From an uncultured Candidatus Peribacteria bacterium (GTDB lineage: Bacteria > Patescibacteriota > Gracilibacteria > UBA1369 > GCA-2718715), in NCBI GenBank assembly GCA_964451705.1, contig CAYVIV010000001.1:62807-126806 (forward strand): 64,000 nucleotides of DNA, in the 5' to 3' direction. The position numbers and the translations under genes are program-made. Each line of letters starts with the position of its first letter. Positions within the stretch are counted from its first letter, which is position 1. The notes under the pieces were generated by a model. The model worked only from the letters and a program-made list of their open reading frames with translations, did not search any database and was not told where the DNA came from. Below, piece by piece: positions 1 through 64,000 of this stretch.

Positions 1-497
1 CCAATTATATGAAAATCTTCTGGTGCTTCTAGAACTGTTATTAAGGTGTTAGCTGCAGTTTGACCAATAGCCTGCTTTTGCTCCTCTGATATAACATCAT
101 TTTCCTCTTTGAATTCCAGTTGGATGGTTTTGCCAACTCTTTTTTTTGCTTCGTCGAGGTCTTTAACTCCAGCTAACTCTACTATTATATGGTTTTGCTC
201 TCCAATTTTTGAACTATAGATATTAGGTTCTGAGACACCTAGTTTGTTAACACGCTTATTAATAACTTCTTGGACTCCCTCTATAACATCTTTTTGATCC
301 TCTATGGCGACTTTTCTTAGGTCAATAGCATAGTCCAATTGCGAGCCACCCTGTAGATCTAGCCCAAGATTTATCTTCATATCTTTAATAACCCCTGGCA
401 TAAAGCTTGGTTGTAGGTTTTGTGGGATACTAACTACGAGTATCAGAAGTGCACTAATTAGTATTGTTGGCAGCTTCCAGTTAAAGAAGTTCCTCAT
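1..497 (-). CDS. secD: Protein translocase subunit SecD, N-terminal part (the 3' end lies beyond the window start)
   Basis: Absent from the ORF track because it runs off the edge. My reverse translation from the ATG at 495-497 reads MRNFFNWKLPTILISALLILVVSIPQNLQPSFMPGVIKDMKINLGLDLQGGSQLDYAIDLRKVAIED...VNKLGVSEPNIYSS...IIVELAGVKD. That is an N-terminal TM helix followed by the GLDLxGG, LGVxEP and ELxG motifs of the SecD periplasmic head. Confidence 0.75.
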   Translation of the reverse strand, partial: MRNFFNWKLPTILISALLILVVSIPQNLQPSFMPGVIKDMKINLGLDLQGGSQLDYAIDLRKVAIEDQKDVIEGVQEVINKRVNKLGVSEPNIYSSKIGEQNHIIVELAGVKDLDEAKKRVGKTIQLEFKEENDVISEEQKQAIGQTAANTLITVLEAPEDFHII

Positions 498-520
498 GTA
501 ATTTGATTTTAAATAATAAT

Positions 521-922
521 TTATGAAAAGTTTTGCTGGTGAAGTTGAGTGTCAGTGCTAAAGTTATTACCTTTGCCACTGCGTCCGTAATCATCTTCTA
601 ATTTTACTATATCATCTAGTTCTGGTGTGGAGACCTCAAAAATTTCTGAATCTTCTAAAGCTTCAACGCGATGTATAGTTGGGGGTATGATCTCGAATTT
701 TTGGCCTGCTTGCAAGACTTTTTGCTCTAGTGTGTTGACATCTTTACCGAAAATCATTTTAATTTTACCGCTATGTAGGTACATAGTTTCTATTTTTCTT
801 TCATGATATTGTAGGCTGAGACGGTGACCTTTTTTTACTTCTAAAATTTTGCCTGCATAGTTTTGGTTTTGTGCAAACCAAATTTCACGCCCCCATGGTT
901 TTTGTTTGTATTGTATTTCCAT
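521..922 (-). CDS. Cupin-fold protein, stand-alone type II mannose-6-phosphate isomerase-like domain
   Basis: 133 aa. KPWGREIWF...GHRLSLQYHERKIETMY...IPPTIHRVEA is the cupin His/Glu metal motif seen in the C-terminal PMI half of bifunctional GMP/PMI enzymes. Confidence 0.6.
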   Translation of the reverse strand: MEIQYKQKPWGREIWFAQNQNYAGKILEVKKGHRLSLQYHERKIETMYLHSGKIKMIFGKDVNTLEQKVLQAGQKFEIIPPTIHRVEALEDSEIFEVSTPELDDIVKLEDDYGRSGKGNNFSTDTQLHQQNFS

Positions 923-930
923 ATAATTGA

Positions 931-2415
931 TTATTTTATAATCAGGCTTGAGCCTGTCATTTGCTCTGGTATTGGAATTTGCATTATATCTAGGATAGTT
1001 GGTGCAATGTCTGCCAGACTCCCTTGTTTTATTAGCTCATATTTCTCCTTACTGACTATAAAAAAAGGCACTGGGTTAGTAGTGTGTGATGGGCATGCAC
1101 TACCATCTGGATTTTGCATTTGCTCTGCATTGCCGTGGTCGGCTGTAATCAGTACGCAGTAATTGTGCTCTAGTAATTTAGGCACTAAGGTTTGAAGTTG
1201 TTGATCTATAGTTTCTACGGCTTTTTTTGTAGCTTCAAAATCACCACTGTGTCCAACCAAATCTGCATTTGCATAGTTGATTAAGATAAAGTCTGGATTA
1301 TTTTCAGTAACTGCTGCTAATGTTTTTTGAGTAATTTGTGCAGCACTCATGGCTGGATCATCTTTGAAATTTACAATTTTTTTAGAATCTACTTTGATTC
1401 TGTGTTCGGTTTCTGGAAAATCTTTGTTTTGGCTGTTAAAAAAGAACGTCACATGAGCGAACTTTTCTGTCTCGGCAATTCTTAGTTGAGTTTTTTGATT
1501 TGCATCAAGTACCTGACTCAAATTATTTTGAACTACTGGATTTTCAAATAAATTTGTGGCATCGATACAGTATGAGCCAAAGCTGAATAACTTATGAGTT
1601 TTGACAATTAGATTAGATAGTTGAGCAGCTCTATCGGTTCTAAAGTTTAGAAATATAAATATGTCATCTTGCTGAACGCCTGTATAATTTTTACTGGCGA
1701 TGGCTTTTAGATAGTAGTCACTATCTAAATTGTTTTGGTATTGATTTTCTACTGATTCTAGAAAATTATCAGTTTGAATTGTATCTTGTAGATTGGATTC
1801 TGGGCTAAAAATTAAGTCATAAGCTTGCTGTGTGCGTTCTTGGTTGTGGTCTCTATCCATAGCATAAAAGCGTCCAATTAATGTGCTGAGCGTAAGCCTG
1901 GAGCCTGCTTGGCAATATTCTTGGATCATTTTCAGGTATTTTGGTAAGCTTTTTGCAGGAACATCGCGACCATCACTAATGGCATGTAGATGTATATTCT
2001 TGATATTTGGATATTTTTTGCAGAGCTGCAAAACTGCTGGAATGTGCTGAATATCTGCATGGACTCCTGCATCAGAAATCATACATATTAAATGCAGGTC
2101 GGAATCGAGTTTAGATAAATCTTGATTAAGACTGGGGTGTTCGTAAAATTTGCCACTTTCAATATCTTGATTAATTCTCAGCAATGACTGTGCGACAACT
2201 CGACCAGCGCCCATGGTATAGTGTCCAACTTCAGAGCCTCCCATGGTACCTGCAGGTAGCCCAACAGCCTCACCACTTGCCTGTAGTTGTGTGAGCTCCG
2301 AGTTATTGAGGTGTTTATGAAGCAGGGGAGCGTTAGCTTGTAAGACAGCATTGTAGGGTGTTTTTTCTGCTATCCCTAGTCCATCTAGGCTAATTAGAAC
2401 GACTTTATTTGACAT
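931..2415 (-). CDS. gpmI: 2,3-bisphosphoglycerate-independent phosphoglycerate mutase
   Basis: 494 aa. Motifs SLDGLGIA, GGSEVGHYTMGAGR, ANADLVGHSGD and ITADHGNAE match the metal and phosphoserine sites of iPGM. Confidence 0.9.
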   Translation of the reverse strand: MSNKVVLISLDGLGIAEKTPYNAVLQANAPLLHKHLNNSELTQLQASGEAVGLPAGTMGGSEVGHYTMGAGRVVAQSLLRINQDIESGKFYEHPSLNQDLSKLDSDLHLICMISDAGVHADIQHIPAVLQLCKKYPNIKNIHLHAISDGRDVPAKSLPKYLKMIQEYCQAGSRLTLSTLIGRFYAMDRDHNQERTQQAYDLIFSPESNLQDTIQTDNFLESVENQYQNNLDSDYYLKAIASKNYTGVQQDDIFIFLNFRTDRAAQLSNLIVKTHKLFSFGSYCIDATNLFENPVVQNNLSQVLDANQKTQLRIAETEKFAHVTFFFNSQNKDFPETEHRIKVDSKKIVNFKDDPAMSAAQITQKTLAAVTENNPDFILINYANADLVGHSGDFEATKKAVETIDQQLQTLVPKLLEHNYCVLITADHGNAEQMQNPDGSACPSHTTNPVPFFIVSKEKYELIKQGSLADIAPTILDIMQIPIPEQMTGSSLIIK

Positions 2416-3448
2416 CGGGGTTTTGATTAATAAATTCTTTCAGTAACTTAGAGTTGTCCTTAGGCATTACTAGTATTTTATCACCTGTACAAATAACACT
2501 TAGATTGTCGACTCCAAGTACAGTTATAGTTTTGGTTTTATCATTATTTATGATTATATTGCCATTGCTTTCAAGTGTCATTGTAGCACCTTGTGTTAGG
2601 TTTTGTTCCTGGGAGTGTGCTAGTTGTTCATGTAGGCTTTGCCAGGTTCCAATATCGCTCCAATCTAGATCGGCTGGGATAATTAAAATTTGCTCTGGGT
2701 TAACTTTTTCAATTAAGGCATAGTCAATTGAGATTGCTGTATATTTACTGTAGCTTTGTTCTAAACTCTGCATATCTATTGATTTTGTAGTTTCATAGAG
2801 TTTGGGTGCATGTTTTTCTAGTTCACTGAAAAAGTCTGCAAGCCTCCAGATAAAATACCCGGTATTCCACATGTACTTATATGATTTGAGGAATTCTCTT
2901 GCTTTTTCTATGCTCGGTTTTTCTATGAACTTATCTAAAGTGTATACAGAGGTGTTGTTTTGTGTGCAAAATAAATCTTTAATTTTGGCGTAGCCTAAAT
3001 TGGGATTTGCAGATTTTGCTTTAACCTCTACTATGGCAAACTTACTATGTTTTGCTACTAGTTCATGTCCTAACTGAACTTTCTCGGCATACTCTTTGCT
3101 ATTGGAGATAATATGATCAGCTGGTGAAATGGAAACTGTTTCCTGGTCTCCAAATTTCTTTTGCAGTATTTGCATGGCAAATGCGAGAGCAGGGCCACTA
3201 TCTTTTTTTTCTGGTTCTATTATAATATTTTGACTTGGTAATTCTGGTAACTGTTGTTTGACTATCTCCAGGTATTGCTTGTTTGTAGCGACAAAAATAT
3301 TTTCTGCTTTAGTAAAATTGTGTCTGTCATAGGTTAGTTGCAGTAGAGTTTTGTCGTTAATAAATTTTTGAAACTGTTTGGGCTGTTTTGTCGTCGAAAG
3401 GGGCCATAATCGAGATCCATGTCCTCCAGCTAGTATTAAAAATTTCAT
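2405..3448 (-). CDS. Mannose-1-phosphate guanylyltransferase (nucleotidyltransferase domain only)
   Basis: 347 aa. The N-terminal ILAGGHGSRLWPLS sugar-nucleotidyltransferase signature is present. Length and layout match GDP-mannose pyrophosphorylase without the fused cupin. It overlaps gpmI by 11 nt on the same strand. Confidence 0.8.
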   Translation of the reverse strand: MKFLILAGGHGSRLWPLSTTKQPKQFQKFINDKTLLQLTYDRHNFTKAENIFVATNKQYLEIVKQQLPELPSQNIIIEPEKKDSGPALAFAMQILQKKFGDQETVSISPADHIISNSKEYAEKVQLGHELVAKHSKFAIVEVKAKSANPNLGYAKIKDLFCTQNNTSVYTLDKFIEKPSIEKAREFLKSYKYMWNTGYFIWRLADFFSELEKHAPKLYETTKSIDMQSLEQSYSKYTAISIDYALIEKVNPEQILIIPADLDWSDIGTWQSLHEQLAHSQEQNLTQGATMTLESNGNIIINNDKTKTITVLGVDNLSVICTGDKILVMPKDNSKLLKEFINQNPDVK

Positions 3449-3476
3449 ATAATTGTTTTATGACTTAATAACGCTA

Positions 3477-4187
3477 TCAAATTAGCAGCTGAATGTAAAT
3501 TGATAAAGCAAGATAGGGGATAAACCCAAATTTAATCCCTTTAAGGCTTCTTTTTTTAATTAGGTAGTAAGGTACAAGCACAAGAGTTGCAATCCAGTAA
3601 CTAATAATAATTGTTTCCAGGGTCTGAAATCCAGCAAATAAAAATCCAATCGCCATACCCACAAAAGCGTCGGCAGAGCCAACCCATTTTTTGGCAGAAA
3701 TCAATTCTTGTAAATAAAAGAACACATAACCTACTAAGCCCCAAACTAGTATGTTTAGAATTGAATATTCAAAAAAGAAAAGTCCATATAAAAAACTTAT
3801 AAATGTAAATAAATATAGCAGAAAACTATCTACATACATTTTTTTTAAATCCTGTAGGGCAAGCGCTAGCAAGACTGTGAGCAGAGGGATTAAGACCAAG
3901 GTTGCATAAAAGCCTATGCTCGTTGCTAGCAAGACAGTTGCTACTGCAAATACTAACTCTACTAGGGGATACTGCCAAGAAATTTTATTTAGGCAGTACC
4001 TACATTTACCTTTGTACATTATAAAACTTATGAGCGGAATGAGGTCCAGAGCCTTTAGGGTGTTTTTACAAGTAGGGCATTGTGAGCGTTTGCAGATCAG
4101 GCCTTTTTTGTCTGTGAGCATTCTGCTTTGGATACATTGAGCAAAGCTGCCAAAGCACGCTCCAATAATAAATAGGATTATATTCAT
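3477..4187 (-). CDS. pilD: Type IV prepilin peptidase (A24 family)
   Basis: 236 aa, polytopic. It has paired Cys knuckles (CPTCKNTL...CRYC) and then two Asp-containing segments (ALQDLKKMYVD; GSADAFVGMAIG) in a multi-TM core. Confidence 0.8.
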   Translation of the reverse strand: MNIILFIIGACFGSFAQCIQSRMLTDKKGLICKRSQCPTCKNTLKALDLIPLISFIMYKGKCRYCLNKISWQYPLVELVFAVATVLLATSIGFYATLVLIPLLTVLLALALQDLKKMYVDSFLLYLFTFISFLYGLFFFEYSILNILVWGLVGYVFFYLQELISAKKWVGSADAFVGMAIGFLFAGFQTLETIIISYWIATLVLVPYYLIKKRSLKGIKFGFIPYLALSIYIQLLI

Positions 4188-5620
4188 TCTTGTATTTCTT
4201 TTATAATTTTTTGGTAGAGCTTGATATCTTTATTTGCAGATGCTAAAGCCAAGGCTTTATTTAGATTTGCCTTATAAGAATTAGGATTGTTGAGTAATTT
4301 GTGATTTTGAGCAAGTAGATAATAGGCCTCACTAGAAATTGGATTGATCTTGAGTGTATTTTCAAGGTATTGGATAGACTTGGGGAAATTTTTTGTGAGT
4401 AAATATAAATGCGCTAGATTATATGAGTATAAGTCATGAAAACCAAAGTTATCTTTGAATAATTGCAGTAAACTAGTTGCTTGTTTAAAATCAGATTCTT
4501 TTAAATATATTTGGCACAAATTTGCTAAAATATATGGATTTATGTGTTGATTATTAATGAGGTTTTTATAGTTATTACTAGCATTTTCAAAATTTTGACT
4601 AGCAAAATAACTATGCCCTAAAAATTCTTGAGCTAAATTAGGATCCTTGGTTTCATAGTTAAGTGCTAGATTGAGGTGGCGAATTGCAGAGTTGAAATTA
4701 TTTATTTTGAAATGAGTAATTCCTAGGTATAAATGAGTTTGACTATGATAAGGGTCTAATTTTCTGGTTTTTTCTAAGGTTTGAAAGGCTTTTAGATTTT
4801 CTTTGGCTTTTAAAAAACTATAACCTAGAGTTAGCCAGGCATCGCGAAATAAATTATTTTCTTTGAGGGCTGTGTAAGTAAGTGCACGTGCTGTAACAAT
4901 TTGGTTAAAGTTTAATAGTTGCTTGGCAAATAGAACTTGCAAGAACCCGACAGGGGAGTCTCTAAAAGTTAAATAGAGCTCGTGGTTTTCTAAAAACACA
5001 TTTGCTAGGTAGTAGTACGGGTTATTAACTTGATTTTGACTTAAATTTTTAAAGACTAGTCTGGCCTGTTCAATTTGATGAGTGTTAAGGTAAAATATAG
5101 CTTGTAAAAACTGCACATCGGCATATTGAGGACTTAGAGAGTTTAGGCTTTCTATGGCTTTGGCATTTTTTCTACTATAAATGTAATATTGAGCCTCGAT
5201 TAACTTGCCATAAAGCCCGTAGTTATCTTTAAAACTTGCTGCATATAAATTTTTTTCTGCTAGTTCTGGTTTATCAAGATTCAAATATGCTTCTGCCGAT
5301 AAAATATATGGCAAGGACTCAGTTTTGTTAAGTTTGTTTGCTTTTACAAAGTGTGAAACAGCTAGTCTAAATTCTTGTTTTTGAAAATAGTTAATCCCAG
5401 TTTGCATTTCTTGTTTGTAATCAGTGCTTTCTGACTGAATTTGATTTAATAAGTCTTCTTTTTTAAACTGTTTATTACTAGATTGTTTGGATATCTCTAA
5501 GCTGTTTAGGTCGACTTTAGATGCTTGTGTGTTTTGCTTGAAAACAACCGAGCTCCCAAAGACAAGTATACCGACTATTAGAATTAAAATCGGAGTTTTG
5601 TGGAGCCTTTTTGCTGGCAT
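4184..5620 (-). CDS. Membrane-anchored TPR-repeat protein
   Basis: 478 aa. An N-terminal TM helix (ILILIVGILVFGSSVV) is followed by many 34-residue A/Y/L-patterned repeats (e.g. AEAYLNLDKPELAEKNL, AYYLLAQNHKLLNNPNSYKANLNKAL). Its stop overlaps the pilD start by 4 nt. Confidence 0.6.
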   Translation of the reverse strand: MPAKRLHKTPILILIVGILVFGSSVVFKQNTQASKVDLNSLEISKQSSNKQFKKEDLLNQIQSESTDYKQEMQTGINYFQKQEFRLAVSHFVKANKLNKTESLPYILSAEAYLNLDKPELAEKNLYAASFKDNYGLYGKLIEAQYYIYSRKNAKAIESLNSLSPQYADVQFLQAIFYLNTHQIEQARLVFKNLSQNQVNNPYYYLANVFLENHELYLTFRDSPVGFLQVLFAKQLLNFNQIVTARALTYTALKENNLFRDAWLTLGYSFLKAKENLKAFQTLEKTRKLDPYHSQTHLYLGITHFKINNFNSAIRHLNLALNYETKDPNLAQEFLGHSYFASQNFENASNNYKNLINNQHINPYILANLCQIYLKESDFKQATSLLQLFKDNFGFHDLYSYNLAHLYLLTKNFPKSIQYLENTLKINPISSEAYYLLAQNHKLLNNPNSYKANLNKALALASANKDIKLYQKIIKEIQE

Positions 5621-5672
5621 GAATTTTTTATTTTAGATATCTTTAATTTAGCATTAATTTATATTTTTTTAA

Positions 5673-6152
5673 ATGATTATTCTTGGTTTGGACCCTGGAT
5701 TTGACCGTGTTGGTTTTGGAGTAGTTAGTTTCGCTGCTCGTGAATTTGAATATTTAGGTTCTGGAATTATAAAGACAAACCCTAATCAAGATTTTTATAG
5801 TCGTTTAGCAGAAATTCAAAGTGACTTAAAGCAAATTATCAAGCAACACAAACCAGAATTAGCCTGTGTGGAAAAACTTTTTTTTGCTAAAAACGTTGCT
5901 ACTGCCATGCAAGTAGCAGAGGCTAGGGGAGTTATTAACCTGGAACTATATAATCACTCTATTGATTTTTTGCAGGTAGCTCCAACTACTGTCAAATCTG
6001 CGATTACTGGCAATGGCAGTGCGGATAAGCAGGCGGTAGAGTTTATGGTGAAAAAGATTTTAAAAACCCCAGACTTAAATGCCATAGATGATGCCTGTGA
6101 TGCCTTGGCTATGGCTATTTTTGCTGGGAATAACTATCGCAAAGTTCTTTAA
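5673..6152 (+). CDS. ruvC: Crossover junction endodeoxyribonuclease RuvC
   Basis: 159 aa. MIILGLDPGFDRVGFGVV provides the catalytic DPG start, and DDACDALAMAI is the C-terminal acidic motif. Confidence 0.9.
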   Translation: MIILGLDPGFDRVGFGVVSFAAREFEYLGSGIIKTNPNQDFYSRLAEIQSDLKQIIKQHKPELACVEKLFFAKNVATAMQVAEARGVINLELYNHSIDFLQVAPTTVKSAITGNGSADKQAVEFMVKKILKTPDLNAIDDACDALAMAIFAGNNYRKVL

Positions 6153-7092
6153 GGGTTTTAATTGCTATAAAAGGATTCTGCCCAATAACCGTTTCGTTTG
6201 TGAGTATAAAACCTTTAGCTCCATCCATAATTGACTCGTAGATATCATTGCACTCTGCTCTAGATGGAGTTTTGTTTTCGAGCATAGTTTTGAGAACTTC
6301 TGTTGCAATTAGAACGGGGACATTAAGTTTAACTCCAGTTTTTTGAATTAATTCTTGAGCTTGCGGTAGGTTTTCTAGTCCAAGTTCTACCCCAAGATCC
6401 CCACGGGCAATCATGCATAAATCAGCATGTTTGAGAATGTCTTCAATTTGATTTACAGCGGCTTGAGTTTCTATTTTAGCTACCACCTTGGCTTGGCCTG
6501 CTAGAATATTTTTCAGTTGGATTATGTCTTGCTCATTGTGAATAAAGCTCAGAGAAATCATATCGAGATTGTGCTTTAGACCAAATTCAAGATCTGCTTT
6601 GTCTTTGGAACTTAAAGGTTCTAGTTCTAAATTAATTCCTGGAGCGTTGGCGCCGTTACGATTTTTAAAGCTGCCAGTAGACAGTGCTTTGCAGGTGATA
6701 GTATTGTCTTTAACATCGATTATCTGTAGGCGAATGCTGCCGTCTTTAATTAATATAAACTGACCTATATTTTCTTGCTTGTATAGACCCTTAGCTTTTA
6801 AATTGGGCAAGCTTGGATTGTCATAAGCAAATTGTATTTCTTGCTCCGGTTTGAGATTAACTGTTTGTGTTAAATTGCTAACCCTAAGTTTTGGGCCTTG
6901 CAAATCTTGTAAAATATATACTTGCAGCTTGTTTTCTGCAGCTACCTCTCGGATATCTTTGATTATTTGTACATATTCCTCGTGGGTGCCCCAGCTAAAG
7001 TTGAGTCTAAATGTATTGGCGCCTGCCTGCATTAATTTTTCTAAGCTTTGTTTATCACCAACTTGCGGGCCAATGGTTGCACAAATATACAT
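6115..7092 (-). CDS. pyk: Pyruvate kinase, short form (A and B domains only)
   Basis: 325 aa. ICATIGPQ...GANTFRLNFSWGTHEEY, IARGDLGVE and LTNETVIGQNP are PK barrel motifs. The sequence ends right after the A domain. Confidence 0.8.
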   Translation of the reverse strand: MYICATIGPQVGDKQSLEKLMQAGANTFRLNFSWGTHEEYVQIIKDIREVAAENKLQVYILQDLQGPKLRVSNLTQTVNLKPEQEIQFAYDNPSLPNLKAKGLYKQENIGQFILIKDGSIRLQIIDVKDNTITCKALSTGSFKNRNGANAPGINLELEPLSSKDKADLEFGLKHNLDMISLSFIHNEQDIIQLKNILAGQAKVVAKIETQAAVNQIEDILKHADLCMIARGDLGVELGLENLPQAQELIQKTGVKLNVPVLIATEVLKTMLENKTPSRAECNDIYESIMDGAKGFILTNETVIGQNPFIAIKTLKELCDSYSQQK

Positions 7093-7184
7093 TGAAATTT
7101 ATTTATTTGATTTTATTTTAACATTTTTTATTTGAAAAATAAATCCGCTTGTTTTTGCATCTATGTAATGGTTTATTTGCGTGT

Positions 7185-8972
7185 TTATTTTACAGTCACG
7201 CTTTTTGCTAGGTTTCTAGGTTTGTCTGGATTGTTGTTTTTAAGAATACCTATAAAGTAGCTCAGCAGTTGGACTGGTATTAGGTTAATTATGGCAGTGT
7301 CGACTGTGCTTTCTGGAACTTTTAGCCAAGTATCAAATACAGGGTGGTTTTCAGAGCTGATTCCGATTATAAAGCCTCCTCTGGATTTGATCTCTGTGGC
7401 ATTGGAGATTATATCGCTATAGTTTTGATCTTTTGTAGCTAGAACTATTACTGGAGTTCCCTCAGAGATCAAAGCTAAAGGTCCGTGTTTGAGTTCGCCG
7501 CCTGCAAAGGCCTCGGCATGAATATAGGTGATTTCTTGCAGTTTAATAGCAGACTCTTTTGCGACTGGAAAATTTATACCCTTGCCTATAATAAAAATGT
7601 CCTTGCTGTCTTTAATTTTGGCAGATAGCTTGAGTAGGTGGTTTTCATACCTAGGATTTAGCATATCGTTGATTTTACCAGATGTATCTTTGAGCAGCTG
7701 TTTTGCTGCATTAGTCTTATTGATTGTGGCGTAGGCAAGTAAAATTAAAATTGCAATTTGTGAGCTAGTAGCTTTGGTAGATGCAACTGCCTTTTCTATA
7801 CCTGCATTTAGTAAGATTGTTAGCTCGGCAGTGCGAGCAATTGTAGACTGGTCGACATTGGTAATGCAGGCAGTTTTACAATTCATGCTTTTGCCCATTT
7901 CGATTGCCTCCAGGGTGTCTATGGTTTCGCCACTTTGGCTAATACCGATAATTACTGAGTTTTCTTGTAGCAGTTCTTTGAGGTGGCTGAACTCTGACCC
8001 ATATTCAAAATGAACTTTTTTCTTGGCAATCCTGGCAAATAAGTAGCGTGCGCACATAGCCACAACACCAGTAGTGCCACAACCTACAAAATATACATCT
8101 TCTGCATTTTTAATTATTTCGGCTAGCTCTTCGAGTCTTTGATTTGTTTGGTTGATGGCTCTTAGGAGTGAGTCTTTTTGCTCCATGATTTCTTTAATCA
8201 TAAAGTGATCAAACTCTCCAAGCTCTGCCTCCTGGGCATCTAGTTCTACTTGGATTTGTCTTTTTTCGATTTGTTGTAGGGATTTTAAATCAAAGAACCT
8301 TGTGCTTATTTCTTGGCCATTGAGGGTTAGCACAGCTAGTTGATTGTCGTCTAAATATGTAACGTTATTTGTATGATTTAAGAAGGCTGGTATATCAGAC
8401 GCGATATATATTTGTTTATTTTCAAGATTGTTGCCAATAATAATCGGGGAGCCATTACGTATTGCATAGAGGTTGTTGTCGTTTAAAAATTTAATAACCA
8501 TGGCATACCTACCTTTAAGAGTTTTGTTGAGTTGAGCCAGTGCTTCAAGTGGGTTGAGAGTTTTTGTGAGGTCTTCCAATAAGACAGCTGCGACCTCGGA
8601 GTCAGTTTGACTGTAGAAACTATAGCCTTTGGCTTCTAGTTGTTTTTTGATTTCTAAATAATTTTCAAAAATCCCATTGTGGACAAGCATAATCTGCTTG
8701 TTATTAGAAACATGAGGATGGGCGTTTTCTTTTGTAACGCCTCCATGGGTCGCCCAGCGAGAGTGTCCAATTGCAAAATTAGTTTCTGCATTAGCAAATG
8801 GGTTTGTAGAGTGTTCTATCTCTCCTGTTTGTTTGTGAATGATAAATTCTTGCTTTGTAGTTATGGCAATTCCAAAAGAATCATAGCCTCTGTACTCTAA
8901 TTTTTTAAGTCCATCTAAGACTATTTGTCCTGGATCTGTGTCTATACCGATAAAACCAAAAATACCACACAT
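7185..8972 (-). CDS. glmS: Glutamine--fructose-6-phosphate aminotransferase
   Basis: 595 aa. It has the MCGIFGFIG Ntn-Cys start, two SIS domains and the C-terminal NLAKSVTVK tail. Confidence 0.95.
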   Translation of the reverse strand: MCGIFGFIGIDTDPGQIVLDGLKKLEYRGYDSFGIAITTKQEFIIHKQTGEIEHSTNPFANAETNFAIGHSRWATHGGVTKENAHPHVSNNKQIMLVHNGIFENYLEIKKQLEAKGYSFYSQTDSEVAAVLLEDLTKTLNPLEALAQLNKTLKGRYAMVIKFLNDNNLYAIRNGSPIIIGNNLENKQIYIASDIPAFLNHTNNVTYLDDNQLAVLTLNGQEISTRFFDLKSLQQIEKRQIQVELDAQEAELGEFDHFMIKEIMEQKDSLLRAINQTNQRLEELAEIIKNAEDVYFVGCGTTGVVAMCARYLFARIAKKKVHFEYGSEFSHLKELLQENSVIIGISQSGETIDTLEAIEMGKSMNCKTACITNVDQSTIARTAELTILLNAGIEKAVASTKATSSQIAILILLAYATINKTNAAKQLLKDTSGKINDMLNPRYENHLLKLSAKIKDSKDIFIIGKGINFPVAKESAIKLQEITYIHAEAFAGGELKHGPLALISEGTPVIVLATKDQNYSDIISNATEIKSRGGFIIGISSENHPVFDTWLKVPESTVDTAIINLIPVQLLSYFIGILKNNNPDKPRNLAKSVTVK

Positions 8973-9022
8973 GATATATTTATATTAAATACTTAGTTAG
9001 TTTAATGAGATGAGTTTTCTTG

Positions 9023-10087
9023 TCAAGGACTCCAGTATGAATCTTTGATTGCCTTGGGGAAATTTGTTAAGTTTTTTGAGCCTTTGTCGCTTACCACTAG
9101 CATATCTTCTATTCTAATCCCAAATTTGTCTTTAATGTAAATTCCTGGCTCTATAGTAATGACCATATTTTTCTCTAATTGGTTTTTTGTTGGTGATTTA
9201 CTGCTAATGGTCGGTGATTCATGTACTTCTAGGCCAATCCCGTGTCCTAGTGCATGAGTAAATGTTTCTGCGTGTGGATTTGCTTTTAAAACTTGTCTAC
9301 AGATATCATCTAGTTTTTTGCATGCAACTCCAGTTTGGATAGCCTCTATGCTAGCTGACTGTGCTGCCAATAATGTTTCGTAGGTTTGGATTTGCAGTGG
9401 GCTTGCAGACTTAGGCAAAAAACACCGAGTCATATCTGAGTGATAGTTATCAACTTGAACCCCCATATCAATTAGGACTAGATGATCTTTTTTGAGTTTG
9501 GTATGACCGGGACTGTGGTGGACGTTGGCGGAGTTTTTGCCAAAGCCAATAATTGGTTCGAAACTAAAGCCTTCGGCACCATGCTTGAGAGCTTCGATGA
9601 GCATTATGTTGCGAAGTTGAATTTCTGTGATTCCAGGTTTAAGATGTTTAAGTGTGGATTTTAGGGTTAGTTCATTAATAGCTTGAGCTTTTGCCAGCTT
9701 CTTAATTGCTGCAGCAGATTTGATGGCTCTTTGGCTGGAAATCATAGATTTGTCCGCAATAAAACTGGCAGATTTAAACATACGTTTAAAAGCTCTGTAC
9801 TTGGCATAGCTAAGGTTGTTATCTTGGAAAACTACTGTTTTAATTTTATGTTTTGCTTGAATTGTTTGAATTTGCCTGGGGAGATCCTCAGCTATAATCA
9901 CAGTTAATTCCTCGCTGGCTAATTTTTGAGCGGGGTTTTGGTAGCGAGAGTCTGTAAATAAATAACTTTTGTTTTTCAAGACAATTAAGAAGGCAAAGCT
10001 AGCCTGGAAGCCTGTTAAATGAAAAATATCATGTTTATCGGTTATAAGTAATGCAGATGCATTAAACTTTTTTAATATGGTTTGCAT
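9023..10087 (-). CDS. Xaa-Pro aminopeptidase (M24B family)
   Basis: 354 aa. A creatinase-like N domain is followed by the M24 metal ligand motifs DMGVQVDNYHSDMTR, HALGHGIGLEVHE, ITIEPGIY and RIEDMLVV. Confidence 0.85.
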   Translation of the reverse strand: MQTILKKFNASALLITDKHDIFHLTGFQASFAFLIVLKNKSYLFTDSRYQNPAQKLASEELTVIIAEDLPRQIQTIQAKHKIKTVVFQDNNLSYAKYRAFKRMFKSASFIADKSMISSQRAIKSAAAIKKLAKAQAINELTLKSTLKHLKPGITEIQLRNIMLIEALKHGAEGFSFEPIIGFGKNSANVHHSPGHTKLKKDHLVLIDMGVQVDNYHSDMTRCFLPKSASPLQIQTYETLLAAQSASIEAIQTGVACKKLDDICRQVLKANPHAETFTHALGHGIGLEVHESPTISSKSPTKNQLEKNMVITIEPGIYIKDKFGIRIEDMLVVSDKGSKNLTNFPKAIKDSYWSP

Positions 10088-10944
10088 TAGTGATAGGTTA
10101 CTATTTCTTGATTTAAAAAATTTTCAACTTCAGGAATTTGTAAGATTGCCTCTACAGCTTGGGTGTCGAAATTATTTGACAAGCTTGTGTAATGTTCAGT
10201 GCTAATTGCCGCCAGCTGGAACTCCTGAATTTGACTAGCATTTAATGTAACGCAGCTATACGTATTGTGACTTGATGGCATTTGTTTTTGGACTTCCTGT
10301 AAGAGTGTCTCTCTATATTGTAGTAGAGCAGCACTGGTTATAATTTCTGTTATTTTAGATATACGTTTTGTAACTACTGTATTCATATCGGTGTAATGTT
10401 CATATTGGTACTTTAGTTGGTTTTGTTTTTCAACAAATAGCTGTTCAATTTGATTCAGAGATAGGCCAACAGTTGAGCTACTGAGTGCAAATCTATGCCC
10501 GATGTCACTTAAAAAGAAACCTAGGCCAGAGCTGCCACAAGCAGCATGTCCAATAAATGAATATATACTACCATTGGCTGTTTTGGTTTGTTTGCATATG
10601 TGTTCTATGTTGTCGGAAAGCTGTTGGCTACCACCATCTGAGTTTAGAAAGAGCATTAGGTTTACTGACTCTAGCATAAATTCTTGTATTGTTTTGAGAG
10701 GGATCTTAACTATTTTTCTGTTAATTATTTTGCTAATTTTTTTTAACTCTTCAGAATTTGTATTTAGAGTGGTTTTTTGGTCTTGGAGAATTCCTTGATA
10801 TGTAAGTAATGTTGAAATTTGGCTAATGTCTGCTTTATAGGATAGTTGGTTTTCTAGGTCTGATATATAGCAAACAGGCCATAAAGCTGGATTCACTAAA
10901 CTACTGTCTGGATTTATGATAATACTTGTCGAGAGCTTTTGCAT
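10087..10944 (-). CDS. Hypothetical protein with a divergent ClpP/S14-fold-like core
   Basis: 285 aa. LFLNSDGGS...FIGHAACGSSGLGFFLSDIGHRFALSSS parallels the ClpP pattern INSPGG...GxAASMG...RFALPNS. The catalytic positions look altered. Its stop shares one nucleotide with the downstream start (TAATG). Confidence 0.4.
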   Translation of the reverse strand: MQKLSTSIIINPDSSLVNPALWPVCYISDLENQLSYKADISQISTLLTYQGILQDQKTTLNTNSEELKKISKIINRKIVKIPLKTIQEFMLESVNLMLFLNSDGGSQQLSDNIEHICKQTKTANGSIYSFIGHAACGSSGLGFFLSDIGHRFALSSSTVGLSLNQIEQLFVEKQNQLKYQYEHYTDMNTVVTKRISKITEIITSAALLQYRETLLQEVQKQMPSSHNTYSCVTLNASQIQEFQLAAISTEHYTSLSNNFDTQAVEAILQIPEVENFLNQEIVTYH

Positions 10945-11001
10945 AATCCCTATCTATTTCACCTAGAGTATAATCGCTTTTTGCGCCTTTAACAATTATA
11001 A

Positions 11002-12953
<1,952 letters not shown>

Positions 12954-12984
12954 AATTGCGATACTTAGTTTTTAATATATTATA

Positions 12985-13299
12985 ATGTACTGTGTTGTAG
13001 AGTTAGCTGGTCAGCAGTTTAAAGTCCAAAAAGGTGATAAAATCACTGTTAATCAGGTTTCTCATGAAGAAGGTTCTAAATTCGATGTAGATACAGTTTT
13101 GCTACAGTTCGATGCAGATGCCAAAGATATCAAGATTGGTACACCTGTTTTAAGTGGTGCTAAAGTAACTTTTAAAGTTTTAGAAAACAAAAAAACTGAT
13201 AAAGTCCGTGTTTATAAAATGCATGCTAAAAAGCGTTACAGAAGAAACAAGAGTCACCGTCAGCCAATTTCTGTTTTAGAAGTAGTAGCTGTAGCTTAA
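12985..13299 (+). CDS. rplU: 50S ribosomal protein L21
   Basis: 104 aa. It starts MYCVVELAGQQFKVQKGDKI and has a basic C-terminus. No rpmA follows it. Confidence 0.9.
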   Translation: MYCVVELAGQQFKVQKGDKITVNQVSHEEGSKFDVDTVLLQFDADAKDIKIGTPVLSGAKVTFKVLENKKTDKVRVYKMHAKKRYRRNKSHRQPISVLEVVAVA

Positions 13300-13343
13300 T
13301 TTGCTAGCTTAGCTTTTGTCAGATTTTAGAATTATAGATCATC

Positions 13344-14273
13344 TTATAGATGGTCTTTTTTGATGTCTAAAATGCTTTGAGGTTCTGGGAGCTCAAAACT
13401 ATATTTTTCGCCAAATAATTCAAACTCGAGTTTGTAGGCTTGTAGAATCTGTTTGTCGATATTGTAGTATTTTATTAGGGCTTGGTTATCTTTTTTGTTG
13501 CCATACTTGCTGTCGCCACAGATAGGCAGGCCAATCGATCGTAGGTGTACCCGAATTTGATGTGTACGTCCGGTTTCTATCTTGATATCTAGTGTGCTAA
13601 AGGCATCTGAAAAATTTGGGTTTTTAAAACTTTCTAATAGTTTAAAGTGAGTAATAGCATTTTTAGCTTTTTGTGAGATAGAAATTTGCACTTTAGTTGG
13701 GTCAATAGGACTTTGCATGAGTGGCGCATCTATTGTGCCACTTGTACTTTTGGGGATACCAAAAACCAGGCAGCGGTAATGTTTGTCTATTTTGCGTTCG
13801 GCAAATATTTTTTGGAGTTCATAGTGTGTTTTGTCATTTTTAGCAATCAGCAAGAGTCCAGAAGTATCTTTATCGATACGATGAACTAATCCAGGTCTTA
13901 ATGGAGCGCCAACTGTAGAGAGCTGTTTGTTGTGGTGCAAGAGAATGTTAATCAGGGTTTTTTCCTCTAATTTACTAATAGAGGGGTGTACAGTTATTCC
14001 TTGTGGCTTGTTTATGACAAAAAAATCATCGTTTTCAAAAACAACTTCTAGTTCTCCTGGCATGGCTTTTATAATGGACTCTGGTTTAAATGCTTCAAAC
14101 TCTATTAAATCACCTTCGGTTAATTTGAAGTTTTTGCTTATTTGTTCTCCATTTACGGTTGTAAGACCTAGTTCTATAGCTTTTTGGACTCGACTTCTGG
14201 TGATATCTGTATTGGCTGTCAGAAACTTATCTATTCTTACTCCGTGATTGTCAAAATCTATTTTGAATTGCAT
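13344..14273 (-). CDS. rluD: 23S rRNA pseudouridine synthase, RluD family
   Basis: 309 aa. An S4-like N-terminus is followed by the catalytic motif HRIDKDTSGLLLIAK and by GRTHQIRVH. Confidence 0.85.
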   Translation of the reverse strand: MQFKIDFDNHGVRIDKFLTANTDITRSRVQKAIELGLTTVNGEQISKNFKLTEGDLIEFEAFKPESIIKAMPGELEVVFENDDFFVINKPQGITVHPSISKLEEKTLINILLHHNKQLSTVGAPLRPGLVHRIDKDTSGLLLIAKNDKTHYELQKIFAERKIDKHYRCLVFGIPKSTSGTIDAPLMQSPIDPTKVQISISQKAKNAITHFKLLESFKNPNFSDAFSTLDIKIETGRTHQIRVHLRSIGLPICGDSKYGNKKDNQALIKYYNIDKQILQAYKLEFELFGEKYSFELPEPQSILDIKKDHL

Positions 14274-14312
14274 AACTCGATTTTATACTAGTTTTTGCTT
14301 TTGTCAAAGAAC

Positions 14313-14341
14313 TTGTGATGTGAGCATGGGTAGATTATAAT
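14313..14341 (+). promoter_or_regulatory. Putative promoter of the tyrS fusion gene (TTGTGA, 17-nt spacer, TATAAT)
   Basis: The -35-like TTGTGA is at 14313-14318 and a perfect TATAAT is at 14336-14341. The ATG lies 22 nt downstream. Confidence 0.35.
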
Positions 14342-14363
14342 TTTTGTGATTTAAATTTAGTTT

Positions 14364-16271
14364 ATGAAGATTTCAGTAAGCTCACAGATATTTGACTCTA
14401 TTTCGAATTTGCACTCAAACTTTGTCTATGTGGAGGGGCTGGAATTCAAGCAAGATATGCAACATGAGCTGTATGATGGTTTAAACGAAGTTTTTTCTAG
14501 ATTGCGAGGTCATAAATCTATATCTGAAGATAAACAAATTCAAATTTACCAGGATGTATTAGAACAAATTGGTTTGGCCCACGCTTCGGTTTCGACAAAA
14601 AAGATGGTCGATTTGATTGTAGAAAAGAAAAAAGATTTAATTTTGCACCATCCTATTATAGATTTTTATAACTATTTTAGTTTACATACTTTAACGCCAA
14701 TTGGTGCTTACGATGTGGATCGTATAGATGGGGATATTTTGATTAGAAAATCTAATCCCACAGATAGTTTTAAAAAACTTGGCCAAAGCAAGTCTGATAA
14801 AGTAACACATGATTCTGTAGTAATGGCAGATAATGTTGATATTATGTGTTTGGACTGGGTTTATAAGCAGTCTGAAGGACAGAAGATTAGACCTCGTACA
14901 AAAAATGTACTATTTAGAATCGAGTCTCTTAACGATGAGATTGCAAATGCTAAACTCTTGAATGAATTTAAAGAAGATTTGTCTAAATTTTTTAATTTTA
15001 AAACTATTCAGATTGAAACTTTAACTAATTCAGATCCGGAATCTACAATTAAGCTATCAAAAGAGGCAACTGCGCGAAGGGATAGGTACCAAGATTATAC
15101 AGATATTTTAGCTCGTGGAGTTTCGGATGTGATAGTCTACGATGATTTAATGGCGGACTTGATAGAAGGTAAAAAGTTGAAGGTCAAACATGGAGTTGAC
15201 CCAACTAAAAGATCTCTTACGCTTGGGCATGCTGTTAACTATGAAAAACTTCGGCAATTTCAGCAGAGGGGACACGAAATCCAGTTTTTAATTGGTTCTT
15301 TCACTGCTATGTTTGGAGATCCTACAGATAAGTCTGAGTCTCGAACTATGAGGACCAAGCAAGAGGTCATGGATATGGCTAAAAACTATATTCAGCAGGT
15401 AACTATGATTTTAGATAAGTCGAAGCTTAAGGTTTTTTATAATGATAAGTGGTACTCTAAAATGCCTGTCGAAGAGTTTTTACGGCTTTTATCATCCAGC
15501 ACTGTTGCGCGTATGTTAGAGCGAGATATGTTTCAAAAAAGAATTGAGGATGGACGAGAGATTGGTTTGCATGAGCTTATTTATCCTATTTTGCAAGGTT
15601 ATGACTCTGTAGAAATGCAGTCAGATTTAACAGTTATTGGTACAGATCAAACATTTAATGAGCTGCAAGCTAGACCTTTGCAGAAAGATAGGGGACTAAA
15701 GCCTCAGAATGTAATTAGTATGCACATGTTGCTTGGGACAGATGGTAAACTTTTAATGAGCCAATCTCAGGGGAATTATATAGCAATGGATGACACTGTT
15801 GATGATAAATTCGGTAAATTAATGAGCATCCCAGATTCGGCAATCCAAACGTATGCCAATGCTTTGTCGCGGTACTCACGTAAGGAATTGCAGGCTTTGT
15901 TTTCTCGTTTGGATGCTGGGGAGAACCCACGTAATGTCAAAATGGATTTAGCAGAGCATATTGTTGCAAATTTTCACGGTGAGAAGGCGGCTCAAAAAGC
16001 TCGAGCAGGATTTAAGGAAATTTTTCAAAATAAAGGCCTGCCCGAAGATATGCCTAAATTTGTTGCTAAACCTGAGCACACAATTCTAGAGATTTTGCAG
16101 TTGTCATCACTGGTAACCAGTGGTTCTCAAGCCCGAAGGTTAATAGCTCAAGGTGCGGTGAAGGTGTATGAAGGTGATAAGATTATGGATGTCTCTATGA
16201 GTTTTAAAGCAGGTCAAAAGCTAGTCCTGCAGGTTGGTAAACTTAAATTTTTGGATTTAACAATTGAATAG
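14364..16271 (+). CDS. tyrS: Tyrosine--tRNA ligase fused to an N-terminal B3/B4 (PheRS-beta editing-like) domain
   Basis: 635 aa. Residues ~90-190 (HHPIIDFYNYFSLHTLTPIGAYDVDRIDGDILIRKS...RTKNVLFRIES) fit the solitary B3/B4 domain pattern. Residues ~245-635 are a TyrZ-type TyrRS: GVDPTKRSLTLGH, FLIGSFTAMFGDPTDKSESR, GKLLMSQSQGNYI, KFGKLMSIPDS and a C-terminal S4 domain (SGSQARRLIAQGAVKV). Confidence 0.8.
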   Translation: MKISVSSQIFDSISNLHSNFVYVEGLEFKQDMQHELYDGLNEVFSRLRGHKSISEDKQIQIYQDVLEQIGLAHASVSTKKMVDLIVEKKKDLILHHPIIDFYNYFSLHTLTPIGAYDVDRIDGDILIRKSNPTDSFKKLGQSKSDKVTHDSVVMADNVDIMCLDWVYKQSEGQKIRPRTKNVLFRIESLNDEIANAKLLNEFKEDLSKFFNFKTIQIETLTNSDPESTIKLSKEATARRDRYQDYTDILARGVSDVIVYDDLMADLIEGKKLKVKHGVDPTKRSLTLGHAVNYEKLRQFQQRGHEIQFLIGSFTAMFGDPTDKSESRTMRTKQEVMDMAKNYIQQVTMILDKSKLKVFYNDKWYSKMPVEEFLRLLSSSTVARMLERDMFQKRIEDGREIGLHELIYPILQGYDSVEMQSDLTVIGTDQTFNELQARPLQKDRGLKPQNVISMHMLLGTDGKLLMSQSQGNYIAMDDTVDDKFGKLMSIPDSAIQTYANALSRYSRKELQALFSRLDAGENPRNVKMDLAEHIVANFHGEKAAQKARAGFKEIFQNKGLPEDMPKFVAKPEHTILEILQLSSLVTSGSQARRLIAQGAVKVYEGDKIMDVSMSFKAGQKLVLQVGKLKFLDLTIE

Positions 16272-16280
16272 TTTTTACTT

Positions 16281-18320
16281 ATGTTAAATGCGTCTTTAAA
16301 AGATTCTATTAGAACTACTCGTGGTCATCTAGATGCACTTTCTGGAATGGGTATTAATACTGTGCATGATTTGCTCTTTAATTTTCCTTGGCGTTATAGT
16401 GATGAGACTAAAATGGCTAGTGTTACAGATTTAAATGGCTTGGAGGCTCGTAGTGTCTCTGGGAAACTCAAGCAACTGCGTTCTGGACGCACACGAAATG
16501 GTAAATTTATGTTAAATGCCGTGTTTTACGACGAAACAGGGGAGGTAGATGTTATGTGGTTTAACCAGCAATATCTTTCTAGGATTTTTAAAAATGATAT
16601 GGAGGTTATTTTAACTGGAAAAATAAAATGGTCTGGCTCAAGAGGCAAGATGCTGAGCCCACGCCACGAAATTCCTAAGGCTGGAGTAGACTTAATCCAT
16701 TCGGGCAGGGTAGTACCCGTGTATCATGAGAACTCTAAGATTAATTCCAAATGGTTGCGAGAAAAAATTCAGCCATTATTGTATTTGACAAACATGATAG
16801 AAGATCCCCTACCAGAGGAGATTAAATCTGAGAATAAACTTATGACTCTTGGCGAGGCTGTAAATCAGGTTCATTTTCCAGACTCACAAGAGGATTTGTT
16901 AAAAGCAAGAAAAAGACTGGGATTCGATGAAATGTTTGCAATTCAGTTAGGTGTCCTCAATAGAAAGTTGCAGTTTCAGCAAGACACGCAGGAGGTTTCG
17001 AAATTAGTAGACATTGATTATGATTTAATAGAGGAATTTAAGTCTAAATTACCATTTGAATTGACTAATGCTCAGTTGCGTACTATCAAAGAAATTTTAC
17101 AAGATATTTCCTCCCCACGAATTATGAATCGATTGCTAGAAGGAGATGTGGGTGCAGGTAAAACTTTGGTGGCATGTATTTGTCTGCTTGTGGTCATCAA
17201 GTCTGGTTACCAGGGTGTTTTTATGGCCCCCACCGAAATATTAGCAAAACAACATTACAAAAACTTAATAAAAACCCTACAACCATTTGGCATAAATATT
17301 CAATTATTGACGGGCTCGTTAACAAAAAAGCAAAAGCAACTAGTTGCATCTGGCCTTGCTACCAAAACAGTAGACCTGGTAGTTGGCACGCATGCGGTAA
17401 TTCAAGATGGTATAGAATTTGTTAATTTAGGTTTGGCTGTTGTCGATGAGCAACATCGCTTTGGTGTCAATCAAAGGTCTGTGTTTAAGAAATTTGGAAA
17501 ACCTCACATGCTTTCTATGACAGCCACACCAATTCCACGAACATTAGCCTTAACTTTATATGGCGATCAGGAATTATCGATTTTAGACGAAAAACCTATG
17601 GGCCGTAGCCCAATCATTACGCGTTGTGTGCCAAGTTCCAAAAGGAAGGAAGCTTATTTGTGGATAGAAGATCAACTAACAAAAGGTCGTCAAGCATTTG
17701 TGGTATGTCCTTTAATAGACCCTTCAGATGCTATTGCGGCCAAATCTGTAGTACAGGAATATGAGCGCTTACGAGATATTGTATTTCCAAACAGGCGTAT
17801 TGGTTTAGTGCATGGAAGATTAAAACAAGATCAAAAAGATGAGATAATGTTGCAGTTTAAAAATAATGAACTAGATATTTTGGTAGCAACTACCGTTATA
17901 GAGGTTGGTATCGATATCCCTAATGCTTCGATTATGGTCATTGAAGCCTGTGAAAGATTTGGTCTCGCACAGTTGCATCAATTGCGTGGTCGAGTTGGTA
18001 GAGGAGTCCACCAAAGTTATTGTTTTTTGTTTCCAGAAACCTACTCACAAACTACAAGAAAACGTATGCAAGCCATGGTTCAGTACGATGATGGTTTTAA
18101 ACTTTCAGAGATCGATTTAGAGCTCCGTGGTCCAGGAGAGGTCTATGGAGTGCGTCAATCAGGAATTCCAGATTTAAAGATGGCAAGCCTGGCCGACACC
18201 AAACTTGTGAAGGCAGCAGCCAAGGCTGCGGAGTATGTTATGCAGCACTATGCTGGCACACGTGAACATGCCAGAATTGTGCAAAACTACCAGGTTTCAA
18301 TATCGGAGATAGATTACTAG
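16281..18320 (+). CDS. recG: ATP-dependent DNA helicase RecG
   Basis: 679 aa. An OB wedge N domain is followed by Walker A GDVGAGKT, DEQHRFGV and QLRGRVGRG. Confidence 0.95.
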   Translation: MLNASLKDSIRTTRGHLDALSGMGINTVHDLLFNFPWRYSDETKMASVTDLNGLEARSVSGKLKQLRSGRTRNGKFMLNAVFYDETGEVDVMWFNQQYLSRIFKNDMEVILTGKIKWSGSRGKMLSPRHEIPKAGVDLIHSGRVVPVYHENSKINSKWLREKIQPLLYLTNMIEDPLPEEIKSENKLMTLGEAVNQVHFPDSQEDLLKARKRLGFDEMFAIQLGVLNRKLQFQQDTQEVSKLVDIDYDLIEEFKSKLPFELTNAQLRTIKEILQDISSPRIMNRLLEGDVGAGKTLVACICLLVVIKSGYQGVFMAPTEILAKQHYKNLIKTLQPFGINIQLLTGSLTKKQKQLVASGLATKTVDLVVGTHAVIQDGIEFVNLGLAVVDEQHRFGVNQRSVFKKFGKPHMLSMTATPIPRTLALTLYGDQELSILDEKPMGRSPIITRCVPSSKRKEAYLWIEDQLTKGRQAFVVCPLIDPSDAIAAKSVVQEYERLRDIVFPNRRIGLVHGRLKQDQKDEIMLQFKNNELDILVATTVIEVGIDIPNASIMVIEACERFGLAQLHQLRGRVGRGVHQSYCFLFPETYSQTTRKRMQAMVQYDDGFKLSEIDLELRGPGEVYGVRQSGIPDLKMASLADTKLVKAAAKAAEYVMQHYAGTREHARIVQNYQVSISEIDY

Positions 18321-18743
18321 TTATTTTATATTTATATCTTTTGTCAAGCGGGGTGAGGGGGACTCTAGCTGATTGCAAACTAGGGGAATTAAAAATTTTT
18401 GCAAATAAAATTTTTTGGCAGGCAAATTTGTAAAAATTTATGAAGGTTGGGCAAAATTAAAAAAATCTAAATTAGAGATAAATTTGGCCTATACACATAT
18501 GAAAATTTAAAAATCTAAATTTAGCTTTTAATATAAAGGTATCTATGCTCATTAAATTTATAAAAAGCTCTTAGAATCGAATATAGGAGGTCGCCATAAG
18601 AGTTTAAATGATATTATGCCAGATTAAAACCGGGGTAGCTATAGATTGGCTTTAACTACTAGTGTTAGTTCGCACAAGATACATTGTGCGGTATAACATT
18701 GCGGGTCAAACTTGAGAAGGTTTTGCACAAAATTCAATAAGAT

Positions 18744-18780
18744 CAAAAAAACCACAACCCTGTTTTATATGAGTTGTGGT
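18744..18780 (-). terminator. Rho-independent terminator of the 24166-18805 operon
   Basis: The minus strand reads ACCACAAC-(14-nt loop)-GTTGTGGT followed by TTTTTTT. It starts 25 nt after the stop of the 61-aa ORF. Confidence 0.6.
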
Positions 18781-18804
18781 CTATTGACTCTTGGCTCTTG
18801 CTGA

Positions 18805-18990
18805 CTAACTTTTTATTAAATGGTAGAATTCTTTAATATTTATAACTAGCACTCTAAGAGCTAATAGGCTTAAAGCAATTACTATATAGTTACTATATTC
18901 AGGGTAATATTCGAGCCCCTGGATTCCTAAGAAATAAAATATAGCTAAGGATATGATGGTTTGAAGAATGATGAGATTACTTTGTTTCAT
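18805..18990 (-). CDS. Small two-TM membrane peptide, unknown function
   Basis: 61 aa with two hydrophobic helices (LIILQTIISLAIFYFLGI; YIVIALSLLALRVLVI). It lies 19 nt downstream of the 1136-aa ORF and just upstream of the terminator. Confidence 0.5.
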   Translation of the reverse strand: MKQSNLIILQTIISLAIFYFLGIQGLEYYPEYSNYIVIALSLLALRVLVINIKEFYHLIKS

Positions 18991-19009
18991 TATAAAATTT
19001 TGTTAGTTA

Positions 19010-22000
19010 TTAGAGTTGTGTTTTATGACCTGTTGCATAATATGCATTTTGTAGTTGCTGTTCGCTATAACCCCTCATGCTAATTACAGATAGAAGTTCA
19101 GCTTCTAGACTTCTATTATTAAGGCCTTTAAAGTACAGTTTAGCTAGCTCATTTATATTCATTTGTAGTAACCTTCTTTTAAAGAGATTGAGTTTAGATA
19201 CATTACTGCTAACTTCATCTACACGTTCGTACCATCTTTTACGTTGCTCTTTTCTTTCTCCACTAAAGGCATATTTACCACTTTCATAGGCTGCATCTAA
19301 TGTTCCTGTTGCTGCATTACCTGCTGCCTTCCATGTTCCGCTAAAGGTACCGTGATTTATCAAAGGAAGACCTATAGATATGCCTAGGGTTGTTAGGAGA
19401 GTTTTTTCTGCTGCATTTAGAACTTTGAGACCTACGCTTCCACTGTTAATCAATTTGTCTGCAAGCTTAGCATAATTGCTCGTAGTATTGTTTTTTGCTA
19501 GGTGAGTAAATACTTTTAGTTCATCCTTATTTGCAATATTCGAAAGCTTTGTTAAGTCTTTACGATGTTTTAAAACAGTTGCAGTTAGTTCCTTAGCTTC
19601 GTTTATCAACCCTAAATTATTGTTTCTAAGTGCTTTAAAGTCTTGATTTGCATGCTTACTTAATTTTCTATTATTCATGTTTAATGCCTTTGCTAGAGTC
19701 TCATAGTTTGTGTAAGGCGTTCCATTAGGTTTCTTAAATATAGCTAGCAACTGTCTTTCTATTTGTGCTCGGCGGTGTGTTAAAGCAACTACTTGTGCGT
19801 TTACATCTTGAAACTTCTCAAAGGCTTTAGCACCAGCTTGCACAGCGGCTTTGTTGACTCCTAGCCCCGCAGTTAAGGCTGTTGCTACTTTATTGTTTAT
19901 GCCTCTACGCACGACTCTAATACCTTTCATAATTGGTTCAAGTGCTGTTTTACTAGCTCTGTAAATAGCTCTGGGGATTCTGTAACCTAGACCTAACACA
20001 CTAGATGCTGCTGCAGGTAGGAATGCTGCTGCATGAAAGACATTTGGTGCATTAATATAGGCTCTTGGATGAGTCCAGGCCCTACCTAGTCTATTGAAGC
20101 CTTGGAGGTTTTTACCAAAATGACTACTCCCCTCTGTGAATCCCCTCCAACCTTGTTTAAAGGTTTCTTTAGTTCTTGCAAGTGCTGTTAGTGGCTGTGA
20201 GGCGTCTACTAATTTATTGAGATCATTTGCTTTATCATATAGTTTATTTGCTGTATTTACTCTATTACCTATTATATGCCCAATTTTATTCCCTACTCTG
20301 GCTAATATAGGGGCTTTAGAACTTGCATGGGCGACTTTGGCAGCTCCTGTACCTAGTTTAGATCCAACGAGTGCAGCTCTTAAACCTACTCCAACTCCTC
20401 CAAATAAAGTTAAGACATCTGTACCAAGTTGTAATAAACCAAAACCTGCCGTAGTTACTCGTTCCCAGCCACTTAGCTTGTCTCCAGCTAATGTTTGGCC
20501 ACGAAAGACTTGAGTAAAGGTAAGTATGGTACCTAGAACTGGTACAAACATTCCGACTGTTTCTCCAACACTGACTCCTATTTTAGAGATAGATGAATTG
20601 CCACTAGTGGCATCTAGTAAATGTGGTAGTCCCACTACACCTCCAACTACCCCTGCCATTCCTACTCTCTTGATTGCACCATAACGAATCTCTTCGACAA
20701 TTTCTTCACCTGTTTTGCGAACTTGTGATTTGGTCACTTGCTGACTACTGATCTTATCCATGTCTTCTGCTGTAGTTTTTAGCAAAGTATCTGTTTGTTG
20801 CCCAGCTACTGTTTTAGATAGGCTTGTTCCAGAAGTTTTCAATCTACTGGCTTCATCGAAGGCAGCAGTGTAGGAACTAAAATGAGACTGGGCTTTTGCA
20901 TGGGCCGCTCTATGATTTGTTAGTTCTTCACTAATTTTCGTGCGAGATGTTTCGTCTGCAGCCTGAGATAGTTTTTCTAGTAAGTGTTTTTCTTGGCTTA
21001 AAGCTTTTTGGTTAAAGTCTTCAATGTACTGGCTAAACTGTCCCATTTTTTTATTGATATCTTTGCTGTTTAGATTACTGCTTTGCAGATTATCTATATC
21101 TGGAATTTTACTTACTAGTTTTTTCGTTTGATTAAATGCTTTCTCAGTAGTTGTAGCATTCCTAATTGTCTCTGAACTGGCATAGGCTAGTGTTCTACCA
21201 GCATTTACGTGAGATGCTTGAAACAAGTGGCCTTTCATAAAGCGTGGCCAGATCCTGGCAGCTCTGTAGAATGTTATTAGTCGTTGTCCAATAAAATCAT
21301 ACTTTGTGACTCCTGATACGTTGTCAAATGTTGCTAAAATTAAGAGTTCTAGTGGTAGTGATTTTAGGTCTCTTGCCATTAGTTTTAATTCTTGTTTGGC
21401 TGTTTCACTAAGTTTGTCATTAGAATTAATTGCTGCAATAAACTCAGTTTGGAAGGTGCTGACTCTACTTTCGGAGAGGAATCTTTTTAATTTCATTAAG
21501 TTAGCCTTTGTCTGTGCTGGTACTTTGGACATTACGTTATCATTCTTGATATTGCGTAACAGTGTGTCTAAGGTAAAGTGTTGTATTTGTCTTAGATGTC
21601 TTTTCTCGATGCCTATCTTAGTAGCAGCAGTTGCAAATATTTTTGCAGACCTGATGGATAGTGGAAGTCTAGATAAACCTGTGATTTTATCCAGTCCTAG
21701 CTGTCTAGATATTTTACCAAATGTACTTTGATCTTTGTTTTCATCTAGAAATACGTCATCTACCATATAGTTAATATCCTCCAAACTATCTACACCTGGT
21801 ACTTTAAGCTGACTATTTGCAATTGCATTATTTATAAGAGAGTTGATTTCACCATAGTTTTTACTAGTATCAAGAGCCTTTTTGATTTGTTGATACTGTC
21901 TGGGCGCAACTAGTTTTTCTAGTATATTCAGGGCAATTGTTTTTTTTCTTTGATTACTTTGCAAGCTAGCAATTGCACTTTTTTGCATTTCTTGTTTGTG

Positions 22001-22420
22001 CTTATCTTCAAAGATTAGGCTAACTTGGTTTTTAAACAAGTTACTATTAATTAGTTGTGCGGTTTCTCTAAATAACTCTTCAAACTTATCATGTTCGTTG
22101 TTTACTAAGCTTTCTATCATTGCAGATATCTTTGTTTTAACTGGTGCGGCTAACTGTTCTGCCACCCCTGTGTTTTGGTTCAGGCTAAGTTGACTTTTTA
22201 GCCAGCTTTGAAGGCTTTGGAACATTTCATCTTTTAACATCTGCCTTTTATTGCTTGCGCGTCCGTAAACTTCTAGCATAGATTCTAACATTTGTCGGTA
22301 CCCACTAATAGCTTCTGTCGTGTTTGCGAGTTGAAATTCCGTAATCAGCCTAGACCTATCTATTGTAGCTGGCACTTGTGAACTAGCTTTTTCTCTAGTT
22401 GTAGGTTTGTTGTCATTCAT
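19010..22420 (-). CDS. Large (1136 aa) helical protein of unknown function with an internal glycine-zipper hydrophobic core
   Basis: One uninterrupted ORF with no N-terminal signal peptide. Long K/E/Q/L-rich helical stretches flank a Gly/Val/Leu-rich block (GMAGVVGGVVGLPHLL...VGMFVPVLGTILTF...AGFGLLQLGTDVLTLFGGVGVGLRAALVGSKLGTGAA). I see no family signature I recognise. Confidence 0.7.
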   Translation of the reverse strand: MNDNKPTTREKASSQVPATIDRSRLITEFQLANTTEAISGYRQMLESMLEVYGRASNKRQMLKDEMFQSLQSWLKSQLSLNQNTGVAEQLAAPVKTKISAMIESLVNNEHDKFEELFRETAQLINSNLFKNQVSLIFEDKHKQEMQKSAIASLQSNQRKKTIALNILEKLVAPRQYQQIKKALDTSKNYGEINSLINNAIANSQLKVPGVDSLEDINYMVDDVFLDENKDQSTFGKISRQLGLDKITGLSRLPLSIRSAKIFATAATKIGIEKRHLRQIQHFTLDTLLRNIKNDNVMSKVPAQTKANLMKLKRFLSESRVSTFQTEFIAAINSNDKLSETAKQELKLMARDLKSLPLELLILATFDNVSGVTKYDFIGQRLITFYRAARIWPRFMKGHLFQASHVNAGRTLAYASSETIRNATTTEKAFNQTKKLVSKIPDIDNLQSSNLNSKDINKKMGQFSQYIEDFNQKALSQEKHLLEKLSQAADETSRTKISEELTNHRAAHAKAQSHFSSYTAAFDEASRLKTSGTSLSKTVAGQQTDTLLKTTAEDMDKISSQQVTKSQVRKTGEEIVEEIRYGAIKRVGMAGVVGGVVGLPHLLDATSGNSSISKIGVSVGETVGMFVPVLGTILTFTQVFRGQTLAGDKLSGWERVTTAGFGLLQLGTDVLTLFGGVGVGLRAALVGSKLGTGAAKVAHASSKAPILARVGNKIGHIIGNRVNTANKLYDKANDLNKLVDASQPLTALARTKETFKQGWRGFTEGSSHFGKNLQGFNRLGRAWTHPRAYINAPNVFHAAAFLPAAASSVLGLGYRIPRAIYRASKTALEPIMKGIRVVRRGINNKVATALTAGLGVNKAAVQAGAKAFEKFQDVNAQVVALTHRRAQIERQLLAIFKKPNGTPYTNYETLAKALNMNNRKLSKHANQDFKALRNNNLGLINEAKELTATVLKHRKDLTKLSNIANKDELKVFTHLAKNNTTSNYAKLADKLINSGSVGLKVLNAAEKTLLTTLGISIGLPLINHGTFSGTWKAAGNAATGTLDAAYESGKYAFSGERKEQRKRWYERVDEVSSNVSKLNLFKRRLLQMNINELAKLYFKGLNNRSLEAELLSVISMRGYSEQQLQNAYYATGHKTQL

Positions 22421-22429
22421 GATATATAT

Positions 22430-24166
22430 TTATTTTTTAAAGTTATAATTCTCTAAGTGTTTGATCCTGGCGTAGGTAGCCTGACCAAAAATCGATGTTG
22501 CCGGTGGAATTGTTTGATTTGTTAGAATAGCCCTTTGTTTAAGTGTAATTGTAGCTAAGCTATCTTGAATTGTTACTGTGTAATCTATGTCTTTTTTAAG
22601 TTTGTTTCCATTTGTTGCAGCATTTAATAGCTTCAATTTATCAATTTCATCTTTACCAGTTGTAATAGTGCTGTTTTCTGCAACATACAAGGCATTTGAT
22701 GCTGGTATGTTTAGACCAGCAGCTATTGTGAACTTATGTTGTTTATCATTGTGGACCTCTGTTTGTTTACGATTTGTAGGTTGTTGTGTTGCTGTGATGG
22801 TTTCAACTGTCTCGATTGTTTGTGTGTTTGGTGCAGCTACCTTGTGATCTGCTACCTGTTCACCTTGTTCGAATCTTGCATAGTCTTTATTGAAAGTTAC
22901 AATGTGTTTAGCCCGAGTTAAGACTGCAGAGAATATTGCAAAGGCTCCCACACTAAGTTTGGTTGTTGGTACAGAACTATCAGAAGCTAGTATGTAGTAT
23001 ATTTTTTGGCGATCCAGCATACCTAGAAATTCTAGTGTCGAAATTAACATACTTTTTTGACCTCGTTTTTTGAGTATCTCTATACGTTCTTTAATTTGAG
23101 CAGCACTTAATTTAGGTCTTTTTGCACTTTGTGCATCAGTTTCTTCTTGTGTTTGTTGATGGGTTGACGGCACTAAAACTGTAGAGTCATCTGTATTTTC
23201 AATCTGTTCTAGAGTGGGTTGTGGGTTTACAGTCTCAACATTTGCTCTTACTGTCTCTCTATGAGTATCATAATGCGTTTTGATAGTGCTGACTTTGCCT
23301 TGTAAGTCTTTATCATCAAGAGGTTTATACAATGTTGATGTATCTATTGAAGTCCAAGATTTTCCTGTGTTACTACCATCAATTCGATAGACTTGCGGTT
23401 TGTCTTGCTCTTGAAAATTAATAAGTTCATATGCATTATCATCAGTTTTTCTAAATGCAAGGTAAGCTAACATACTTGGTTCAAATAGCATCTTAGCTAG
23501 TAGAGCCATGCCTTTGTTAGGTATTCTGACTAGTTCATTTTGAGTGACAGCCTCTGTTTCTAATAATTTGATGAGTTCTGTTTCACAATCACCATTATTA
23601 AAGTCTGTGTCCCCAGTCGTGTCACCTGAATCTAATGTGATAAAGCTGTCACTGCTAGTATCTGGCTTATTGGTTGCGATATAGGTTTTCATTTGCCCAA
23701 TCTTGTCTGGATCGAGCTGATTATCTACAACTTTGCTATATGCTGACCCCTCTCTAAAGTCGTCTGCATTACTCCACTGCTCTAAACTTAGATCTTCACC
23801 TAGACTGTAATTTTGAGTACCCCCTTGGTAGTGCAAGCAATATAGGTACTTTAGGTAGGTGTGTTTGTCTTCAAGAGATGTAATGCTTGCTGGAAACTTA
23901 TACTTTTCATATGGGTCTTGGGTGTGTCTAAGTTGGTCTAGTTTTATAGTTCTATAATTTGACTTAATACTTTCTTGCAGTTCATGGCTAAGGTTTGCCT
24001 TTTGAGTATTTGTAACCTCGAGATCAGAGCGCAATTTGTAGAGTGCTCGAAAGTCTGTAATGCTTTGACTACCATTTGTTTCAAGATAGTATGGGCCTTG
24101 ATTTGGGCGTGATGGTACGACCATTTGTGAGGGGGTTATTTTGAAATTAACTAAATTATACCACAA
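22430..24166 (-). CDS. Hypothetical 578-aa protein, unknown function
   Basis: Long ORF that ends 9 nt upstream of the 1136-aa ORF. No signal peptide or recognisable motif. It has an acidic/Thr-rich middle and a Q/T-rich linker. The true start may be the internal Met at MVVPSRPNQ. Confidence 0.65.
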   Translation of the reverse strand: MWYNLVNFKITPSQMVVPSRPNQGPYYLETNGSQSITDFRALYKLRSDLEVTNTQKANLSHELQESIKSNYRTIKLDQLRHTQDPYEKYKFPASITSLEDKHTYLKYLYCLHYQGGTQNYSLGEDLSLEQWSNADDFREGSAYSKVVDNQLDPDKIGQMKTYIATNKPDTSSDSFITLDSGDTTGDTDFNNGDCETELIKLLETEAVTQNELVRIPNKGMALLAKMLFEPSMLAYLAFRKTDDNAYELINFQEQDKPQVYRIDGSNTGKSWTSIDTSTLYKPLDDKDLQGKVSTIKTHYDTHRETVRANVETVNPQPTLEQIENTDDSTVLVPSTHQQTQEETDAQSAKRPKLSAAQIKERIEILKKRGQKSMLISTLEFLGMLDRQKIYYILASDSSVPTTKLSVGAFAIFSAVLTRAKHIVTFNKDYARFEQGEQVADHKVAAPNTQTIETVETITATQQPTNRKQTEVHNDKQHKFTIAAGLNIPASNALYVAENSTITTGKDEIDKLKLLNAATNGNKLKKDIDYTVTIQDSLATITLKQRAILTNQTIPPATSIFGQATYARIKHLENYNFKK

Positions 24167-24262
24167 GCCGTCAAATTTTGCACGTCTTTTTTTATTTTTG
24201 TAAAGTTATCTGGCTTTAATAAGCCAATTTGGGGTGCTAGATTACTTGTTTTGTTTTTTACT

Positions 24263-25909
24263 TTAGAGTTCTTTGAGCATGTAGCTACCGTCTAAATGAT
24301 AGCCAAGTTTTTTATAGTATTCTCGAGTGCCAATAGCAGAAATCACAGCAATTTTTTTATATCCTTCCAGCTTAGCTTGTGCCTCTGCGGCTTGCATAAG
24401 TTTTGTGCCTAGGCCAAGGTGTTGGCTTTTGGAGTTGAGTTTGGTTTTGGATAAGCTTTCTTGCTTGCCATAGACATGTAGTTCTCGAACAATGGCAGCA
24501 TCTTTGAGCTCTGGAATAAAAACATCAGAATTATTAAGGCAGCGCAGTCGTACTAAGCCAATTAATTTGTCTAATTGAGGCTCTACAACAGATATAAAGT
24601 ACTCTGTTGCCTGGTTACTTTGGTATTTGTAGCTTTGGATTTCAGTATTTTTTATATCAAATGCTTGGTCTTTAATTTCTCGACAGCGAATGCATTTACA
24701 TTCGACCTTTTTATCTTTAAGTAGTTGTCGCATGTTTAGGGTTTTGGAACCCTTTAAAACTAGGTCCGATGGGAAATCACGTAATATACGGATGATCCTG
24801 CAATATTCTGGGACAATTTTCTTTGTAGCAGCTAGGAGTTCAAATAATTCTGGGTCTGTATATGCTTTGTAGATGCTCGGGTCTGCCTCTACCATTTTAG
24901 CCAGCTTGGTATATGGCACTACCATACATGGATAGATTTTAATGTAGTCTGGATTGAGAATATCTTTTTCAAAACAGTCGTGAATAGTTTGCAGGTCTGA
25001 TTCTAGAGTGGATTTAGGTAGGTTTGGCATTATATGATGGCAAATTTTCAGGCCAGCATCGCGGCAGAGCTTGGTGGCAGCCACCGATGTTTTGAGGTCG
25101 TGGCCTCTTTCGCTAAATTCATTTACTTTGTCATCTGTGGTTTGGATGCCAAGTTCTATACCGGTCACACCATAGTCTCGCAGACGCAGAATTTCTTCTT
25201 TGGTCACCCAGTCTGGCCGGGTTTCGACCCAAAGGCCAACACAGCGAGAGTTTGCTGTTTGATTCTCATGAATTAAGTCCTCTAGTTTAGCCTGGCTTAT
25301 GTTTTGGTTGGCAACTGCTAGTTCTTCAATGTCCCCTGGCCCTTGGTTGAGGGCGTAGTAGATTGATTTTATAAAATGTAGCTGATAATCATGCAGATAG
25401 GATGACCAAGTCCCCCCTGCCGTGCGAATGTCAATTTTGCTGGTGTCATGCCCTTGTGTTTTTAATCCATTCAAACGAGCTTTGACTTGAGTATATGCAT
25501 CGAAATCATTACGGACAGCTCTAAGCATAGCTGGTTGGTTGGAGAAATAACTTTTAGGCATGCCTGGTTGTGTTGGACAGTAAATGCATTTGCCCGGACA
25601 GCCAAATTCCTTGAGCATAACAGTAATATTGGCTATTCCAGAAAGAGTACGTACTCTACGCTTGGTAATAAAATTGAGTACCTGCTGGTTGGCTGCTAAA
25701 GCTCCACTGTCTACCAGTTTGTTATAAGCGGCTACTAGCTCAATATTGCGAGGTGGGGTTAGCTTATGTTTTTTTGTGAGTTTGTTGCGTAGTTTTTCGA
25801 GCGTGCGTTTATCTAGCATTTCGGCCCCTGCCATCTCTATGAATTCATAGATTGCTATAATCACCTCTTTGGCGAGTTGTTCGTAGTTTTTACGTAATTC
25901 GTAGTTCAT
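24263..25909 (-). CDS. elp3: Elp3-family radical-SAM/GNAT tRNA uridine(34) carboxymethyl-forming enzyme
   Basis: 548 aa. The radical-SAM cluster motif is GCPGKCIYCPTQPGMPKSY. The C-terminal GNAT segment QHLGLGTKLMQAAEAQAKLEGYKKIAVISAIGTREYYKKLGYHLDGSYMLK closely parallels the canonical Elp3 tail (QHxGxG...ISGIGxRxYYRKLGYxLxGPYM). Confidence 0.85.
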   Translation of the reverse strand: MNYELRKNYEQLAKEVIIAIYEFIEMAGAEMLDKRTLEKLRNKLTKKHKLTPPRNIELVAAYNKLVDSGALAANQQVLNFITKRRVRTLSGIANITVMLKEFGCPGKCIYCPTQPGMPKSYFSNQPAMLRAVRNDFDAYTQVKARLNGLKTQGHDTSKIDIRTAGGTWSSYLHDYQLHFIKSIYYALNQGPGDIEELAVANQNISQAKLEDLIHENQTANSRCVGLWVETRPDWVTKEEILRLRDYGVTGIELGIQTTDDKVNEFSERGHDLKTSVAATKLCRDAGLKICHHIMPNLPKSTLESDLQTIHDCFEKDILNPDYIKIYPCMVVPYTKLAKMVEADPSIYKAYTDPELFELLAATKKIVPEYCRIIRILRDFPSDLVLKGSKTLNMRQLLKDKKVECKCIRCREIKDQAFDIKNTEIQSYKYQSNQATEYFISVVEPQLDKLIGLVRLRCLNNSDVFIPELKDAAIVRELHVYGKQESLSKTKLNSKSQHLGLGTKLMQAAEAQAKLEGYKKIAVISAIGTREYYKKLGYHLDGSYMLKEL

Positions 25910-26000
25910 AGTTTCTTTTTGCAGTTATTTTATGTTTTTAGCTTTGTATTTGTCAAATTGGCTTTTTAATTTTATAATTAATGCACTTAGTTTTACAAAC

Positions 26001-26681
26001 ATGGTTTTACACAAAGTTGTTAACGAAAGTTATAATCAGATCGCTAGTAAATTTTCTAAATCCAGAAATAAGCCTTGGTTAGAGTTTGATTTATATAACA
26101 AAATTGCAGCGCCAAATTCAAATATACTCGATATAGGTTGTGGTAATGGTCGGTTGCTTTTATCTTTAAACAAGCCAGGTATCGCCTATACAGCTTTGGA
26201 TATATCTTCGGAAATGTTAGTCCAAGCCAAGCAAAACTTAGCCTCGGTAAACTGTCAGAAAACTTTTGTTTGTAGTAACTTTTTAGATGCTAATTTAGGA
26301 GCTAATTCATTTGATAGTATTTTTTCTGTGGCCTGTTTACATCATATACATGGATTTTGGAATAGATTAGCTTTTTTGAATGCTATTTATGACTGTCTTA
26401 AGCCAAATGCGACTGCTTGTGTCTCTGTATGGAATTTGTGGCAGCCACGCTATGCTAAGAATTTCAAACAAGCTGCTAAAAAGAGTTTGTTTGCAAGAAG
26501 GGACTTAAATATCAAATTTGGCCAAACAGCTAGGTATTACCATGCTTTTGGCTTTTGGGAGTTGAAGTTTTTGGTTTTTTGTAGTAAGTTTAGAGCTTGT
26601 GATATACTATTTGTAGACAAACAGCAGTATTTACCATCACAAAAAAACTCTCATAATATGATTTTAATTTTGAATAAATAA
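26001..26681 (+). CDS. Trm9-like class I SAM-dependent methyltransferase
   Basis: The ORF track starts at 25932. That 23-codon hydrophobic extension would leave only 22 nt to elp3, so I prefer the ATG at 26001 (MVLHKVVNESYNQIASKFSKSRNKPWLEF). SYNQIASKFSKSRNKPW matches Trm9 VYxxIAxHFSxTRxKPW. ILDIGCGNG is the SAM motif I. FSVACLHHI, VWNLWQ and RYYHAF also parallel Trm9. Confidence 0.7.
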   Translation: MVLHKVVNESYNQIASKFSKSRNKPWLEFDLYNKIAAPNSNILDIGCGNGRLLLSLNKPGIAYTALDISSEMLVQAKQNLASVNCQKTFVCSNFLDANLGANSFDSIFSVACLHHIHGFWNRLAFLNAIYDCLKPNATACVSVWNLWQPRYAKNFKQAAKKSLFARRDLNIKFGQTARYYHAFGFWELKFLVFCSKFRACDILFVDKQQYLPSQKNSHNMILILNK

Positions 26682-27431
26682 ATGTTGTATTTCCACAAAG
26701 CGCCAATTTTTAATAAATCGGCAGACGACTTATTGCAGCTATGTTTGGAGAGAATTAAAGAGGCAAAATATACTAGTTTTATAGCGACACCAAATCCAGA
26801 AATGTATGTTGAGGCTGTCCACAATAAGGCTTTTAGATCTGTTTTGCAAAACACCAGTTTTAACATTATAGATGGTTTTGGTTTATACCTAGGTTTGAGA
26901 TTGTTTGGCTTTAAAGTTCAGCGTTTAACTGGAACAGACTTGGTGGAGTCTTTACTCACTAACTCTAGGGCAAGTTTTTACTTGCTCGGTGGTGCCAAAG
27001 GCAACGCCAAGCTTATACAGCAAAAGTTTCCTAAGGCTCGGATAGTTGGACACTTCGATGGAGCTGTGAATGCAAAGTCGACCCAAAAAATCTTGAGTCA
27101 AATTAATGAGCTTAAACCTCAGGTGGTTTTAGTGGCTTTGGGAGCTGTAAAGCAAGAAAAATGGATTCTGGATAACTTGACTGATTTGCAAGCTTCCAAG
27201 CTCTTAATTGCTTGTGGTGGGGCCTTAGATTATTTATCTAATAAAGTTACAAGAGCACCGAGATTTTTGCGAAATCTAGGCTTAGAGTGGTTATATAGAC
27301 TCTTAAGACAACCAAAACGTATTTTTAGGATTTTCAAGGCAGTTGTTGTGTTCCCTATTGTGTTTTTTCTGGTAGAACTAGTTTGTTTCTTGTATAGGAT
27401 TGTTCAGGCTGCTTATACCAAGTGCAAGTAG
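26682..27431 (+). CDS. WecB/TagA/CpsF-family glycosyltransferase (ManNAc transferase-like)
   Basis: 249 aa. IATPNPEMYVEA, DGFGLYLG, LGAVKQEKW and LEWLYRLLRQPKRIFR are the family pattern. The start abuts the upstream stop (TAAATG). Confidence 0.8.
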   Translation: MLYFHKAPIFNKSADDLLQLCLERIKEAKYTSFIATPNPEMYVEAVHNKAFRSVLQNTSFNIIDGFGLYLGLRLFGFKVQRLTGTDLVESLLTNSRASFYLLGGAKGNAKLIQQKFPKARIVGHFDGAVNAKSTQKILSQINELKPQVVLVALGAVKQEKWILDNLTDLQASKLLIACGGALDYLSNKVTRAPRFLRNLGLEWLYRLLRQPKRIFRIFKAVVVFPIVFFLVELVCFLYRIVQAAYTKCK

Positions 27432-28088
27432 ACATGCTGTTTCTAATCTGAGTATTTTTTTACCTAGGCTGACTTTTGTATGTTTGAGAGTTTGCATAAA
27501 CTCGAGATCTTGTTGGCTAAAGCCACCTTCTGGTCCTATTAAAATGTTAATTTCTTCTAAACTATCTATTTGCGTGATTAACTTTTGATTATTGCCTACA
27601 ACGCAGGCTAAATAATGCTTTTTGGGATCGATTTGCTTGAGGGTGCTTGTAGTGTGGAGAATAGGTAGAAATCTGCTTTCGGATTGGCTAGCAGCGGATT
27701 TTATAATCTGATTAAGCCTCTCTAGCTTGCCAAGACTGTGAACTTGAGTGTATTCGGTGATAATTGGGTAAAAATTGTTAACTCCAAGTTCGGTGCCCAT
27801 TTTTAGTATAAGCTCTAGCTTTGGTAATTTATTGGGAATCGCAAAGTAGAGGTTTAAGCGCTTAGGATTGTAGCTGGATTCTTGAATGGTTTCTAGTTGG
27901 AGTGCGACCTCTTTTTTGTGAGCCATAGTAATAGTGGCCTGGCAATATTTACCAAAGCCATCGAGGACTACTACTTGTTGGTTTTTTTGAAAACGCAGTA
28001 CATTTATAATGTAATTGATTTGTGCTTTATCGGTGATTTTTAGCAGAGAGTTGCTTTTGAGAGTAGTATCTAGAAATAGATATTTCAT
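27378..28088 (-). CDS. rsmE: 16S rRNA (uracil1498-N3)-methyltransferase RsmE
   Basis: ILIGPEGGFSQQDLEF is the SPOUT knot motif. The track ORF (to 28193) overlaps the upstream gene, so I use the internal ATG at 28086-28088 (MKYLFLD...). This leaves 7 nt after the upstream stop. Confidence 0.8.
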   Translation of the reverse strand: MKYLFLDTTLKSNSLLKITDKAQINYIINVLRFQKNQQVVVLDGFGKYCQATITMAHKKEVALQLETIQESSYNPKRLNLYFAIPNKLPKLELILKMGTELGVNNFYPIITEYTQVHSLGKLERLNQIIKSAASQSESRFLPILHTTSTLKQIDPKKHYLACVVGNNQKLITQIDSLEEINILIGPEGGFSQQDLEFMQTLKHTKVSLGKKILRLETACLLALGISSLNNPIQETN

Positions 28089-28095
28089 GCTGTAA

Positions 28096-28437
28096 TTAAT
28101 TCTTGAGTTTTTTCTTGCTAGACTTCGAAGCAGATTTAGAACCTGTGTCAGAGTCTGAACTAGATTTGCTTCTGGCCTTGTGTATATAATCACGAATAGA
28201 CTTTTCTATAATTGGCGTAAGCTTGCCTACTATAGATAAAAGCATATCAATTGGTCCGGTAACAATACTATGCACTCTAGATGTTATATCCCCTGTCGAA
28301 TGGCTAATTTTTCTAATATCTTTTAGAATCTGGTAAACTTTAAAAAGAACTAAACTTAAGAAGAATAAACTTAAAACCCCACCAAGGTATAATAATGCTT
28401 GAAAAATTTGTTCTAAGGTATATACGTTTGTAAGCAT
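28096..28437 (-). CDS. Small membrane-anchored protein with a Ser/Lys-rich tail, unknown function
   Basis: 113 aa. It has one N-terminal TM helix (ALLYLGGVLSLFFLSLVLF), a helical middle and a KSSSDSDTGSKSASKSSKKK tail. Confidence 0.5.
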   Translation of the reverse strand: MLTNVYTLEQIFQALLYLGGVLSLFFLSLVLFKVYQILKDIRKISHSTGDITSRVHSIVTGPIDMLLSIVGKLTPIIEKSIRDYIHKARSKSSSDSDTGSKSASKSSKKKLKN

Positions 28438-28487
28438 AATAAGTTTTTAATTCTTTTGTTAATTATAGCATTATTTTGGACGAAAGT

Positions 28488-29924
28488 CTATTTTTCTGCA
28501 AGCATTTGCATTAGTTTTTTAGAAATATGTGCAGGATTTAGCTGACCTTTGGACTCCTTCATGCAAAAACCAACTAAAGCACCTATAGCTTTGTGGTTGC
28601 CTTGGCGCACATCGTCTGCAGCTTTTTGGTTGCTGTCTATAGCTTTTTGGCAGACGCTCTCGAGCAGGCCTTCGTCTATAACTTGTTTTAGATTGTGTTT
28701 TTCAATAAGCGTTTCGACATTCTCACCTGTCTCCAAGGCTAGTTGCATAAGTTTACCCTTGGCAATATTAAAGGAAATAACCTCTTCATTAATGAGTTTG
28801 ACTATAGTACCGAGATTTTTGGCTGAGACCGGAGACTCACTAATGTCTAGGTTTTGGTCTGCGAGTTTTTTTAGTAAGACTGTAGTTAAAAGCGAACAGG
28901 TTTTTTTTGGGTCATCAGAAATCTCGAGAGCCTCTTCAAAATACTCTGCCATTTCGAGTGTGTTGGAAAGTGTAAAGACTTCATCTGCGCTAATCCCATA
29001 TTCTCTGTACTTTTGCCTTTTTTGCATTGGCAGTTCCCCTAACTCTTGCCTAATTTCTTCGACTAGCTCTTTGCTGTGTGTAAGTGGTGGAATATCTGGC
29101 TCAGGAAAATATCTGTAGTCCTGTGCGGACTCTTTGGATCTTTGGCCGACTGTGATTTGTTTAGCATCGTCGTAGCCTCTGGTTTCTTGATAAATTTCGT
29201 TACCGGCATCTAATTCCTTGGCTTGGCGTTTGATTTCGTAGGCGAGGGCTTTTTCTAAAGAAGAGAAGGAGTTCAAGTTTTTAACTTCGACCTTGGTACC
29301 TAGTTCTGCCTGGCCCTTGGGTTTGAGGGATACATTGATATCAAAACGCATCATGCCTTTTTCCATATCTGCATCGGAAGCTTTTGTGTATCGTATTATT
29401 CTTTGGACTTCCCTGGCATATGCCGAGGCTTCGCTGACACTATTCATGTCTGGATCGGAGACAATTTCCATAAGTGGAGTGTCACAGCGATTAAAATCGA
29501 CTAATGAGCCAGTTGACTCGTGAGTGAGTTTACCGGCATCACCTTCTAAATGCATATGGTGAATGCCCACATCTTTAGCTCCGTTTTCTGTTTCTATGCT
29601 AACATTGCCTTTCTTTGTAATGGGACGAAATTGCTGTGTGATTTGGTAGCCCTTAGGACTATCAGGGTAGAAATAACTTTTTCTATCGAAAACTGAGACC
29701 TCAGAAATTTCACAGCCCAAAGCTAGTCCTGCTTTAATACCTTTAGTTATAGCTGCTTTATTAACTACTGGTAGCTGCCCAGGAAAGCCCATGCAAACAG
29801 GGCAGGTGTTGGTGTTTGGCTTAGCTGACTGAGAATCATTGCTGCAACCACAAAATAACTTGGTTTTTGTATTCATTTGGCAGTGGATTTCCAGACCCAC
29901 CACGACATCGTATTTATCTTGCAT
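28488..29924 (-). CDS. gatB: Asp/Glu-tRNA(Asn/Gln) amidotransferase subunit B
   Basis: 478 aa. It has VVGLEIHCQMNT, CPVCMGFPGQLPV, the GatB core and a YqeY-like tail. Confidence 0.95.
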   Translation of the reverse strand: MQDKYDVVVGLEIHCQMNTKTKLFCGCSNDSQSAKPNTNTCPVCMGFPGQLPVVNKAAITKGIKAGLALGCEISEVSVFDRKSYFYPDSPKGYQITQQFRPITKKGNVSIETENGAKDVGIHHMHLEGDAGKLTHESTGSLVDFNRCDTPLMEIVSDPDMNSVSEASAYAREVQRIIRYTKASDADMEKGMMRFDINVSLKPKGQAELGTKVEVKNLNSFSSLEKALAYEIKRQAKELDAGNEIYQETRGYDDAKQITVGQRSKESAQDYRYFPEPDIPPLTHSKELVEEIRQELGELPMQKRQKYREYGISADEVFTLSNTLEMAEYFEEALEISDDPKKTCSLLTTVLLKKLADQNLDISESPVSAKNLGTIVKLINEEVISFNIAKGKLMQLALETGENVETLIEKHNLKQVIDEGLLESVCQKAIDSNQKAADDVRQGNHKAIGALVGFCMKESKGQLNPAHISKKLMQMLAEK

Positions 29925-29975
29925 GCTTTTTATTTATTGGTATTTAATTTATTTAAGTGTAATTCCTGGGAAATT

Positions 29976-30593
29976 TCAATCTAAATCGTCAATTAAGGAG
30001 ACACCATTTTCATTAATATGCCTTTGTAGCATGTTTGTAATCATACCTTTTAGGTTTTCATGTTCTTTATGAACATTAGATACAGAATGTTTACTTTGGA
30101 ATTCCATGAGAATATGGCAGGCTCTTTTAGGATTATAAATACCATTAATTTCCTTAGCATTTCCAGAAAGTTTAATGATTGTGATTGTACCAATATTATT
30201 GAGGGTATGAAAAACTCCTGCTATTTCGTAGGAAAAACTTTCTATCTGATTATAATCAATTCTTTCGGAAAGCATTCTAAACAAACCATTCCACTCAATA
30301 TTGATTAAGTTTAGGTTGGTTACAAGTAGTGCATTGTAGTGCCAGGTGTATAATTTGGCAATAATTCTAAAAGTTCCTATTGCCATCAATCCTAGCCATA
30401 AAAATGATAGATTAGCAAAATACCAAAAACCAATACTAGGTATAACTATTAATATTATAAAGTTTATGGCAAATGGTTTTAAAAGACTGTCTAAATGGTG
30501 ATGTATCACATTGACTATCTGTTCGTCTTCTTCTAGGTATTTGCGAAATAAAAAGTTATTTAGTTTCATAAAAAAGTTTGTGTTTTTAGTCAA
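29976..30593 (-). CDS. Membrane protein with a bacterial PH (YdbT-like) domain
   Basis: 205 aa. Two TM helices are followed by NIEWNGLFRMLSERIDYNQIESFSYE...GTITI, which resembles bPH_2 domains. Confidence 0.45.
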   Translation of the reverse strand: MTKNTNFFMKLNNFLFRKYLEEDEQIVNVIHHHLDSLLKPFAINFIILIVIPSIGFWYFANLSFLWLGLMAIGTFRIIAKLYTWHYNALLVTNLNLINIEWNGLFRMLSERIDYNQIESFSYEIAGVFHTLNNIGTITIIKLSGNAKEINGIYNPKRACHILMEFQSKHSVSNVHKEHENLKGMITNMLQRHINENGVSLIDDLD

Positions 30594-30639
30594 TTACCCT
30601 TACATTTTATAGTGTTTTATATCAATTTAATATAGTTTT

Positions 30640-31266
30640 TTGAAAAGTTGGGTTGAATTTTTTTTAGATTTACTAATTGTAATGCTGGCAGCATTGCTTA
30701 TTCGAGCATATGTAGTGATTCCCTTTAAGGTATATGGACCTTCTATGTGTAACACATTAAACAGTCGTTCTGGTGAGTGTTTAATGGCATATGGAGATCG
30801 GATGGTTGTCAATATTTTTGGGTATTTGCGCGTAGGTGATTTTGAAATAGGTGCACCCAAAAGTGATGACATTATTATTTTCGCCCCATCTGCTGTAACG
30901 CAAAAGTTTTATGTTAAAAGAATTGTTGCTGTCCCAGGCGAGACTATTCGCATTAAGGATGGTTATGTTTATAAAAAACAAGATGGTGAGTTTGTAGAGT
31001 TAGAAGAACCTTATTTGTCTGAGAAAAATATAGGTAACACCTTACTGCCAAGTGGTCCCACAGATGCGATTTACACAGTGCCAGAGGATCACTATTTTGT
31101 TATGGGTGATAACCGCTTACAAAGTACTGACTCGAGAAACTGCTTTCATAAATCAAGCATTCAGCCATGTTCAACTGAATCTTTAGCTGCCTTTGTGGCG
31201 CGAGATCAAATTAAAGGTAGGGCCTGGATAAGATTTTGGCCATTGAACAAAATTGAGCTTCTCTAG
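30640..31266 (+). CDS. lepB: Signal peptidase I
   Basis: 208 aa with a TTG start. It carries GPSMCNTL (catalytic Ser box), YVKRIVAVPGETI (Lys box) and GDNRLQSTDSR. Confidence 0.85.
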   Translation: MKSWVEFFLDLLIVMLAALLIRAYVVIPFKVYGPSMCNTLNSRSGECLMAYGDRMVVNIFGYLRVGDFEIGAPKSDDIIIFAPSAVTQKFYVKRIVAVPGETIRIKDGYVYKKQDGEFVELEEPYLSEKNIGNTLLPSGPTDAIYTVPEDHYFVMGDNRLQSTDSRNCFHKSSIQPCSTESLAAFVARDQIKGRAWIRFWPLNKIELL

Positions 31267-31664
31267 TTTTTTTCTTTAAAGATTAGTTCAACTGTCATTA
31301 GAATTAGCAGCATAAGACCAATGTTCCAATTCTCTATTATGCCAAGTATTTTGCTTGTTAGAATATATTGAATAAAAATTGCAATTAGTATCCCCTGCCT
31401 CAGGCTAGATCCCAGTGCAGAATAGTAATTTTTATATTTAAGTATTTTAAATAAATATATGAGTAGGCTTACAAGGCTAATACTGAAAATGAACAAATTT
31501 ACTTGAAAAATTGCAATAATTTGTGTGTTAAGGTTGGCACAAAAGTTTGCTGCAGAATACCCATCACAGGGTTCGAATTTATGAATCATTGTTAAAAGTC
31601 CGGCTAGACTAACTAGACTTATAGCTGATAAATAAGTGATTGGTTTTTTTAACATAGATAGCAT
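31263..31664 (-). CDS. Hypothetical polytopic membrane protein
   Basis: 133 aa with about four hydrophobic helices and no recognisable motif. Confidence 0.45.
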   Translation of the reverse strand: MLSMLKKPITYLSAISLVSLAGLLTMIHKFEPCDGYSAANFCANLNTQIIAIFQVNLFIFSISLVSLLIYLFKILKYKNYYSALGSSLRQGILIAIFIQYILTSKILGIIENWNIGLMLLILMTVELIFKEKN

Positions 31665-31689
31665 TTATTTACTTAAATATATGCTAAGG

Positions 31690-32655
31690 CTAATTTTTTG
31701 GCAATTGATTAAAGTCCCAAGATGTTTTCTTTTGTAATCTACCTGCTACTCGAAAACCTGCAGCTTTGGTGTGGCCGCCACCGCCAAAGTTTTCTGCGAC
31801 CTTAGCAACATTAATTTCATCTTTGCGGGTTCTCAGTGAGGCTTTAATTTTGCCCGACTGCTCCTCTGTAAATAAAATTGTATAGTCTGTGTTAGGTATG
31901 GAGCAAATCATGTCAGCAACGCCAGATAAATCGTCTGTAGTGGCATTATATTTTTTAAAAGTAAACTGCGACACTCCACTTTGGACAACTCCCTCTTGAG
32001 TTATATCTATATTAGAGAGTACCTCGCCCATAAGTTTAAGTTTTTTGTAATTAGTTTTTTTAAAATTATTTTTCTGAATTGCATGCCTGTCAGCCCCAAG
32101 TTTTGTGAGTTTAGAGGCTTGTCTTAGCACTAATGTATTAGTATTGGAGTGCATAAAGCTACCTGTGTCTGTGTAAATACCGTTTAGCAGGCAGGTTGCC
32201 ATTTCGCTATCAATTTCATAGTTGAGTGTCTCTAGTATTTGCATTAGTAAACTTGTGGTAGAGGTTGCCTTTGGATCTATAATATTCAAGGTTCCAAATG
32301 GTTGGCTGGAGGCATGGTGATCTATTGTGACAATGGGCTTTTGAGTACGTTCAAGTTCTGGATATTTTTCGAAAAAGCTTACCAAGTGCTTCGCAGCAGT
32401 ATCTACGACAATTACACAGTCATATTCCTCGAGCACAAATTCTTGGACTATAGATTCTATATTTGGTAGAAACAACATAGTATCAGAAACTTTATCGTGG
32501 CAGGCACTAGTAACTGTTTTGCCAAGTCTACGCAAAACCTTAGAAAGTGCTAGGTTAGAGCCAAGCGTATCGCCATCTGGTTTATTATGCGAAATCACAA
32601 CAAATTTTTGATTTGTTTTAATAATTTCTTGGAATTCTTGAATAAGTTCCTGCAT
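31690..32655 (-). CDS. nrnA: DHH/DHHA1 phosphoesterase (NrnA-like oligoribonuclease/pAp phosphatase)
   Basis: 321 aa. Motifs are HNKPDGDTLGS, VVDTA, TIDHHAS and the DHHA1 motif GGGGHTKAAG. Confidence 0.8.
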   Translation of the reverse strand: MQELIQEFQEIIKTNQKFVVISHNKPDGDTLGSNLALSKVLRRLGKTVTSACHDKVSDTMLFLPNIESIVQEFVLEEYDCVIVVDTAAKHLVSFFEKYPELERTQKPIVTIDHHASSQPFGTLNIIDPKATSTTSLLMQILETLNYEIDSEMATCLLNGIYTDTGSFMHSNTNTLVLRQASKLTKLGADRHAIQKNNFKKTNYKKLKLMGEVLSNIDITQEGVVQSGVSQFTFKKYNATTDDLSGVADMICSIPNTDYTILFTEEQSGKIKASLRTRKDEINVAKVAENFGGGGHTKAAGFRVAGRLQKKTSWDFNQLPKN

Positions 32656-32720
32656 GCTTGTATGATTGGCTATGTATTAAGTCTAAGATTTTACCTTTAT
32701 TTGATTAACTTGTAAAGCTG

Positions 32721-33641
32721 ATGTTGAATATTTGTTATATGGGCTCTGGACCATTTGCAGCAAGAGTCCTTGAATTGCTTGTAAAAGATGCAAGGTTTAC
32801 TATAGAAATGGTAGTTACCCAACCTCATGCACCTAGTGGACGCAAGAAGACTTTGACCCCGACCCCTGTTTTTAGCTTAGCAAAAACTTTGGGTTTGCAA
32901 ATTTTCGAGGCTGCCAATTCCAAGCAGATTTTAGAAATTTTAAAGCCTGAGACAGTAGATTTTTTGATAGTTTGTGACTACGGTGTTTTGTTAAAACAGC
33001 CAGTCATAGACTTGCCAAGGTTCGAAACCTTAAACATTCATGGTTCGCTACTACCTAAATATCGTGGGGCCTCACCTATTCAGGCGGCTTTGCGGAATGG
33101 GGACTCGAGTACAGGCATTAGTTTGCAACAAATGGTGCTTAAACTCGATGCTGGCCCTGTGTTTGCAGAAAAAACTTACTTTATAGATGAGACTTCTGGA
33201 TTTATTAAGGTACGAGATGATTTAGCCTGGCTGGGAGCAAAATTATTATTAGAGTCTTTAGAGAGAATTAAAAACGGTGATTTGCTAGCAAAACCGCAAG
33301 ATGAGTCTCATGTGAGTTTTTGCACTAAGATTCAAAAGTCCGAAGCTCAAGTTGATTTCAAAACTATGACTGCCTTACAAATATACAATTTGTATAGAGC
33401 CTTTGAGATTTGGCCGAAACTCTTTTTTAATTTTTCAGAGCATTTGATTACAATGCACAAACTTGCTTTGTCAGAGAAAAAGCTGAAGCCAGGAGAATTT
33501 TTGGTTGAAAATAAGTCTGTATATGTAGGTTGTCAAACTGGCAGTCTGCAGATTTTAGAACTGCAGTTAGCTGGTAAACCTGTTATGTTAACTGCGACCT
33601 TCCTCAATGGACGCAGTCGGTTTTTTGAAAATCAAAACTAG
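32721..33641 (+). CDS. fmt: Methionyl-tRNA formyltransferase
   Basis: 306 aa. It has the formyltransferase N domain with NIHGSLLPKYRGASPIQ and a C-terminal OB-like domain. Confidence 0.9.
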   Translation: MLNICYMGSGPFAARVLELLVKDARFTIEMVVTQPHAPSGRKKTLTPTPVFSLAKTLGLQIFEAANSKQILEILKPETVDFLIVCDYGVLLKQPVIDLPRFETLNIHGSLLPKYRGASPIQAALRNGDSSTGISLQQMVLKLDAGPVFAEKTYFIDETSGFIKVRDDLAWLGAKLLLESLERIKNGDLLAKPQDESHVSFCTKIQKSEAQVDFKTMTALQIYNLYRAFEIWPKLFFNFSEHLITMHKLALSEKKLKPGEFLVENKSVYVGCQTGSLQILELQLAGKPVMLTATFLNGRSRFFENQN

Positions 33642-34634
33642 ACTCCAAAGCAAAATCCCTTGGTTGCTAGATATTAGATAATGATCAAAACAAGCAAGTA
33701 CAAGCATCAAGATAGCCAGCTTTTTGTCGTGTTTATATAGGACGTATAAAATTAAGACTAAGGCGACGACAAAGATTGGATTGATCTGCAGGCTTTCAAT
33801 GAATATATTATGAGTTGGTGTATCTAACCAGGGTTTTAAGCTAGAGCTGCCTATGTTTGATAATGGTGCAGAAAGCTCTTGGAGCCTTTGGCTGTAGCTA
33901 CTTAGGTTGAAAAGTGGGTTTTTTAGAATCAAAATTAGTATTAATGGGAGCCAATATTTAAGCTTCTTTAGGCTTTTTTTGCTATGCGAGCATAGGTTGG
34001 CAATTGCAGCAGACAAACTTAGGCTGACTGGGATAAAATAAGACAAAAACTTGTATTCCAAAGCACACAGTGCCAAATATGCCCCAAATATATTGGGATG
34101 TGCAAAAGTTCCATAACCTCTGAGAATTTTATAGCCATAGAAATTAATATAAGAACTGCCAGGTATCTGTGTACTTACTTGGGACTCCCCTAATAACTGC
34201 AGTCCTAATGAACTAGCTAAGAGCACTTGCAAAGCTCCAACTGTTAATTGAAGGATGATAAAGTAAAGTAAGATTTTTTTAACGGTTTGTAATTGCTTAG
34301 TTCCAAGCTTGCAGATAGCCAGTGTGATGGGAATGTTGAGCAGAAAGACTGGATTTAAAAAACTCAGCGTTATAAATGCCAAAATCAGCAGCTTGAGTTT
34401 GTGAGTCTCAAGGCTGTCTAAGTTAGATTGAGAGTGAGTTTTTTTGAGCAGCATTATGATTAGCAAGCTTGATACAACTGCAAAAATTGCAAACAAATTG
34501 ATTTTATCTGCTTGAAAGTAATTAAATTTGCCTAAATAAAAACTTGGATTACTAGTTACAATGAATTTATTGAATGTTAGTAACCCAAGTGTGATTCCAA
34601 AAAAAATTGTGAGTTTATTCTTTTTCTCCAGCAA
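33588..34634 (-). CDS. Polytopic membrane protein, O-antigen ligase/Wzy_C-like
   Basis: 348 aa with ~9-10 TM helices. An external loop reads YGYKILRGYGTFAHPNIFGAYLAL, matching the RxxGxFxHPN pattern of Wzy_C proteins. Confidence 0.5.
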   Translation of the reverse strand: MLEKKNKLTIFFGITLGLLTFNKFIVTSNPSFYLGKFNYFQADKINLFAIFAVVSSLLIIMLLKKTHSQSNLDSLETHKLKLLILAFITLSFLNPVFLLNIPITLAICKLGTKQLQTVKKILLYFIILQLTVGALQVLLASSLGLQLLGESQVSTQIPGSSYINFYGYKILRGYGTFAHPNIFGAYLALCALEYKFLSYFIPVSLSLSAAIANLCSHSKKSLKKLKYWLPLILILILKNPLFNLSSYSQRLQELSAPLSNIGSSSLKPWLDTPTHNIFIESLQINPIFVVALVLILYVLYKHDKKLAILMLVLACFDHYLISSNQGILLWSLVLIFKKPTASIEEGRS

Positions 34635-36000
34635 TGATCTGATTTAGTTTTTTAGTAGAAAGTACTTGGTTTATTAGAGCCTGGGTACTGCTGAGTTTTT
34701 GTCTTGCTCTAAATTTATATTCAGGATCTAAAATAAGTTCTTCAAACATTTGTGCAAAATACTCTCTATATTTGTGATCATCGGCAATTACTAAGCTTTT
34801 GGCAATTCCTAGTTGGTTGACAAAGGCTGCATATACTCGGTTTGAGCGTTGTTTGCTAATCATATCGCGTCTACTGGTTGGTTTAAAATTGTTTTTGTAG
34901 AGTTTTTCTAGATTGGGCTTAGAAACCATTTGAGAGATCAGAGCCCAGGCTTCAAATTTATTTTGGGAGTTCTTAGAGACTACTTCCGAGAAATAGTTTG
35001 CGTATGCCACTTTGTCTGAGTCTGCCTCTATGCTTTCTTGCGGAATTGGATTAATTCTAATGTCCGAAGCATCTATAACAGTTTTACCTGCTCTTTTATA
35101 TGCCTGATGCAGCTTTAAAAGGTCTTTGTACAAGTGGCTGTAGCCAAAAATCATCGATGTTTTGCCAGTTAAAAAGGCTTCGACCTCTTTGTTAGCAGAC
35201 TCTGGATCGACAATGTTTTGATTAGTGGAGTAGTTGGGACTAGTCTCATCTGCAAAACTTAGTTGAAATTTGACTAGGTTTTCTGTCTTAGAATTTTTTG
35301 CAAAGCTGGCTGTGCTGTAATCTTTATTATAGAAATTAACCCCATTTTGTAGTAGTCGAGTATAGAATATATCTATTTCTTTACTGTTAGAGCTTGGATC
35401 TCCTAGTGCTGTTAAGCTACGAATTAGGGTGTTGCCCTGTTTAAAATTCATAACTCTGGCATCGGACTGCATTTGATTCCAGGTAGCAGCAGGTTTGCCT
35501 CTTTCTGGAATAGCAGCCTCAAAGTGGGCTTTGTTATAATAAACAGCTAGTGTATCTATGCTTAGTGGCACACCATATATGTGTTGTTTGTCATTAGTAT
35601 CTAGGATAATATTGTCTTTGGCGGCAATGTCTAGGAATAGATTCTTGTATATTTCTGGAGTGACTATGGAGTTTGGAGCGGGTGAGAGTTTTAAGTAATT
35701 AGGTTTTACCCACCAGTTTGGTACAGAAAATACATCTGGTCCCCTGCCTTCTGCAAATTCGTTAAGTATGGTTTCGTAGTACTTGTCTGGATCTGTAAAC
35801 TTCCTATAGTTTACTGTCACATAAGGAAATTGCTTGCGAAATTCAGTGAATAGTGGGTTGAGATTTTCTTGGTTTTCATAAAGTTTGTAGTAGCTTAAGG
35901 TAACTGGTGCTTTGTTTTCTTGAATGACTTGTTTTTTGCGACATCCTCCAATGCTAAGCATTAAAATGCTTATAAGAAGTATAGATAAAAGTTTTTTCAT
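34615..36000 (-). CDS. Extracellular solute-binding lipoprotein (ABC family-1-like), no adjacent permease
   Basis: 461 aa. It has a lipobox signal (LMLSIGGC) and an SBP_bac_1-like layout (GRGPDVF, GVPLSIDTLAVYYNK). Confidence 0.65.
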   Translation of the reverse strand: MKKLLSILLISILMLSIGGCRKKQVIQENKAPVTLSYYKLYENQENLNPLFTEFRKQFPYVTVNYRKFTDPDKYYETILNEFAEGRGPDVFSVPNWWVKPNYLKLSPAPNSIVTPEIYKNLFLDIAAKDNIILDTNDKQHIYGVPLSIDTLAVYYNKAHFEAAIPERGKPAATWNQMQSDARVMNFKQGNTLIRSLTALGDPSSNSKEIDIFYTRLLQNGVNFYNKDYSTASFAKNSKTENLVKFQLSFADETSPNYSTNQNIVDPESANKEVEAFLTGKTSMIFGYSHLYKDLLKLHQAYKRAGKTVIDASDIRINPIPQESIEADSDKVAYANYFSEVVSKNSQNKFEAWALISQMVSKPNLEKLYKNNFKPTSRRDMISKQRSNRVYAAFVNQLGIAKSLVIADDHKYREYFAQMFEELILDPEYKFRARQKLSSTQALINQVLSTKKLNQIIAGEKE

Positions 36001-36055
36001 TGATTTGCAGGCTAAATTTAATTAGATTATACATAATTGATTTTAACTCTTAAAG

Positions 36056-36649
36056 GTGTTTAATGGAATTATTCGAAACTTAGCAAGTTTAGAGTCAAAA
36101 CAAAGTCAAAAAGATCATACAAAGTCTACAACAACTTTTGTGTTTTGTTGTCCTGCTATTGCTAAAGAAAGCCAACTTGGTGACTCGATAGCTGTTAATG
36201 GTGTCTGTTTGACAGTAGTTTCCAAAACATCAGAAAATTTGAGTTTCGATGTCTTAGATGAATCCCTATCTCGTACCAACCTTGGCCTTTTAAAAGCTGG
36301 AGAGACTGTGAATTTGGAGCAAAGTTTGAGACTTAATGACTATATTTGTGGGCACTTAGTAAGTGGCCATGTAGATTTTTGTGCTAAATTGCTAGAGGTC
36401 AATGCAGATAAATGGACTTTTGAGTTAAATCCAGATTACAGCCACTTGGTGGCTTCTAAAGGATCTATTACCTTAAATGGTGTCGCTTTAACGTCTTGTG
36501 AGCTTGATGACGATAGTTTTAGTGTTTACTTAATTCCAGAAACCTTAGAAAGAACTAATTTAAAGGATTTAAAGCCAGGAGATATGGTAAATGTCGAAAT
36601 AGACATGATAGCCAGATATGTAGAAAGATTAATTAACCATACAAAATGA
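36056..36649 (+). CDS. ribE: Riboflavin synthase alpha chain
   Basis: 197 aa with a GTG start. MFNGIIRNLASL is followed by two lumazine-binding repeats (GDSIAVNGVCLTV; GSITLNGVALTS). Confidence 0.85.
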   Translation: MFNGIIRNLASLESKQSQKDHTKSTTTFVFCCPAIAKESQLGDSIAVNGVCLTVVSKTSENLSFDVLDESLSRTNLGLLKAGETVNLEQSLRLNDYICGHLVSGHVDFCAKLLEVNADKWTFELNPDYSHLVASKGSITLNGVALTSCELDDDSFSVYLIPETLERTNLKDLKPGDMVNVEIDMIARYVERLINHTK

Positions 36650-37050
36650 AAAAAATAGCAGTAGTTTATTCGGATTATTATAAAGATGTAATTGATGGTT
36701 TACTGGAAAAGTTTAAGGAAGCTAACCAAAAATATGGCTACGAAGTAGATTATTATAGAGTTACGGGTTCCTTGGAAATAATTTTCAAAGTAGCTAGTTT
36801 AACAAAAACAAACCCAGAATATGCTGGTTATGTAGTATATGGTTGTGTAATAGAAGGCAAAACTTACCATAATCATGTGATTCAAGACAATGTATACGAA
36901 AAATTACTTCAGGTTTCTTTAGATTCCATGCGCCCTATTGGTTTTGGAGTCTTAACTGTTAAAAGCTACGAGCAAGCCTTAGAAAGATCTGTTGGAATCA
37001 AAGGGCGTGGTGCCGAAGCTTTAGAAGGCCTACATAGCCTACTTATCTAG
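36646..37050 (+). CDS. ribH: 6,7-dimethyl-8-ribityllumazine synthase
   Basis: 134 aa. Motifs are VTGSLEI, YGCVIEGKTYHNHV, FGVLTV and ALERS. It overlaps ribE by 4 nt. Confidence 0.8.
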   Translation: MKKIAVVYSDYYKDVIDGLLEKFKEANQKYGYEVDYYRVTGSLEIIFKVASLTKTNPEYAGYVVYGCVIEGKTYHNHVIQDNVYEKLLQVSLDSMRPIGFGVLTVKSYEQALERSVGIKGRGAEALEGLHSLLI

Positions 37051-37222
37051 TATTGCTAGTGACTTAGGTTTTCGATGTCTAAACCAGTCTGGTGTTGACA
37101 TATTCTAACAACAGGTTTTAACTTAGGTCTTTAGCTAGCAGAAGCCAATTTGAACTATTTATTTGTTATGCTTTTGACAACTTTGACATATAGGCTAATC
37201 TATTTTTAGATTAACAACTTAA

Positions 37223-37882
37223 ATGTTTAAAATCCTTGGACTATATATAGATTTTTTTGATACAGCTGTCTTTGGTGTTTTGGAAGGTTTTTTCTCTCAA
37301 ATCACACTAACTTCTCAGGATTTTGTGACTATTAGGCAGGCTGTCTGGCTGCAGTTATCCATTTTCTTTGTGTTTTTGCCTTTTGCTTTGGGAGATAGTC
37401 TAAAACTTATTGAGAAAATCTCGAAAATGCCTAGACATGGTAGTATTAAGGTCTTGTTAATTGATTCTAAATTTCGTGAGTCTGTATGCAATTTGGCACT
37501 TCAGTCGAATATGTATTACTATTCTTTGTCTACACCTTTGGAGAAGCTGTGCAAATTGCTAGATATTTTAAGATCTACCGTACAAACTCGCTTTCTTAAA
37601 TATAAGGATCTATCTTTAGATTGTTTTAAGCGTACTATTAGTGTTAATTCAAGAGAGTTAGCTTTAAAAAATCTTGAGTACGAGCTTCTGTCATATCTTA
37701 TGCTACATGCTGGACGTAGTGTGTCGAAGGTAGAACTATTGGAGCATGTCTGGGGCGCGAATTACGCTATGGCAACCAGAACAGTAGATGTACATATTTC
37801 TAGGCTTAGGCAACTTTTAGCCAAGTCTCTTGATAAACCAATCATCCACACTGTACACTGTTATGGATATATCCTTGAATAA
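37223..37882 (+). CDS. OmpR/PhoB-type winged-helix transcription regulator with a degenerate receiver-like N-terminus
   Basis: 219 aa. The C-terminal segment LEYELLSYLMLHAGRSVSKVELLEHVWGANYAMATRTVDVHISRLRQLL is a typical Trans_reg_C domain. The N-terminal half has receiver-like spacing but no obvious phospho-acceptor Asp. Confidence 0.65.
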   Translation: MFKILGLYIDFFDTAVFGVLEGFFSQITLTSQDFVTIRQAVWLQLSIFFVFLPFALGDSLKLIEKISKMPRHGSIKVLLIDSKFRESVCNLALQSNMYYYSLSTPLEKLCKLLDILRSTVQTRFLKYKDLSLDCFKRTISVNSRELALKNLEYELLSYLMLHAGRSVSKVELLEHVWGANYAMATRTVDVHISRLRQLLAKSLDKPIIHTVHCYGYILE

Positions 37883-37884
37883 AA

Positions 37885-38319
37885 ATGCAAACTGTTAATC
37901 ATCACTCTTGTGGCACCGTGGTTTACCACCAATTAAATGATAAAGTAGAATATTTACTGCTTCAATACCCCCAAGGACACTGGGATTTTGCTAAAGGTCA
38001 TATAGAGGAGAATGAGAGCACTGTTGCCTGTGCACTGCGAGAACTAACGGAAGAAACTGGACTAAATAAGATTCAGCTAATCGATGGGTTCTTTCATGAA
38101 TTATCTTATTACTATCGTCAAGATGCTGTTGCGCATTATAAAAAGGTCGACTTTTTCTTGGTGGAAGCCTTTGAGACTCAAGTTAAAATTTCACATGAAC
38201 ATCAGGATTTCAAATGGTTGCCATTCCAGGATGCCCTAGAGTTAGTTAGTTTTGAAAATGCCAAAAACCTGCTTATTGCTGCGGATAGTTTTTTAAAAAC
38301 TCTGCATGGGCCTGCTTAA
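37885..38319 (+). CDS. Nudix hydrolase
   Basis: 144 aa. GHIEENESTVACALRELTEETGL matches the Nudix box GX5EX7REUXEEXGU. Confidence 0.8.
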   Translation: MQTVNHHSCGTVVYHQLNDKVEYLLLQYPQGHWDFAKGHIEENESTVACALRELTEETGLNKIQLIDGFFHELSYYYRQDAVAHYKKVDFFLVEAFETQVKISHEHQDFKWLPFQDALELVSFENAKNLLIAADSFLKTLHGPA

Positions 38320-39817
38320 TTTGCTCTAAATATTCTAGGTCTTTAAGCTGAGTGTCGCTAAAAATATTTTCTAATGTTTGGTAGCTGGATTTATAGTTAA
38401 TATAGTCTGTATTGTATTTCACGTGCCTTAAATACCAGTCTTTATAGTTTTTAAGCCACTGTGAGTCAACTTGAAGTGTGTCAATTTGCATATCTGGATT
38501 TAACTTTAGGACTAATTCTAAATGTTCTAATGTCCAAGGGTCTTGTTTAAAGACTCTTAGGCTAAGTGCTGGGTCTTGCGTGCTTTGTGCTAAGGCGTAA
38601 AGCACAGGCGTGTCTATGGGGTTTTGTTGTATGTGTTGGCTGAGTTTGCCTTCTTGGACTAAATAGTCTTTATGAGCCACAAGGCTACTGCTTGCATACT
38701 GAGGATACCTAATAATTACCAGGCTCAAAACTGCAATGGTTGTTAGCAATACTGTGGCAGTTTTTTGTATATTATTAAGTTTAGCTTTGCTGTCTGGAGC
38801 TTTTTGGCTAATGAGTACTATGAGCACAAAAATACTCAGTCCAAAATTAATGTTTAGATCTAACATGTTATGTAGCGTAAAAGGTACTAAGGCCAGTATG
38901 CTTGCACGTGGTAGTTGGCGTAAATATCCCCAAAAAATGTATATGCAGACAGCTAGTATTAAAAAACCATGTTCCAGACCAATGTCGAGTAATAAATTAT
39001 GGGCATGTATAGATTTATTGAGGGGTATTGTTTGTACCTGTGGATACAAATACTGAAAGCTTTCAGCACCTGTACCAACCAGGCTTTGTTTTAAATCAAA
39101 GAGTTTTGGAGTGTTGCGAAAGAATTCTAGACGATGGGTCGCACTAGATATCCCTTGGGCTTGCTGGAGTTTGTGTTGGTAGTTGTCAGAGAACATAGAA
39201 GATAAGATAGCAATTCCAAGCATACTAACTACTCCAAGAAACAGTAGATACTTTTTAGACTGAGCTTTAAATGATTTAGAAAAGTAAATTTTCACTCCCA
39301 TAAAAGCTAATATCAAGGCCAAGGCAATTCTAGATTTGCTTAAAAAGATTGTGATAATATTTAGCAGGACCAATGGTCCTTGAATAAATGGTGTAATTAA
39401 CAGCATTAGGCTTGCTAATGAATTAGGGTATATTTGTCTGGGGTCAAAGATGTTCATATAAGTCCCAAAGCCAAAATCAAAGTTAAAATATTGATAAATT
39501 GCTAAGCCAAACATTAAAATGCTTAGTGCTTTGAATAGTTTTTGTTTGCAACTGTCTTTTATAAAAAAGACTGCTGGCCCCAGTACTGCTGCTAGATAAA
39601 GTAGGCTTTGTTCTAGAGATTGGCTTGGAATTTGTGAATAAAGAAAACTTATCACAAATAAGGCAATAGCAATGATATGCTTTTTTTCTAGATAATTAAC
39701 TTTAAAACTTGCTAGGCACATCGCAGTAAATAAGCCAAGAGCACCAAAGCTACTATTGTAGTCATTAAAGATGAGACTACTTATTAATGCTAAAAAAATT
39801 GCAAATTTATATATCAT
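38273..39817 (-). CDS. O-antigen ligase / Wzy_C-family polytopic membrane protein with a soluble C-terminal domain
   Basis: The track ORF runs to 39976, but its first 53 codons are antisense to tRNA-Leu. I use the ATG at 39815-39817 (MIYKFAIFLALI...). The protein has ~10 TM helices plus HAHNLLLDIGLEHGFL, which is the Wzy_C signature. Confidence 0.65.
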   Translation of the reverse strand: MIYKFAIFLALISSLIFNDYNSSFGALGLFTAMCLASFKVNYLEKKHIIAIALFVISFLYSQIPSQSLEQSLLYLAAVLGPAVFFIKDSCKQKLFKALSILMFGLAIYQYFNFDFGFGTYMNIFDPRQIYPNSLASLMLLITPFIQGPLVLLNIITIFLSKSRIALALILAFMGVKIYFSKSFKAQSKKYLLFLGVVSMLGIAILSSMFSDNYQHKLQQAQGISSATHRLEFFRNTPKLFDLKQSLVGTGAESFQYLYPQVQTIPLNKSIHAHNLLLDIGLEHGFLILAVCIYIFWGYLRQLPRASILALVPFTLHNMLDLNINFGLSIFVLIVLISQKAPDSKAKLNNIQKTATVLLTTIAVLSLVIIRYPQYASSSLVAHKDYLVQEGKLSQHIQQNPIDTPVLYALAQSTQDPALSLRVFKQDPWTLEHLELVLKLNPDMQIDTLQVDSQWLKNYKDWYLRHVKYNTDYINYKSSYQTLENIFSDTQLKDLEYLEQIKQAHAEFLKNYPQQ

Positions 39818-39888
39818 AGTTTTTTTTAAATTATCATAGACAATAATCTTTCTTTTTGCTATTTTTATTTTACTTTTAGACACTTTAT

Positions 39889-39975
39889 GCCGAAGTGGCG
39901 GAATTGGTAGACGCGCGGGTCTCAAAAACCCGTTCAGGCAACTGAGTGAGGGTTCGATTCCCTCCTTCGGCACCA
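39889..39975 (+). tRNA. tRNA-Leu (anticodon CAA), CCA encoded
   Basis: I folded it by hand. Acceptor GCCGAAG/CTTCGGC; D arm GCG-GAATTGGTAGA-CGC; anticodon arm CGGGT-CTCAAAA-ACCCG (anticodon CAA); long variable arm TCAG-GCAA-CTGA; T arm GAGGG-TTCGATT-CCCTC; then ACCA. Confidence 0.9.
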
Positions 39976-40011
39976 TATAGTGTTTTTAACTGTGCCTTTT
40001 ATAGATATTGC

Positions 40012-40039
40012 TTGACAGAACTCGGGATTGTGATAGAAT
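40012..40039 (+). promoter_or_regulatory. Putative promoter (TTGACA, 16-nt spacer, TGaTAGAAT) for the Tyr/Asn-rich protein gene
   Basis: A consensus -35 TTGACA is at 40012-40017. The extended -10 TGaTAGAAT ends at 40039, 20 nt before the ATG. Confidence 0.45.
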
Positions 40040-40059
40040 CTTGGTAATTAATCAACAAT

Positions 40060-40419
40060 ATGTATAAATTCATAGTTTCAGCACTTATCTTTCTTTTGTT
40101 TCCAGCCACTACTTTGGCAGCGCTTGTTCCAGATAGGACTGTGAATCTTAATTCATATCGATGTGGATACTACTCTTGTGGATATAGTCGGACTTATAGT
40201 CTAACTCCTTCACCTAATGTACCTGTGCAGATTCGTGAGAATGGGCTTGTAAACTACAGATTTTTACCTTTTTATACCAACCCAAATATTGCTTTTAATA
40301 ACCGATCTGACTATCTACGTTATCAAAAACGCAGATATAACTACTATAATAATTACTATAATAGTTATTACAATCGTTACTACAATGGTTACCGTGCTAA
40401 CTATGGCTATAGTTACTAG
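40060..40419 (+). CDS. Small secreted Tyr/Asn-rich low-complexity protein
   Basis: 119 aa. It has a signal peptide (MYKFIVSALIFLLFPATTLA) and the tail RRYNYYNNYYNSYYNRYYNGYRANYGYSY. Confidence 0.55.
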   Translation: MYKFIVSALIFLLFPATTLAALVPDRTVNLNSYRCGYYSCGYSRTYSLTPSPNVPVQIRENGLVNYRFLPFYTNPNIAFNNRSDYLRYQKRRYNYYNNYYNSYYNRYYNGYRANYGYSY

Positions 40420-42413
40420 TCTAGTTGGAATTGTTTAAGTCGTTTTTGTCTGTTCTTACTAATTGCAAAGCGATGGGCTTCGTTACGTAGTCTTTGAATT
40501 AGCTGTAATGACTTTGAGCTATTTGCAAGCAAAACTCTAGTTTTGTCTGCTTTAAAGATTTCCTCTAGACGTTTGGCAATGCTAATAAATTCAATTTGCG
40601 TTCCGAGTTGCTTTTGAGCTTTGAGTGCAGCAGATAGTTGGCCTTTGCCGCCATCTATGACAATCAGATCTGGAACCTTTGCAAACGAAGTATCTTTATT
40701 GATTTGATAGCTGTATAAGGCATGTTTATGCTCCGATTTGACTGCTTTAAAGCCTAAATCAACCAATTGCTCTGTTAGTTTAGCGGGATAGTAGACTTTT
40801 TTAAGTTTGTGTTTTTCGATGGTTTTATAGATAAGTTGCTTTAAGACAGCTAGCTTTTTTGTTGGGTTATCTATTTTTATGATTTTTATTTGATGTGTTT
40901 TGATAAATTCAAATTTTAACTCGGCTATTTGTTTCTTATCTTTCCTTATGCTGGTGCTTTCATCTTGGTACTTAGATCTATAGGAACTGTCTAACTTGCA
41001 AAGATATTTGAGCCTTCTTAAAAGCACTTCGTTTATTGATGCAAAATCATCTATTTTATTATCTACTAAGGATTTGATGTTAAACTGCCTATAATCTTGT
41101 TTTTTGGCTTGTCCATTTTCAAAAACCACCATACTGGCTACTGTATTGCTGCCGCCCAGATGTGAAATATCGTAACACTCAATGCGTTTTGGCAGTTTTG
41201 TGAGTTTTAGGTCTTTTTTAAGCATTTTCAAAACTATTTCGGCTTGTTTTGGGTCTGTTTGCAGTTGTTTTCTCTCTTGTGACTCTGCAAGCAGCTTGGC
41301 ATTTTTTTTAGATAAATTTAACAAATTAAGCTTATTACCTCTAGCTGGATTCGTAATAGATATATTTTTAGCAGACAGTTCATATAGTAAGTCTTTAAGC
41401 TGTTTTGTGTTGTCTAAGCTAATGTCTGTGATGATTTCTTTCGGAAAGTCTGCCGAGGCACTGTAATACTGGCTCACAAAGGATGATAATATTTGCCCAT
41501 CTGTTAGCTGGCTGAGTTTGCTTGCCATAATGTGGTGGCTGGTTTCTATGAGTTTACCAGCTCGAATTTTTAGCAAATGGATTAAGACAGTATTGCTGCA
41601 AGGCACGCAGCTAATAACATCTAGGTTATCATCTAGTTTGGTAGAGGTGATTTTTTGCTTCTCGGAAAGCTTTTGCAGGTAGAATAAGGTGTCACGTAGT
41701 TTAGCTGCAGACTCAAAATTTTTGTCTTCGGCGGCTTTTTGCATAAGCATAGAAACATGTGCTTGGATTTGCTGGTATTTGCCTTTAAACAAGTCAATTA
41801 TGAATTCTATGATTTCATTCTGCTCCTCTACAGATAAATCGCTTATACAAGGACTATGGCTTGTATCTAACTGTTTTATTTGGCAGATACTTTTAGCTAA
41901 CTGAGCCTTTGAGGCAGCGTTTTTCTTGAGTATTTCCACATGTAGCTGGCAATTGCCAAGGTTTAAGACTTTATTAAGTATAGATATAGGTTGGGTAATA
42001 GCCAGATTGCTAGTTTTGGGACCAATATAAATTGCCTTGTCTTTGAGTATTTTGCGGACTATGTAAAGTTTTGGTGTTGGTTCTTTGGTGATTTTTAAAT
42101 AGCAGAAGTTTTTGTCGTCTTTCATGAGAATATTGTACTTTGGCCGGAGTTCTTTAATTAAGTTAGTTTCCAACAGGTAGGCTTCTAACTCAGTATCGAC
42201 AACTGTTGTTTTGATATCTTGAATTTTTTTAAGCATTACCAGGTTCTTGACTGAATGCTTGGTAGACTTGGCAAAATAGCTAGAGACTCTGTTTTTAAGG
42301 TTTTTGGCCTTGCCGACATAGATAATCTGTTGATCTTCGTTAATAAACTGGTAGACGCCAGGTTTTTTCTCGATATTTTTGAGTATTTTTTGTATTGTTT
42401 TACTATCTAGCAT
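40416..42413 (-). CDS. uvrC: Excinuclease ABC subunit C
   Basis: 665 aa. It has the GIY-YIG motif (GVYQFINEDQQIIYVGKAKNLKNRVSSYF), a UVR domain (FESAAKLRD) and the C-terminal endonuclease with IVIDGGKGQ. Confidence 0.95.
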   Translation of the reverse strand: MLDSKTIQKILKNIEKKPGVYQFINEDQQIIYVGKAKNLKNRVSSYFAKSTKHSVKNLVMLKKIQDIKTTVVDTELEAYLLETNLIKELRPKYNILMKDDKNFCYLKITKEPTPKLYIVRKILKDKAIYIGPKTSNLAITQPISILNKVLNLGNCQLHVEILKKNAASKAQLAKSICQIKQLDTSHSPCISDLSVEEQNEIIEFIIDLFKGKYQQIQAHVSMLMQKAAEDKNFESAAKLRDTLFYLQKLSEKQKITSTKLDDNLDVISCVPCSNTVLIHLLKIRAGKLIETSHHIMASKLSQLTDGQILSSFVSQYYSASADFPKEIITDISLDNTKQLKDLLYELSAKNISITNPARGNKLNLLNLSKKNAKLLAESQERKQLQTDPKQAEIVLKMLKKDLKLTKLPKRIECYDISHLGGSNTVASMVVFENGQAKKQDYRQFNIKSLVDNKIDDFASINEVLLRRLKYLCKLDSSYRSKYQDESTSIRKDKKQIAELKFEFIKTHQIKIIKIDNPTKKLAVLKQLIYKTIEKHKLKKVYYPAKLTEQLVDLGFKAVKSEHKHALYSYQINKDTSFAKVPDLIVIDGGKGQLSAALKAQKQLGTQIEFISIAKRLEEIFKADKTRVLLANSSKSLQLIQRLRNEAHRFAISKNRQKRLKQFQLD

Positions 42414-42422
42414 ATCTCATGT

Positions 42423-43307
42423 ATGAAATTTGAATCTGATATTAAAGCTCTATTTTTTCGTAACTTTTTTGGATACTTAGTACCTAGTAGTTGTTTGAAC
42501 AAGGCTTTCTTAGATTATATGCGCAAAGACTCAAAAATCCAAAGCTTTCAGGGACAAATTGCCTTAACTTGCTTTAATTTAGATGATTTGCAGTTATTTG
42601 ATGAAGTAAATTACAAGAAACTTACACAAGAAGCTCAACAAATATCAAAGTTTTTAAAAAGCTGTCCAGGTATAGTGGCCTTTAGTATTTGCAATAGTAT
42701 TGCTCTTAAGACTTGCAATCAGGACTCAGATATAGATTTTTTTATTATATGTGATCCCCAATTGCTATTTGTAGCACGTTTAAGAGTTATGTTTTACTTA
42801 AAATCCAAAGCCTTGTTACCTAAAGTCTGTCCAAGCTTTTGGATTAGCACCAAGGCTCTCGATTTATCTGCTATAAGATTAAAAAACGATATTTATTTAG
42901 AGCACTGGCTTAACTCCCTTGCTTTTGAGACAAGTTTTAAGGCAATTTTAGGTGGTTTTAATAAGTTAAATAGCTCCAAGGCTACTCTTAAATCTGTTTA
43001 TAGCTTGTCTAAGCCATGGTATTCAGCTGTTTTAAAGCTTTTAAACCCTGTTTTAAGGCATTTACAGCTATTTAAGGCTCATAGAACTGCTAATAAATTA
43101 AAGTCGCTTAGAGCCTACTCTCAAGACTCCCCTGTAGCTTCTAGCACAGTTGCTTCTGGTATTTGCATTGAGCCTAATATGCTCAAGTTTCATATGAATG
43201 ATATCCGACCAGAGTTTAACCCTCTGTGTCTTCGGGAATATGATGCGTTTTTACAAGGTAATCGTGTAAAAACATACCAACAATACCGGCAAGTGGAATC
43301 GAAATAA
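42423..43307 (+). CDS. Hypothetical protein, possible minimal nucleotidyltransferase fold
   Basis: 294 aa. The only motif is FSICNSIALKTCNQDSDIDFFII, which resembles the GS...DxD of Pol-beta-type NTases. The call is weak. Confidence 0.35.
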   Translation: MKFESDIKALFFRNFFGYLVPSSCLNKAFLDYMRKDSKIQSFQGQIALTCFNLDDLQLFDEVNYKKLTQEAQQISKFLKSCPGIVAFSICNSIALKTCNQDSDIDFFIICDPQLLFVARLRVMFYLKSKALLPKVCPSFWISTKALDLSAIRLKNDIYLEHWLNSLAFETSFKAILGGFNKLNSSKATLKSVYSLSKPWYSAVLKLLNPVLRHLQLFKAHRTANKLKSLRAYSQDSPVASSTVASGICIEPNMLKFHMNDIRPEFNPLCLREYDAFLQGNRVKTYQQYRQVESK

Positions 43308-44448
43308 TCATTCCTAAAACTCCTTGAAATTTGTAACCTAAAATCATTGCTGTAATTACGACGATTGGGTGCAGCCCAGTGGCCTTTTTCATAATCATAG
43401 GCACCAGCAAGTTGTTTTCTAGTCTTTGGATAATAAAGTATAAAATACTGACTGCAACGACAGCAGACCAGCCCATGTTAAAGGCAATTGGTAATGTAGT
43501 TACCCAGGCTAAAATTGGCCCGACAACTGGTACTAACTCTGTAAACCCAGCAAATAAGGCCAGCGTAAATGCATACTTAATATCCAAGGCCACAAGTCCA
43601 ATATAGGTTAGAGTACCTACTGCTAGCATTTGTAGTACTTGGCCTTTAAGCCAATTACCGACCTTAGATTTAATTCGCTGTGATCGGTTTTCTATATAGG
43701 TTTGGTACTTGAGTGGAAATAATGAAATTATAAAGCGTTCTATGCTTTCGTGGTCAACTGTCATAAAGTAGGTTAAAACCAAAACCAAAATCGCATTCGC
43801 TAAACCATTAGAAATACTAATTATCAAATCGACAGCATTACCTGCAATAGAGCTCAAATTGCCTCCGGCTGTGAGCAGGTTTTTTTGGAGCGAACTTGTA
43901 ATTTGAGTATTAGATAGATTGGAAAAACTTTCTTGAATAGCAGGTTGGAAGGTTTGTAAGAACCGCGGCAGTTCTATAGATCCATCACTAAACTGGCTAA
44001 GTAGCTGTTGTGCGTGGAAGGCTAGGTCTACAAGCTCCATAGACAGAATTGGTATTAGGTTACCAACCATTAACGAAAGTGCTGTAATTAATACAACATA
44101 TATAATCAAGACAGAGACTCCCTTGGGAATTTTGTATTTTTGGAGTTTTTTTACAGATGGCACAAGTGCTGCTGCAAATAGATAGGAGAAAAATAGAATA
44201 AAGGCAATATCACGTACTTCATAAAAAACAAAGGCTGCTGCAAATAACCCAATGATTACTAGAGAGGCTTTGGCAACATCGTTCATAGGAATTTGGACAA
44301 TCCTTGTGGAGTCCTTTTTCTTAGTTGACTTTGGTGCCTTGATTTTAGCTGGTGCTGCAGTCTTTTCTGCAGTACTAGCCTCTAGTTTCTCTAGAGTTTT
44401 GAGGGCGAGTTTTTTTAGTTTTTTAAGCATAATATTAATATGAAACAA
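43216..44448 (-). CDS. AI-2E (PerM/UPF0118) family transporter
   Basis: 410 aa, polytopic. The conserved C-terminal half includes FTELVPVVGPILAW and RLENNLLVPMIMKKATGLHPIVVI. The start may be the Met 6 codons downstream (MLKKLKK). Confidence 0.8.
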   Translation of the reverse strand: MFHINIMLKKLKKLALKTLEKLEASTAEKTAAPAKIKAPKSTKKKDSTRIVQIPMNDVAKASLVIIGLFAAAFVFYEVRDIAFILFFSYLFAAALVPSVKKLQKYKIPKGVSVLIIYVVLITALSLMVGNLIPILSMELVDLAFHAQQLLSQFSDGSIELPRFLQTFQPAIQESFSNLSNTQITSSLQKNLLTAGGNLSSIAGNAVDLIISISNGLANAILVLVLTYFMTVDHESIERFIISLFPLKYQTYIENRSQRIKSKVGNWLKGQVLQMLAVGTLTYIGLVALDIKYAFTLALFAGFTELVPVVGPILAWVTTLPIAFNMGWSAVVAVSILYFIIQRLENNLLVPMIMKKATGLHPIVVITAMILGYKFQGVLGMIISIPLAGIVGMFLHDYLVKTHHIPEDTEG

Positions 44449-44962
44449 GTGTTTGCACTAAGTCTACAATCATCCAGCTACATAATGCTATTATTAAACC
44501 AAAAATTGCATTTTTGACTGTAGCTTTGGCTTTGGTGTCTTCTCCTTGGACCATGGCCAAGAAGTATTGATAACCACCCAAAACAATAAAGAGCATAGAT
44601 AGTACTCCGGCGAGTACACTTAGATTTTTAATTAAATAAACCACAAATGGTTTCCACATATACAATCGAATCCTTCCAGTGACTATGGCACAGCCCAATA
44701 AATCTGCTTCTGTTAACTCTTGATTCACTTTTGTTAAAGCCCATGCAAAGCGCTTATAGCTATTATATTGGTGACTTGTGAGGTTTTCACCACCATCATT
44801 GCTAGTGTTTTGGTAGGCTGTGTCGAAGCTTCTTAATTTCTTTAGGCAATTAGCTCTGGATTGGTCGGTTTTGGGAAGGACAGAAAAGTCCTGGGCAAAA
44901 ACTGATTGGCTTAAGCCGAGGAAAAGAGCTGTGAATATGAATAATTTGATGATTTTGGTCAT
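44435..44962 (-). CDS. Small secreted/membrane protein, VirB2/TrbC-like (T4SS-pilin-like) architecture
   Basis: 175 aa. A signal peptide (FTALFLGLSQSVFA) is followed by two C-terminal TM helices around a short polar loop (LAGVLSMLFIVLGGYQYFLAMVQGEDTKAKATVKNAIFGLIIALCSWMIV). Confidence 0.5.
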   Translation of the reverse strand: MTKIIKLFIFTALFLGLSQSVFAQDFSVLPKTDQSRANCLKKLRSFDTAYQNTSNDGGENLTSHQYNSYKRFAWALTKVNQELTEADLLGCAIVTGRIRLYMWKPFVVYLIKNLSVLAGVLSMLFIVLGGYQYFLAMVQGEDTKAKATVKNAIFGLIIALCSWMIVDLVQTLVSY

Positions 44963-45060
44963 TTTTGGGGATTTCTTGTTTTAATTATAGCATTTTTTTA
45001 TAGATTTTACTATACAAAAAGCAAATTTGGGTGTAAGCTTGCAATAAATTAATTTGGTAT

Positions 45061-46383
45061 ATGCTGGCTTCGGTAGCTATTATAGGAAAACCCAATACTG
45101 GTAAATCTACTTTGTTTAATAGGATTGTTGGCAAAAAGTCAGCAATAACCTTTGATAAAGCGGGTACAACTCGCGATAGAGTCTTTGAATTAGTTAGTCT
45201 CAAGAGTCGTCAGTTTTTGCTTGTAGATACCGCGGGACTCGATTTTGGTTCTAATGAAGACTTAGAATCAGACATTCGTACTCAGACAGAAATTGCTATT
45301 AACGAGTCGGATTTAATTTTGTTTGTTATAGATTTATCAAGACCTGTTTCTAGCGATGATTTTTTAGCAGCAAAAATTTTGCGGCAATCAGGCAAACCTG
45401 TTTTGTTAGTGGGTTCTAAGGCAGATAGAAAGGTCGACGAGTATTTTTATAGTTGTTTTGAGCTTGGGTTTGGAGAACCTTTGAGTTTATCTGCGATTCA
45501 AAATCGTGGCGTTGTCGAGCTAAATCAAGCTTTGAACAAGCAACTAAACGCTCTCAAATTACCAAAGTCCACAGAGACTTTCGATAGAGCCAACAGTATT
45601 TGTTTTTTGGGCAGACCAAATGTTGGAAAATCTTCACTTATGAATAGTTTAATGGGCAGCCAGAAGGTTATAGTTTCGGATATTCCGGGTACAACCCGTG
45701 ATAGTGTTAGTTTACCTTTTAAGTATCAAGAAACTAACTTTATGCTTACCGATACTGCTGGTATTCGTAAGCAAGGCAAGTTGAGATTTGATAGATTGGA
45801 AAAGTTTTCAGTAATTAGGAGCCTTAAGGCTTTAGAATATACCGATGTAGGGGTTTTAGTCATAGATGTGACCCAACAGCTTGCTAAGCAAGACTTAAGG
45901 GTCTCAGAGTATATTTTAGAGGCTAAGAAGGGTTTGGTGATTGTCTTGAACAAGGCAGATTTGATTCCACCGGAAAAAAAGAATATGTGGGTTAAGCTTT
46001 TGCAGTCTAGAATGCCCTATGCTTACTATGCACCTGTTATTTTCACCTCGGCACTCACTGGTACCAATGTCACTAAAATTCTAGATTTAGCTATTGATAT
46101 TAATAAGGAGCGCCGCAAAATGTTACCAACGCGTGAGCTTAACTACTTTTTAGAGCGCACAATTGATAAGCACCCACCTAAGATGGGCATTCGCTTTAAT
46201 TTTATTCAACAGGTTGATACCTGCCCTCCGACTTTTAATATCTTTGTCAATAAGCCCAAAGACCTACACTTTAGTTATAAGCGTTATATAGAAAATGCCA
46301 TCCGCGAGGAATATGGCTTTGAGGGTACGGCGATGACTTTGCGTTTTAAATCTAAGAATGATTTTAAAAAAGCATCTAAGTAA
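45061..46383 (+). CDS. der: Ribosome-associated GTPase Der/EngA
   Basis: 440 aa. It has two tandem GTPase domains (GKPNTGKST...DTAG...SKAD; GRPNVGKSS...DTAG...NKAD) plus a KH-like C-terminus. Confidence 0.95.
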   Translation: MLASVAIIGKPNTGKSTLFNRIVGKKSAITFDKAGTTRDRVFELVSLKSRQFLLVDTAGLDFGSNEDLESDIRTQTEIAINESDLILFVIDLSRPVSSDDFLAAKILRQSGKPVLLVGSKADRKVDEYFYSCFELGFGEPLSLSAIQNRGVVELNQALNKQLNALKLPKSTETFDRANSICFLGRPNVGKSSLMNSLMGSQKVIVSDIPGTTRDSVSLPFKYQETNFMLTDTAGIRKQGKLRFDRLEKFSVIRSLKALEYTDVGVLVIDVTQQLAKQDLRVSEYILEAKKGLVIVLNKADLIPPEKKNMWVKLLQSRMPYAYYAPVIFTSALTGTNVTKILDLAIDINKERRKMLPTRELNYFLERTIDKHPPKMGIRFNFIQQVDTCPPTFNIFVNKPKDLHFSYKRYIENAIREEYGFEGTAMTLRFKSKNDFKKASK

Positions 46384-46399
46384 CTAGATGCCTGAGTTC

Positions 46400-49075
46400 T
46401 TAGTAGAAGGTTACAAGCCCTTTACTGGAGGCTAGGTATAGAAATTCTATAATTTCTTGTCGTGTGATTTTTTGTGCAGGATTATATTCAGCTTGCAAGC
46501 TATTGAGGTTTTTAGCTAAAAAGTATTTTTTAGCGAAGTCAGTACCATTAGCTAGGTTTTTTACAATTTGAGCATATGGTAGGTACCACTGGCTTTGTGC
46601 ATTTAAAGGAGTGTCTTTAAATGGTTTGTCTTGAACGTAATAGTCTATACTTGTGTTTAGTTGAGTGTGACCACTGTGGTTAATGCTTTCTATAAACAAC
46701 TTGTAGAACTCAGCTCGAGATACTGCCTGGTTAGGTCTAAAACTATCATCCTTGTAACCCTTTAAAAGCGTTCTACCGACCTTGTTGGCATTAGTATTCT
46801 TATAGACTGGGCTTTTGAATAAAGTTGCCATGTAGGGCATGTACCAAGCCTGTGGTTGCAGGTCATAGAATCCAAACTGTTCGTCTAATTCTGGATTGTA
46901 GTTTTCTAATTTTAAATTATTAGTTTTTACAATTAGAGCTACAGCTTCGGATCTTTTTAAAACATTATTTGGTCTGTAATACTGAGATTCAGAAATGATT
47001 TTTTTGTCCAAAGCAAAATCAGCTGCCTGGCATAGGTAGCTATCGGCTGGTATATCTAAAAATTTTCCACATGTATATTTTGCTCTTGAGCTAAAACCTA
47101 AAAAGGCCAACTGGCCTTTTGTAGATTCTTTATAGTCTCTTACGAGTGATGCTATTTGCGTCTCATAAATATTTGAGGAATATTCGTTGTGACTTATATA
47201 AAAACTTGTCATATCTGCATCTATACTTGTTGGGGTAACTGCAGTCACTCTAATCTGATATTCACCGTCTGTTAGATTGCGACTAGTAAACTCCCCTACT
47301 TCGTAATGAAAGCCACCTGTAACGACGCGATTTTTGAAGATAGTTTTAACTACTTTAGAGTCTTGAACTATTTCAGCAGTAACAGTAGCTTTGTTTTTTG
47401 AATTAAAAGAGATAAATGTTTTGGCAGTATTTGTAAGTACTTTTGGATTTACAGATAACTGTGTAATTAATGATTCATCAATTACTTGTTTTCTCTCTAA
47501 AACATTCGCAGGCACTACATATGTAGTTTTAAACTTTTGTGTAGTAGCCTTTGGAGTTGATGGAGTTTTCTTAACTGTTGTTTTTGGCATGTAAAGTCTT
47601 TGTACTGTTACTGTGTCATTAAGAACAGTCTTGTTGTTTGCTGTGTCGTATAAAGTAATTGCAACTGAATACTCACCAGCAGAAACTTTATCGCCTAATG
47701 TGTTTTTACCATTCCAAGTAATTGTTTGATTTTGAGATAAGACATTATTGTATTTTTTATTGTAGACAGTAGTCTTAGCTTTTTTGTTTACAATTTTCAC
47801 TTCTAAATCTTTGTACTGAGTTAAGTTAGTTAGGTTCACACCAAACTGAACTTTTTCGTTTCTGTCTGTATTAATAACGTCAAATGATTTTGTGAAACCT
47901 AATTCAGCTTTAAGGTTACTTGTTGCAATCTGTTTTTTGGCTTTAGCACTAAGTCTTGCTGCTCTAAATTGTGCAGGTGCTTCTGGTCTTTGAATCTGAG
48001 AAGCAGAGCTTACACCACGTGCTTGCAAGTTAAATGCTAAGTTAGCTTGATTTGTTGAGTTATTTTTTAGGATAATTGTTTGACTCTTAGTACCAAGCGA
48101 AGTTGCATTAAAAGTAATTTTTATATTAGCAACTTGATTAGCTGCAAGAGTTGTTGGATATGTAATTTTGAAATCACCTTGTTTTAGTTTTGCAGGCATT
48201 TGATACTTTCTTTTAGCTTCAAATGTTACTGGCTTATTGCTTAGGTTTTTAACTTGAACCTGTTGCATAACTTGAGTACCTACTAGGTTTGCTCCTAAAT
48301 CAAGAGTAGATTGAGAAACTTCGATTTGTCCATACTCAGTATTTGCCTGTGCACCTTGAGATGATCCTGTAATTTGAGTAAATAAATAGCTCTTCTTGTA
48401 GTCTGTAGTAGTTATAGCAAGTGTTGCTTTGCTAAGCTTTTTCTTTTTTGGTTTAAAGACAAATGTAATTTCTAGAGTTTCCCCGGCTTTAATAGTGCCA
48501 GGAATTCTCTCTTTCAAACTAATTGCTCCAGATGGAACTTGGTTTGTAGAAAGTTTTACATCGTAATCATTTGTGTTTGTAAGTTGAATACTAGTTTCAG
48601 AAACAGAACCAACTGGAGTTTTCTCTAACTTTACTTTGTTTGTAGAAAACTGTAGACCTTCGTTTGTAAGTTTCTTTTTTGTAAATCCTCTAAGTTGGAT
48701 AGTTTTTAGCTCTCCAGTGGATTCTAGTTGTAGTTGTAGTAAATCACTAAACTCCCCTTCGCCTGTAGCATGGTAGCTAATTGCTAGGGTTTTAGTTGAT
48801 TGTGCTAGTAACACAATTGGACTTGAATTACTAATAGAAAATGGAGCACTTACATTGGATACAACCATTACCTTTTCTGTGGTAGCACCTGTGTTTTCAA
48901 TGATAATTTCTCTAGTTTCTGTGTTATCCTTAGTCGTTAAAAAGTTAACGATTTCAGAATCTGGGTAAACTTTTATGTTTGAGTTTGTAGCAAACTCAGA
49001 TGCACTTACAAAGTTAGGTATAAGCAACGCAAACATTGTAAAGACACTTAATATTTTCTTAATTTTTGTAAACAT
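46400..49075 (-). CDS. Secreted surface protein: three PapD/ASH-like Ig domains, two FlgD-Ig-like domains and three C-terminal SLH domains
   Basis: 891 aa with a signal peptide (FALLIPNFVSASEF). Repeated beta-sandwich modules are present (IIIENTGATTEKV...; IQLTNTNDYDV...; VQVKNLSNKPV...), as are TWNGKNTLGDKVSAGEYSV (FlgD-Ig-like) modules. The SLH signatures include LKGYKDDSFRPNQAVSRAEFYKLF. Confidence 0.75.
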   Translation of the reverse strand: MFTKIKKILSVFTMFALLIPNFVSASEFATNSNIKVYPDSEIVNFLTTKDNTETREIIIENTGATTEKVMVVSNVSAPFSISNSSPIVLLAQSTKTLAISYHATGEGEFSDLLQLQLESTGELKTIQLRGFTKKKLTNEGLQFSTNKVKLEKTPVGSVSETSIQLTNTNDYDVKLSTNQVPSGAISLKERIPGTIKAGETLEITFVFKPKKKKLSKATLAITTTDYKKSYLFTQITGSSQGAQANTEYGQIEVSQSTLDLGANLVGTQVMQQVQVKNLSNKPVTFEAKRKYQMPAKLKQGDFKITYPTTLAANQVANIKITFNATSLGTKSQTIILKNNSTNQANLAFNLQARGVSSASQIQRPEAPAQFRAARLSAKAKKQIATSNLKAELGFTKSFDVINTDRNEKVQFGVNLTNLTQYKDLEVKIVNKKAKTTVYNKKYNNVLSQNQTITWNGKNTLGDKVSAGEYSVAITLYDTANNKTVLNDTVTVQRLYMPKTTVKKTPSTPKATTQKFKTTYVVPANVLERKQVIDESLITQLSVNPKVLTNTAKTFISFNSKNKATVTAEIVQDSKVVKTIFKNRVVTGGFHYEVGEFTSRNLTDGEYQIRVTAVTPTSIDADMTSFYISHNEYSSNIYETQIASLVRDYKESTKGQLAFLGFSSRAKYTCGKFLDIPADSYLCQAADFALDKKIISESQYYRPNNVLKRSEAVALIVKTNNLKLENYNPELDEQFGFYDLQPQAWYMPYMATLFKSPVYKNTNANKVGRTLLKGYKDDSFRPNQAVSRAEFYKLFIESINHSGHTQLNTSIDYYVQDKPFKDTPLNAQSQWYLPYAQIVKNLANGTDFAKKYFLAKNLNSLQAEYNPAQKITRQEIIEFLYLASSKGLVTFY

Positions 49076-49105
49076 TTTTGGGTGGTTAATTTAAATTAAG
49101 ATGCT

Positions 49106-49134
49106 ACTTTAGCTTTAAACTTTAATTTTGTCAA
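49106..49134 (-). promoter_or_regulatory. Putative promoter of the 891-aa SLH gene (TTGACA, 17-nt spacer, TAAAGT)
   Basis: On the minus strand, TTGACA is at 49134-49129 and TAAAGT is at 49111-49106. The start codon lies about 30 nt downstream. Confidence 0.45.
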
Positions 49135-49206
49135 TATAAAAGCTTAGGAATTGGAAATTCCGTAGGCCAGGCATTTATTATTCAATTAAGGTACAGTGAG
49201 TGGTAA

Positions 49207-49236
49207 GGGCGGCGCGCCGCGCAGGCGCGCCCGCCC
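49207..49236 (-). other. Near-pure G+C hairpin (12 bp, one bulge), possible terminator or RNA-stabilising stem
   Basis: The sequence is GGGCGGCGCGCC-GCGCA-GGCGCG(C)CCGCCC. It begins 4 nt after the stop of the 1257-aa ORF. There is no U-tract on either strand. Confidence 0.4.
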
Positions 49237-49240
49237 AAAC

Positions 49241-52200
49241 TTAAAACTCTCTATATGCTGGTGTGTATTGTGGTAGGTTGTAGCCAGTTGTGTAGTTGTA
49301 GTTTTGATAGACGCGGTTTTGTGTGTTTTGAGTTTGGAATAAGTATGGATTGCGTGCTGCTCTAATTAGTCTAGCTGTCATTGCTACTAGGTCTCCTATA
49401 GTGGCATTAGCTTCTGGATTTATTGTTAGGCTGAGTTCTTGGAACTTTTCTTGTATTGCTCTAACTCTGCTAGAAACTGCCTCTTGAGTACTTAGGTCTG
49501 CTTGTGGTTCTAAAAGTTTTGCAGCGATTAGTAATGTTTGTGCTGCTTGTATTTGTCTTAGTGGCTGGTAGGCATTTAGATTACCGTTGGCATCTGGAGA
49601 AATAACTCCAAATTTTAGGAGCGAGTATGCAGGTACCAACCACCAGTGGTTATTTGCATTTGCTATAACTTCTGCATCTATATCATTTATATAGGCAATT
49701 AGCTCATCTGCGTTGGGTTCAAATAGCGGTAATTTTTGAGTTACCTCAAGTAGTTTTTCTGTAAAGCTAAATAAATGCGCATTGGTAGCAGCTTTGTCGT
49801 AGTTAGAAACCTGTTTGGCATTTGCAAACTGTCCTTTGTAGACTCCAAGTTCATGCAGGTAGACTAGGTCGTTGCAAATTGGATTGTTCATATTCATATC
49901 AGTATACAAGACCATACATTTTGGATTGGGTGGTGGTGTGTTTTGATGTTTGTTTTTAAAGAATTTAGCAAATGGTCCACCTGTGCCTTGGCCAGAATAA
50001 TATGGGAAGCCCATACCAAGCGAGCTGCCTTGCATGTAGATTTTTGGCTGAGCTCTAAAGGCTTTTTCTATAATCTCTACATATTTAATGATTTTGCCTT
50101 CTGGGCTTAGGTTAATGCCAACAATTTTTAGATTGTAGGTGCCTGGTGTTTGGATCTTGGATGTATTGTAATTTTCTATCATTACTAGGTCTGGTCCTTG
50201 TAGTTCTGCTTCTCTTGTAAAGCGATTACACGCTTTGCGGACAAAGTTTTTACTGACTGTTCTCACGAAATCCTGTGAGCAATATGTGTAGAGGGCACCT
50301 TTTTGTCCTCTGGTATTTCTATCGGAGCTATGACCTTGGTATGAGAGTTGTAAGAGGCCTAGATTCATGAAATTTGGGACTTCTATATCAAAGTTTATGT
50401 TGTCGCCTATTTCGAACTCGGGAGTTATTTCTGCGTCAAGCTTGTCTGAACCTGTAGTAATTCCATCTTCATTTCGGTCGCTAGGGTCGATAATATCTAT
50501 AAAGGAACTAGTACGGAAAATGTCTGGATTGGTCTCAGATAATGAATTACGGTCTACTAACAGGATACTAGGTTGGCTGTTTGTTTCGTCTGGCACAAGA
50601 ATTCCAGTTGCCTTAAGGACTGTGCCTGTGTTTGTGTTAGTTCTAATTAGACGCCGGCCAAGATGTGGCTCGGTGCCTTCTATGAATATCAGAATTTCTC
50701 TATTAATAAGTTGATCAGATAATATTGATGTTTCACAGCTAATTTTACTACCTGCGACTGCAGTGTTGTTATTAGAACACTTGAAAATGTTATTTTTTAG
50801 TTTTTCTGCTCGTAGTTCTTTATCTGCTTTGATTTCTATTGTTCTACTTTCGTGTTGGCTTATACTAGAGTTATCACTGAGAATTTTAAAGGTATAAAAG
50901 CCTGGGCTAAAAGTGTTTTCTATATCAAAGCTATTAAGATTGAGGCTTAAGTCATTCTGACTTATTGTCTTACATGGTGTGATAATGTTTAGCTTTTGTT
51001 GAGTCTCAATGTTTGAAATTTGAACTTGATACTTATCTACAGCTTCCAAGCATATAAAACTACCTTGAATTAGGTCGGTATTGCCTCCTTCTACTAATAA
51101 ATCTTGTTTGGCAATTTCTAATAAGACGTCTGTTTCTAGTTCTAGTTCATTTTCAGCATTTAGGATATTTAGTTTGATAGCACTGCAACTACTGTTATGG
51201 CAAGCAAGCATGTCACCTAGGTTGAGTGTGGCAGTTTCCTGGGTGTCATCGACTTGTACAGAGCTAGGCCGGGTTATGATTTCATCGTTTAAGGTGAAAA
51301 TATATTTATTGGCCTGTTCTGGGAGATTTTCACCAGTGATTTCTAGACTAACATTGTCAGCAGATAGCAGACTTACTAGTTGGGCATCTACCTGTATATC
51401 ACTGTCTGATTCATCGTCGCTATCGCCACCGTCGTCGTCGCCGTCACTGACTACATTTCTGATTTCGAATGTTTTGTTAGTTTCGAGTTTTTGTGTTTCA
51501 AAGACTATGATACTTGCATCATATGTGCCATTTTCTAGGTTTGCAGTATTATTATTGGCTTCGAATAAAAGGCTACCTGGTGTTACAGCAATTAGATCTA
51601 CTATAATTTTTTTATTGGAACCTGCTTTGCTTAATTCCAGTTTAATAGTTTCTTGCCTGAGCTCTAGGTTTTCTGGGAGATTGTTTATAAATTCTGCATT
51701 AGCTGATAATTCAAATAATACTGTATTGTTATCCCTTGCTCTTACTGTATCTTGGCTTGCTGCCTGGGCACTTAGTGCCGCCTGGGCAGCTTGTAGTCTG
51801 TCTTTTACATGTATTATGAGAATTTTGCTTCTGTTTTTATTACCAGCAGGCCCATCGGCAAAGTTTGATTCACCAGGTGGCACCTGACTTTCAATTTCGA
51901 TTGCAAGTAAATAATCTTTTCTAAAGTCTAGCTCAACATTTTGCAGGCTGGTAATATCAACAATTTGTTTGCTAAATGTTCTCACATTTTTGCTAGCTGT
52001 TTTATGAATAACATTGATATCTGTGTCAGTAGCGGCTGCAGCATCCCCTGCTGCCGCACCAGCTGCTGCTGCTTGAAATCGTATATTAAGCTGAGTACCA
52101 GATTGCTGGCTACTAAAATCTATTGCTTCAAGAAGGTTTTTTGCTAATAAGGCTGTGATTGTTTGTGGGTCTACTTCTAAAAGTATTGATTGGTAATTAT

Positions 52201-53014
52201 AATTAGACTGATTACTTTGAATTAAAAGATTAGTTTGAGAAATATCAAATAAGCTTACTTTGCTGCCAATATCACTGTTTACAAAGTTAATATCTGCAGC
52301 ATCTACAGCGCCAGCTGGTAGGCTGAGATCTTGCTGACTTATAAAGCTATTGTTGTTAGCGGTTATAGTATTGAGCTCCTTGTAATTTAGGCTAAAGTAC
52401 AGGTCTTCTTTTGTACTTTCTAGGTCATTGATTAAATTGGCATTTCTGCTAGGTTCATTATCATCACCACTACAAGCAGATTCAATTGCAGCATTGTATA
52501 TTAAACTAAGTTTTTGAATATCTTCATAGACAATAAAACCTGCTCCTTGTTGAATGGTTTCTAGTTCAAAATCATCGTGTAATAAAGGACTAACTATCTC
52601 CCGGGTAATAACTTCCGTTATTGGATTACCATCTTCATCATTCTCTCCTGTATCTACTAGTTCATCGATAGATATGGTAGTGGTTTGGTTGTTGTATAAG
52701 TCTACAATTTGAAAGAACTTGTCAATTGCATTGCTGTCAGTGTTGTTGGAGAGTAAGGTGTTAATGACCTCTTTTTGTTTATTGAGATCACCTGCAGAAT
52801 TTGTAGCTACTGCCATCGGGTTTGGGCAGGTATCAAACTTTGATTCAAAAGCAGTTGTACTTACAAGCCGCTCTGTAAATGCCTGTTGATCTGGCACACT
52901 AAGAAAGCCTTTGAGCAAATTACTTTCTATGTTTTTGTTTAGGCTTATACTACTAATAAAAATTGCAAATACTGCAACTATGGCTAGGATTGAATATTTT
53001 CGCTGTTTAGTCAT
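49241..53014 (-). CDS. Giant (1257 aa) N-terminally anchored surface protein with SLH-like C-terminus, paralog of 53273-58459
   Basis: It has an N-terminal anchor (ILAIVAVFAIFISSISL), an acidic tract (SDGDDDGGDSDDESDSD), Ig-like modules and a C-terminal SLH-like block (CNDLVYLHELGVYKGQ...NHWWLVPAYSLLKFGVIS...). Segments are colinear with the 1728-aa protein. Confidence 0.75.
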   Translation of the reverse strand: MTKQRKYSILAIVAVFAIFISSISLNKNIESNLLKGFLSVPDQQAFTERLVSTTAFESKFDTCPNPMAVATNSAGDLNKQKEVINTLLSNNTDSNAIDKFFQIVDLYNNQTTTISIDELVDTGENDEDGNPITEVITREIVSPLLHDDFELETIQQGAGFIVYEDIQKLSLIYNAAIESACSGDDNEPSRNANLINDLESTKEDLYFSLNYKELNTITANNNSFISQQDLSLPAGAVDAADINFVNSDIGSKVSLFDISQTNLLIQSNQSNYNYQSILLEVDPQTITALLAKNLLEAIDFSSQQSGTQLNIRFQAAAAGAAAGDAAAATDTDINVIHKTASKNVRTFSKQIVDITSLQNVELDFRKDYLLAIEIESQVPPGESNFADGPAGNKNRSKILIIHVKDRLQAAQAALSAQAASQDTVRARDNNTVLFELSANAEFINNLPENLELRQETIKLELSKAGSNKKIIVDLIAVTPGSLLFEANNNTANLENGTYDASIIVFETQKLETNKTFEIRNVVSDGDDDGGDSDDESDSDIQVDAQLVSLLSADNVSLEITGENLPEQANKYIFTLNDEIITRPSSVQVDDTQETATLNLGDMLACHNSSCSAIKLNILNAENELELETDVLLEIAKQDLLVEGGNTDLIQGSFICLEAVDKYQVQISNIETQQKLNIITPCKTISQNDLSLNLNSFDIENTFSPGFYTFKILSDNSSISQHESRTIEIKADKELRAEKLKNNIFKCSNNNTAVAGSKISCETSILSDQLINREILIFIEGTEPHLGRRLIRTNTNTGTVLKATGILVPDETNSQPSILLVDRNSLSETNPDIFRTSSFIDIIDPSDRNEDGITTGSDKLDAEITPEFEIGDNINFDIEVPNFMNLGLLQLSYQGHSSDRNTRGQKGALYTYCSQDFVRTVSKNFVRKACNRFTREAELQGPDLVMIENYNTSKIQTPGTYNLKIVGINLSPEGKIIKYVEIIEKAFRAQPKIYMQGSSLGMGFPYYSGQGTGGPFAKFFKNKHQNTPPPNPKCMVLYTDMNMNNPICNDLVYLHELGVYKGQFANAKQVSNYDKAATNAHLFSFTEKLLEVTQKLPLFEPNADELIAYINDIDAEVIANANNHWWLVPAYSLLKFGVISPDANGNLNAYQPLRQIQAAQTLLIAAKLLEPQADLSTQEAVSSRVRAIQEKFQELSLTINPEANATIGDLVAMTARLIRAARNPYLFQTQNTQNRVYQNYNYTTGYNLPQYTPAYREF

Positions 53015-53190
53015 TGTTTTTGGCTAATTTAACTTTATACTATATCATTTTTTCATGAAGATAAAAAGCTTTGCTTTGCAAAATCGCTAAAAACTTGTCT
53101 GCCTTTTTTTACTGTTTTTTTTGAAGCTTTTGGATCTGATTACTATACTGGAATAATGTTTCTGTTGTTTGGTAGTTTATGCTTTTAGGA

Positions 53191-53226
53191 TTCAAAAAGC
53201 TCCCAGGTTTTTATGCTGGGAGCTTT
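53191..53226 (-). terminator. Rho-independent terminator after the 1728-aa gene
   Basis: The minus strand reads AAAGCTCCCAG-CATAAAAAC-CTGGGAGCTTT followed by TTGAA. It lies 47 nt after the stop. Confidence 0.6.
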
Positions 53227-53272
53227 GAAGTTTTTGGTTTATATTTTTAGGCTTACCGTCAGGTTTTGCCTA

Positions 53273-56200
53273 TTAATACGCCGGGTAATACCCGCTATAT
53301 TGTGTGTGGGCTGTACTGTACATTTGACCTTGAGGGTACATTTGTTGGTTTAGGCCACGAGCTGCATAGGATTGTTGTCCCATGTATGGATTGTTTGCTG
53401 CATACAAGCTTGGGTTTTCCATAATTTGCATGCTTCTAGATAATAGTAGGATTATGTCTCCCATATTAGCTGGAGCTGTTGGGTTAATGTTAAGTCCATA
53501 CATAATGTATTGAGCTACAACATCTGCATACCATGGATTGTTTGCCGCGAGTTGTTGTGGAATTAGTCCTGTTGCCATACCAATTAGCTTGGCTGCCTCC
53601 GCCTGTGTTACTGGGGCAAATGGATTAGCATTGTATTGTGCGTCTCCTTGAATGTATCTGTAACCAGTTAAACTGTATAAAGGAGTTAGCCACCATTGAT
53701 TGGATGGATTAGAGACTATGTTTTGATTTATGTCTGAATAGTATCCAATTAGTGCACCATGGTTAACTTGGACTGGTGGAAGATTTTGGGTGGTTTGTAG
53801 TAATTGGTAAACCAAAGAGAATAAATGTGCTCTTACTGCTTGTTGGTAAGCTCCAGAGACAACGTTATTGCCCATTTGGACACCTCGGTAAAGATTTCTT
53901 TCGTAAAGGTACATAATGTCTGCACAGAGCTCTTGTCTTCCTGCTAGGTCTGCAAAGACTGTCGAACATTGTTGTGTGTTAACTTGTACAACTGGACTCA
54001 TTGGGTTAAAGCCCATAAGTGTTCCATAGCCTACTGCATGACCACCGTAGTTATTGTTTTCTAGTTCAAAGGCATTTTCTATAACGATTTCACCAATTTG
54101 TAGTTGTACACCGTGAGCGTCTGCATATGCTGTGTTTGAGTCAATCTCAGCTAATTCTCCTGAAACTGAGTTGGCATCGTAGATTAGATCTATAATAATG
54201 TCATAATCTCCCTCTACTTCTATGCCTGAAGTATCAAAATCTTCAACTTCTAGGCTGTCTGGACCTTGTAGCAGACTTCTTTGGTAGTGATCTTCACAAT
54301 ATCGGTCCATTCTGTTTTGAGCTCTACGACCTTCGAGGAATTCGGTTAAGTCATCTTGGCAATATATATACATAGACCTCTTATTCTCTCTTCTAGTGTC
54401 TCTATCATCTTGATTGCCGGCATAGGATACTTGTAGGAAGTAAATATCTATTTCCTCATCTATATTAATGTCGAAATCAATTAGCTCTCCAGACTCTATA
54501 GTGTTGCCAATGCTTACATCTACATAGTCTTCTATAGTATCATTTCCACCTCTAGTTTGAGTATCTGTTCCGCTGTTAGATGTTTTCACTAGTACTGTCG
54601 ATGCGGTTTGAACCTCCTGATAACCGTTGCTAGTTGGAATCAAGACTACTATATGTTTGGTTGTTTGCTCTGTTGCCGTAGGAATCACTAGACTATTGGC
54701 AGAGTAGCCATTGTTGATTACAGATAGTGGTACAGCTTGATCGTTAGTAGTACCCTCTATTTTTATTTTGTAGTTGGCACCAATTGTTGCATTTGGGAAT
54801 GGGTTAGTTGTGTTACAGGCTGTTGTTGCACCTGTGATGACAACATTTTTGTCTCCAGCAATTGTGTGACCATCTTGATTTTTATAATCAGGATATGTTC
54901 GTCCACAACTAAATGGTAGAAGTGCTACCTGGCTTGCTGATAGTAAATATGTGTTAGATGTACTGAAATTAATGCTTGTGTACTGATTAATAATTTCTTG
55001 TCCATCTACTATCATACTTACATCTACATTGTAGCCAGTAGATTTTTCTAGACTGTCGATATTATTAATGCTTGCAGAGTCACCTGTACAAGCTTTTTGG
55101 TAGGAATTGCTTTCTCCTGTAGCTTGATTGGTAACTGTTACTTCATATAGGGTGCTAATACCTGCAAGGCATTCAAATTCTACTGTAGGATTTTCTTCAT
55201 TAATTACAGATGCGTTAAGTGGGCTGCTAATAGCAAGTTTGTTGACGTTCAAAATTACTCCAGTTAGCTCATTTTTGTAAGCTAATTTGTAAGGAGGGCA
55301 ACTGCTATTTTCTAGGCAAGGTAGCAAATGATTGCTCTTTGAGTTAAATATGAGCGTAAGATCCCCATCTGTTGTTAGTGTGGCCGAGTTGGCAGTTGCA
55401 TGTACTACTAGGCTTCCTGCCTCTCCTGTAACAATTTTGTAGTCTGAGGCAGTGGTTGTTAGGTTCGTGCCTGTTAGTTGAATACTGTAGTTTTTTGGAT
55501 TAATTGTAACTGCTTGACTATCTATGGATGTTTCTTGATTTTCAAGAGCTCCATCTGCATCGGCATCGGCATCTTCATCTGCTTCGATTATTGTGATGGT
55601 TGTGTTTGTGTTTTCAAACTGATCATCATAAATTGAAATACATATATTGTACTCTCCAGGCTCTAGACCACCTGGTACTGGATTAGTTGTGGTTATACTA
55701 CCATTTTCGTTAATAGTAACAACTGCTCCTAGTATTGTCAGTTCATTGTCATCATCTGTGACTGCACAAGTTTTCCCATTGTCAGACGGTTTGAGACCAT
55801 ACTGATAAGCCTCTGTAACATCTCTTGCTGGCAGAGTTAGGTCACCCTGTTGTGGCTGTTGTGGAATTGTGGTGATTATTATATTTTCGTTTGGAGTATA
55901 ATTATCTTTATCCCCATCTGTAACTGAAGCATCTACTAGTGCTTCAGTTGTATCAATGTTGTCGCGGAAAATATAGATGAATACTTTTTGTTCTAAATGT
56001 TTGTTTTTTGAATTCTCTATATAGTTATGTTCGAAATCATCAGTTTGGTCTGAAGCAACTCGAACTAGTAGGACCTGAGGTTGATTTGGATTAATTCTTA
56101 AATCAGTGTTAACATTGCCCCTAAAATTTCTTGCGTCAGCGTTTAACTCAGCTAGATTTATAGTAGAACTAAAGTTATGGTCTTGAATCTCAGTGTGGTA

Positions 56201-58459
56201 TTTGGTGACTAGGTTAGCACCTATGCTAAGTGCCTGTGTACTTCCACCTGCGCTAACTGCATTGCTACCACTGGTTCCTAGGATGCCTGGAGTTAGGTTA
56301 GATAGTGATTTGATAAAGTTTGTATCTAGTGGCACTGCTGGTATTAAGTCATTAGTTGATTCTACTTGTATAAGTGCTAAATCTACTATGCCATCTTTAA
56401 TGTCAGATTTTATAACAAGTTGCTCGGGGAAAGCGCCATTTATCTCGCTGCCTGCTCGAAAGTCTATTGCTAGGCTTGGCTCGCTATTTACAATTTGGAA
56501 ATCTTGGTGTAAGCGTAGTTTAATACCCTCTTTAACTCTATTTATTTCTTGGTATGTTCTGGCTATAAGGCTTTCTGCGTGCCTTTCTGGTGCACCATCT
56601 TCAGAGGCTACCAATAAAGCATCTAGCAGGCCAACATATTCCTCTAGAGAGGCTTTAATAGAGTCCATGGCATCTGCGTCTACTGCTTGAATATTGGGAT
56701 GACCTAGTTCTCCTGGGATGTTTGTGGTGTTATCAATGTGAGTGTTAAAAGTTGCTCCACCACCACCTAGTATATTATCTGCGACTGTGTTCCTTTTTGT
56801 TGTTGCTTCACCAGAAACAGCAGCACGTTGTGCTTCGGCCTTTTGTGTGAATACAGCTCCTGCTGCCCTAGCTGTGAAAGTTTGCTCTTTGGCTGTTAAA
56901 GTAAATTTTATAATTTCTGCAAGGCTGTTTAATTGCTCTTTTCCGGTATCGAGGATTGGTGTTAGGCCATCTACAATTTCGTTTTGGTTTTCAAGGATGG
57001 CTAAGTACTCAATTTGGGCTGTTGCCAGGGTTGTAAATGTTGCATCGTCACCATTGATTACAGCTGCTTTTGCTTCTGTAACAGCAGCTAGGGCTGCCCC
57101 TGCATCTATTCCAAGAGCTAGACGCTGCGGGTCGGATACTGGTGGTGCTGGTGGTGCTGCTACTTCATCATCATGTAGTGTACCGTACCTAATGGCCAGT
57201 TGACCAACGTAGGCAGTAGTGTTGGCCTCTGTTATGCCTGGTGTTGCTAGGCTAAAACCAAGAATAGCTTCGATAGCCACATTAGCACCATCTGTGAGGA
57301 TGTTGGCTGTTTCGCTGTCTTCGACTGCTGTGATAGCTTGTGTAAGTTGAGGGGCTGGGTCTGTTGCTAGATCAGCTGTCGCAGCTATGTTATTAGTTAG
57401 TTTAGTACCGCCTTTTAACTCACTTCCTTGTACAAGGTCTGAGTCTACATAGTCAGTAAGTTCTTCAATAGCATCTCGATATTCGCTAATTTCGGTGTTT
57501 ACGGCCGCAAGTATATCATCTTGAGTTTCACCTTGGGTAAAGTCAAGAGCGTCTGTGGCCGCTCCTCGACCTGCTGGGTTCAAGTCTGTACTGATTGCAT
57601 CAAAGTTAGTTTGGTCGTCACTGTTACCAAGGAAGATTGTGGGCTCGATCTGACCTGATAAATCTAGGCTAGAGGCAATTATATTTTTGTTACTAGTCAG
57701 GTTGTTTAGACTTGCTGTTGAGGATAGATTGCTGTTTGTGACTATATGTTCTTGTGTTTCATATCGGGTTTCGAATAGTTTTACTAGGTCGTTTGTGCTA
57801 ACTAGTGTTGGTGTACCGTCTACATCGTGCCAATACGCTGGAATGCTGTCTATACTAGCACTGCAACCTGTTTGATAGGCAAAATGATTGATTAATATCA
57901 CTTTTTGGATATCTTCGTAGCTTATAAAAGGAGTGACCGCTGCGTCTCCACTTGTTAGATCTAAGCCTAAATTGCCCTCAATTAACGCTGACCGGTTGTC
58001 ACTTGTAATAGTTTCGTAGAAATTTTTGATTGCTAGAAAATTTGCAATCTCATCTGGATCTGTTCTATCTGCTAATAAAGCAATTAGTGTATCGTATTGG
58101 TCTTCTAAGTTTCCGCTTTCAAAGCCATTGCTTTCCCTACAATCGTTTTGGTTATCAAAGAGAGGATTGTCTAATTCATCTGGTGCTTCTCCTCTAAAGA
58201 ATAGAGCAAAGTTGCCTCCTTCGGCACCAGCTTTAAGTTCCATCGAGTCGACCTCGAAACGCTCCTCGCCAATGCTTGTTCTTATGTAGTCTTCAGCGTT
58301 ACTAAAGTCTTGTGTTCCATCGGCAGCTGGTGCTGTGACATCAAAGGTTAGGTAGCCTTTGAACATGTCTCCTGTGTTTGTGTATAGCCCGATAATTATA
58401 GCTATTGGTACCACAATGGCCCCAAGTATACCGAGCAATCTACGATTATTTGATTGCAT
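53273..58459 (-). CDS. Giant (1728 aa) N-terminally anchored surface protein with SLH-like C-terminus
   Basis: It has an N-terminal anchor (LLGILGAIVVPIAIIIGL), an Ala-rich helical region, an acidic tract (EADEDADADADG), Ig-like modules (PGGLEPGEYNICISIYDD) and an SLH-like C-terminus (CADIMYLYERNLYRGVQ...NQWWLTPLYSL...VTQAEAAKLIG). The tail is rich in Q, Y, P and M. Confidence 0.75.
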   Translation of the reverse strand: MQSNNRRLLGILGAIVVPIAIIIGLYTNTGDMFKGYLTFDVTAPAADGTQDFSNAEDYIRTSIGEERFEVDSMELKAGAEGGNFALFFRGEAPDELDNPLFDNQNDCRESNGFESGNLEDQYDTLIALLADRTDPDEIANFLAIKNFYETITSDNRSALIEGNLGLDLTSGDAAVTPFISYEDIQKVILINHFAYQTGCSASIDSIPAYWHDVDGTPTLVSTNDLVKLFETRYETQEHIVTNSNLSSTASLNNLTSNKNIIASSLDLSGQIEPTIFLGNSDDQTNFDAISTDLNPAGRGAATDALDFTQGETQDDILAAVNTEISEYRDAIEELTDYVDSDLVQGSELKGGTKLTNNIAATADLATDPAPQLTQAITAVEDSETANILTDGANVAIEAILGFSLATPGITEANTTAYVGQLAIRYGTLHDDEVAAPPAPPVSDPQRLALGIDAGAALAAVTEAKAAVINGDDATFTTLATAQIEYLAILENQNEIVDGLTPILDTGKEQLNSLAEIIKFTLTAKEQTFTARAAGAVFTQKAEAQRAAVSGEATTKRNTVADNILGGGGATFNTHIDNTTNIPGELGHPNIQAVDADAMDSIKASLEEYVGLLDALLVASEDGAPERHAESLIARTYQEINRVKEGIKLRLHQDFQIVNSEPSLAIDFRAGSEINGAFPEQLVIKSDIKDGIVDLALIQVESTNDLIPAVPLDTNFIKSLSNLTPGILGTSGSNAVSAGGSTQALSIGANLVTKYHTEIQDHNFSSTINLAELNADARNFRGNVNTDLRINPNQPQVLLVRVASDQTDDFEHNYIENSKNKHLEQKVFIYIFRDNIDTTEALVDASVTDGDKDNYTPNENIIITTIPQQPQQGDLTLPARDVTEAYQYGLKPSDNGKTCAVTDDDNELTILGAVVTINENGSITTTNPVPGGLEPGEYNICISIYDDQFENTNTTITIIEADEDADADADGALENQETSIDSQAVTINPKNYSIQLTGTNLTTTASDYKIVTGEAGSLVVHATANSATLTTDGDLTLIFNSKSNHLLPCLENSSCPPYKLAYKNELTGVILNVNKLAISSPLNASVINEENPTVEFECLAGISTLYEVTVTNQATGESNSYQKACTGDSASINNIDSLEKSTGYNVDVSMIVDGQEIINQYTSINFSTSNTYLLSASQVALLPFSCGRTYPDYKNQDGHTIAGDKNVVITGATTACNTTNPFPNATIGANYKIKIEGTTNDQAVPLSVINNGYSANSLVIPTATEQTTKHIVVLIPTSNGYQEVQTASTVLVKTSNSGTDTQTRGGNDTIEDYVDVSIGNTIESGELIDFDINIDEEIDIYFLQVSYAGNQDDRDTRRENKRSMYIYCQDDLTEFLEGRRAQNRMDRYCEDHYQRSLLQGPDSLEVEDFDTSGIEVEGDYDIIIDLIYDANSVSGELAEIDSNTAYADAHGVQLQIGEIVIENAFELENNNYGGHAVGYGTLMGFNPMSPVVQVNTQQCSTVFADLAGRQELCADIMYLYERNLYRGVQMGNNVVSGAYQQAVRAHLFSLVYQLLQTTQNLPPVQVNHGALIGYYSDINQNIVSNPSNQWWLTPLYSLTGYRYIQGDAQYNANPFAPVTQAEAAKLIGMATGLIPQQLAANNPWYADVVAQYIMYGLNINPTAPANMGDIILLLSRSMQIMENPSLYAANNPYMGQQSYAARGLNQQMYPQGQMYSTAHTQYSGYYPAY

Positions 58460-58529
58460 GTTGCATGGTTAAATTTTATATATTTTAATAGGTATAGCGC
58501 AAAAATGCGATTACCCAAATAATAGCTAG

Positions 58530-58550
58530 GCATAGACATATAGTCTATGC
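58530..58550. promoter_or_regulatory. Perfect palindrome GCATAGAC-ATATA-GTCTATGC upstream of the 1728-aa gene
   Basis: It has 8-bp perfect arms and a 5-nt spacer. It lies 71 nt upstream of the start at 58459 and directly downstream of the preceding terminator. Confidence 0.3.
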
Positions 58551-58554
58551 TTTT

Positions 58555-58586
58555 TGCAAAAAACCGCTTTACAAAAAGCGGTTTGC
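58555..58586 (-). terminator. Rho-independent terminator after the 374-aa SLH gene
   Basis: The minus strand reads AAACCGCTTT-TTGT-AAAGCGGTTT followed by TTTGC. It starts about 30 nt after the stop at 58615. Confidence 0.6.
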
Positions 58587-58614
58587 AGCTTTGGCAATTG
58601 CTGGATTAATGTTT

Positions 58615-59739
58615 TTAGAGAAAGAGCACTTCGTACATTAGGTCTACAGCAGTCGATCTTTGGATGTGTCGCATAGGTTCTATGTAGGTTCCTCGTTGTC
58701 TCCAAAAGTCAACGATTCGACTATACCAAGGACCAGATGCAGCATCTGAAACATTTGCTCCACGGATATTTGCTATAACTTTGGCAAATTCTGCCTCGGA
58801 TACTATATCAAATGGCCTCAGGCTGGAGTCGCTGTACCCTTTCATAATACCTTTTTCTATGAGTCTGGCAGCAGCTTGAGTCCACCAGGTGTTTTCTTTT
58901 AGGTAAATTTGGCTAATGTCTAGATCCTTAAATTGTTCTAGCAAGCTCAAGTTGGCCTGTGTACGCAGGTACTGGCTTTGGTTTAGCATACGGTCTGCTA
59001 AGACAAAGAATTCAGCACGCTTTAAGGTATGATCTAAGTTAGCTTTTGGCAGCCTAAATTGTTCTGGAATACGTGTGTTTTGATTTTTCTGACCTGTGAA
59101 AATTCCCATTTCTCTAAGAACTGTGATTTTCCCACATCTTAGGTTGGTTTTTCTAACATCGTAAAAATAATCTTGGCAGCGTAAGTTACCAGTATCTAGT
59201 GTCCGGTTGTTTGGTACCATGGTGTATCTACTGCGGCCTGGTCTTTGGAAATTATCAAAGTCCGAAAAGTCGTAGCTATTATACCTGTCTGTTCTTTGGG
59301 CTTTTATATTAATTTTGGACTGTGTTTTAAAACGGACACCTGTTTCCCAAATATAAATTTTTTCTGAACCTGCATTTTTTAGGTATATGCTTGGGCAAGA
59401 AACTAGGTTTAATTGGTCTTGGTAACAAAAGTCTGATTTTTCGTTATCTATCTCCATGCGTGTATTATCCATTATCTGAAAACCTAGGGGTAACCTATAG
59501 TAGCAGTTAGTAGATTGGTATTCATCACGGTTGTCGCAATCGACCTTAATATGTTTTACATATTCAGTCGCTCTAATTAATGGTCGTTCGACCATTTGCA
59601 TATTACCGTAGTAATTTGGGCTCAGCGCCCCTTTAAATAAATTGGGATTAAGGGTATCTATACTCTTAACACCAAAAACCACAAGTAAGAATGCCACAAA
59701 GCCTCCTAATATACGGTTTTCAAATTTCCTATTCGACAT
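58615..59739 (-). CDS. N-terminally anchored SLH-domain envelope protein (374 aa)
   Basis: It has an N-terminal anchor (ILGGFVAFLLVVFGV) followed by LFKGAL. The C-terminal SLH signatures are CGKITVLREMGIFTGQ and TWWTQAAARLIEKGIMKGYSDSSLRPFDIVSEAEFAKVI. Confidence 0.7.
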   Translation of the reverse strand: MSNRKFENRILGGFVAFLLVVFGVKSIDTLNPNLFKGALSPNYYGNMQMVERPLIRATEYVKHIKVDCDNRDEYQSTNCYYRLPLGFQIMDNTRMEIDNEKSDFCYQDQLNLVSCPSIYLKNAGSEKIYIWETGVRFKTQSKINIKAQRTDRYNSYDFSDFDNFQRPGRSRYTMVPNNRTLDTGNLRCQDYFYDVRKTNLRCGKITVLREMGIFTGQKNQNTRIPEQFRLPKANLDHTLKRAEFFVLADRMLNQSQYLRTQANLSLLEQFKDLDISQIYLKENTWWTQAAARLIEKGIMKGYSDSSLRPFDIVSEAEFAKVIANIRGANVSDAASGPWYSRIVDFWRQRGTYIEPMRHIQRSTAVDLMYEVLFL

Positions 59740-59773
59740 AGATTCAGTGTTAAATCTTTTAATTTTAACACAT

Positions 59774-60874
59774 TTATCTATTTTTTACAAGCATCTTATA
59801 TAATTGTTGCCCACAAAGTCGCAAATTATACTTGTATGGATTTTTGGGTTTAATGAGATCGTTTGGAATCTTATAGTCCTTAAGCTCTTGAATGTAGTTG
59901 AGTCCAATCTTATGAAAGAGTTGTTTGTAAGGCTGTATTTTTAGACAAATAACAGGAGTTTTGTGGACTAGAGCCTCGTAAATTGGTAGCCCAAAGCCCT
60001 CGAATTTAGATGTATACAAGAGTGCTTTGGATTCTTGTATTAATTTGAATTTTTCCTGGTCACTAATATTAGATAAAAACTCTATATTTGTGAGTTGAAG
60101 TTTCTTGGCTGATTTAAAGCAACTTTGCCCAGAACCAATGATTTTAAACTTATGATCCAAATTTGCCTGCGCAATTTTGTAGATTAACTCTAAGTTCTTA
60201 CGCTTTTGCAGTGTTTGTATGCAAAGGATCTGCCTAGTTTTGTTTTTGATTTTATAGTCCGGATGAATCGCCTCTGGCTTGTTTATGCTTGGATACACAA
60301 TTTTAATGGCTTTCTTACCATAATTTTTAACTAAAATCCTCCTACTATAGTCTGAGTTGCTTAGCACAAGTCTGGCTTTTTTATATATGTTTTTTGGTCT
60401 TATAAGCCAAAAGTATAGTCTTGCCCGTGCCGACAGGCTGTTTTTACAGTATTTAAAGGCTAAGTCATGAAAATATATAAAACTTTGACTAATTTTACTC
60501 AGAGCAAAGGGGCGAATATCTAGGCACAAGTATGAAATTTTTTGCTGGTTACGCCTTTTCGACTTAAAATTCAACTTTTTATAGGCTAATTTGTCAATTT
60601 TAGGCCAGTTAAAGAATGCCAAGCTTAAATTCAGCAGTATATTTGGGACTTTTAGGTGTTTGTGTCTAATGTTGCTTTTTTTTAGATAGCTTGCGAGTTT
60701 GTCCAAATGAATTTTGGGTTTTTTGAAACCACTACTAAAAAAGACGATTTCTTGGTCGGATTTTAATTTTTTAACAATCTCATCTATAAACAATCTATTC
60801 ACTGTCTGAACGCCTCCATATTTGTAGCTTTGGAGTGGTCGAAGATCAATTATAAATTTCTTTATGCGCGACAT
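59774..60874 (-). CDS. Glycosyltransferase, GT-B fold (GT4-like)
   Basis: 366 aa. The C-terminal SKFEGFGLPIYEALVHKTPVI is an EX7E-type motif. Confidence 0.7.
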   Translation of the reverse strand: MSRIKKFIIDLRPLQSYKYGGVQTVNRLFIDEIVKKLKSDQEIVFFSSGFKKPKIHLDKLASYLKKSNIRHKHLKVPNILLNLSLAFFNWPKIDKLAYKKLNFKSKRRNQQKISYLCLDIRPFALSKISQSFIYFHDLAFKYCKNSLSARARLYFWLIRPKNIYKKARLVLSNSDYSRRILVKNYGKKAIKIVYPSINKPEAIHPDYKIKNKTRQILCIQTLQKRKNLELIYKIAQANLDHKFKIIGSGQSCFKSAKKLQLTNIEFLSNISDQEKFKLIQESKALLYTSKFEGFGLPIYEALVHKTPVICLKIQPYKQLFHKIGLNYIQELKDYKIPNDLIKPKNPYKYNLRLCGQQLYKMLVKNR

Positions 60875-61970
60875 AGGCAGTATTTACTATTTTTTTAAAT
60901 TTTTCGATAAATTTTTGGCTTTCAAACTCTTTAGCATGATTTTTAATGTATTGTCTGTCAAAGTCAATCCTATCTAGTTTTTCGATTGCCTGATTGAGGC
61001 AGTTTACAGTTTGTTCATCAAAGAGAATCCCTGTTTTGCCATCTATGAGACTATCACGAATCCCCCCTTTATTATAGGCTATTACTGGGACTCCATAGCT
61101 TTGGGCCTCGGCTTGGACTATGCCAAAATCCTCAATTTGTGGGAAAATAAAGGCCTTGGCGTGAGCAAAATAGTTTTCAAGAGTTTTTCTACTCACAAAC
61201 CCAAGCAACTTTGTATTGGGACTGGTGTTGAGTTGTTTGAGTACTGGTAGCATTTCGCCTGTGCCAATTATGACTAGATTTTTTTGAGTTTTATTAAAGG
61301 CTTTAACAATCAATTCAAAATGTTTGTGGGATTTCAATCTACCCACAGCTAGGTAGTAACTACTTTTCTCTGGATTTTTATCGTTGCTAAATTGAGCTTT
61401 TGGGATCCCTGGATTCAAAACTACTGATTTGGCACCATAGAATTTTTGGATGCGTTTTTGAATATAGCTAGAATTAGCGATAAACTTATCAACCCTTTGG
61501 GCTGCTAAATAATCCCAGATCCTTATTTTGTGTAATGGGAATTTGGTAAATAGCTTGAGTACTTTGGGGAATTTATACTTATTAATAAAATCAATATAAT
61601 TGCCCCAAACATAACGCATAGGAGTGTGACAATAGCAAATATGCAGAGTTTCGACCTTGGTTATGACACCTTTACTACAAGCAAAACTTGAAGAAATTAC
61701 AATGTCGTATGCAGATAAATCAAAGTTTTCAAAAGCATACGGCATGAGACTCAAATACAACTGATGTTTGGTCTTAGCAAACGGCAAGTGCTGAATAAAG
61801 CTAGTTTTAGGTTTGTATTTAGCAAATTGCGGCATAGCTTTTGCGTTGTAGATGCTTGTATATAAATCTGCATTTGGAAAGGCAGTTAATATATCTGCAA
61901 CAACTTTCTCAGCTCCACCTTGATTTGTTAGCCAATCTGCCACTACGGCTATTTTTAGATTCTTCTGCAT
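60846..61970 (-). CDS. Glycosyltransferase family 4
   Basis: 374 aa. It has an N-terminal GGAEKV and EDFGIVQAEAQSYGVPVIAYNKGG (EX7E motif). Confidence 0.85.
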   Translation of the reverse strand: MQKNLKIAVVADWLTNQGGAEKVVADILTAFPNADLYTSIYNAKAMPQFAKYKPKTSFIQHLPFAKTKHQLYLSLMPYAFENFDLSAYDIVISSSFACSKGVITKVETLHICYCHTPMRYVWGNYIDFINKYKFPKVLKLFTKFPLHKIRIWDYLAAQRVDKFIANSSYIQKRIQKFYGAKSVVLNPGIPKAQFSNDKNPEKSSYYLAVGRLKSHKHFELIVKAFNKTQKNLVIIGTGEMLPVLKQLNTSPNTKLLGFVSRKTLENYFAHAKAFIFPQIEDFGIVQAEAQSYGVPVIAYNKGGIRDSLIDGKTGILFDEQTVNCLNQAIEKLDRIDFDRQYIKNHAKEFESQKFIEKFKKIVNTAYVAHKEIYN

Positions 61971-62045
61971 ATTCTAAAATTAACTACGCGAATACTAGCT
62001 TATAATTTAAAATTATGCTATAATTTTTAGATTAATATAGTTTTT

Positions 62046-63008
62046 ATGGAATTTTTATATTTTGCAGTTGGACTCTTCTTATTGTTCTATGGTTCTAGCT
62101 ACATTATAGACTCTTCTTTGGCAGTTGCACATAAGTATTCTTTAAACTCTGTAATTGTTGGTTTAACTTTGGTGGCGCTCGGAACATCTGCTCCAGAATT
62201 AGCAATTAATATCTCCAGTAACTTAAAGGGGGTTTACGACGTTGCCTTTTCCGATGTAATTGGTTCGTCTATTTTTAATAACTTGTTAGTACTAGGTTCA
62301 GTCTTGTGTTTTCGTCCGATTGTTGTAAACCCTAGGCTTCTTGCTCGAGAGATACCTTTTGGACTAGTATCTGGACTTATGTTATTTATCTTAGCCAACG
62401 ATAGTTTGTTTAACTCCGTTAGCACAAATGTATTAAGTACCGGAGATGGTATGATTTTTTTACTTGTGTTTGCAGTTTTTCTCTGGATTCTAGCAACCTA
62501 TAAAGAAGGTTTCTTTGAGACTCAGTACACCACCCCTAAATTTGGCCTTGTTAAAGCCACAGTTTTATTTGTAGCTGGTGTTGCTTTGCTAGGTGCCGGT
62601 GCCCATATGTTAATTGACTCTGTAATAGCACTTTCCGATAAACTTGGTGTTAGTCATAAGTTTTTGGGTGTATCTATGGTGGCTTTTTCTACCTCGGCAC
62701 CAGAACTTATGACAGCATACTTGGCTGTTAAAAGAGATGAAGTCGCTTTAGTTTTTGGTAACATTATAGGCTCGAACATTTTTAATGTCCTGTTTATCCT
62801 TGGTGTTTCGACTATGTTTGGAGGCATGGTTTTTAATGCTCCAGCCCTGAATCTAGACTTGATATTTTTGATTCTTATTAAGCTCTTACTGCTTGTATCG
62901 ATAATCTTTGCCGCTAAAAAATTCCACCTATCTAAGAAAACAGGCTTCTTGTTTTTAGCCTTGTTTGTATCGTACTTAGCTTACTTAGGTTATACCCTTG
63001 GTATCTAA
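62046..63008 (+). CDS. Ca2+/Na+ (CaCA, YrbG-type) antiporter
   Basis: 320 aa with ~10 TM helices. The two alpha-repeats are GTSAPELAINISS and STSAPELMTAYLA. Confidence 0.85.
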   Translation: MEFLYFAVGLFLLFYGSSYIIDSSLAVAHKYSLNSVIVGLTLVALGTSAPELAINISSNLKGVYDVAFSDVIGSSIFNNLLVLGSVLCFRPIVVNPRLLAREIPFGLVSGLMLFILANDSLFNSVSTNVLSTGDGMIFLLVFAVFLWILATYKEGFFETQYTTPKFGLVKATVLFVAGVALLGAGAHMLIDSVIALSDKLGVSHKFLGVSMVAFSTSAPELMTAYLAVKRDEVALVFGNIIGSNIFNVLFILGVSTMFGGMVFNAPALNLDLIFLILIKLLLLVSIIFAAKKFHLSKKTGFLFLALFVSYLAYLGYTLGI

Positions 63009-63040
63009 GCTTAACTGTAGCTTAGCTGTAGCTTAACTGT
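63008..63040. repeat. Three tandem copies of an 11-mer (AGCTTAACTGT / AGCTTAGCTGT / AGCTTAACTGT)
   Basis: Read directly in the convergent spacer between the antiporter and the PrsW-like gene. The first copy overlaps the TAA stop. Confidence 0.6.
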
Positions 63041-63057
63041 GTGTTGGTTGACCTGCT

Positions 63058-64000
63058 TTAGTTTTCTTCTTGTAAAGCGTCGAAGGCTTTGGACTTAAAG
63101 ATTTTAACTACGTTGTTATCGGGGTCGCGGCGTTCTAGGCGTTCGCAAATTTCGTAGACCTGTTTGTATTTTTTTTGTTTAAACCAGACGCCAATTAGTT
63201 CTAAAACTACGTCTTCATCTTTGCTGTCCATGGTTGATTTATACTTGTCTGCGAGAATAAAGGTTAAGTTACCTGTTTTTTGACCTAACAAATGTCTTAG
63301 GAATAAGAACATGAGAATTACCTGGAATATAACAATCAGAATATTAATGTTATTAGGCAGGCTAATTGAGAGCATAGTATTAAAGAAGGCATGCAAACCG
63401 AGCGAAAGTGCCAAACCAATCCCTATATATTTACGTCTATGCGAAGCATAATCCAAGATAGAAACCTTTTGACCTTGCCACTTTTTAAAGTCTACAAAGT
63501 CTTTTGAGAACTTGGAGACTCCGTAATAATAGGCAAAAATTCCAGAAAAGATCAGGTGGGCACAAACTGTAAATACAGATCTAAATATAAATGGAGCAAT
63601 TAAACCCTCTGTTCCCATGCTATTGAGAATCCGGACAAAATAAATAATATTCTCACTAAAGGCAAATCCTAATGCCGATAGAATACCCATTTTCAGGGCA
63701 TCGTTAATTGTTGTAATAATCTCTGGATGTCTTTTATCGAGGATTTTGACTATATAAAACTTTACTATTTCTTCTGTGATTCCGACAAAGGCATACAGCA
63801 AGACAATCCAGTAGTTACCTGTAATAATGCCTTTAATTTTAGCCACAAAATCTAAGTCTGGATTATCGCCAATTAGCGACAAATAAACGTACTGATAAGC
63901 TAGAATTGGTAAGACGGTGAGGGTTCCCCCTAAAAAGACCCAAATATAGGTTTTAAAGTTTTTATCACGTCTTTTCAGGAAGATGGCACTCCAAATTATG
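63058..64000 (-). CDS. PrsW-family intramembrane protease-like protein (5' end beyond the window)
   Basis: The track ORF starts at a TTG at 63882, but the frame stays open to position 64000 (…IIWSAIFLKRRDKNFKTYIWVFLGGTLTVLPILAYQYVY-LSLIGDN…). It has multi-TM helices with GITEEIVKF (EExxK), CAHLIFSGIFAYYYG and LHAFFN motifs. A soluble helical tail follows. Confidence 0.65.
   Translation of the reverse strand, partial: IIWSAIFLKRRDKNFKTYIWVFLGGTLTVLPILAYQYVYLSLIGDNPDLDFVAKIKGIITGNYWIVLLYAFVGITEEIVKFYIVKILDKRHPEIITTINDALKMGILSALGFAFSENIIYFVRILNSMGTEGLIAPFIFRSVFTVCAHLIFSGIFAYYYGVSKFSKDFVDFKKWQGQKVSILDYASHRRKYIGIGLALSLGLHAFFNTMLSISLPNNINILIVIFQVILMFLFLRHLLGQKTGNLTFILADKYKSTMDSKDEDVVLELIGVWFKQKKYKQVYEICERLERRDPDNNVVKIFKSKAFDALQEEN

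Follow-up and report, generated by a model that had tools for sequence, protein, structure and literature searches.

Within the window, the whole 64,000-nucleotide stretch of DNA analyzed here, one gene joins a complete B3/4 domain of the CtdA (canavanyl-tRNA deacylase) family in frame to a tyrosyl-tRNA synthetase (TyrRS), and we judge it slightly better than an even bet (probability of about 0.55) that the product, B3/4-TyrRS, is an active TyrRS with a cis-acting B3/4 proofreading domain directed against a tyrosine look-alike (Table 1). The host is an uncultured, marine, Peregrinibacteria-like bacterium (CPR) with a genome of 0.93 Mb that is 95% complete. This genome contains a single tyrS locus, the other match being trpS, and the search for a second, canonical tyrS in it found none. 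It also encodes a tRNA-Tyr(GUA) of the bacterial type (G1-C72, A73, and a long variable arm). Comparison with an 89%-identical orthologue gave dN/dS values of 0.079 for the B3/4 domain, 0.069 for the catalytic domain, and 0.052 for the C-terminal domain; purifying selection is strong on both the B3/4 and the TyrRS halves (dN/dS of ∼0.07). Because the gene is the sole copy, tRNA-Tyr is present, and the sequence is constrained, we take the TyrRS half to be tyrosylating.

Table 1. Features of the B3/4-TyrRS gene, with positions in the window and the basis of each assignment
Feature	Position	Strand	Basis
Whole gene: CtdA-like B3/4 domain and TyrRS	14364..16271	+	635 aa plus stop
CtdA-family (free-standing type) B3/4 domain, predicted aminoacyl-tRNA deacylase, complete, residues 1-230	14364..15053	+	Pfam, CtdA profile, AF2
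Long linker helix between predicted deacylase domain and TyrRS core, residues 231-250	15054..15113	+	AF2 helix 233-250
TyrZ-type TyrRS class I catalytic (Rossmann) and helical domain, residues 251-555	15114..16028	+	Pfam, TIGR00234, alignments, Foldseek
S4-like C-terminal tRNA-binding domain, residues 556-635	16029..16268	+	Pfam SYY_C-terminal and S4; AF2
N103 (CtdA N105, E. coli PheT N254; essential pocket Asn in CtdA)	14670..14672	+	
G114-A-Y116 (G114 = CtdA G116; Y116 at CtdA E118/E. coli PheT F267); invariant in family	14703..14711	+	
C162...W165...Q169 (CtdA pocket residues C166 and Q173); invariant in family	14847..14870	+	
R185 (at CtdA I189/E. coli PheT E334); Arg specific to Y-type TyrRS-fused domains	14916..14918	+	
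K282-R283, loop directly before HIGH; K282 unique to LMSQS clade; candidate substitute for KMSKS lysines	15207..15212	+	
HIGH motif, reads TLGH	15219..15230	+	Gapless alignment
YPILQGYD, with tyrosine-binding Y407, Q411, and D414	15582..15605	+	Invariant in 118 sequences
KMSKS loop, reads LMSQS, both lysines absent	15753..15767	+	Gapless alignment

Domain organization and family of the N-terminal domain

Profile searches bear out the fusion proposed in the earlier note between a solitary-type B3/4 domain and a TyrZ-type TyrRS with an S4 tail. The B3/B4 fold at the N terminus is supported by a match to Pfam B3_4 (PF03483; residues 92 to 210; E value, 9e-17; 61.6 bits against a cutoff of 29.3), and the remainder matches tRNA-synt_1b (residues 270 to 555; E value, 5e-63), SYY_C-terminal/S4 (residues 561 to 620), and the NCBIfam tyrS model TIGR00234 (TyrZ type; 309.7 bits against a curated cutoff of 113.8). 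An AF2 model based on 14 sequences was poor (pLDDT, 65.6), and a model based on an alignment of 118 sequences was used instead. The latter is confident in both domains (pLDDT, 92.7; pTM, 0.87), with pLDDT values of about 90 to 98 over residues 1 to 230. Using Foldseek, the TyrRS core was matched to Thermus thermophilus TyrRS:tRNA complexes (9sdf/1h3e) with a TM score of 0.80, and a search with the whole model gave only TyrRS chains among the best 50 matches. The TyrRS half retains the class I fold together with the helical and S4-like tRNA-binding domains. Compared to bacterial TyrZ-type enzymes (T. thermophilus, 1h3e/9sdf; A. baumannii, 6bqy; H. pylori, 6byq), to which it is 33 to 43% identical (TM score, 0.8), B3/4-TyrRS has the catalytic, helical, and S4-like domains, the tyrosine-binding residues, and a bacterial-type tRNA-Tyr in common but differs by an extra 250-residue N-terminal module and by the TLGH and LMSQS motifs.

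The earlier note had described the N-terminal domain as PheRS editing-type, a description that needs revision: by profile comparison, the domain is a member of the free-standing CtdA family and is not PheRS derived. Its profile matches CtdA structures with E values of 1.2e-32 (9mkl) and 2.5e-31 (9f7e) but PheT with E values of only 7e-7 to 8e-4, which makes the analogy with the action of PheRS on Tyr-tRNAPhe a remote one. In a set of 1.84 billion representatives, the proteins closest to the domain are mostly stand-alone and 220 to 240 amino acids (aa) long, and ∼125 stand-alone proteins of this length are collinear with the domain from residue 1. The host's own PheT is encoded by a separate gene (805 aa) and has a strong B3/4 domain (152 bits); its blastp E value to the N-terminal domain is 0.004. 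A recent duplication of that domain was ruled out as the source of the N-terminal module, given 25% identity over 71 residues and an hhalign probability of 38%.

CtdA (9f7e from P. canavaninivorans and 9mkl; PMC10018355 and PMC12449066) shares its family and length with the N-terminal domain, with which it is collinear from residue 1, and presumably its chemistry, the hydrolysis of mischarged aminoacyl-tRNA. However, CtdA is a single-domain, trans-acting protein, whereas the domain described here is joined to TyrRS, and not to ArgRS. The B3/B4 domain of PheRS beta (E. coli, 3pco; T. thermophilus) belongs to the same fold superfamily and resembles the arrangement proposed for B3/4-TyrRS, as it edits in cis on a synthetase for aromatic amino acids. 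In contrast to the N-terminal module of TyrRS, it is embedded between B1/B2 and B5 of PheT, its insertions and domain context differ, and the sequence relationship is remote.

The predicted editing pocket and the synthetase motifs

Of the six CtdA pocket residues, four are present and invariant (N103, G114, C162, and Q169), and their CtdA counterparts (N105, G116, C166, and Q173) have been functionally tested (PMC12449066). The other two are changed, with Tyr116 and Arg185 in place of E118 and I189, respectively, which makes canavanine an unlikely substrate; given these changes and the TyrRS partner, hydrolysis of canavanyl-tRNA(Arg) by the domain would be unlikely as well. From the E. coli PheT editing site (R244, N254, Y255, H265, F267, A312, G318, and E334; PMC12449066), only N254/Y255 are matched, plus an aromatic residue at F267, while H265 is replaced by Gly and E334 by Arg. 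A pocket lined by Tyr116 and Arg185 would fit an aromatic substrate whose ring bears an additional polar or acidic group. Candidates suggested by these residues include L-DOPA, 3-nitro- or 3-halo-tyrosine, and m-Tyr; D-Tyr may be a further candidate, although the pocket argument does not single it out.

Which residue occupies the position of CtdA E118 depends on the synthetase partner. All 27 TyrRS fusions have Tyr or His there, 9 of the 11 ArgRS fusions have Glu, and both class I LysRS fusions have Asp, a descriptive association that lies largely between clades and amounts to only about one phylogenetically independent contrast.

With regard to the catalytic half, phmmer alignments to solved TyrRSs (6bqy, 6byq, and 1h3e) are gapless at both signature motifs and pair HLGH with TLGH and KMSKS with LMSQS. 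The motif readings in the earlier note are therefore exact: both catalytic lysines and the first histidine are replaced, and no shifted alignment restores canonical residues. The GxDQ motif (GTDQ; G426, D428, and Q429) is invariant in the 118 sequences, and K323 and R327 (Bacillus stearothermophilus K82 and R86) are conserved. In this genus, R316 and the first KMSKS lysine have been lost, and the HIGH loop has gained Lys282-Arg283. Three clusters, extending down to 71% identity, preserve the LMSQS/TLGH combination. With R316, the first histidine of HIGH, and both lysines of KMSKS gone, the enzyme could be a weak one.

Some natural class I enzymes are active although they lack a canonical KMSKS lysine, the positive charge coming from another source. 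Human cytosolic TyrRS has KMSSS, and some ArgRSs lack KMSK. In the human enzyme, potassium reportedly takes the place of the second lysine (work attributed to Austin and First, 2002), and in ArgRSs without KMSK, a lysine of the HIGH loop is said to compensate (work attributed to Sekine and colleagues, 2001). B3/4-TyrRS differs from both in that the two lysines are missing together, and a substitute role for K282/R283 is suggested by their clade-specific co-change, which represents one evolutionary event. Our literature search found nothing on a KMSQS motif.

The earlier note had also listed the altered motifs alongside the fusion, but the two are not tied to each other. An xMxQS loop occurs in all 80 of the closest unfused CPR TyrRSs, mostly with HLGY; more broadly, Gln at the second KMSKS lysine with HLGY or TLGH as the HIGH motif extends across a Patescibacteria TyrRS clade that is mostly unfused. 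Conversely, fusions are also seen on canonical HIGH/KMGKS and on TLGH/KMSKS backgrounds, and TLGH recurs in other TyrRS clades. Coupling of motif decay to fusion is thus ruled out, and the one change peculiar to this genus is that the first lysine has been lost as well (LMSQS).

These observations bear on an alternative that we consider improbable, if the strongest of the competitors: that the B3/4 domain has lost its catalytic activity and acts solely in binding or recruiting tRNA, increasing the affinity for tRNA-Tyr and perhaps assisting a weakened catalytic site. RNA-binding domains are often appended to CPR synthetases, as in B2-TyrRS (PMC5370408), and the active site in the clade of the host genome is unusually degenerate. 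However, a module of this kind would not account for the invariance of small-molecule pocket residues that matter in CtdA or for a pocket residue that tracks the amino acid class of the fused partner, and the mostly unfused state of KMSQS enzymes, together with fusions on canonical backgrounds, argues against coupling to a weak site.

Distribution of the fusions and competing functions

Independent assemblies supplied 38 distinct protein clusters (90% identity) with the B3/4-TyrRS architecture, and the survey of related lineages recovered it from all genomes of the host's family that were sufficiently complete. The TyrRS tree calls for at least five gains or losses of the fusion, and TyrRS-fused domains occupy at least three separate places on the B3/4 tree, always with Tyr or His in the pocket. 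CtdA-like domains are also attached to ArgRS and to LysRS of both class I and class II; these fusions come from CPR and other uncultured lineages, and some are from the same bacterial order (L020-L023). As in B3/4-TyrRS, the ArgRS and LysRS fusions tether this module to a synthetase regarded as lacking an editing domain; unlike in B3/4-TyrRS, the pocket is acidic (Glu/Asp rather than Tyr/His), and the module can be C-terminal. The fusions described by Mukai et al. in 2017 (PMC5370408) are B2-TyrRS, not B3/4. No description of a B3/4-TyrRS fusion was found in the literature searched, and the words "fused" and "fusion" are absent from the CtdA papers PMC12449066 and PMC12268091.

The phyletic pattern was also compared with that of D-aminoacyl-tRNA deacylase (DTD; PF02580), as the N-terminal domain might be a D-Tyr-tRNA-Tyr deacylase that replaces a missing DTD and provides chiral proofreading on the synthetase most prone to D-amino acid charging. 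PF02580 had no match in the B3/4-TyrRS protein, in its genome (G000), or in nine other genomes of the family, and DTD was likewise not found in the fusion-bearing genomes G013, G026, and G038. Of the 151 genomes in the order, 84 have DTD, as do four of five genomes with ArgRS fusions, and the sole fusion genome of the order with DTD (G043) carries an in-frame TGA inside the B3/4 domain. Nonetheless, DTD is missing from 44% of the order irrespective of fusion, the pattern involves only about three independent lineages, and chirality selection is not known for B3/4 domains. Since an intact fusion (669 aa) coexists with a DTD gene in G195, a genome belonging to a different family in the phylum, and in view of the 44% background of absence, DTD replacement is reduced to a minor and rather doubtful rival.

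Somewhat less probable still is that the domain acts in trans on another mischarged tRNA (e.g., Tyr- or m-Tyr-tRNA-Phe), with co-expression as the sole reason for its fusion to TyrRS. Most relatives of the domain are free-standing and trans-acting, and Y116 occupies the PheT F267 position, as would suit such a role. However, the host's PheT already has a strong B3/4 domain of its own, and co-expression alone hardly explains repeated, independent fusion to TyrRS. Furthermore, the occurrence of the module on ArgRS, with a CtdA-like pocket for arginine analogues, and on LysRS, with an acidic pocket, suggests that the partner defines the tRNA. Finally, that the TyrRS half is a catalytically dead pseudo-synthetase with a new role, or that the reading frame is an assembly or frameshift artifact at the junction, is very improbable despite the changes in KMSKS, in HIGH, and at R316, as the 635-aa frame has no internal stop, the gene is the genome's sole TyrRS alongside a normal tRNA-Tyr, dN/dS is low in both halves, the LMSQS/TLGH state persists across three clusters, and the architecture recurs in dozens of independent assemblies.

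Proposed mechanism and significance

Proofreading, which the earlier note had listed among the roles that the module could provide, is the reading best supported by these comparisons. According to this model, the TyrRS core would use its helical and S4-like domains to bind tRNA-Tyr and would then charge it, after which the tethered B3/4 domain would take the 3′ end by translocation or immediate recapture. Were the tRNA to carry a tyrosine look-alike, the ester bond would be cleaved, and Tyr-tRNA-Tyr would be spared. The catalytic and shape-determining residues of CtdA are retained in the pocket, and the two residues facing the side-chain tip are changed (Glu to Tyr116 and Ile to Arg185). In the synthetase site, K282/R283 would take over stabilization of the pyrophosphate and transition state from the lost KMSKS lysines. 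TyrRS discriminates well against natural amino acids, which makes a selective need for editing less evident.

A broader claim is offered tentatively and at clearly less than even odds: that some TyrRSs proofread in cis through a CtdA-type module whose Tyr/Arg-lined pocket removes a naturally occurring tyrosine analogue from tRNA-Tyr, as part of a general habit that covers Tyr, Arg, and Lys synthetases, and that a genus without any KMSKS-loop lysine has moved the charges to K282/R283 of the HIGH loop. If correct, CPR and other uncultured bacteria would attach the CtdA-type module to "nonediting" synthetases as a general, undescribed habit, and the sole TyrRS of this genus would operate with zero lysines in the KMSKS loop.

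A review (PMC7373986) names Leu/Ile/ValRS and Ala/Thr/Pro/PheRS as the editing synthetases, and TyrRS is not listed. If a conserved TyrRS present as the sole copy carries a tethered deacylase, this would imply an unrecognized threat to fidelity at tyrosine codons, posed by a natural analogue or by D-Tyr. The newly discovered CtdA family would grow from a single substrate, canavanine, to a modular proofreading toolkit. A proofreading TyrRS, if true, would also matter for genetic code expansion, which uses TyrRS scaffolds without editing. The LMSQS/TLGH site offers a natural experiment on how indispensable the class I "signature" residues are.

Architecture of the fusion gene and its place in the genome

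Pfam finds all three of the domains that the earlier note had read in the gene, namely, a B3/4 domain, a TyrRS catalytic domain, and an S4 tail, and profile support extends to the N-terminal B3/4 fold (see the table below). The protein scores 309.7 bits with the NCBIfam tyrS equivalog model, the cutoff of which is 113.8. Both class I signatures are gap-free in phmmer alignments to the TyrZ-type enzymes of A. baumannii (6bqy), H. pylori (6byq), and T. thermophilus (1h3e); the altered motifs had therefore been described exactly.

Features of the B3/4-TyrRS fusion gene and its product (P0001; residue numbering is that of the protein)
Feature	Position	Strand	Description
Fusion gene	14364-16271	+	Single ORF, 635 codons
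B3/4 domain	residues 92-210	+	Pfam, E 9e-17, gathering score exceeded
Class I W/Y catalytic domain	residues 270-555	+	Pfam, E 5e-63
TyrRS C-terminal/S4 domain	residues 561-620	+	Pfam
HIGH signature	nt 15219-15230	+	TLGH, under HLGH of solved TyrRSs (phmmer)
KMSKS signature	nt 15753-15767	+	LMSQS, under KMSKS of solved TyrRSs (phmmer)
Position 316	15309-15311	+	Met in the LMSQS clade

The genome (934,586 bp in 54 contigs) is estimated to be 95% complete. A tyrS profile matched the fusion gene and, more weakly, trpS; tblastn with two other TyrRS types retrieved no further TyrRS; at this completeness, the search for a second, canonical tyrS thus came back empty. The single tRNA-Tyr(GUA) gene (86 nt, with G1-C72, A73, a long variable arm, and an encoded CCA) displays the bacterial tRNA-Tyr identity set (PMC7373986). 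Because the fusion gene is the sole tyrS locus and the tRNA-Tyr is of the bacterial type, the fusion protein must be the TyrRS of the cell. Its neighbors are housekeeping genes (obg, pth, rplU, a divergent rluD-like gene, and recG).

Signature motifs as a lineage trait

The 80 nearest unfused TyrRSs (∼395 amino acids; from Patescibacteria, Komeilibacteria, and others) have the second lysine replaced by Gln in every case, reading KMSQS or KMGQS (PMGQS in two), and most have HLGY. Support for this KMSQS clade is 100%, and the window's family is nested within it as a fusion subclade. Fusions of families f5 and f18, on the other hand, combine TLGH with a canonical KMSKS. Given the Gln in all 80 unfused relatives and the fusions with a canonical motif, the altered motifs are a lineage trait of working TyrRSs with no relation to the fusion. 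Within the KMSQS/HLGY fusions, one subclade (P0173 to P0178, P0181, and L013 from genome G005) sits on a long branch (0.59) and reads HIGH/KMGKS, which means that either both motifs have reverted or the catalytic core has recombined. Of 401 Patescibacteria genomes sampled, 21, spread over roughly a dozen families, match a back-translated KMxQSLGN pattern, and the controls gave no match. No mention of "KMSQS" was found in the literature searched.

In alignment A2, every xMxQS TyrRS (KMxQS or PMGQS) outside the window's clade has Arg316 (TARF/TGRF), a position at which the order's canonical KMSKS enzymes carry Gln; this arginine may be a positive charge that has moved here. In the clade of the window's fusion, which spans three clusters down to 71% identity, ten positions with ≥85% conservation carry clade-specific replacements, including H286T, K464L, R316M, D284S, and L469Q. 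Lys282 is likewise found only in this clade, giving DPT-KRS-LTLGH. Residues 282 to 284 align between Thr40 and His45 of B. stearothermophilus TyrRS, which, in mutant studies by the Fersht group, reportedly bind the ATP gamma-phosphate in the transition state. Some ArgRSs lack KMSK, and by analogy K282 and R283 may stand in for the lost lysines. The other transition-state residues (T281, H289, K323, and R327) and the tyrosine pocket (Y407, Q411, D414, and GTDQ) are intact.

A CtdA-like domain and its partners

The N-terminal domain had earlier been assigned to the PheRS editing type, a placement that our profile comparisons do not bear out. With residues 1 to 245 as the query, 751 matches (E values up to 1e-3) were obtained among 1.84 billion representative proteins; the best 150 are mostly single-domain proteins of 220 to 240 amino acids, with alignments that in many cases begin at the first residue. 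Judged by sequence, the module is a complete B3/4 protein of the free-standing type and not a fragment of PheT, the PheRS beta chain. A profile of 14 B3/4 domains (alignment A3) matched two solved structures of CtdA, the free-standing canavanyl-tRNA(Arg) deacylase, with E values of 1.2e-32 and 2.5e-31, whereas PheRS beta chains reached only 7e-7 to 8e-4. The B3/4 domain of the genome's own PheT is 25% identical to that of the fusion protein over 71 residues (hhalign probability, 38%).

The pocket of CtdA comprises N105, G116, E118, C166, Q173, and I189, and activity requires N105, G116, Q173, and, by its size, C166 (PMC12449066). The counterparts in the fusion protein are N103, G114, Y116, C162, Q169, and R185; four of the six pocket residues are therefore retained, and all six positions are invariant across the 14 closest fusion proteins. 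The changed residues, Y116 and R185, occupy the positions of F267 and E334 in E. coli PheT.

Among its matches, the module is N-terminal in TyrRS fusions (625 to 708 amino acids), is joined to ArgRS (860 to 891 amino acids, plus one protein of 1124 with two copies), and lies at either end of class I and at the C terminus of class II LysRS. Proteins P0022, P0099, and P0017 comprise CtdA-like domains on ankyrin repeats (422 and 469 amino acids) and the tandem pair on the 1124-residue ArgRS. The residue at the E118 position varies with the partner: TyrRS fusions have Tyr (n = 22) or His (n = 5), 9 of 11 ArgRS fusions have Glu, both class I LysRS fusions have Asp, and the two class II LysRS fusions have Glu or Tyr. 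In the ArgRS-fused copies, each of the six pocket positions carries the CtdA-type residue or a near equivalent. An editing pocket matched to its substrate would be expected to look this way, but the pattern is descriptive, as partner classes form mostly separate clades on the domain tree and amount to about one independent contrast. TyrRS fusions fall in three or more well-supported positions of the domain tree, and in each the residue is Tyr or His.

Within the window's order, four ArgRSs of 850 to 910 amino acids (L020 to L023, from genomes G025, G022, G024, and G018) carry an N-terminal CtdA-like domain. The first three have retained the CtdA-type Glu along with most of the remaining pocket residues and are probably equipped for canavanine-type editing in cis; L023 (G018) has His at this position. 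Two free-standing CtdA-like proteins of 233 to 234 amino acids (L024 in G035 and L025 in G001:C139) have Asp there, and one of them comes from a genome of the window's genus that also has the TyrRS fusion.

Distribution and predicted function

TyrRSs in the order (151 genomes) are usually about 400 amino acids long. In the window's family, all sufficiently complete genomes have the fusion, in open frames of 636 to 653 amino acids; elsewhere in the order, it occurs in G013 and G043 (f5) and in G026 and G038 (f18). Among 401 evenly sampled Patescibacteria genomes, ∼22 contain a full-length CtdA-like domain, and the TyrRS fusion was confirmed in two of these (the window's genome, G000, and G195). 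The best 120 matches in a 5.8-billion-protein collection include 38 fusion clusters, which are unnamed or named plainly as tyrosine--tRNA ligase. A tree of the TyrRS core requires 8 changes of the fusion label, at least 5 of them forced by well-supported branches.

Three further loci were recorded. The G043 fusion contains one in-frame TGA within the B3/4 domain (L019:396-398, at the H108 position), which could be domain decay, a sequencing error, or recoding. In genus g5 of the window's family, a second, unfused TyrRS of 404 amino acids (L017:521-1735 in G006; L018 in G008) accompanies the fusion, reads HLSH and LMSKS, and lies on a very long branch (1.5 changes per site); G000 has no counterpart. 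A 970-amino-acid open frame in another family of the order (G032:C11:22178-24724) gives two successive TyrRS matches and may be a tandem or duplicated TyrRS.

Comparison with L029, an orthologue of 89% identity that comes from an independent metagenome (dS, 0.78), put dN/dS at 0.079 in the B3/4 domain, 0.069 in the catalytic part, and 0.052 in the C-terminal domain. AlphaFold2, given a 118-sequence alignment, produced a model (pLDDT, 92.7; pTM, 0.87) with a long interdomain helix (residues 233 to 250) and a core that matches T. thermophilus TyrRS:tRNA complexes at a TM score of 0.80. The data are best read as an active TyrRS to which a predicted post-transfer editing domain is tethered, with a pocket that would have been retuned to fit an aromatic side chain. 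As a conjecture, Arg185 points to an extra polar or acidic ring substituent on the substrate.

Alternatively, the domain might replace the D-aminoacyl-tRNA deacylase DTD (PF02580). This enzyme is missing from G000, all nine other genomes of the family, G013, G026, and G038; 84 of the order's 151 genomes and 4 of the 5 ArgRS-fusion genomes have it, as does G043, where the B3/4 domain carries the in-frame TGA. However, G195 has an intact fusion alongside DTD, and DTD is missing from 44% of the order in any case, making replacement only a minor possibility. A domain that purely binds tRNA or acts in trans on another tRNA is less consistent with the data than a tethered editing domain on an active TyrRS, as are a dead synthetase half and an ORF created by misassembly.

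The CtdA papers checked for this (PMC12449066 and PMC12268091) mention no fusion, the PheRS B2 (OB-fold) domains that Mukai et al. (2017) reported on archaeal-type TyrRSs in CPR bacteria (PMC5370408) are a different domain from the B3/4 described here, and a review of aminoacyl-tRNA synthetases gives no editing domain for TyrRS (PMC7373986). Synthetases with an appended editing module and natural class I enzymes without KMSKS are both known kinds, to which the fusion enzyme would belong.

Follow-up and report, generated by a model that had tools for sequence, protein, structure and literature searches.

A polymorphic three-gene cassette of Candidatus Peribacteria encoding a large helical protein with a PT-TG-like core, and its possible role in conflict or recognition

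The three genes, their promoter and their terminator

The window examined in this work is a stretch of 64,000 nucleotides from an uncultured Candidatus Peribacteria bacterium. As described in an earlier note on this DNA, it contains three tightly packed open reading frames on the minus strand, at positions 22430-24166, 19010-22420, and 18805-18990, with 9 nt and 19 nt between successive frames. The start of the first of these required correction. The TTG at 24166, from which a protein of 578 aa had been derived, falls within an extended -10 promoter element (TGgTATAAT; positions 24163-24155, minus strand), which was read directly from the sequence, lies inside the TTG-start version of the reading frame and is identical in the window and in the related loci L003, L004, and L005. 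Gene 1 starts at the ATG at 24124 (22430-24124, minus strand) and it encodes a protein of 564 aa. Separate gene calls match this start (564 aa for the homolog P0003 and 562 aa for P0004), and the stretch that the window shares with L005 extends exactly to this ATG. Hence, the upstream non-coding region that had been noted is present, but its bounds are 24125-24262 rather than 24167-24262. This conserved region (minus strand), which is comprised of the promoter and a short 5'UTR, bounds the exchangeable cassette described below on its left side. The right boundary is formed by an intrinsic terminator (approximately 18745-18782, minus strand), where identity with L005 restarts at the first base of the stem. 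The presence of this terminator was confirmed; it consists of a 12-bp stem followed by U7 (dG -20.9 kcal/mol, z = -4.7) and none of 200 shuffled sequences was as stable; it was missed by a consensus scanner because its loop is 10 nt long.

Gene 1 encodes a soluble protein rich in Thr, Asp, and Asn, for which no family or PDB matches were found and whose AlphaFold2 model was unusable (pLDDT 33). The family-defining component is gene 2 (19010-22420, minus strand), a basic (net charge +59), all-alpha protein of 1136 aa. The N-terminus of this protein is not hydrophobic and it therefore carries no Sec signal, in agreement with the earlier description. Its mostly helical nature and its internal Gly-rich hydrophobic block were also borne out, the AlphaFold2 model being wholly helical and residues 581-720 containing 19% Gly. 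The structure prediction was of low confidence and no informative fold match was obtained. Gene 3 (18805-18990, minus strand) encodes a 61-aa peptide with a basic N-terminus, which is predicted to form a two-TM hairpin with the loop motif Y-P-E-Y. Its two hydrophobic peaks have 17-residue KD values of 2.3 and 2.6 (19-residue maxima of about 2.1), and a two-peak hydropathy profile was seen in all 12 of the gene 3 peptides compared.

Family distribution and the conserved core of gene 2

None of the three window proteins gave a match with a meaningful E value in Pfam, NCBIfam, PHROGs, PADLOC or the PDB sequences. The earlier statement that they show no motif assignable to a known family holds for these libraries, but the term orphan is too strong because an exhaustive profile search recovered relatives of the large protein in 39 representative clusters. 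The named genomes that contain this protein are Patescibacteria/Candidatus Peribacteria MAGs, and the proposed setting in a reduced-genome bacterium, here one of CPR type, was supported. The three genes occur in the same order in every locus with readable neighbours (L001, L005, L007, L008, L009, L010, L011-L015, and L018-L021), where one or two proteins of 550–860 aa are found together with an all-helical protein of 1040–1340 aa and a two-TM peptide of 57–99 aa. As this trio is retained in relatives down to about 20% identity, all three genes are real, and they constitute a co-inherited unit with its own promoter and terminator. The gene 1 homologs from L005, L007, and L008 show 25-32% identity to that in the window. 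In comparison with L001, the peptide is 54% identical, the core of gene 2 is 57% identical and the whole of the large protein 31%, so that conservation of the peptide tracks that of the core.

The cassette is single-copy and positionally stable, and its neighbours are housekeeping genes; in a distant clade it adjoins PBP and GH18/SLH cell-wall genes and has diverged much more rapidly than the neighbouring NDK. It appears to be broadly and vertically retained in both clades. A search of 2.9 million viral contigs recovered no member of the family, and the cassette is neither phage-borne nor embedded in a mobile element that could be seen. The loci examined and their surroundings showed no signal peptide, trafficking domain or secretion apparatus, and an export route is therefore missing.

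Homology of gene 2 is collinear over its full length with the divergence spread throughout, and in all pairwise comparisons the 100-aa segment of highest conservation lies in a core comprising residues 583-700 (20321-20674, minus strand). An HMM of this core gave one match per locus. It consists, in order, of a marginally hydrophobic helix (H1), a PT-TG-like helix-loop-helix and a hydrophobic Gly-zipper helix (H2), with P627, G630, G646, and D668 as invariant residues. Helix H2, within which Asp668 is located, is 26 aa long with a mean KD of 1.52; it contains no Lys or Arg and a single Asp that is invariant in 27 of 27 members. In the same 27 members its C-terminal flank carries a net charge of +4.7, and the N-flank one of +2.4. 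The mean KD of H1 is 1.0, and due to this weak hydrophobicity a two-helix membrane hairpin is not assured.

The relationship of this core to the PT-TG domain (Pfam PF14449) is seen most clearly at the level of the family. The stretch that aligns, residues 620-672 (20405-20563, minus strand), covers profile positions 6-52 of 68. The window core alone is not significant (E = 0.54; 10.7 bits against a gathering cutoff of 23.5 bits), whereas the family consensus (29.1 bits, E = 9.6e-7) and the member P0016 (25.4 bits) are above the cutoff. PF14449 was matched by six of the 27 members at E < 0.01, always on the conserved core. The consensus of the near clade gave no match, the clade of the window having diverged below Pfam detection. 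A profile built from the window protein and P0002 nonetheless retrieved the PT-TG-positive P0016 at E = 3.7e-13 and its sister member P0014 at 3e-20. Based upon these comparisons, we consider the Gly-rich core to be PT-TG-like, probably a diverged PT-TG domain located between two hydrophobic helices, where the link is transitive and the PT-TG domain itself is short and Gly-rich.

The PT-TG domain was first defined by PMC3113570, and all of the characterised proteins containing it are from antagonistic toxin systems (PMC3113570; PMC13483458). The core of gene 2 shares with them the helix-loop-helix pattern (V/I)-P-x-x-G-T ... G-x-(T/S/D)-L-(S/A/T)-G-x-x-L ... E-R. The conserved PT-TG stretch has been reported to be a loop (PMC13483458); in the AlphaFold2 model of gene 2, the residues G641-S650 also form a loop between helices, and the conserved G-x-T-L-A-G-D-K-L stretch is modelled as an interhelical loop. 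The presence of no other known domain resembles the PT-TG singleton group of the 2026 Pandoomain survey (PMC13483458). In contrast to known PT-TG proteins, the domain is located in the middle of a protein of 1040-1340 aa with hydrophobic Gly-zipper helices on either side, Ser or Thr usually takes the place of the Asp conserved in the PT-TG loop, and no trafficking or toxin domain is present in the family. The host lineage also differs, as the CPR are absent from the text of this survey, in which the word Patescibacteria has 0 occurrences (PMC13483458). The survey applied a filter of CheckM completeness > 95% (PMC13483458), which would probably exclude CPR MAGs of this kind.

Replacement of the cassette and selection upon its genes

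A comparison of the window with L005, a single contig of 7.3 kb, by means of blastn and base-level alignments, delimited an exchangeable unit that contains all three coding sequences (18783-24121, minus strand). The flanks of the two loci are 96.0% (25819-24122) and 91.4% (18780-18339) identical at the nucleotide level, but in the stretch from the gene 1 ATG to the terminator no nucleotide similarity was detected. At the protein level, Elp3 is 98.6% identical between them, whereas gene 1 is 32% identical, the large protein 21-26% and the peptide 29%. A closer allele (31%) is present in another species, in which Elp3 is 83% and RecG 74% identical. The sequences of this one contig indicate that the cassette is exchanged as a whole between near-identical genomes. 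Within gene 2, the pairwise comparisons revealed no independent swapping of the region C-terminal to the core, which is unlike the classical polymorphic toxins.

The genes of the cassette differ in the selection acting upon them. For gene 1, dN/dS values of 1.2-1.5 were obtained, with hot patches, in comparison to 0.05 for Elp3. One hypervariable patch, residues 96-200 (23525-23839, minus strand), was revealed by comparison with the otherwise near-identical L003, where 27 non-synonymous and four synonymous changes together with indels are clustered in this patch, with no changes in RecG or in the C-terminal 789 aa of gene 2. Gene 1 is present as a tandem duplicate at several loci of the distant clade. 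The N-terminal 330 aa of gene 2 have a dN/dS of 0.28, and within one allele class gene 2 is under purifying selection. A single-copy, stable module with such selection on gene 2 would also fit a resident cellular machine.

Possible functions of the cassette

We tentatively favor the possibility that this is a cassette-polymorphic conflict or recognition locus, encoding a putative membrane-active effector, a membrane partner and a specificity factor. According to this proposal, the self-contained cassette, whose three genes evolve rapidly and in concert, would be retained at a fixed chromosomal site in marine Peregrinibacteria-like (CPR) bacteria, and deeply divergent alleles would be exchanged whole through recombination within the conserved flanks that contain the promoter and the terminator. 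The large protein may act on or insert into a membrane by means of a hairpin, in which the PT-TG helix-loop-helix is placed between the marginal helix and the strongly hydrophobic Gly-zipper helix with its invariant, buried Asp. The two-TM peptide could be its cognate intramembrane partner, serving either in immunity of the producer or as an aid to assembly or release, and the fast-evolving gene 1 would provide specificity, for example in targeting or recognition. Selection arising from cell-to-cell conflict or from host or kin recognition may keep many alleles in circulation.

The earlier note had likewise suggested an effector active on membranes that is paired with a small membrane protein. 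The PT-TG-like core, the whole-cassette replacement and the dN/dS of gene 1 above 1 lend indirect support to this suggestion, but its specific analogies to IpaB/YopB/SseC, VasX/Tme, and colicins did not hold up, as neither the proteins of the window nor the 27 members of the family gave a match to any of them. Among distant-clade gene-1 proteins, one of seven gave a weak SseC match (E = 0.0055), an exception that is probably compositional. The T3SS translocators IpaB/YopB/SseC (PF04888) are likewise helical with internal hydrophobic segments, but neither the large protein nor gene 1 of the window matches them and no T3SS genes are present, nor is a T3SS known from CPR bacteria. Staphylococcus aureus TspA/TsaI, Vibrio cholerae VasX/TsiV2, Tme/Tmi, and the pore-forming colicins are membrane effectors with membrane immunity proteins. 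They resemble gene 2 in being leaderless helical proteins with Gly-rich hydrophobic helices, directly followed by a gene for a small multi-TM protein. However, no sequence or fold similarity to them was found, gene 2 lacks a T6SS, T7SS or colicin-release context and is much larger, and here the whole cassette is polymorphic, not just the toxin-immunity end.

Of the alternatives, the one that survives best, but which we consider rather unlikely, is that the large protein serves as a resident scaffold of the envelope or membrane, anchored by the H1/H2 hairpin in the membrane of the producer itself, with its two large basic helical domains on the cytoplasmic side and the PT-TG loop facing outwards. 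In this case the peptide would act as a membrane subunit, with gene 1 as a soluble partner, and the extreme allelic diversity would reflect pressure on a structure that is exposed or targeted, for example as a receptor for phage or host, and not a toxin function. The positive-inside charge of the helix flanks (+2.4 and +4.7) and the strongly basic C-terminal part fit such a topology, and the lack of a signal peptide and of nearby secretion genes, the single-copy and positionally stable state beside housekeeping genes (PBP and GH18/SLH genes in the distant clade), the full-length collinear homology and the purifying selection on gene 2 are all consistent with it. However, only about 50 residues would be exposed, yet this loop is the most conserved and not the most variable part, and antigenic variation therefore fails to explain the divergence of the cytoplasmic domains and of gene 1, which is soluble. 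In a housekeeping machine, moreover, one would not usually expect a whole cassette to be replaced at 21-32% identity in genomes that are 96% identical, H1 is weakly hydrophobic, and the affinity to PT-TG favors toxin systems.

It is improbable that the cassette is an anti-phage abortive-infection system in which the giant protein senses infection and disrupts its own cell's membrane by means of its Gly-zipper helices, with the peptide restraining it and gene 1 as a fast-evolving sensor. No export route is needed by such a system, in keeping with the missing signal peptide; the dN/dS above 1 and duplication of gene 1 fit it, and cassettes exchanged within conserved flanks are reminiscent of a defence hotspot. 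However, defence hotspots usually hold unrelated systems, whereas all alleles here have the same homologous three-gene architecture and the module seems vertically retained in both clades. Further, there was no PADLOC match, and the 27 members yielded no typical sensor or effector domain such as a nuclease, ATPase or NTPase.

It is very doubtful that gene 2 is a classical polymorphic toxin belonging to the T7SS LXG/WXG (or T6SS/CDI) type, with its immunity gene downstream. The PT-TG-like core and the small gene directly downstream would suit it, as would the Gram-positive-type envelope features of Peribacteria such as sortase and S-layer genes (PMC4736985), but LXG, WXG, RHS, VgrG, and FHA are absent from the 27 members and three clade consensus sequences, no secretion genes occur at any locus examined, and neither a toxin domain nor a toxin fold of known type was detected. 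In addition, the PT-TG-like region is in the middle of the protein and is followed by about 430 collinearly conserved residues with no abrupt C-terminal swap. Lastly, the idea that gene 2 is a tape-measure-like protein of a phage tail, domesticated or persisting as a remnant together with accessory genes, is close to refuted, since the Foldseek matches against viral models, mostly tape-measure proteins (best E = 1.2e-4) that are likewise very long and all-helical with an internal Gly-rich hydrophobic segment, had TM-scores of about 0.07 and RMSD > 35 Å and thus agree in general architecture alone, while PHROGs gave two single-member matches to unnamed families among the 27 members, NCBIfam gave no such family, the viral contigs lack the family, and no locus contains phage genes.

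For the conflict or recognition locus that we tentatively prefer, a conceptual comparison can be made with allelic identity, kin-recognition and polymorphic toxin loci such as Proteus Ids and Myxococcus TraA/Sit, which are exchanged between conserved flanks. Like this cassette, they show deeply divergent homologous alleles at a fixed site in near-identical genomes and a co-inherited membrane-protein pair, with diversifying selection on part of the locus, but the cassette proteins are unrelated to theirs and no delivery system is known for the cassette. The view that the system is undescribed was sustained within the libraries searched, and our computational analyses revealed a conserved trio and hydrophobic segments and no housekeeping homology. 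The PT-TG-like core and the exchange of the whole cassette point to what may be an undescribed system of cell-to-cell conflict or recognition in these bacteria.

Organization and distribution of the three-gene module

The three minus-strand ORFs that the earlier note described as an orphan operon, viz. gene 1, gene 2 (coding for a big protein of 1136 aa) and gene 3 (coding for a 61-aa peptide), are indeed tightly packed, with intergenic gaps of 9 and 19 nt, and the terminator claimed to follow them (~18745-18782, minus strand) is real. It consists of a 12-bp stem followed by U7 with a folding energy (dG) of -20.9 kcal/mol (z = -4.7), none of 200 shuffled sequences folded as well, and its absence from the output of the consensus scanner is due to its loop of 10 nt. 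The TTG of the version of gene 1 starting at 24166 sits within an extended -10 element (TGgTATAAT, 24163-24155, minus strand) and for this reason the ATG at 24124, which gives a protein of 564 aa, is the likely start. Independent gene calls fit this start (564 aa in the relative P0003 and 562 aa in P0004) and, in line with it, the conservation with a divergent allele stops at the ATG at 24124. The other reported features of the module are also borne out. The big protein, which is basic (net charge +59), has no signal peptide, an N-terminal hydrophobic segment being absent; it contains a Gly-rich hydrophobic block (19% Gly across residues 581-720) and its AlphaFold2 model (mean pLDDT 59, pTM 0.39) is entirely helical, while two hydrophobic segments are evident in the 61-aa two-TM peptide. 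Searches of Pfam, NCBIfam, PHROGs, PADLOC, and the PDB sequences gave no match to any of the three proteins, and the family is new to the curated libraries searched. The genome is compact, with 36% GC, and the window also codes for SLH/Ig surface proteins, WecG and GatB; together with the distribution of the family (see below), this suggests a Peregrinibacteria-like CPR bacterium.

The description of the operon as an orphan goes too far. An exhaustive HMMER search of 1.84 billion representatives, with a profile derived from the window protein and its relative P0002, identified 39 relatives of the big protein, most of which are 1040-1350 aa long with the matched core at an equal relative position. 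Word-index searches gave two matches each, comprising near-identical copies and one full-length relative (P0002; 29% identity across 99% of the query), and a word-index search with the core alignment found no relatives, probably because Gly-rich words swamped the candidate list. The family has two branches, which we will refer to as the near clade, containing the window, and the distant clade, with NDK-linked loci. Seven species-representative genomes carry the family; five of them are MAGs under the label Patescibacteria group or Candidatus Peribacteria, another has no label beyond "bacterium" and the seventh is listed as Bacteroidetes. The contig L012 (JAJRSV010000433.1), in a MAG labelled Bacteroidetes, carries a typical distant-clade module followed by NDK, and it is probably a mis-binned CPR contig. 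A scan of the GTDB representative genomes with the two-sequence alignment found nothing, the window included, and hence the window genome is not among these representatives.

The linkage of the three genes, examined across the relatives, is retained, the gene order being identical in every locus with readable neighbours. These loci include the contigs L001 (gene 1 of uncertain length, 1120 and 65 aa), L005 (550, 1087, and 60 aa), L007 (583 and 1080 aa, with the start of a peptide at the contig end), L008 (571 and 1086 aa and an uncalled 57-aa peptide), L009 (752, 1283, and 69 aa), L010 (585 aa, partial, 1068 and 78 aa), and also L011-L014, L018, L019/L020, and L021. The order is kept in L015 (3603-7256) as well, where the big gene is split into three ORFs of 480, 153, and 545 aa and could be a pseudogene or reflect sequencing errors in this MAG. 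The split of the big gene in L003 was considered as a frameshift and rejected, as it is a scaffold gap (run of N). The gene 1 proteins of the near clade are homologous (25-32% identity), and those of the distant clade form a second family of 640-860 aa, often tandemly duplicated; the comparison of the two by hhalign gave a probability of 1.2% and they are therefore not detectably homologous. In all loci the gene for the two-TM peptide, with a basic N-terminus and two hydrophobic peaks, lies directly downstream of the big gene, where a polymorphic toxin system would have its cognate immunity gene. The loop motif of this peptide is Y-P-(E/Q)-Y in the near clade and W-x-W-(D/N)-x-x-P in most members of the distant clade, where four of six peptides also have the C-terminal tail NDYxE…GEGEPM. 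In some distant-clade loci (L012, 4316-7984, and L013, 4357-7848) an extra helical protein of 1160-1220 aa is encoded ahead of the module; this protein also has a hydrophobic, Gly-rich central part, but no BLAST-level or core-HMM similarity to the big protein. A 1111-aa ORF in an unrelated metagenome contig (L037, 11565-14897, minus strand), which adjoins an Elp3 of 43% identity, gave a weak core-HMM match (29 bits) at residues 922-1028, near its C-terminus, and may represent a different architecture with the same domain.

The neighbours of the module are housekeeping genes. In the near clade these code for Elp3-like and RecG proteins, and the order in the distant clade is PBP, GH18/SLH, module, NDK, class-IV aminotransferase, and folate genes. 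In the loci read, no secretion, phage, or mobile-element genes adjoin the module, the exception being a Y1 transposase ~10 kb away in L019, and a tblastn search with the core consensus gave no match to plasmids. The gene directly upstream of the cassette codes for an Elp3-like radical-SAM/GNAT protein (24263-25909, minus strand), relatives of which (37-84% identity) are common in metagenomes, with 507 confirmed stretches, making it a useful anchor for this lineage. Among 80 Elp3-anchored loci, all those whose downstream sequence was readable lacked the cassette after Elp3; the two closest, L032 and L033, terminate inside Elp3. An exact-match search of the JGI metagenome collection with a 30-mer of the 5′UTR was negative. 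On the other side, an AT-rich non-coding region of ~420 nt (18321-18743) separates RecG from the cassette terminator; this region shows 91% conservation in L005, and its counterpart in L001 contains a 293-aa orphan ORF, no remnant of which is detectable in the window region.

Some other features of the window may be mentioned here. The tyrosyl-tRNA synthetase (14364-16271, plus strand) has a B3_4 domain, which normally belongs to the PheRS beta subunit, fused to its N-terminus, and L001 and L003 share this fusion. The listed 567-aa ORF (38273-39976, minus strand) overlaps a tRNA-Leu(CAA) gene (39889-39975, plus strand), so that its true start is probably further downstream. Two giant orphan ORFs of 1257 and 1728 aa (49241-53014 and 53273-58459, both minus strand), which lack Pfam matches, are mutual paralogs (27% identity over ~800 aa), each with an N-terminal signal-anchor-like segment, and they adjoin an 891-aa Ig-like/SLH surface protein (46400-49075, minus strand). 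This pair looks like the large, strain-variable extracellular proteins known from Peribacteria (PMC4736985).

The PT-TG-like core of the big protein

The core of the big protein (residues ~583-700), made up of a hydrophobic helix (H1), a PT-TG-like segment and a Gly-zipper helix (H2), is its most conserved part in every comparison. Its consensus is LP…G…(helix)…E…D…EA..GF-V-P-x-x-G-T-x-L-D-F-K-x-x-x-x-G-x-(T/S)-L-(S/A)-G-x-K-L-x-x-x-E-R-x-x-x-x-G-F-G-x-x-G-x-V-x-D-x-A-x-x-x-G-G-x-G-x-G-L-R-A-G, where P627, G630, G646, and D668 are invariant. The Pfam family PF14449 (pre-toxin TG), the only one matched by more than one of 27 members, was matched by six of them with E < 0.01, and the isolated cores align to positions 5-52 of the 68 in its profile. 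The gathering cutoff for this family (23.5 bits) is exceeded by P0016 (25.4 bits) and by the family consensus (29.1 bits, E = 9.6e-7); by itself the window core falls short of it (10.7 bits, E = 0.54) and the near-clade consensus gave no match. As the HMMER profile from the window and P0002 reaches the PT-TG-positive P0016 with E = 3.7e-13 (and its sister P0014 with 3e-20), the window protein is predicted to possess a diverged PT-TG-like core, the assignment being transitive via P0016/P0014.

PT-TG was first defined as an alpha-helical pre-toxin domain in Gram-positive nuclease toxins (PMC3113570) and has subsequently been recognized in toxins of the T6SS, T7SS, and CDI types as well as in a sizeable "singleton" group (PMC13483458). 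Its hallmark is a ~15-residue loop containing Gly, Asp, and Arg and a TG motif, predicted to be without secondary structure (PMC13483458). In the corresponding loop of the window protein (G641-Q-T-L-A-G646-D-K-L-S-G-W-E-R654) the Gly and Arg are retained, Thr takes the place of the Asp (Ser or Thr in the family), and TG is changed to AG or SG. In the AlphaFold2 model G641-S650 is a loop between helices (pLDDT ~70-80 for residues 620-670), in agreement with the loop that is the conserved element in the 2026 survey (PMC13483458). The position expected for PT-TG is immediately N-terminal to a toxin module. The ~430 residues that follow the window core, which might form such a module, are helical and basic; two more hydrophobic stretches occur in them, and they matched no known family or fold. 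The text of the survey does not mention Patescibacteria (PMC13483458), and we infer that its genome completeness filter of >95% probably excludes CPR MAGs.

The membrane-related features of the core were assessed across the 27 members. H2 (655-680 in the window) spans 26 aa with a mean KD of 1.52, is devoid of Lys and Arg, contains a single invariant Asp, and is followed by a flank with a net charge of +4.7; H1 (586-604) is marginal (mean KD 1.0), and the PT-TG segment of 50 residues that separates them is charged and apparently soluble. Between the window and L001 the peptide and the core show 54 and 57% identity, respectively, versus 31% for the whole big protein, and this parallel conservation fits a direct contact between them.

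The likeness to T3SS translocators (SseC/IpaB/YopB) that had been suggested was not supported, since PF04888 is matched neither by the window proteins nor by the 27 members and the loci contain no T3SS genes; one gene 1 protein of the distant clade gave a weak SseC match (E = 0.0055). A Foldseek comparison of the big-protein model with the PDB likewise gave no match (best E = 0.17). No match came from PDB profile searches in which the two gene 1 families, the core, and the additional giant protein from L012 served as queries, and a gene 1 model based upon three near-identical sequences (pLDDT 33) is unusable. Across the family, PHROGs gave only two single-member matches, to unnamed families.

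Replacement of the cassette at a fixed chromosomal site

Evidence for replacement of the cassette comes from a single contig, L005. It shows 96.0% nucleotide identity with window positions 25819-24122, which cover Elp3, the promoter, the 5′UTR, and the ATG of gene 1, and 91.4% identity with positions 18780-18339, the similarity resuming right at the first base of the terminator stem. No nucleotide similarity between 24122 and 18780 was detectable by blastn or base-level alignments. The predicted unit of exchange is thus exactly the three coding sequences. Comparisons of other contigs with the window indicate that the divergence of the cassette is decoupled from that of the genome. In L003, which carries the same allele (Elp3 99.1%), the cassette is identical over the 789 aa that are readable; in L005 (Elp3 98.6%) the identity is 32% for gene 1, 21-26% for the big protein and 29% for the peptide; and in L001 and L032, from another species with the module at the same chromosomal site (Elp3 83%, RecG 74%), it is 31% for the big protein. 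The near-clade alleles form two deep groups, {window, P0002} and {P0007, P0010, P0011, P0013}, and several near-clade fragments seem to represent additional alleles. The NDK proteins of the distant clade share 75-91% identity, compared with 26-45% for the big protein, 28-63% for gene 1, and 19-87% for the peptide.

Within an allele class, dN/dS is 1.2-1.5 for gene 1, 0.28 for the first 330 codons of gene 2 and 0.05 for Elp3. The differences of gene 1 from L003 lie nearly all in a hypervariable patch at aa 96-200 (23525-23839), with 27 non-synonymous and four synonymous changes plus indels; the RecG and the remaining readable cassette of L003 are nearly or completely identical to the window, and Elp3 has 27 synonymous and five non-synonymous differences. 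The mosaic nature of the patch may be due to recombination over a short tract or to diversifying selection acting locally. A DGR-like origin of the patch was dropped, the substitutions being mixed by eye rather than adenine-specific and no reverse transcriptase being seen. A co-inherited unit, divergent alleles at a fixed site and contrasting selection (purifying for the core, relaxed or diversifying for one of the components) together constitute the usual signature of a conflict or recognition locus.

Possible functions of the locus and their significance

Because of this signature, the PT-TG affinity and the membrane elements, we favor, with somewhat less than even confidence, the reading that the locus codes for a membrane-active effector, its cognate partner within the membrane, and a rapidly evolving factor for specificity. 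The big protein would be the effector, the peptide would serve in immunity, assembly, or release, and gene 1 would provide the specificity factor. The main rival, a resident scaffold anchored in the membrane, with external pressures driving its diversity, we consider unlikely but the strongest of the alternatives; the predicted helices are compatible with an N-in/C-in hairpin within the producer's membrane, and also with a soluble protein that buries its hydrophobic helix until insertion elsewhere or with monotopic membrane association. An abortive-infection defence cassette appears quite improbable, and PADLOC-DB gave no match at E ≤ 1 for any of the three window proteins.

A classical T7SS-type toxin, a class in which PT-TG does occur, is very improbable and largely excluded. 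No LXG, WXG, RHS, VgrG, FHA, or known toxin domain was found in the 27 members and three clade consensus sequences, and unlike in the polymorphic toxin systems (Zhang/Aravind), Pfam revealed no N-terminal trafficking or secretion domain in the big protein. In 10 pairwise comparisons of identity per 100-aa window the N- and C-terminal parts were similar, with a peak at the core; as there is no abrupt drop past the core, the classical pattern of a conserved N-terminus and a swapped C-terminal toxin is absent. Polymorphic toxins vary in their C-terminal toxin domain, whereas here the whole cassette varies. Least probable of all, a tape-measure protein or its remnant is largely excluded as well, since the Foldseek matches to viral models, mostly tape-measure proteins, had a TM-score of ~0.07 (a likeness of architecture only), no NCBIfam tape-measure family was matched, and 2.9 million viral contigs contained no member of the family.

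We provisionally classify the locus as a PT-TG-containing conflict-type locus whose architecture and mode of polymorphism are previously undescribed. More doubtfully than the effector reading itself, it might represent a distinct type of locus by which CPR episymbionts interact with other cells and which is polymorphic as a whole cassette, where the trio would set which cells (host or kin) are attacked, attached to or tolerated, balancing selection would keep alleles that are ~20-30% identical, and recombination at the promoter and terminator would shuffle them. The PT-TG likeness would then reflect an ancient shared membrane-translocation module or convergence.

The CPR/Patescibacteria are thought to live attached to other cells, and to our knowledge hardly any of the molecules they use for attack, attachment or partner specificity have been described. 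The three-gene locus, compact and lineage-wide despite genome reduction, provides a concrete candidate for such partner interaction, and the exchange of its cassette between otherwise near-identical genomes is a population-genetic mark of conflict or recognition. Its conserved flanks offer primers or probes for allele diversity in marine metagenomes. The locus also bears on the question raised in 2026 of the role of PT-TG and the nature of the "PT-TG singleton" proteins. A role as a cleavage site has been proposed for PT-TG; in the present family, where hydrophobic helices flank the domain and no other part of the protein is as conserved, this arrangement speaks for a function connected with the membrane and against one as a cleavage site or passive linker.

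Follow-up and report, generated by a model that had tools for sequence, protein, structure and literature searches.

The window, a stretch of 64,000 nucleotides from an uncultured Candidatus Peribacteria bacterium, a member of the candidate phyla radiation (CPR), carries a divergent gene pair whose products probably modify the wobble uridine of tRNAs in two steps: Elp3 would make cm5U34 and a Trm9-like methyltransferase would methylate it to mcm5U34. The first gene belongs to the Elp3 family, the second conserves catalytic and substrate-binding residues of Trm9, and the two are linked across phyla. The pathway is known already, and the pair is a new bacterial member of it. A first-pass annotation had placed an Elp3 and a divergent methyltransferase at 24263-26681 and had suggested this two-step route; residues and conserved pairing argue for the core of that reading. 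The open reading frames lie exactly there (24263..25909 on the minus strand, 548 aa; 25932..26681 on the plus strand, 249 aa). The motifs it quoted (GCPGKCIYCP, the GNAT tail, SYNQIASKFSKSRNKPW, ILDIGCGNG and RYYHAF) are all present, far beyond chance.

The region comprises the following features:

24263..25909, minus strand: elp3, radical-SAM/GNAT (KAT) protein of 548 aa, predicted tRNA U34 carboxymethyl synthase (TIGR01211, Pfam and PDB matches)
24398..24424, minus strand: acetyl-CoA-binding motif QHLGLGTKL of the Elp3 KAT domain (matches QHRGLGRKL of DmcElp3)
24683..24700, minus strand: Elp3 linker cysteine triad CKCIRC (zinc site), residues 404-409 (matches CRCIRC of DmcElp3)
25577..25600, minus strand: Elp3 [4Fe-4S] cluster motif CPGKCIYC, residues 104-111 (C104, C108, C111)
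25910..26000, no strand assigned: putative divergent promoter region, 91 bp (consensus match and conservation)
25956 to 25927, minus strand: promoter-like element for elp3, TTGACA-18-TAAAAT (11 of 12 consensus positions)
25950 to 25978, plus strand: promoter-like element for the methyltransferase, TTGTCA-17-TATAAT (11 of 12 consensus positions)
26001..26681, plus strand: Trm9-like class I SAM-dependent methyltransferase, 226 aa (Pfam, HMM, residue conservation, AF2 model)
26031..26078, plus strand: N-terminal Trm9-type motif YNQIASKFSKSRNKPW, residues 11-26, with Y11, R22 and K24 aligned to Y18, R29 and K31 of ScTrm9
26127..26210, plus strand: SAM-binding motif I LDIGCGNG and the acidic residue of motif II, D67 (D72 in ScTrm9), invariant in family alignments
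26337..26666, plus strand: substrate-pocket residues H114/H115 (LHHI), W144 (VWNLWQ), F173 (DLNIKF), R178/Y180 (RYYH) and N219, from alignment
26682..27431, plus strand: WecG/TagA-family glycosyltransferase (Pfam Glyco_tran_WecG, 1.3e-45)

Elp3 and the shared promoter region

By its sequence, the minus-strand gene is a full-length, intact Elp3, in agreement with the first-pass annotation. The protein passes the NCBIfam model TIGR01211 at 479.5 bits (cut-off 350), its residues 29-548 covering model positions 9-522 of 522. Pfam matches comprise Radical_SAM, Radical_SAM_C and GNAT, the last over residues 485-540. The closest solved structures are those of Dehalococcoides mccartyi (DmcElp3, PDB 5l7j; 8e-90, 305 bits), the reference bacterial Elp3, and M. 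infernus (6ia8; 6e-89). The cluster cysteines are intact in the alignment with DmcElp3, where CPGKCIYC is identical, and the CxxxCxxC pattern was found in all 55 Elp3 genes examined. The zinc-binding cysteine triad of the inter-domain linker is a feature of both bacterial and archaeal Elp3 (PMC6367351).

The two bacterial proteins differ at the N-terminus. DmcElp3 has 459 aa and no N-terminal extension, whereas the window protein carries about 85 aa ahead of the region which can be aligned to DmcElp3. This extension contains 16 K+R versus 10 D+E and is of the archaeal type, aligning from its residue 29 onwards with Elp3 of M. infernus. It is also present in nearly all other methyltransferase-linked bacterial Elp3 genes, in which the radical-SAM motif starts no earlier than residue 87. 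For tRNA binding, the extension is required in Elp3 of archaea and eukaryotes; DmcElp3 lacks it (PMC6367351, PMC7663514). Acetyl-CoA hydrolysis by bacterial Elp3 is triggered specifically by tRNA (PMC6367351). Synthesis of cm5U34 on tRNA is most likely the activity of the window Elp3, as predicted from these features.

The view that only a few bacteria are known to possess a stand-alone Elp3 is out of date. Homologues number more than 4,500 at E<=1e-30, many of which NCBI already lists as Elp3 in Patescibacteria and Chloroflexota, and a 2026 paper reports Elp3 in 'numerous bacteria' (PMC13315578).

The start of the methyltransferase gene has to be revised. The longer frame (25932..26681, 249 aa) is the form found in public gene calls. 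However, the most likely start, judged by comparison with relatives, is the ATG at 26001 (M24 of the long frame), because homologues (~233 aa) have nothing that corresponds to the 23 codons upstream of it, because the spacer between elp3 and the methyltransferase gene measures 86 bp in close relatives, and because a conserved promoter-like element, TTGTCA-17-TATAAT, falls within the supposed N-terminal extension. The long-frame start at 25932 was dropped on these grounds. The spacer to elp3 would therefore be 91 bp rather than 22 bp.

Four promoter-like sites were found in this spacer versus 1.3 +/- 1.3 in shuffled sequences, and the -35 hexamers of the two predicted promoters overlap. The promoter cores ATTGTCAAAT and TTTATAAT are kept in four lineages although the methyltransferases there are only 54-60% identical. 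Since the 91-bp region is shared and its -35 elements overlap, elp3 and the methyltransferase gene are probably co-regulated. Downstream, the ATG of the glycosyltransferase gene directly abuts the methyltransferase stop codon (TAA-ATG junction), and the two genes are probably co-transcribed. This synteny is seen in close relatives only and not across phyla; the glycosyltransferase lies outside the conserved Elp3-methyltransferase module.

Assignment of the methyltransferase

No curated model names the methyltransferase: Pfam has no Trm9-specific family, nor has NCBIfam, and no NCBIfam cut-off is reached. The Pfam matches are limited to generic class I families (Methyltransf_11, _25 and _12), and public records carry the label 'class I SAM-dependent methyltransferase'. 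Several named families were tried and rejected, namely CmoM (22.7 bits on NF008264, cut-off 366), CmoA (34.3 bits on TIGR00740, cut-off 193.3), CpaM (the best small-molecule match, 53.8 bits, cut-off 180), BioC (50.8 bits, cut-off 184.95) and UbiG (40.3 bits, cut-off 102.95). The matches to the last three cover the SAM-binding core only.

Searches for the closest solved relative gave mixed results. With the single sequence, Trm9 is level with 3sm3, an uncharacterised archaeal methyltransferase. A profile of the eight closest homologues puts Trm9 in 15th place. Foldseek with the AF2 model (pLDDT 88.6, class I topology) ranks it third, statistically level with 3sm3 and 3e23. Taken alone, single-sequence, narrow-profile or fold searches fail to tell Trm9 apart from generic class I methyltransferases. 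Together with the generic Pfam, NCBIfam and public labels, these outcomes are what one would expect of an ordinary class I enzyme acting on a small molecule, a lipid, a protein or another RNA, for which the adjacency to elp3 would be meaningless.

The rank of Trm9 in profile searches depends on sampling, and the eight-member profile was replaced by one selected through genomic context (55 Elp3-linked methyltransferases from other genomes, the window sequence excluded). Against the six-frame translation of the window, this context HMM has one match, the methyltransferase gene (164 bits, E 5e-50). Against the PDB it puts Yarrowia Trm9 first (105.4 versus 88.8 bits), which speaks against an ordinary enzyme. 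Profiles of 18 and 22 family members also place Trm9 at the top (91 versus 87.3 bits and 139.7 versus 87.3 bits, respectively). The crystallised Yarrowia chain tops the context-profile search though it lacks the N-terminal motif. Among the best 150 matches of the methyltransferase profile search, no long ALKBH8-type protein occurs; all are stand-alone proteins of ~230 aa.

The conserved residues also run counter to an ordinary class I enzyme. Mutation of R29, D72, H116, W145, W168, R241, Y243 or N271 abolishes the function of yeast Trm9 (PMC4678810, which is also the source of the ScTrm9 numbering and residue roles used here). Seven of these eight residues are identical in the window protein (R22, D67, H115, W144, R178, Y180 and N219); at the eighth, F173 replaces W168, a position occupied by F in this lineage and by W in most relatives. 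Positions dispensable in yeast Trm9 (R122, E148, D270) vary. The substrate-pocket residues H114/H115, W144, F173, R178/Y180 and N219 correspond to H115/H116, W145, W168, R241/Y243 and N271 of ScTrm9 and differ from them in the W168 to F exchange only. In contrast, 3sm3 shows T, S, F, D, F, A and a gap at the seven pocket positions and, of the eight essential residues, retains the Asp alone. The modelled contacts to uracil O2/N3/O4 and to the carboxylate (N271, H115, R241 and Y18 of ScTrm9) are all kept.

The N-terminal helix motif was tested as Y-N-x-I-A-x-x-F-x-x-T/S-R-x-K-P-W. Y11, F18, R22 and W26 are invariant in an 18-member family alignment. R22 and K24 align with R40 and K42 of Yarrowia Trm9, and D67 with its D83. 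Y11 is equated with ScTrm9 Y18 through the numbering of PMC4678810, the crystallised Yarrowia chain being without its N-terminal part. The predicted Trm9 identity of the protein rests on these residues and on the genomic context. Active-site residues, context profile and cross-phylum pairing all bear out the earlier suggestion of a Trm9-like enzyme.

Eukaryotic Trm9 needs the partner protein Trm112. The same holds in vivo for archaeal Trm9 (H. volcanii, PMC6144793). Motif regexes found no Trm112-like motif in the six frames of the window, and no conserved small neighbour gene, as a candidate Trm112, occurs around the pair in 59 loci. The hydrophobic Trm112-binding patch (V59, F78, A110 and P112 in Yarrowia) reads N, A, N and G in the window methyltransferase, and the interface positions are polar across the bacterial family. 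The enzyme may work without a Trm112 partner. MnmE, MnmG and MnmA domains were not found in ~81 kb (the window and ~17 kb of flanks).

Pairing across genomes

Elp3 lies within 10 kb at 58 of 80 loci encoding relatives of the methyltransferase, and the two genes are divergent and adjacent in 49. The loci are spread over Patescibacteria, Chloroflexota and other phyla and include one from a crenarchaeon (L025), which belongs to the same Elp3-linked family. Close relatives of the window locus have the pair as well. When the neighbours at 59 loci were clustered, only the Elp3 and methyltransferase families recurred; apparent further conserved clusters were antisense shadow ORFs within elp3 and were discarded. 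In the reverse sampling, which started from Elp3, an adjacent methyltransferase was missing at two of four genes from Patescibacteria. Pairing is common to many bacterial lineages and is not peculiar to the window genome. Our literature searches turned up no account of a bacterial Trm9 or of this gene pair; an Elp3-Trm9 gene cluster has been reported in Sulfolobus (PMC2584109).

D. mccartyi, cited in the first-pass annotation as an example of bacterial Elp3, itself carries the pair, with a divergent Trm9-like methyltransferase gene 43 bp from elp3.

The recurrent divergent adjacency to Elp3 in several phyla and in D. mccartyi, with Elp3 as the sole co-conserved neighbour, further opposes an ordinary methyltransferase placed there by chance, and we consider that explanation quite improbable. 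The pair could also be a non-functional relic of horizontal transfer from archaea, given that archaea and eukaryotes are the typical carriers of Elp3 and Trm9 and that an archaeal locus falls within the linked family. This is very improbable: both frames are intact with all catalytic residues present, there is no GC anomaly, and synteny and promoter motifs are kept among relatives at 54-77% identity. Moreover, the methyltransferase family counts 1,571 representatives at E<=1e-30 in a profile search, and Elp3 and methyltransferase co-diverge, their pairwise distances co-varying with r = 0.88 (Mantel, 0 of 2000).

The predicted pathway and its place among known systems

In the proposed pathway, Elp3 would place a carboxymethyl group on C5 of U34 by means of acetyl-CoA and a [4Fe-4S]/SAM radical, yielding cm5U34. 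The methyltransferase, as a presumed bacterial orthologue of Trm9, would then methyl-esterify the carboxyl group of cm5U34 in a SAM-dependent manner. The product would be mcm5U34 or, with a 2-thiolase acting as well, mcm5s2U34. The tRNA substrates are likewise predicted, and the two genes may constitute a self-contained module for wobble uridine modification. Conversion of cm5U to mcm5U by archaeal Trm9 is proven (H. volcanii, PMC6144793). Counted against this reading are the ties and low rank of Trm9 in searches, the lack of a naming model, the failure to find Trm112 in the window or conserved nearby, the unpaired Elp3 genes, the W168 to F exchange and the lack of any report of bacterial xcm5U.

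Alternatively, the two enzymes could act jointly on RNA with a non-canonical outcome, through another Elp3 intermediate, at another position or RNA, or towards an uncatalogued derivative. Such a product would fit the fact that xcm5U has never been reported from any bacterium, the weak in vitro activity of DmcElp3 (both PMC7663514), the W168 to F exchange seen in the lineage of the window and the motif variants NAGCGCG and RYYR of the D. mccartyi methyltransferase. In addition, H. volcanii lacking Trm9 diverts cm5U to unidentified products (PMC6144793). However, the modelled uracil- and carboxylate-contact residues are all kept and bacterial Elp3 hydrolyses acetyl-CoA specifically in response to tRNA (PMC6367351), and we regard a non-canonical product as unlikely.

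The mcm5U34 pathway proposed here has close counterparts. The eukaryotic system (Elongator with Trm9-Trm112 or ALKBH8-TRMT112, producing mcm5U34 and mcm5s2U34) employs the same two enzyme families in the same order. The domains and cofactor motifs of Elp3 are shared, and the window methyltransferase retains the N-terminal motif and seven of the eight essential residues of Trm9. In contrast to Elongator, the window has no Elp1, 2, 4, 5 or 6 subunits; stand-alone Elp3 is the prokaryotic norm. The eukaryotic system has its Trm112 partner, whereas none was found for the window enzyme in six frames and 59 loci. The window genes are physically paired around a common promoter region, unlike those of eukaryotes, and the methyltransferase has neither the AlkB nor the RRM domain of ALKBH8.

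The archaeal system (HVO_2888 and HVO_1032 of Haloferax volcanii, and the Sulfolobus solfataricus cluster) resembles the window in having a stand-alone Elp3 with an N-terminal extension and clustered genes. The archaeal pair is co-directional, however, while the bacterial pair is mainly divergent; archaeal Trm9 depends on Trm112 in vivo, and the window host is bacterial. Reports of archaeal Trm9 are confined to Sulfolobales and Halobacteriales (PMC5372719), whereas the bacterial methyltransferase family is widespread.

The systems MnmE-MnmG(-MnmC), which makes (c)mnm5U, and CmoA/CmoB/CmoM, which makes (m)cmo5U, target the same C5 of U34 for the same wobble-decoding purpose with enzymes and chemistry unrelated to the Elp3-methyltransferase pair. 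CmoM methyl-esterifies a carboxyl group on the U34 side chain, in likeness to the proposed Trm9 step.

According to reviews, bacteria modify wobble uridines through MnmEG, and Elp3 occurs in one bacterial clade (PMC7663514), while bacterial homologues of Trm112-dependent methyltransferases are undetectable (PMC5372719). A conserved Elp3-Trm9-like cassette in many bacterial lineages points against these statements, and its carriers include the cultivable D. mccartyi, source of the structural-reference Elp3. It is possible, and we put it forward tentatively, that CPR bacteria, Chloroflexota and other phyla make mcm5U34 by a two-gene cassette with a Trm112-independent Trm9, and that the cassette may replace MnmEG in small genomes. 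If true, mcm5U, documented so far only in eukaryotes and archaea, would become a modification of all three domains, and a more specific name could be given to thousands of entries now labelled 'class I SAM-dependent methyltransferase'. The family would further provide a natural Trm112-independent form of Trm9, useful for structural and mechanistic studies, and full-length bacterial Elp3 proteins, which carry the N-terminal extension for tRNA binding, would make better models than DmcElp3 with its weak activity.

Gene pair and its Elp3

The window has a low GC content of about 36-38% and a gene content that fits a bacterium with a small genome, of the Patescibacteria/Peregrinibacteria type. The first-pass annotation placed a divergent Elp3 and Trm9-like pair at 24263-26681. 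Both ORFs and all the quoted motifs are found there, and only the methyltransferase start needs revision.

Gene pair as annotated (window positions)
24263-25909, minus strand: Elp3 ORF, 548 aa
25932-26681, plus strand: long methyltransferase ORF, 249 aa, divergent from the Elp3 ORF

The minus-strand protein matches the NCBIfam ELP3 model TIGR01211 over its whole length (479.5 bits, cut-off 350) and contains the Pfam domains Radical_SAM, Radical_SAM_C and GNAT. The closest solved structures are the Elp3 enzymes of Dehalococcoides mccartyi (DmcElp3, 5l7j, 8e-90) and M. infernus (6ia8, 6e-89); mammalian and yeast Elongator Elp3 subunits are also among its best solved relatives. The cluster motif CPGKCIYC (residues 104-111) has the same letters in DmcElp3, and the protein retains an intact linker cysteine triad (CKCIRC) and an intact acetyl-CoA motif (QHLGLGTKL). 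Because of this full-length match, the domains, the solved relatives and the intact motifs, membership in the Elp3 family is secure at the sequence level and activity is predicted; the HMM search and the aligned cluster cysteines thus bear out the original Elp3 call. In contrast to DmcElp3 (459 aa), the window protein carries an N-terminal extension of ~85 residues which can be aligned to the archaeal enzyme. This extension has been linked to tRNA binding, and the weak activity of DmcElp3 has been ascribed to its absence (PMC6367351, PMC7663514).

The long methyltransferase ORF opens with 23 hydrophobic codons unmatched in homologues (~233 aa), and in close relatives the spacer to elp3 measures 86 bp. 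The spacer harbors one promoter-like element per strand, each agreeing at 11/12 positions with a sigma-70-like consensus, and their -35 hexamers (TTGTCA / TTGACA) overlap at 25950-25956. Four lineages with methyltransferases sharing just 54-60% identity keep the cores ATTGTCAAAT and TTTATAAT. The long ORF encloses the plus-strand -10 element (25973-25978). Since the extension lacks a homologous counterpart, the relatives have 86-bp spacers and a conserved promoter-like -10 lies inside the long ORF, the true start is most likely the ATG at 26001, which predicts a 226-aa protein and a 91-bp spacer. The same homologue lengths, spacers and -10 element argue against the start at 25932.

Other features of the window
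14364-16271, plus strand: 635-aa tyrosyl-tRNA synthetase-type protein (tRNA-synt_1b, residues 270-555; N-terminal B3_4, residues 92-210)
19010-24166, minus strand: two large ORFs (1136 and 578 aa) without Pfam matches, directly downstream of elp3 on the same strand; close relatives carry other genes here
38273-39976, minus strand: O-antigen-ligase-like (Wzy_C) protein, longest ORF
39889-39975, plus strand: tRNA-Leu(CAA), the sole tRNA gene in the window
44435-44962, minus strand: 175-aa protein with a C-terminal type IV secretion system pilin domain (PF18895, 9.7e-9)
46400-59739, minus strand: run of probable cell-surface genes, with an 891-aa Ig-like/ASH and SLH protein, a 374-aa SLH-domain protein and giant ORFs of 1257 and 1728 aa without Pfam matches

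The B3_4 domain is known elsewhere as part of the PheRS beta subunit; its fusion to a tyrosyl-tRNA synthetase-type protein is unusual and might supply an editing or tRNA-binding function. The Wzy_C ORF overlaps the tRNA gene, and its true start probably lies further downstream.

Identity of the methyltransferase

Curated libraries contain no Trm9-specific model. Pfam and NCBIfam yield generic class I matches only, and all NCBIfam equivalogs, CmoM, CmoA, UbiE/G and BioC included, score far under their cut-offs. In structure searches the main rival of Trm9 (Yarrowia chain 5cm2_Z) is the archaeal methyltransferase 3sm3.

Trm9 and its competitors in PDB searches
Single sequence: Trm9 3.2e-9, tied with 3sm3 at 2.1e-9
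22-member profile: Trm9 first, 139.7 bits; runner-up 87.3 bits, a wide margin that may be biased because four members are possibly eukaryote-like
18 Patescibacteria-type members: Trm9 first, 91 bits; runner-up 87.3 bits
8 closest members: Trm9 15th, 37 bits; 3sm3 leads, 52.7 bits

In order to avoid selection bias, a context profile was assembled from 55 methyltransferases of other genomes, chosen solely for adjacency to Elp3 and excluding the window protein. It ranks Trm9 first (105.4 vs 88.8 bits, with E-values about five orders of magnitude apart), even though the crystallised chain lacks its first 38 residues, where the most diagnostic motif resides. The window protein scores 164 bits on the HMM of the Elp3-linked family and is its sole match in a six-frame translation of the whole window. 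With a confident AlphaFold2 model (pLDDT 88.6), Foldseek places Trm9 third, tied with 3sm3 and 3e23; the latter is the closest structural homologue of Trm9 according to the authors of the Trm9 structure (PMC4678810). Fold and overall similarity are therefore consistent with Trm9 without discriminating.

Unlike fold, individual residues separate Trm9 from 3sm3. In yeast Trm9 (ScTrm9), alanine substitution of R29, D72, H116, W145, W168, R241, Y243 or N271 abolishes function while H24, K31, R122, E148 and D270 are dispensable (PMC4678810). These positions were mapped through an alignment with checked numbering, in which every numbered Yarrowia residue falls on the expected letter. The equivalents of the eight essential residues are R22, D67, H115, W144, F173, R178, Y180 and N219; of these, seven match yeast exactly and the eighth, F173, is a conservative W-to-F change at a position occupied by W in most relatives. 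Conservation extends to ScTrm9 H115, Q149 and K31 and to Y18, which is modelled as a carboxylate ligand, and the dispensable positions R122, E148 and D270 vary freely across the bacterial family. At the eight essential positions, 3sm3 keeps the SAM-binding aspartate alone. Such a pattern would be expected if the cm5U substrate pocket were conserved.

Linkage of the two genes across genomes

When the family alignment was scanned against one genome per species, 80 loci were obtained. Elp3 lies within 10 kb in 58 of them and is divergent and adjacent in 49; among the remaining 22, seven have too little upstream sequence to judge and most others are the weakest methyltransferase matches. Taxon labels comprise Saccharibacteria, Gracilibacteria, Paceibacterota and other Patescibacteria, many Anaerolineales/Chloroflexota, Fermentibacteria, Myxococcales and others. 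The two genes are co-directional in a crenarchaeal locus (L025). The Gracilibacteria MAG with the nearest Elp3 of the 80 loci (L003, 65%) has elp3 ~50 bp upstream on the same strand, and L019, L028, L032 and L034 share this orientation, with elp3 3.8-5.5 kb upstream; the Gammaproteobacteria labels of these four MAGs look doubtful because the contigs are small and low-identity.

The gene of the reference enzyme DmcElp3 itself has such a neighbor, 43 bp away in the complete genome.

Trm9-like neighbor of DmcElp3
CP019867.1 (locus L086), 5283-5957, minus strand: divergent 224-aa methyltransferase, 117 bits on the Elp3-linked family HMM

This protein has NAGCGCG for DxGCGNG, RYYR for RYYH and F for the N-terminal Y, but retains ScTrm9 R29, D72, HH, both W, R241, Y243 and N271.

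ORF clustering around the pair in 59 loci returned Elp3 and the methyltransferase as the sole recurring families; the next-ranked clusters were antisense shadow ORFs inside elp3. Pairwise distances of the two proteins correlate strongly (r = 0.88; Mantel, 0/2000 permutations), as would fit inheritance or transfer of the two genes together, some correlation being expected for any two vertically inherited genes.

The window's close relatives keep the order Elp3, methyltransferase, WecG-type glycosyltransferase, RsmE, small ORF and GatB. From the methyltransferase onwards this order is kept in relatives at 54-77% identity (L081-L085, L087, L088) and not in other phyla. The methyltransferase stop TAA directly abuts the ATG of the WecG/TagA-family gene (26679-26684). 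The product of the small ORF (28096-28437, minus strand) is probably a membrane protein; it has a Ser/Lys-rich tail and is not Trm112-like. The position of the gene is conserved, with 113 aa in the window and 90-99 aa in relatives, whose copies have no recorded Pfam match.

Sampling from the Elp3 side took homologues on long contigs regardless of neighbors. A divergent methyltransferase stands beside two of four Patescibacteria Elp3 genes and beside neither of the other two, so linkage is common, not universal. The Elp3 of the latter (L089, JAHIUN010000007.1; L090, ERZ27247864:k141_3083178) shares 57% identity with the window Elp3 and has no Trm9-like gene within 3 kb. These genomes may encode the partner at another site or lack it; without it, cm5U or some other derivative would be the end product.

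The methyltransferase family numbers 1,571 representatives at the 50%-identity level (E<=1e-30). The pair is by no means peculiar to this genome but a conserved module found widely in bacteria, and the earlier view that only a few bacteria possess stand-alone Elp3 does not hold: a 2020 review confined bacterial Elp3 to Dehalococcoides and found xcm5U evidence lacking in bacteria (PMC7663514), while a 2026 paper reports Elp3 in ‘numerous bacteria’ (PMC13315578).

A putative bacterial mcm5U34 route

From known family chemistry, Elp3 would form cm5U34 from acetyl-CoA via a SAM-derived radical. mcm5U34 would follow once the Trm9-like enzyme had turned the carboxylate into its methyl ester. The Trm9-Trm112 enzyme of H. 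volcanii forms mcm5U in a cm5U-dependent manner and trm9 deletion loses mcm5U (PMC6144793); a Sulfolobus Elp3-Trm9 gene cluster was reported in 2008 (PMC2584109). For bacteria, we infer each step. An mcm5U-pathway module is a likely explanation of the pair. The first-pass Trm9-like call gains support from the essential residues, the context profile and the cross-phylum Elp3 linkage, and residue conservation and linkage also favor its two-step reading. MnmE, MnmG and MnmA domains were not detected in the window and ~17 kb of flanks from overlapping contigs, a fraction of the genome.

In public records the window Elp3 already bears that name, with its partner entered as a ‘class I SAM-dependent methyltransferase’; one distant family member carries the JGI automatic label ALKBH8. 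A full-text literature search, which did not extend to the 2016 DmcElp3 paper, found no published account of a bacterial Trm9 or Elp3-Trm9 pair, and a 2017 review described bacterial genes resembling Trm112-dependent methyltransferases as undetectable (PMC5372719).

No Trm112-like ORF was found within the window, and none is conserved near the pair in the 59 loci. The window protein has N, A, N and G in place of the Trm112-shielded hydrophobics V59, F78, A110 and P112 of Yarrowia Trm9, and members of the bacterial family in general carry polar or charged residues at these interface positions. The lack of such an ORF in the window and the replaced hydrophobics suggest an enzyme that may act alone, without Trm112. 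This possible independence is the newest point about the pair, which is supported as a likely new bacterial entry in the known mcm5U pathway.
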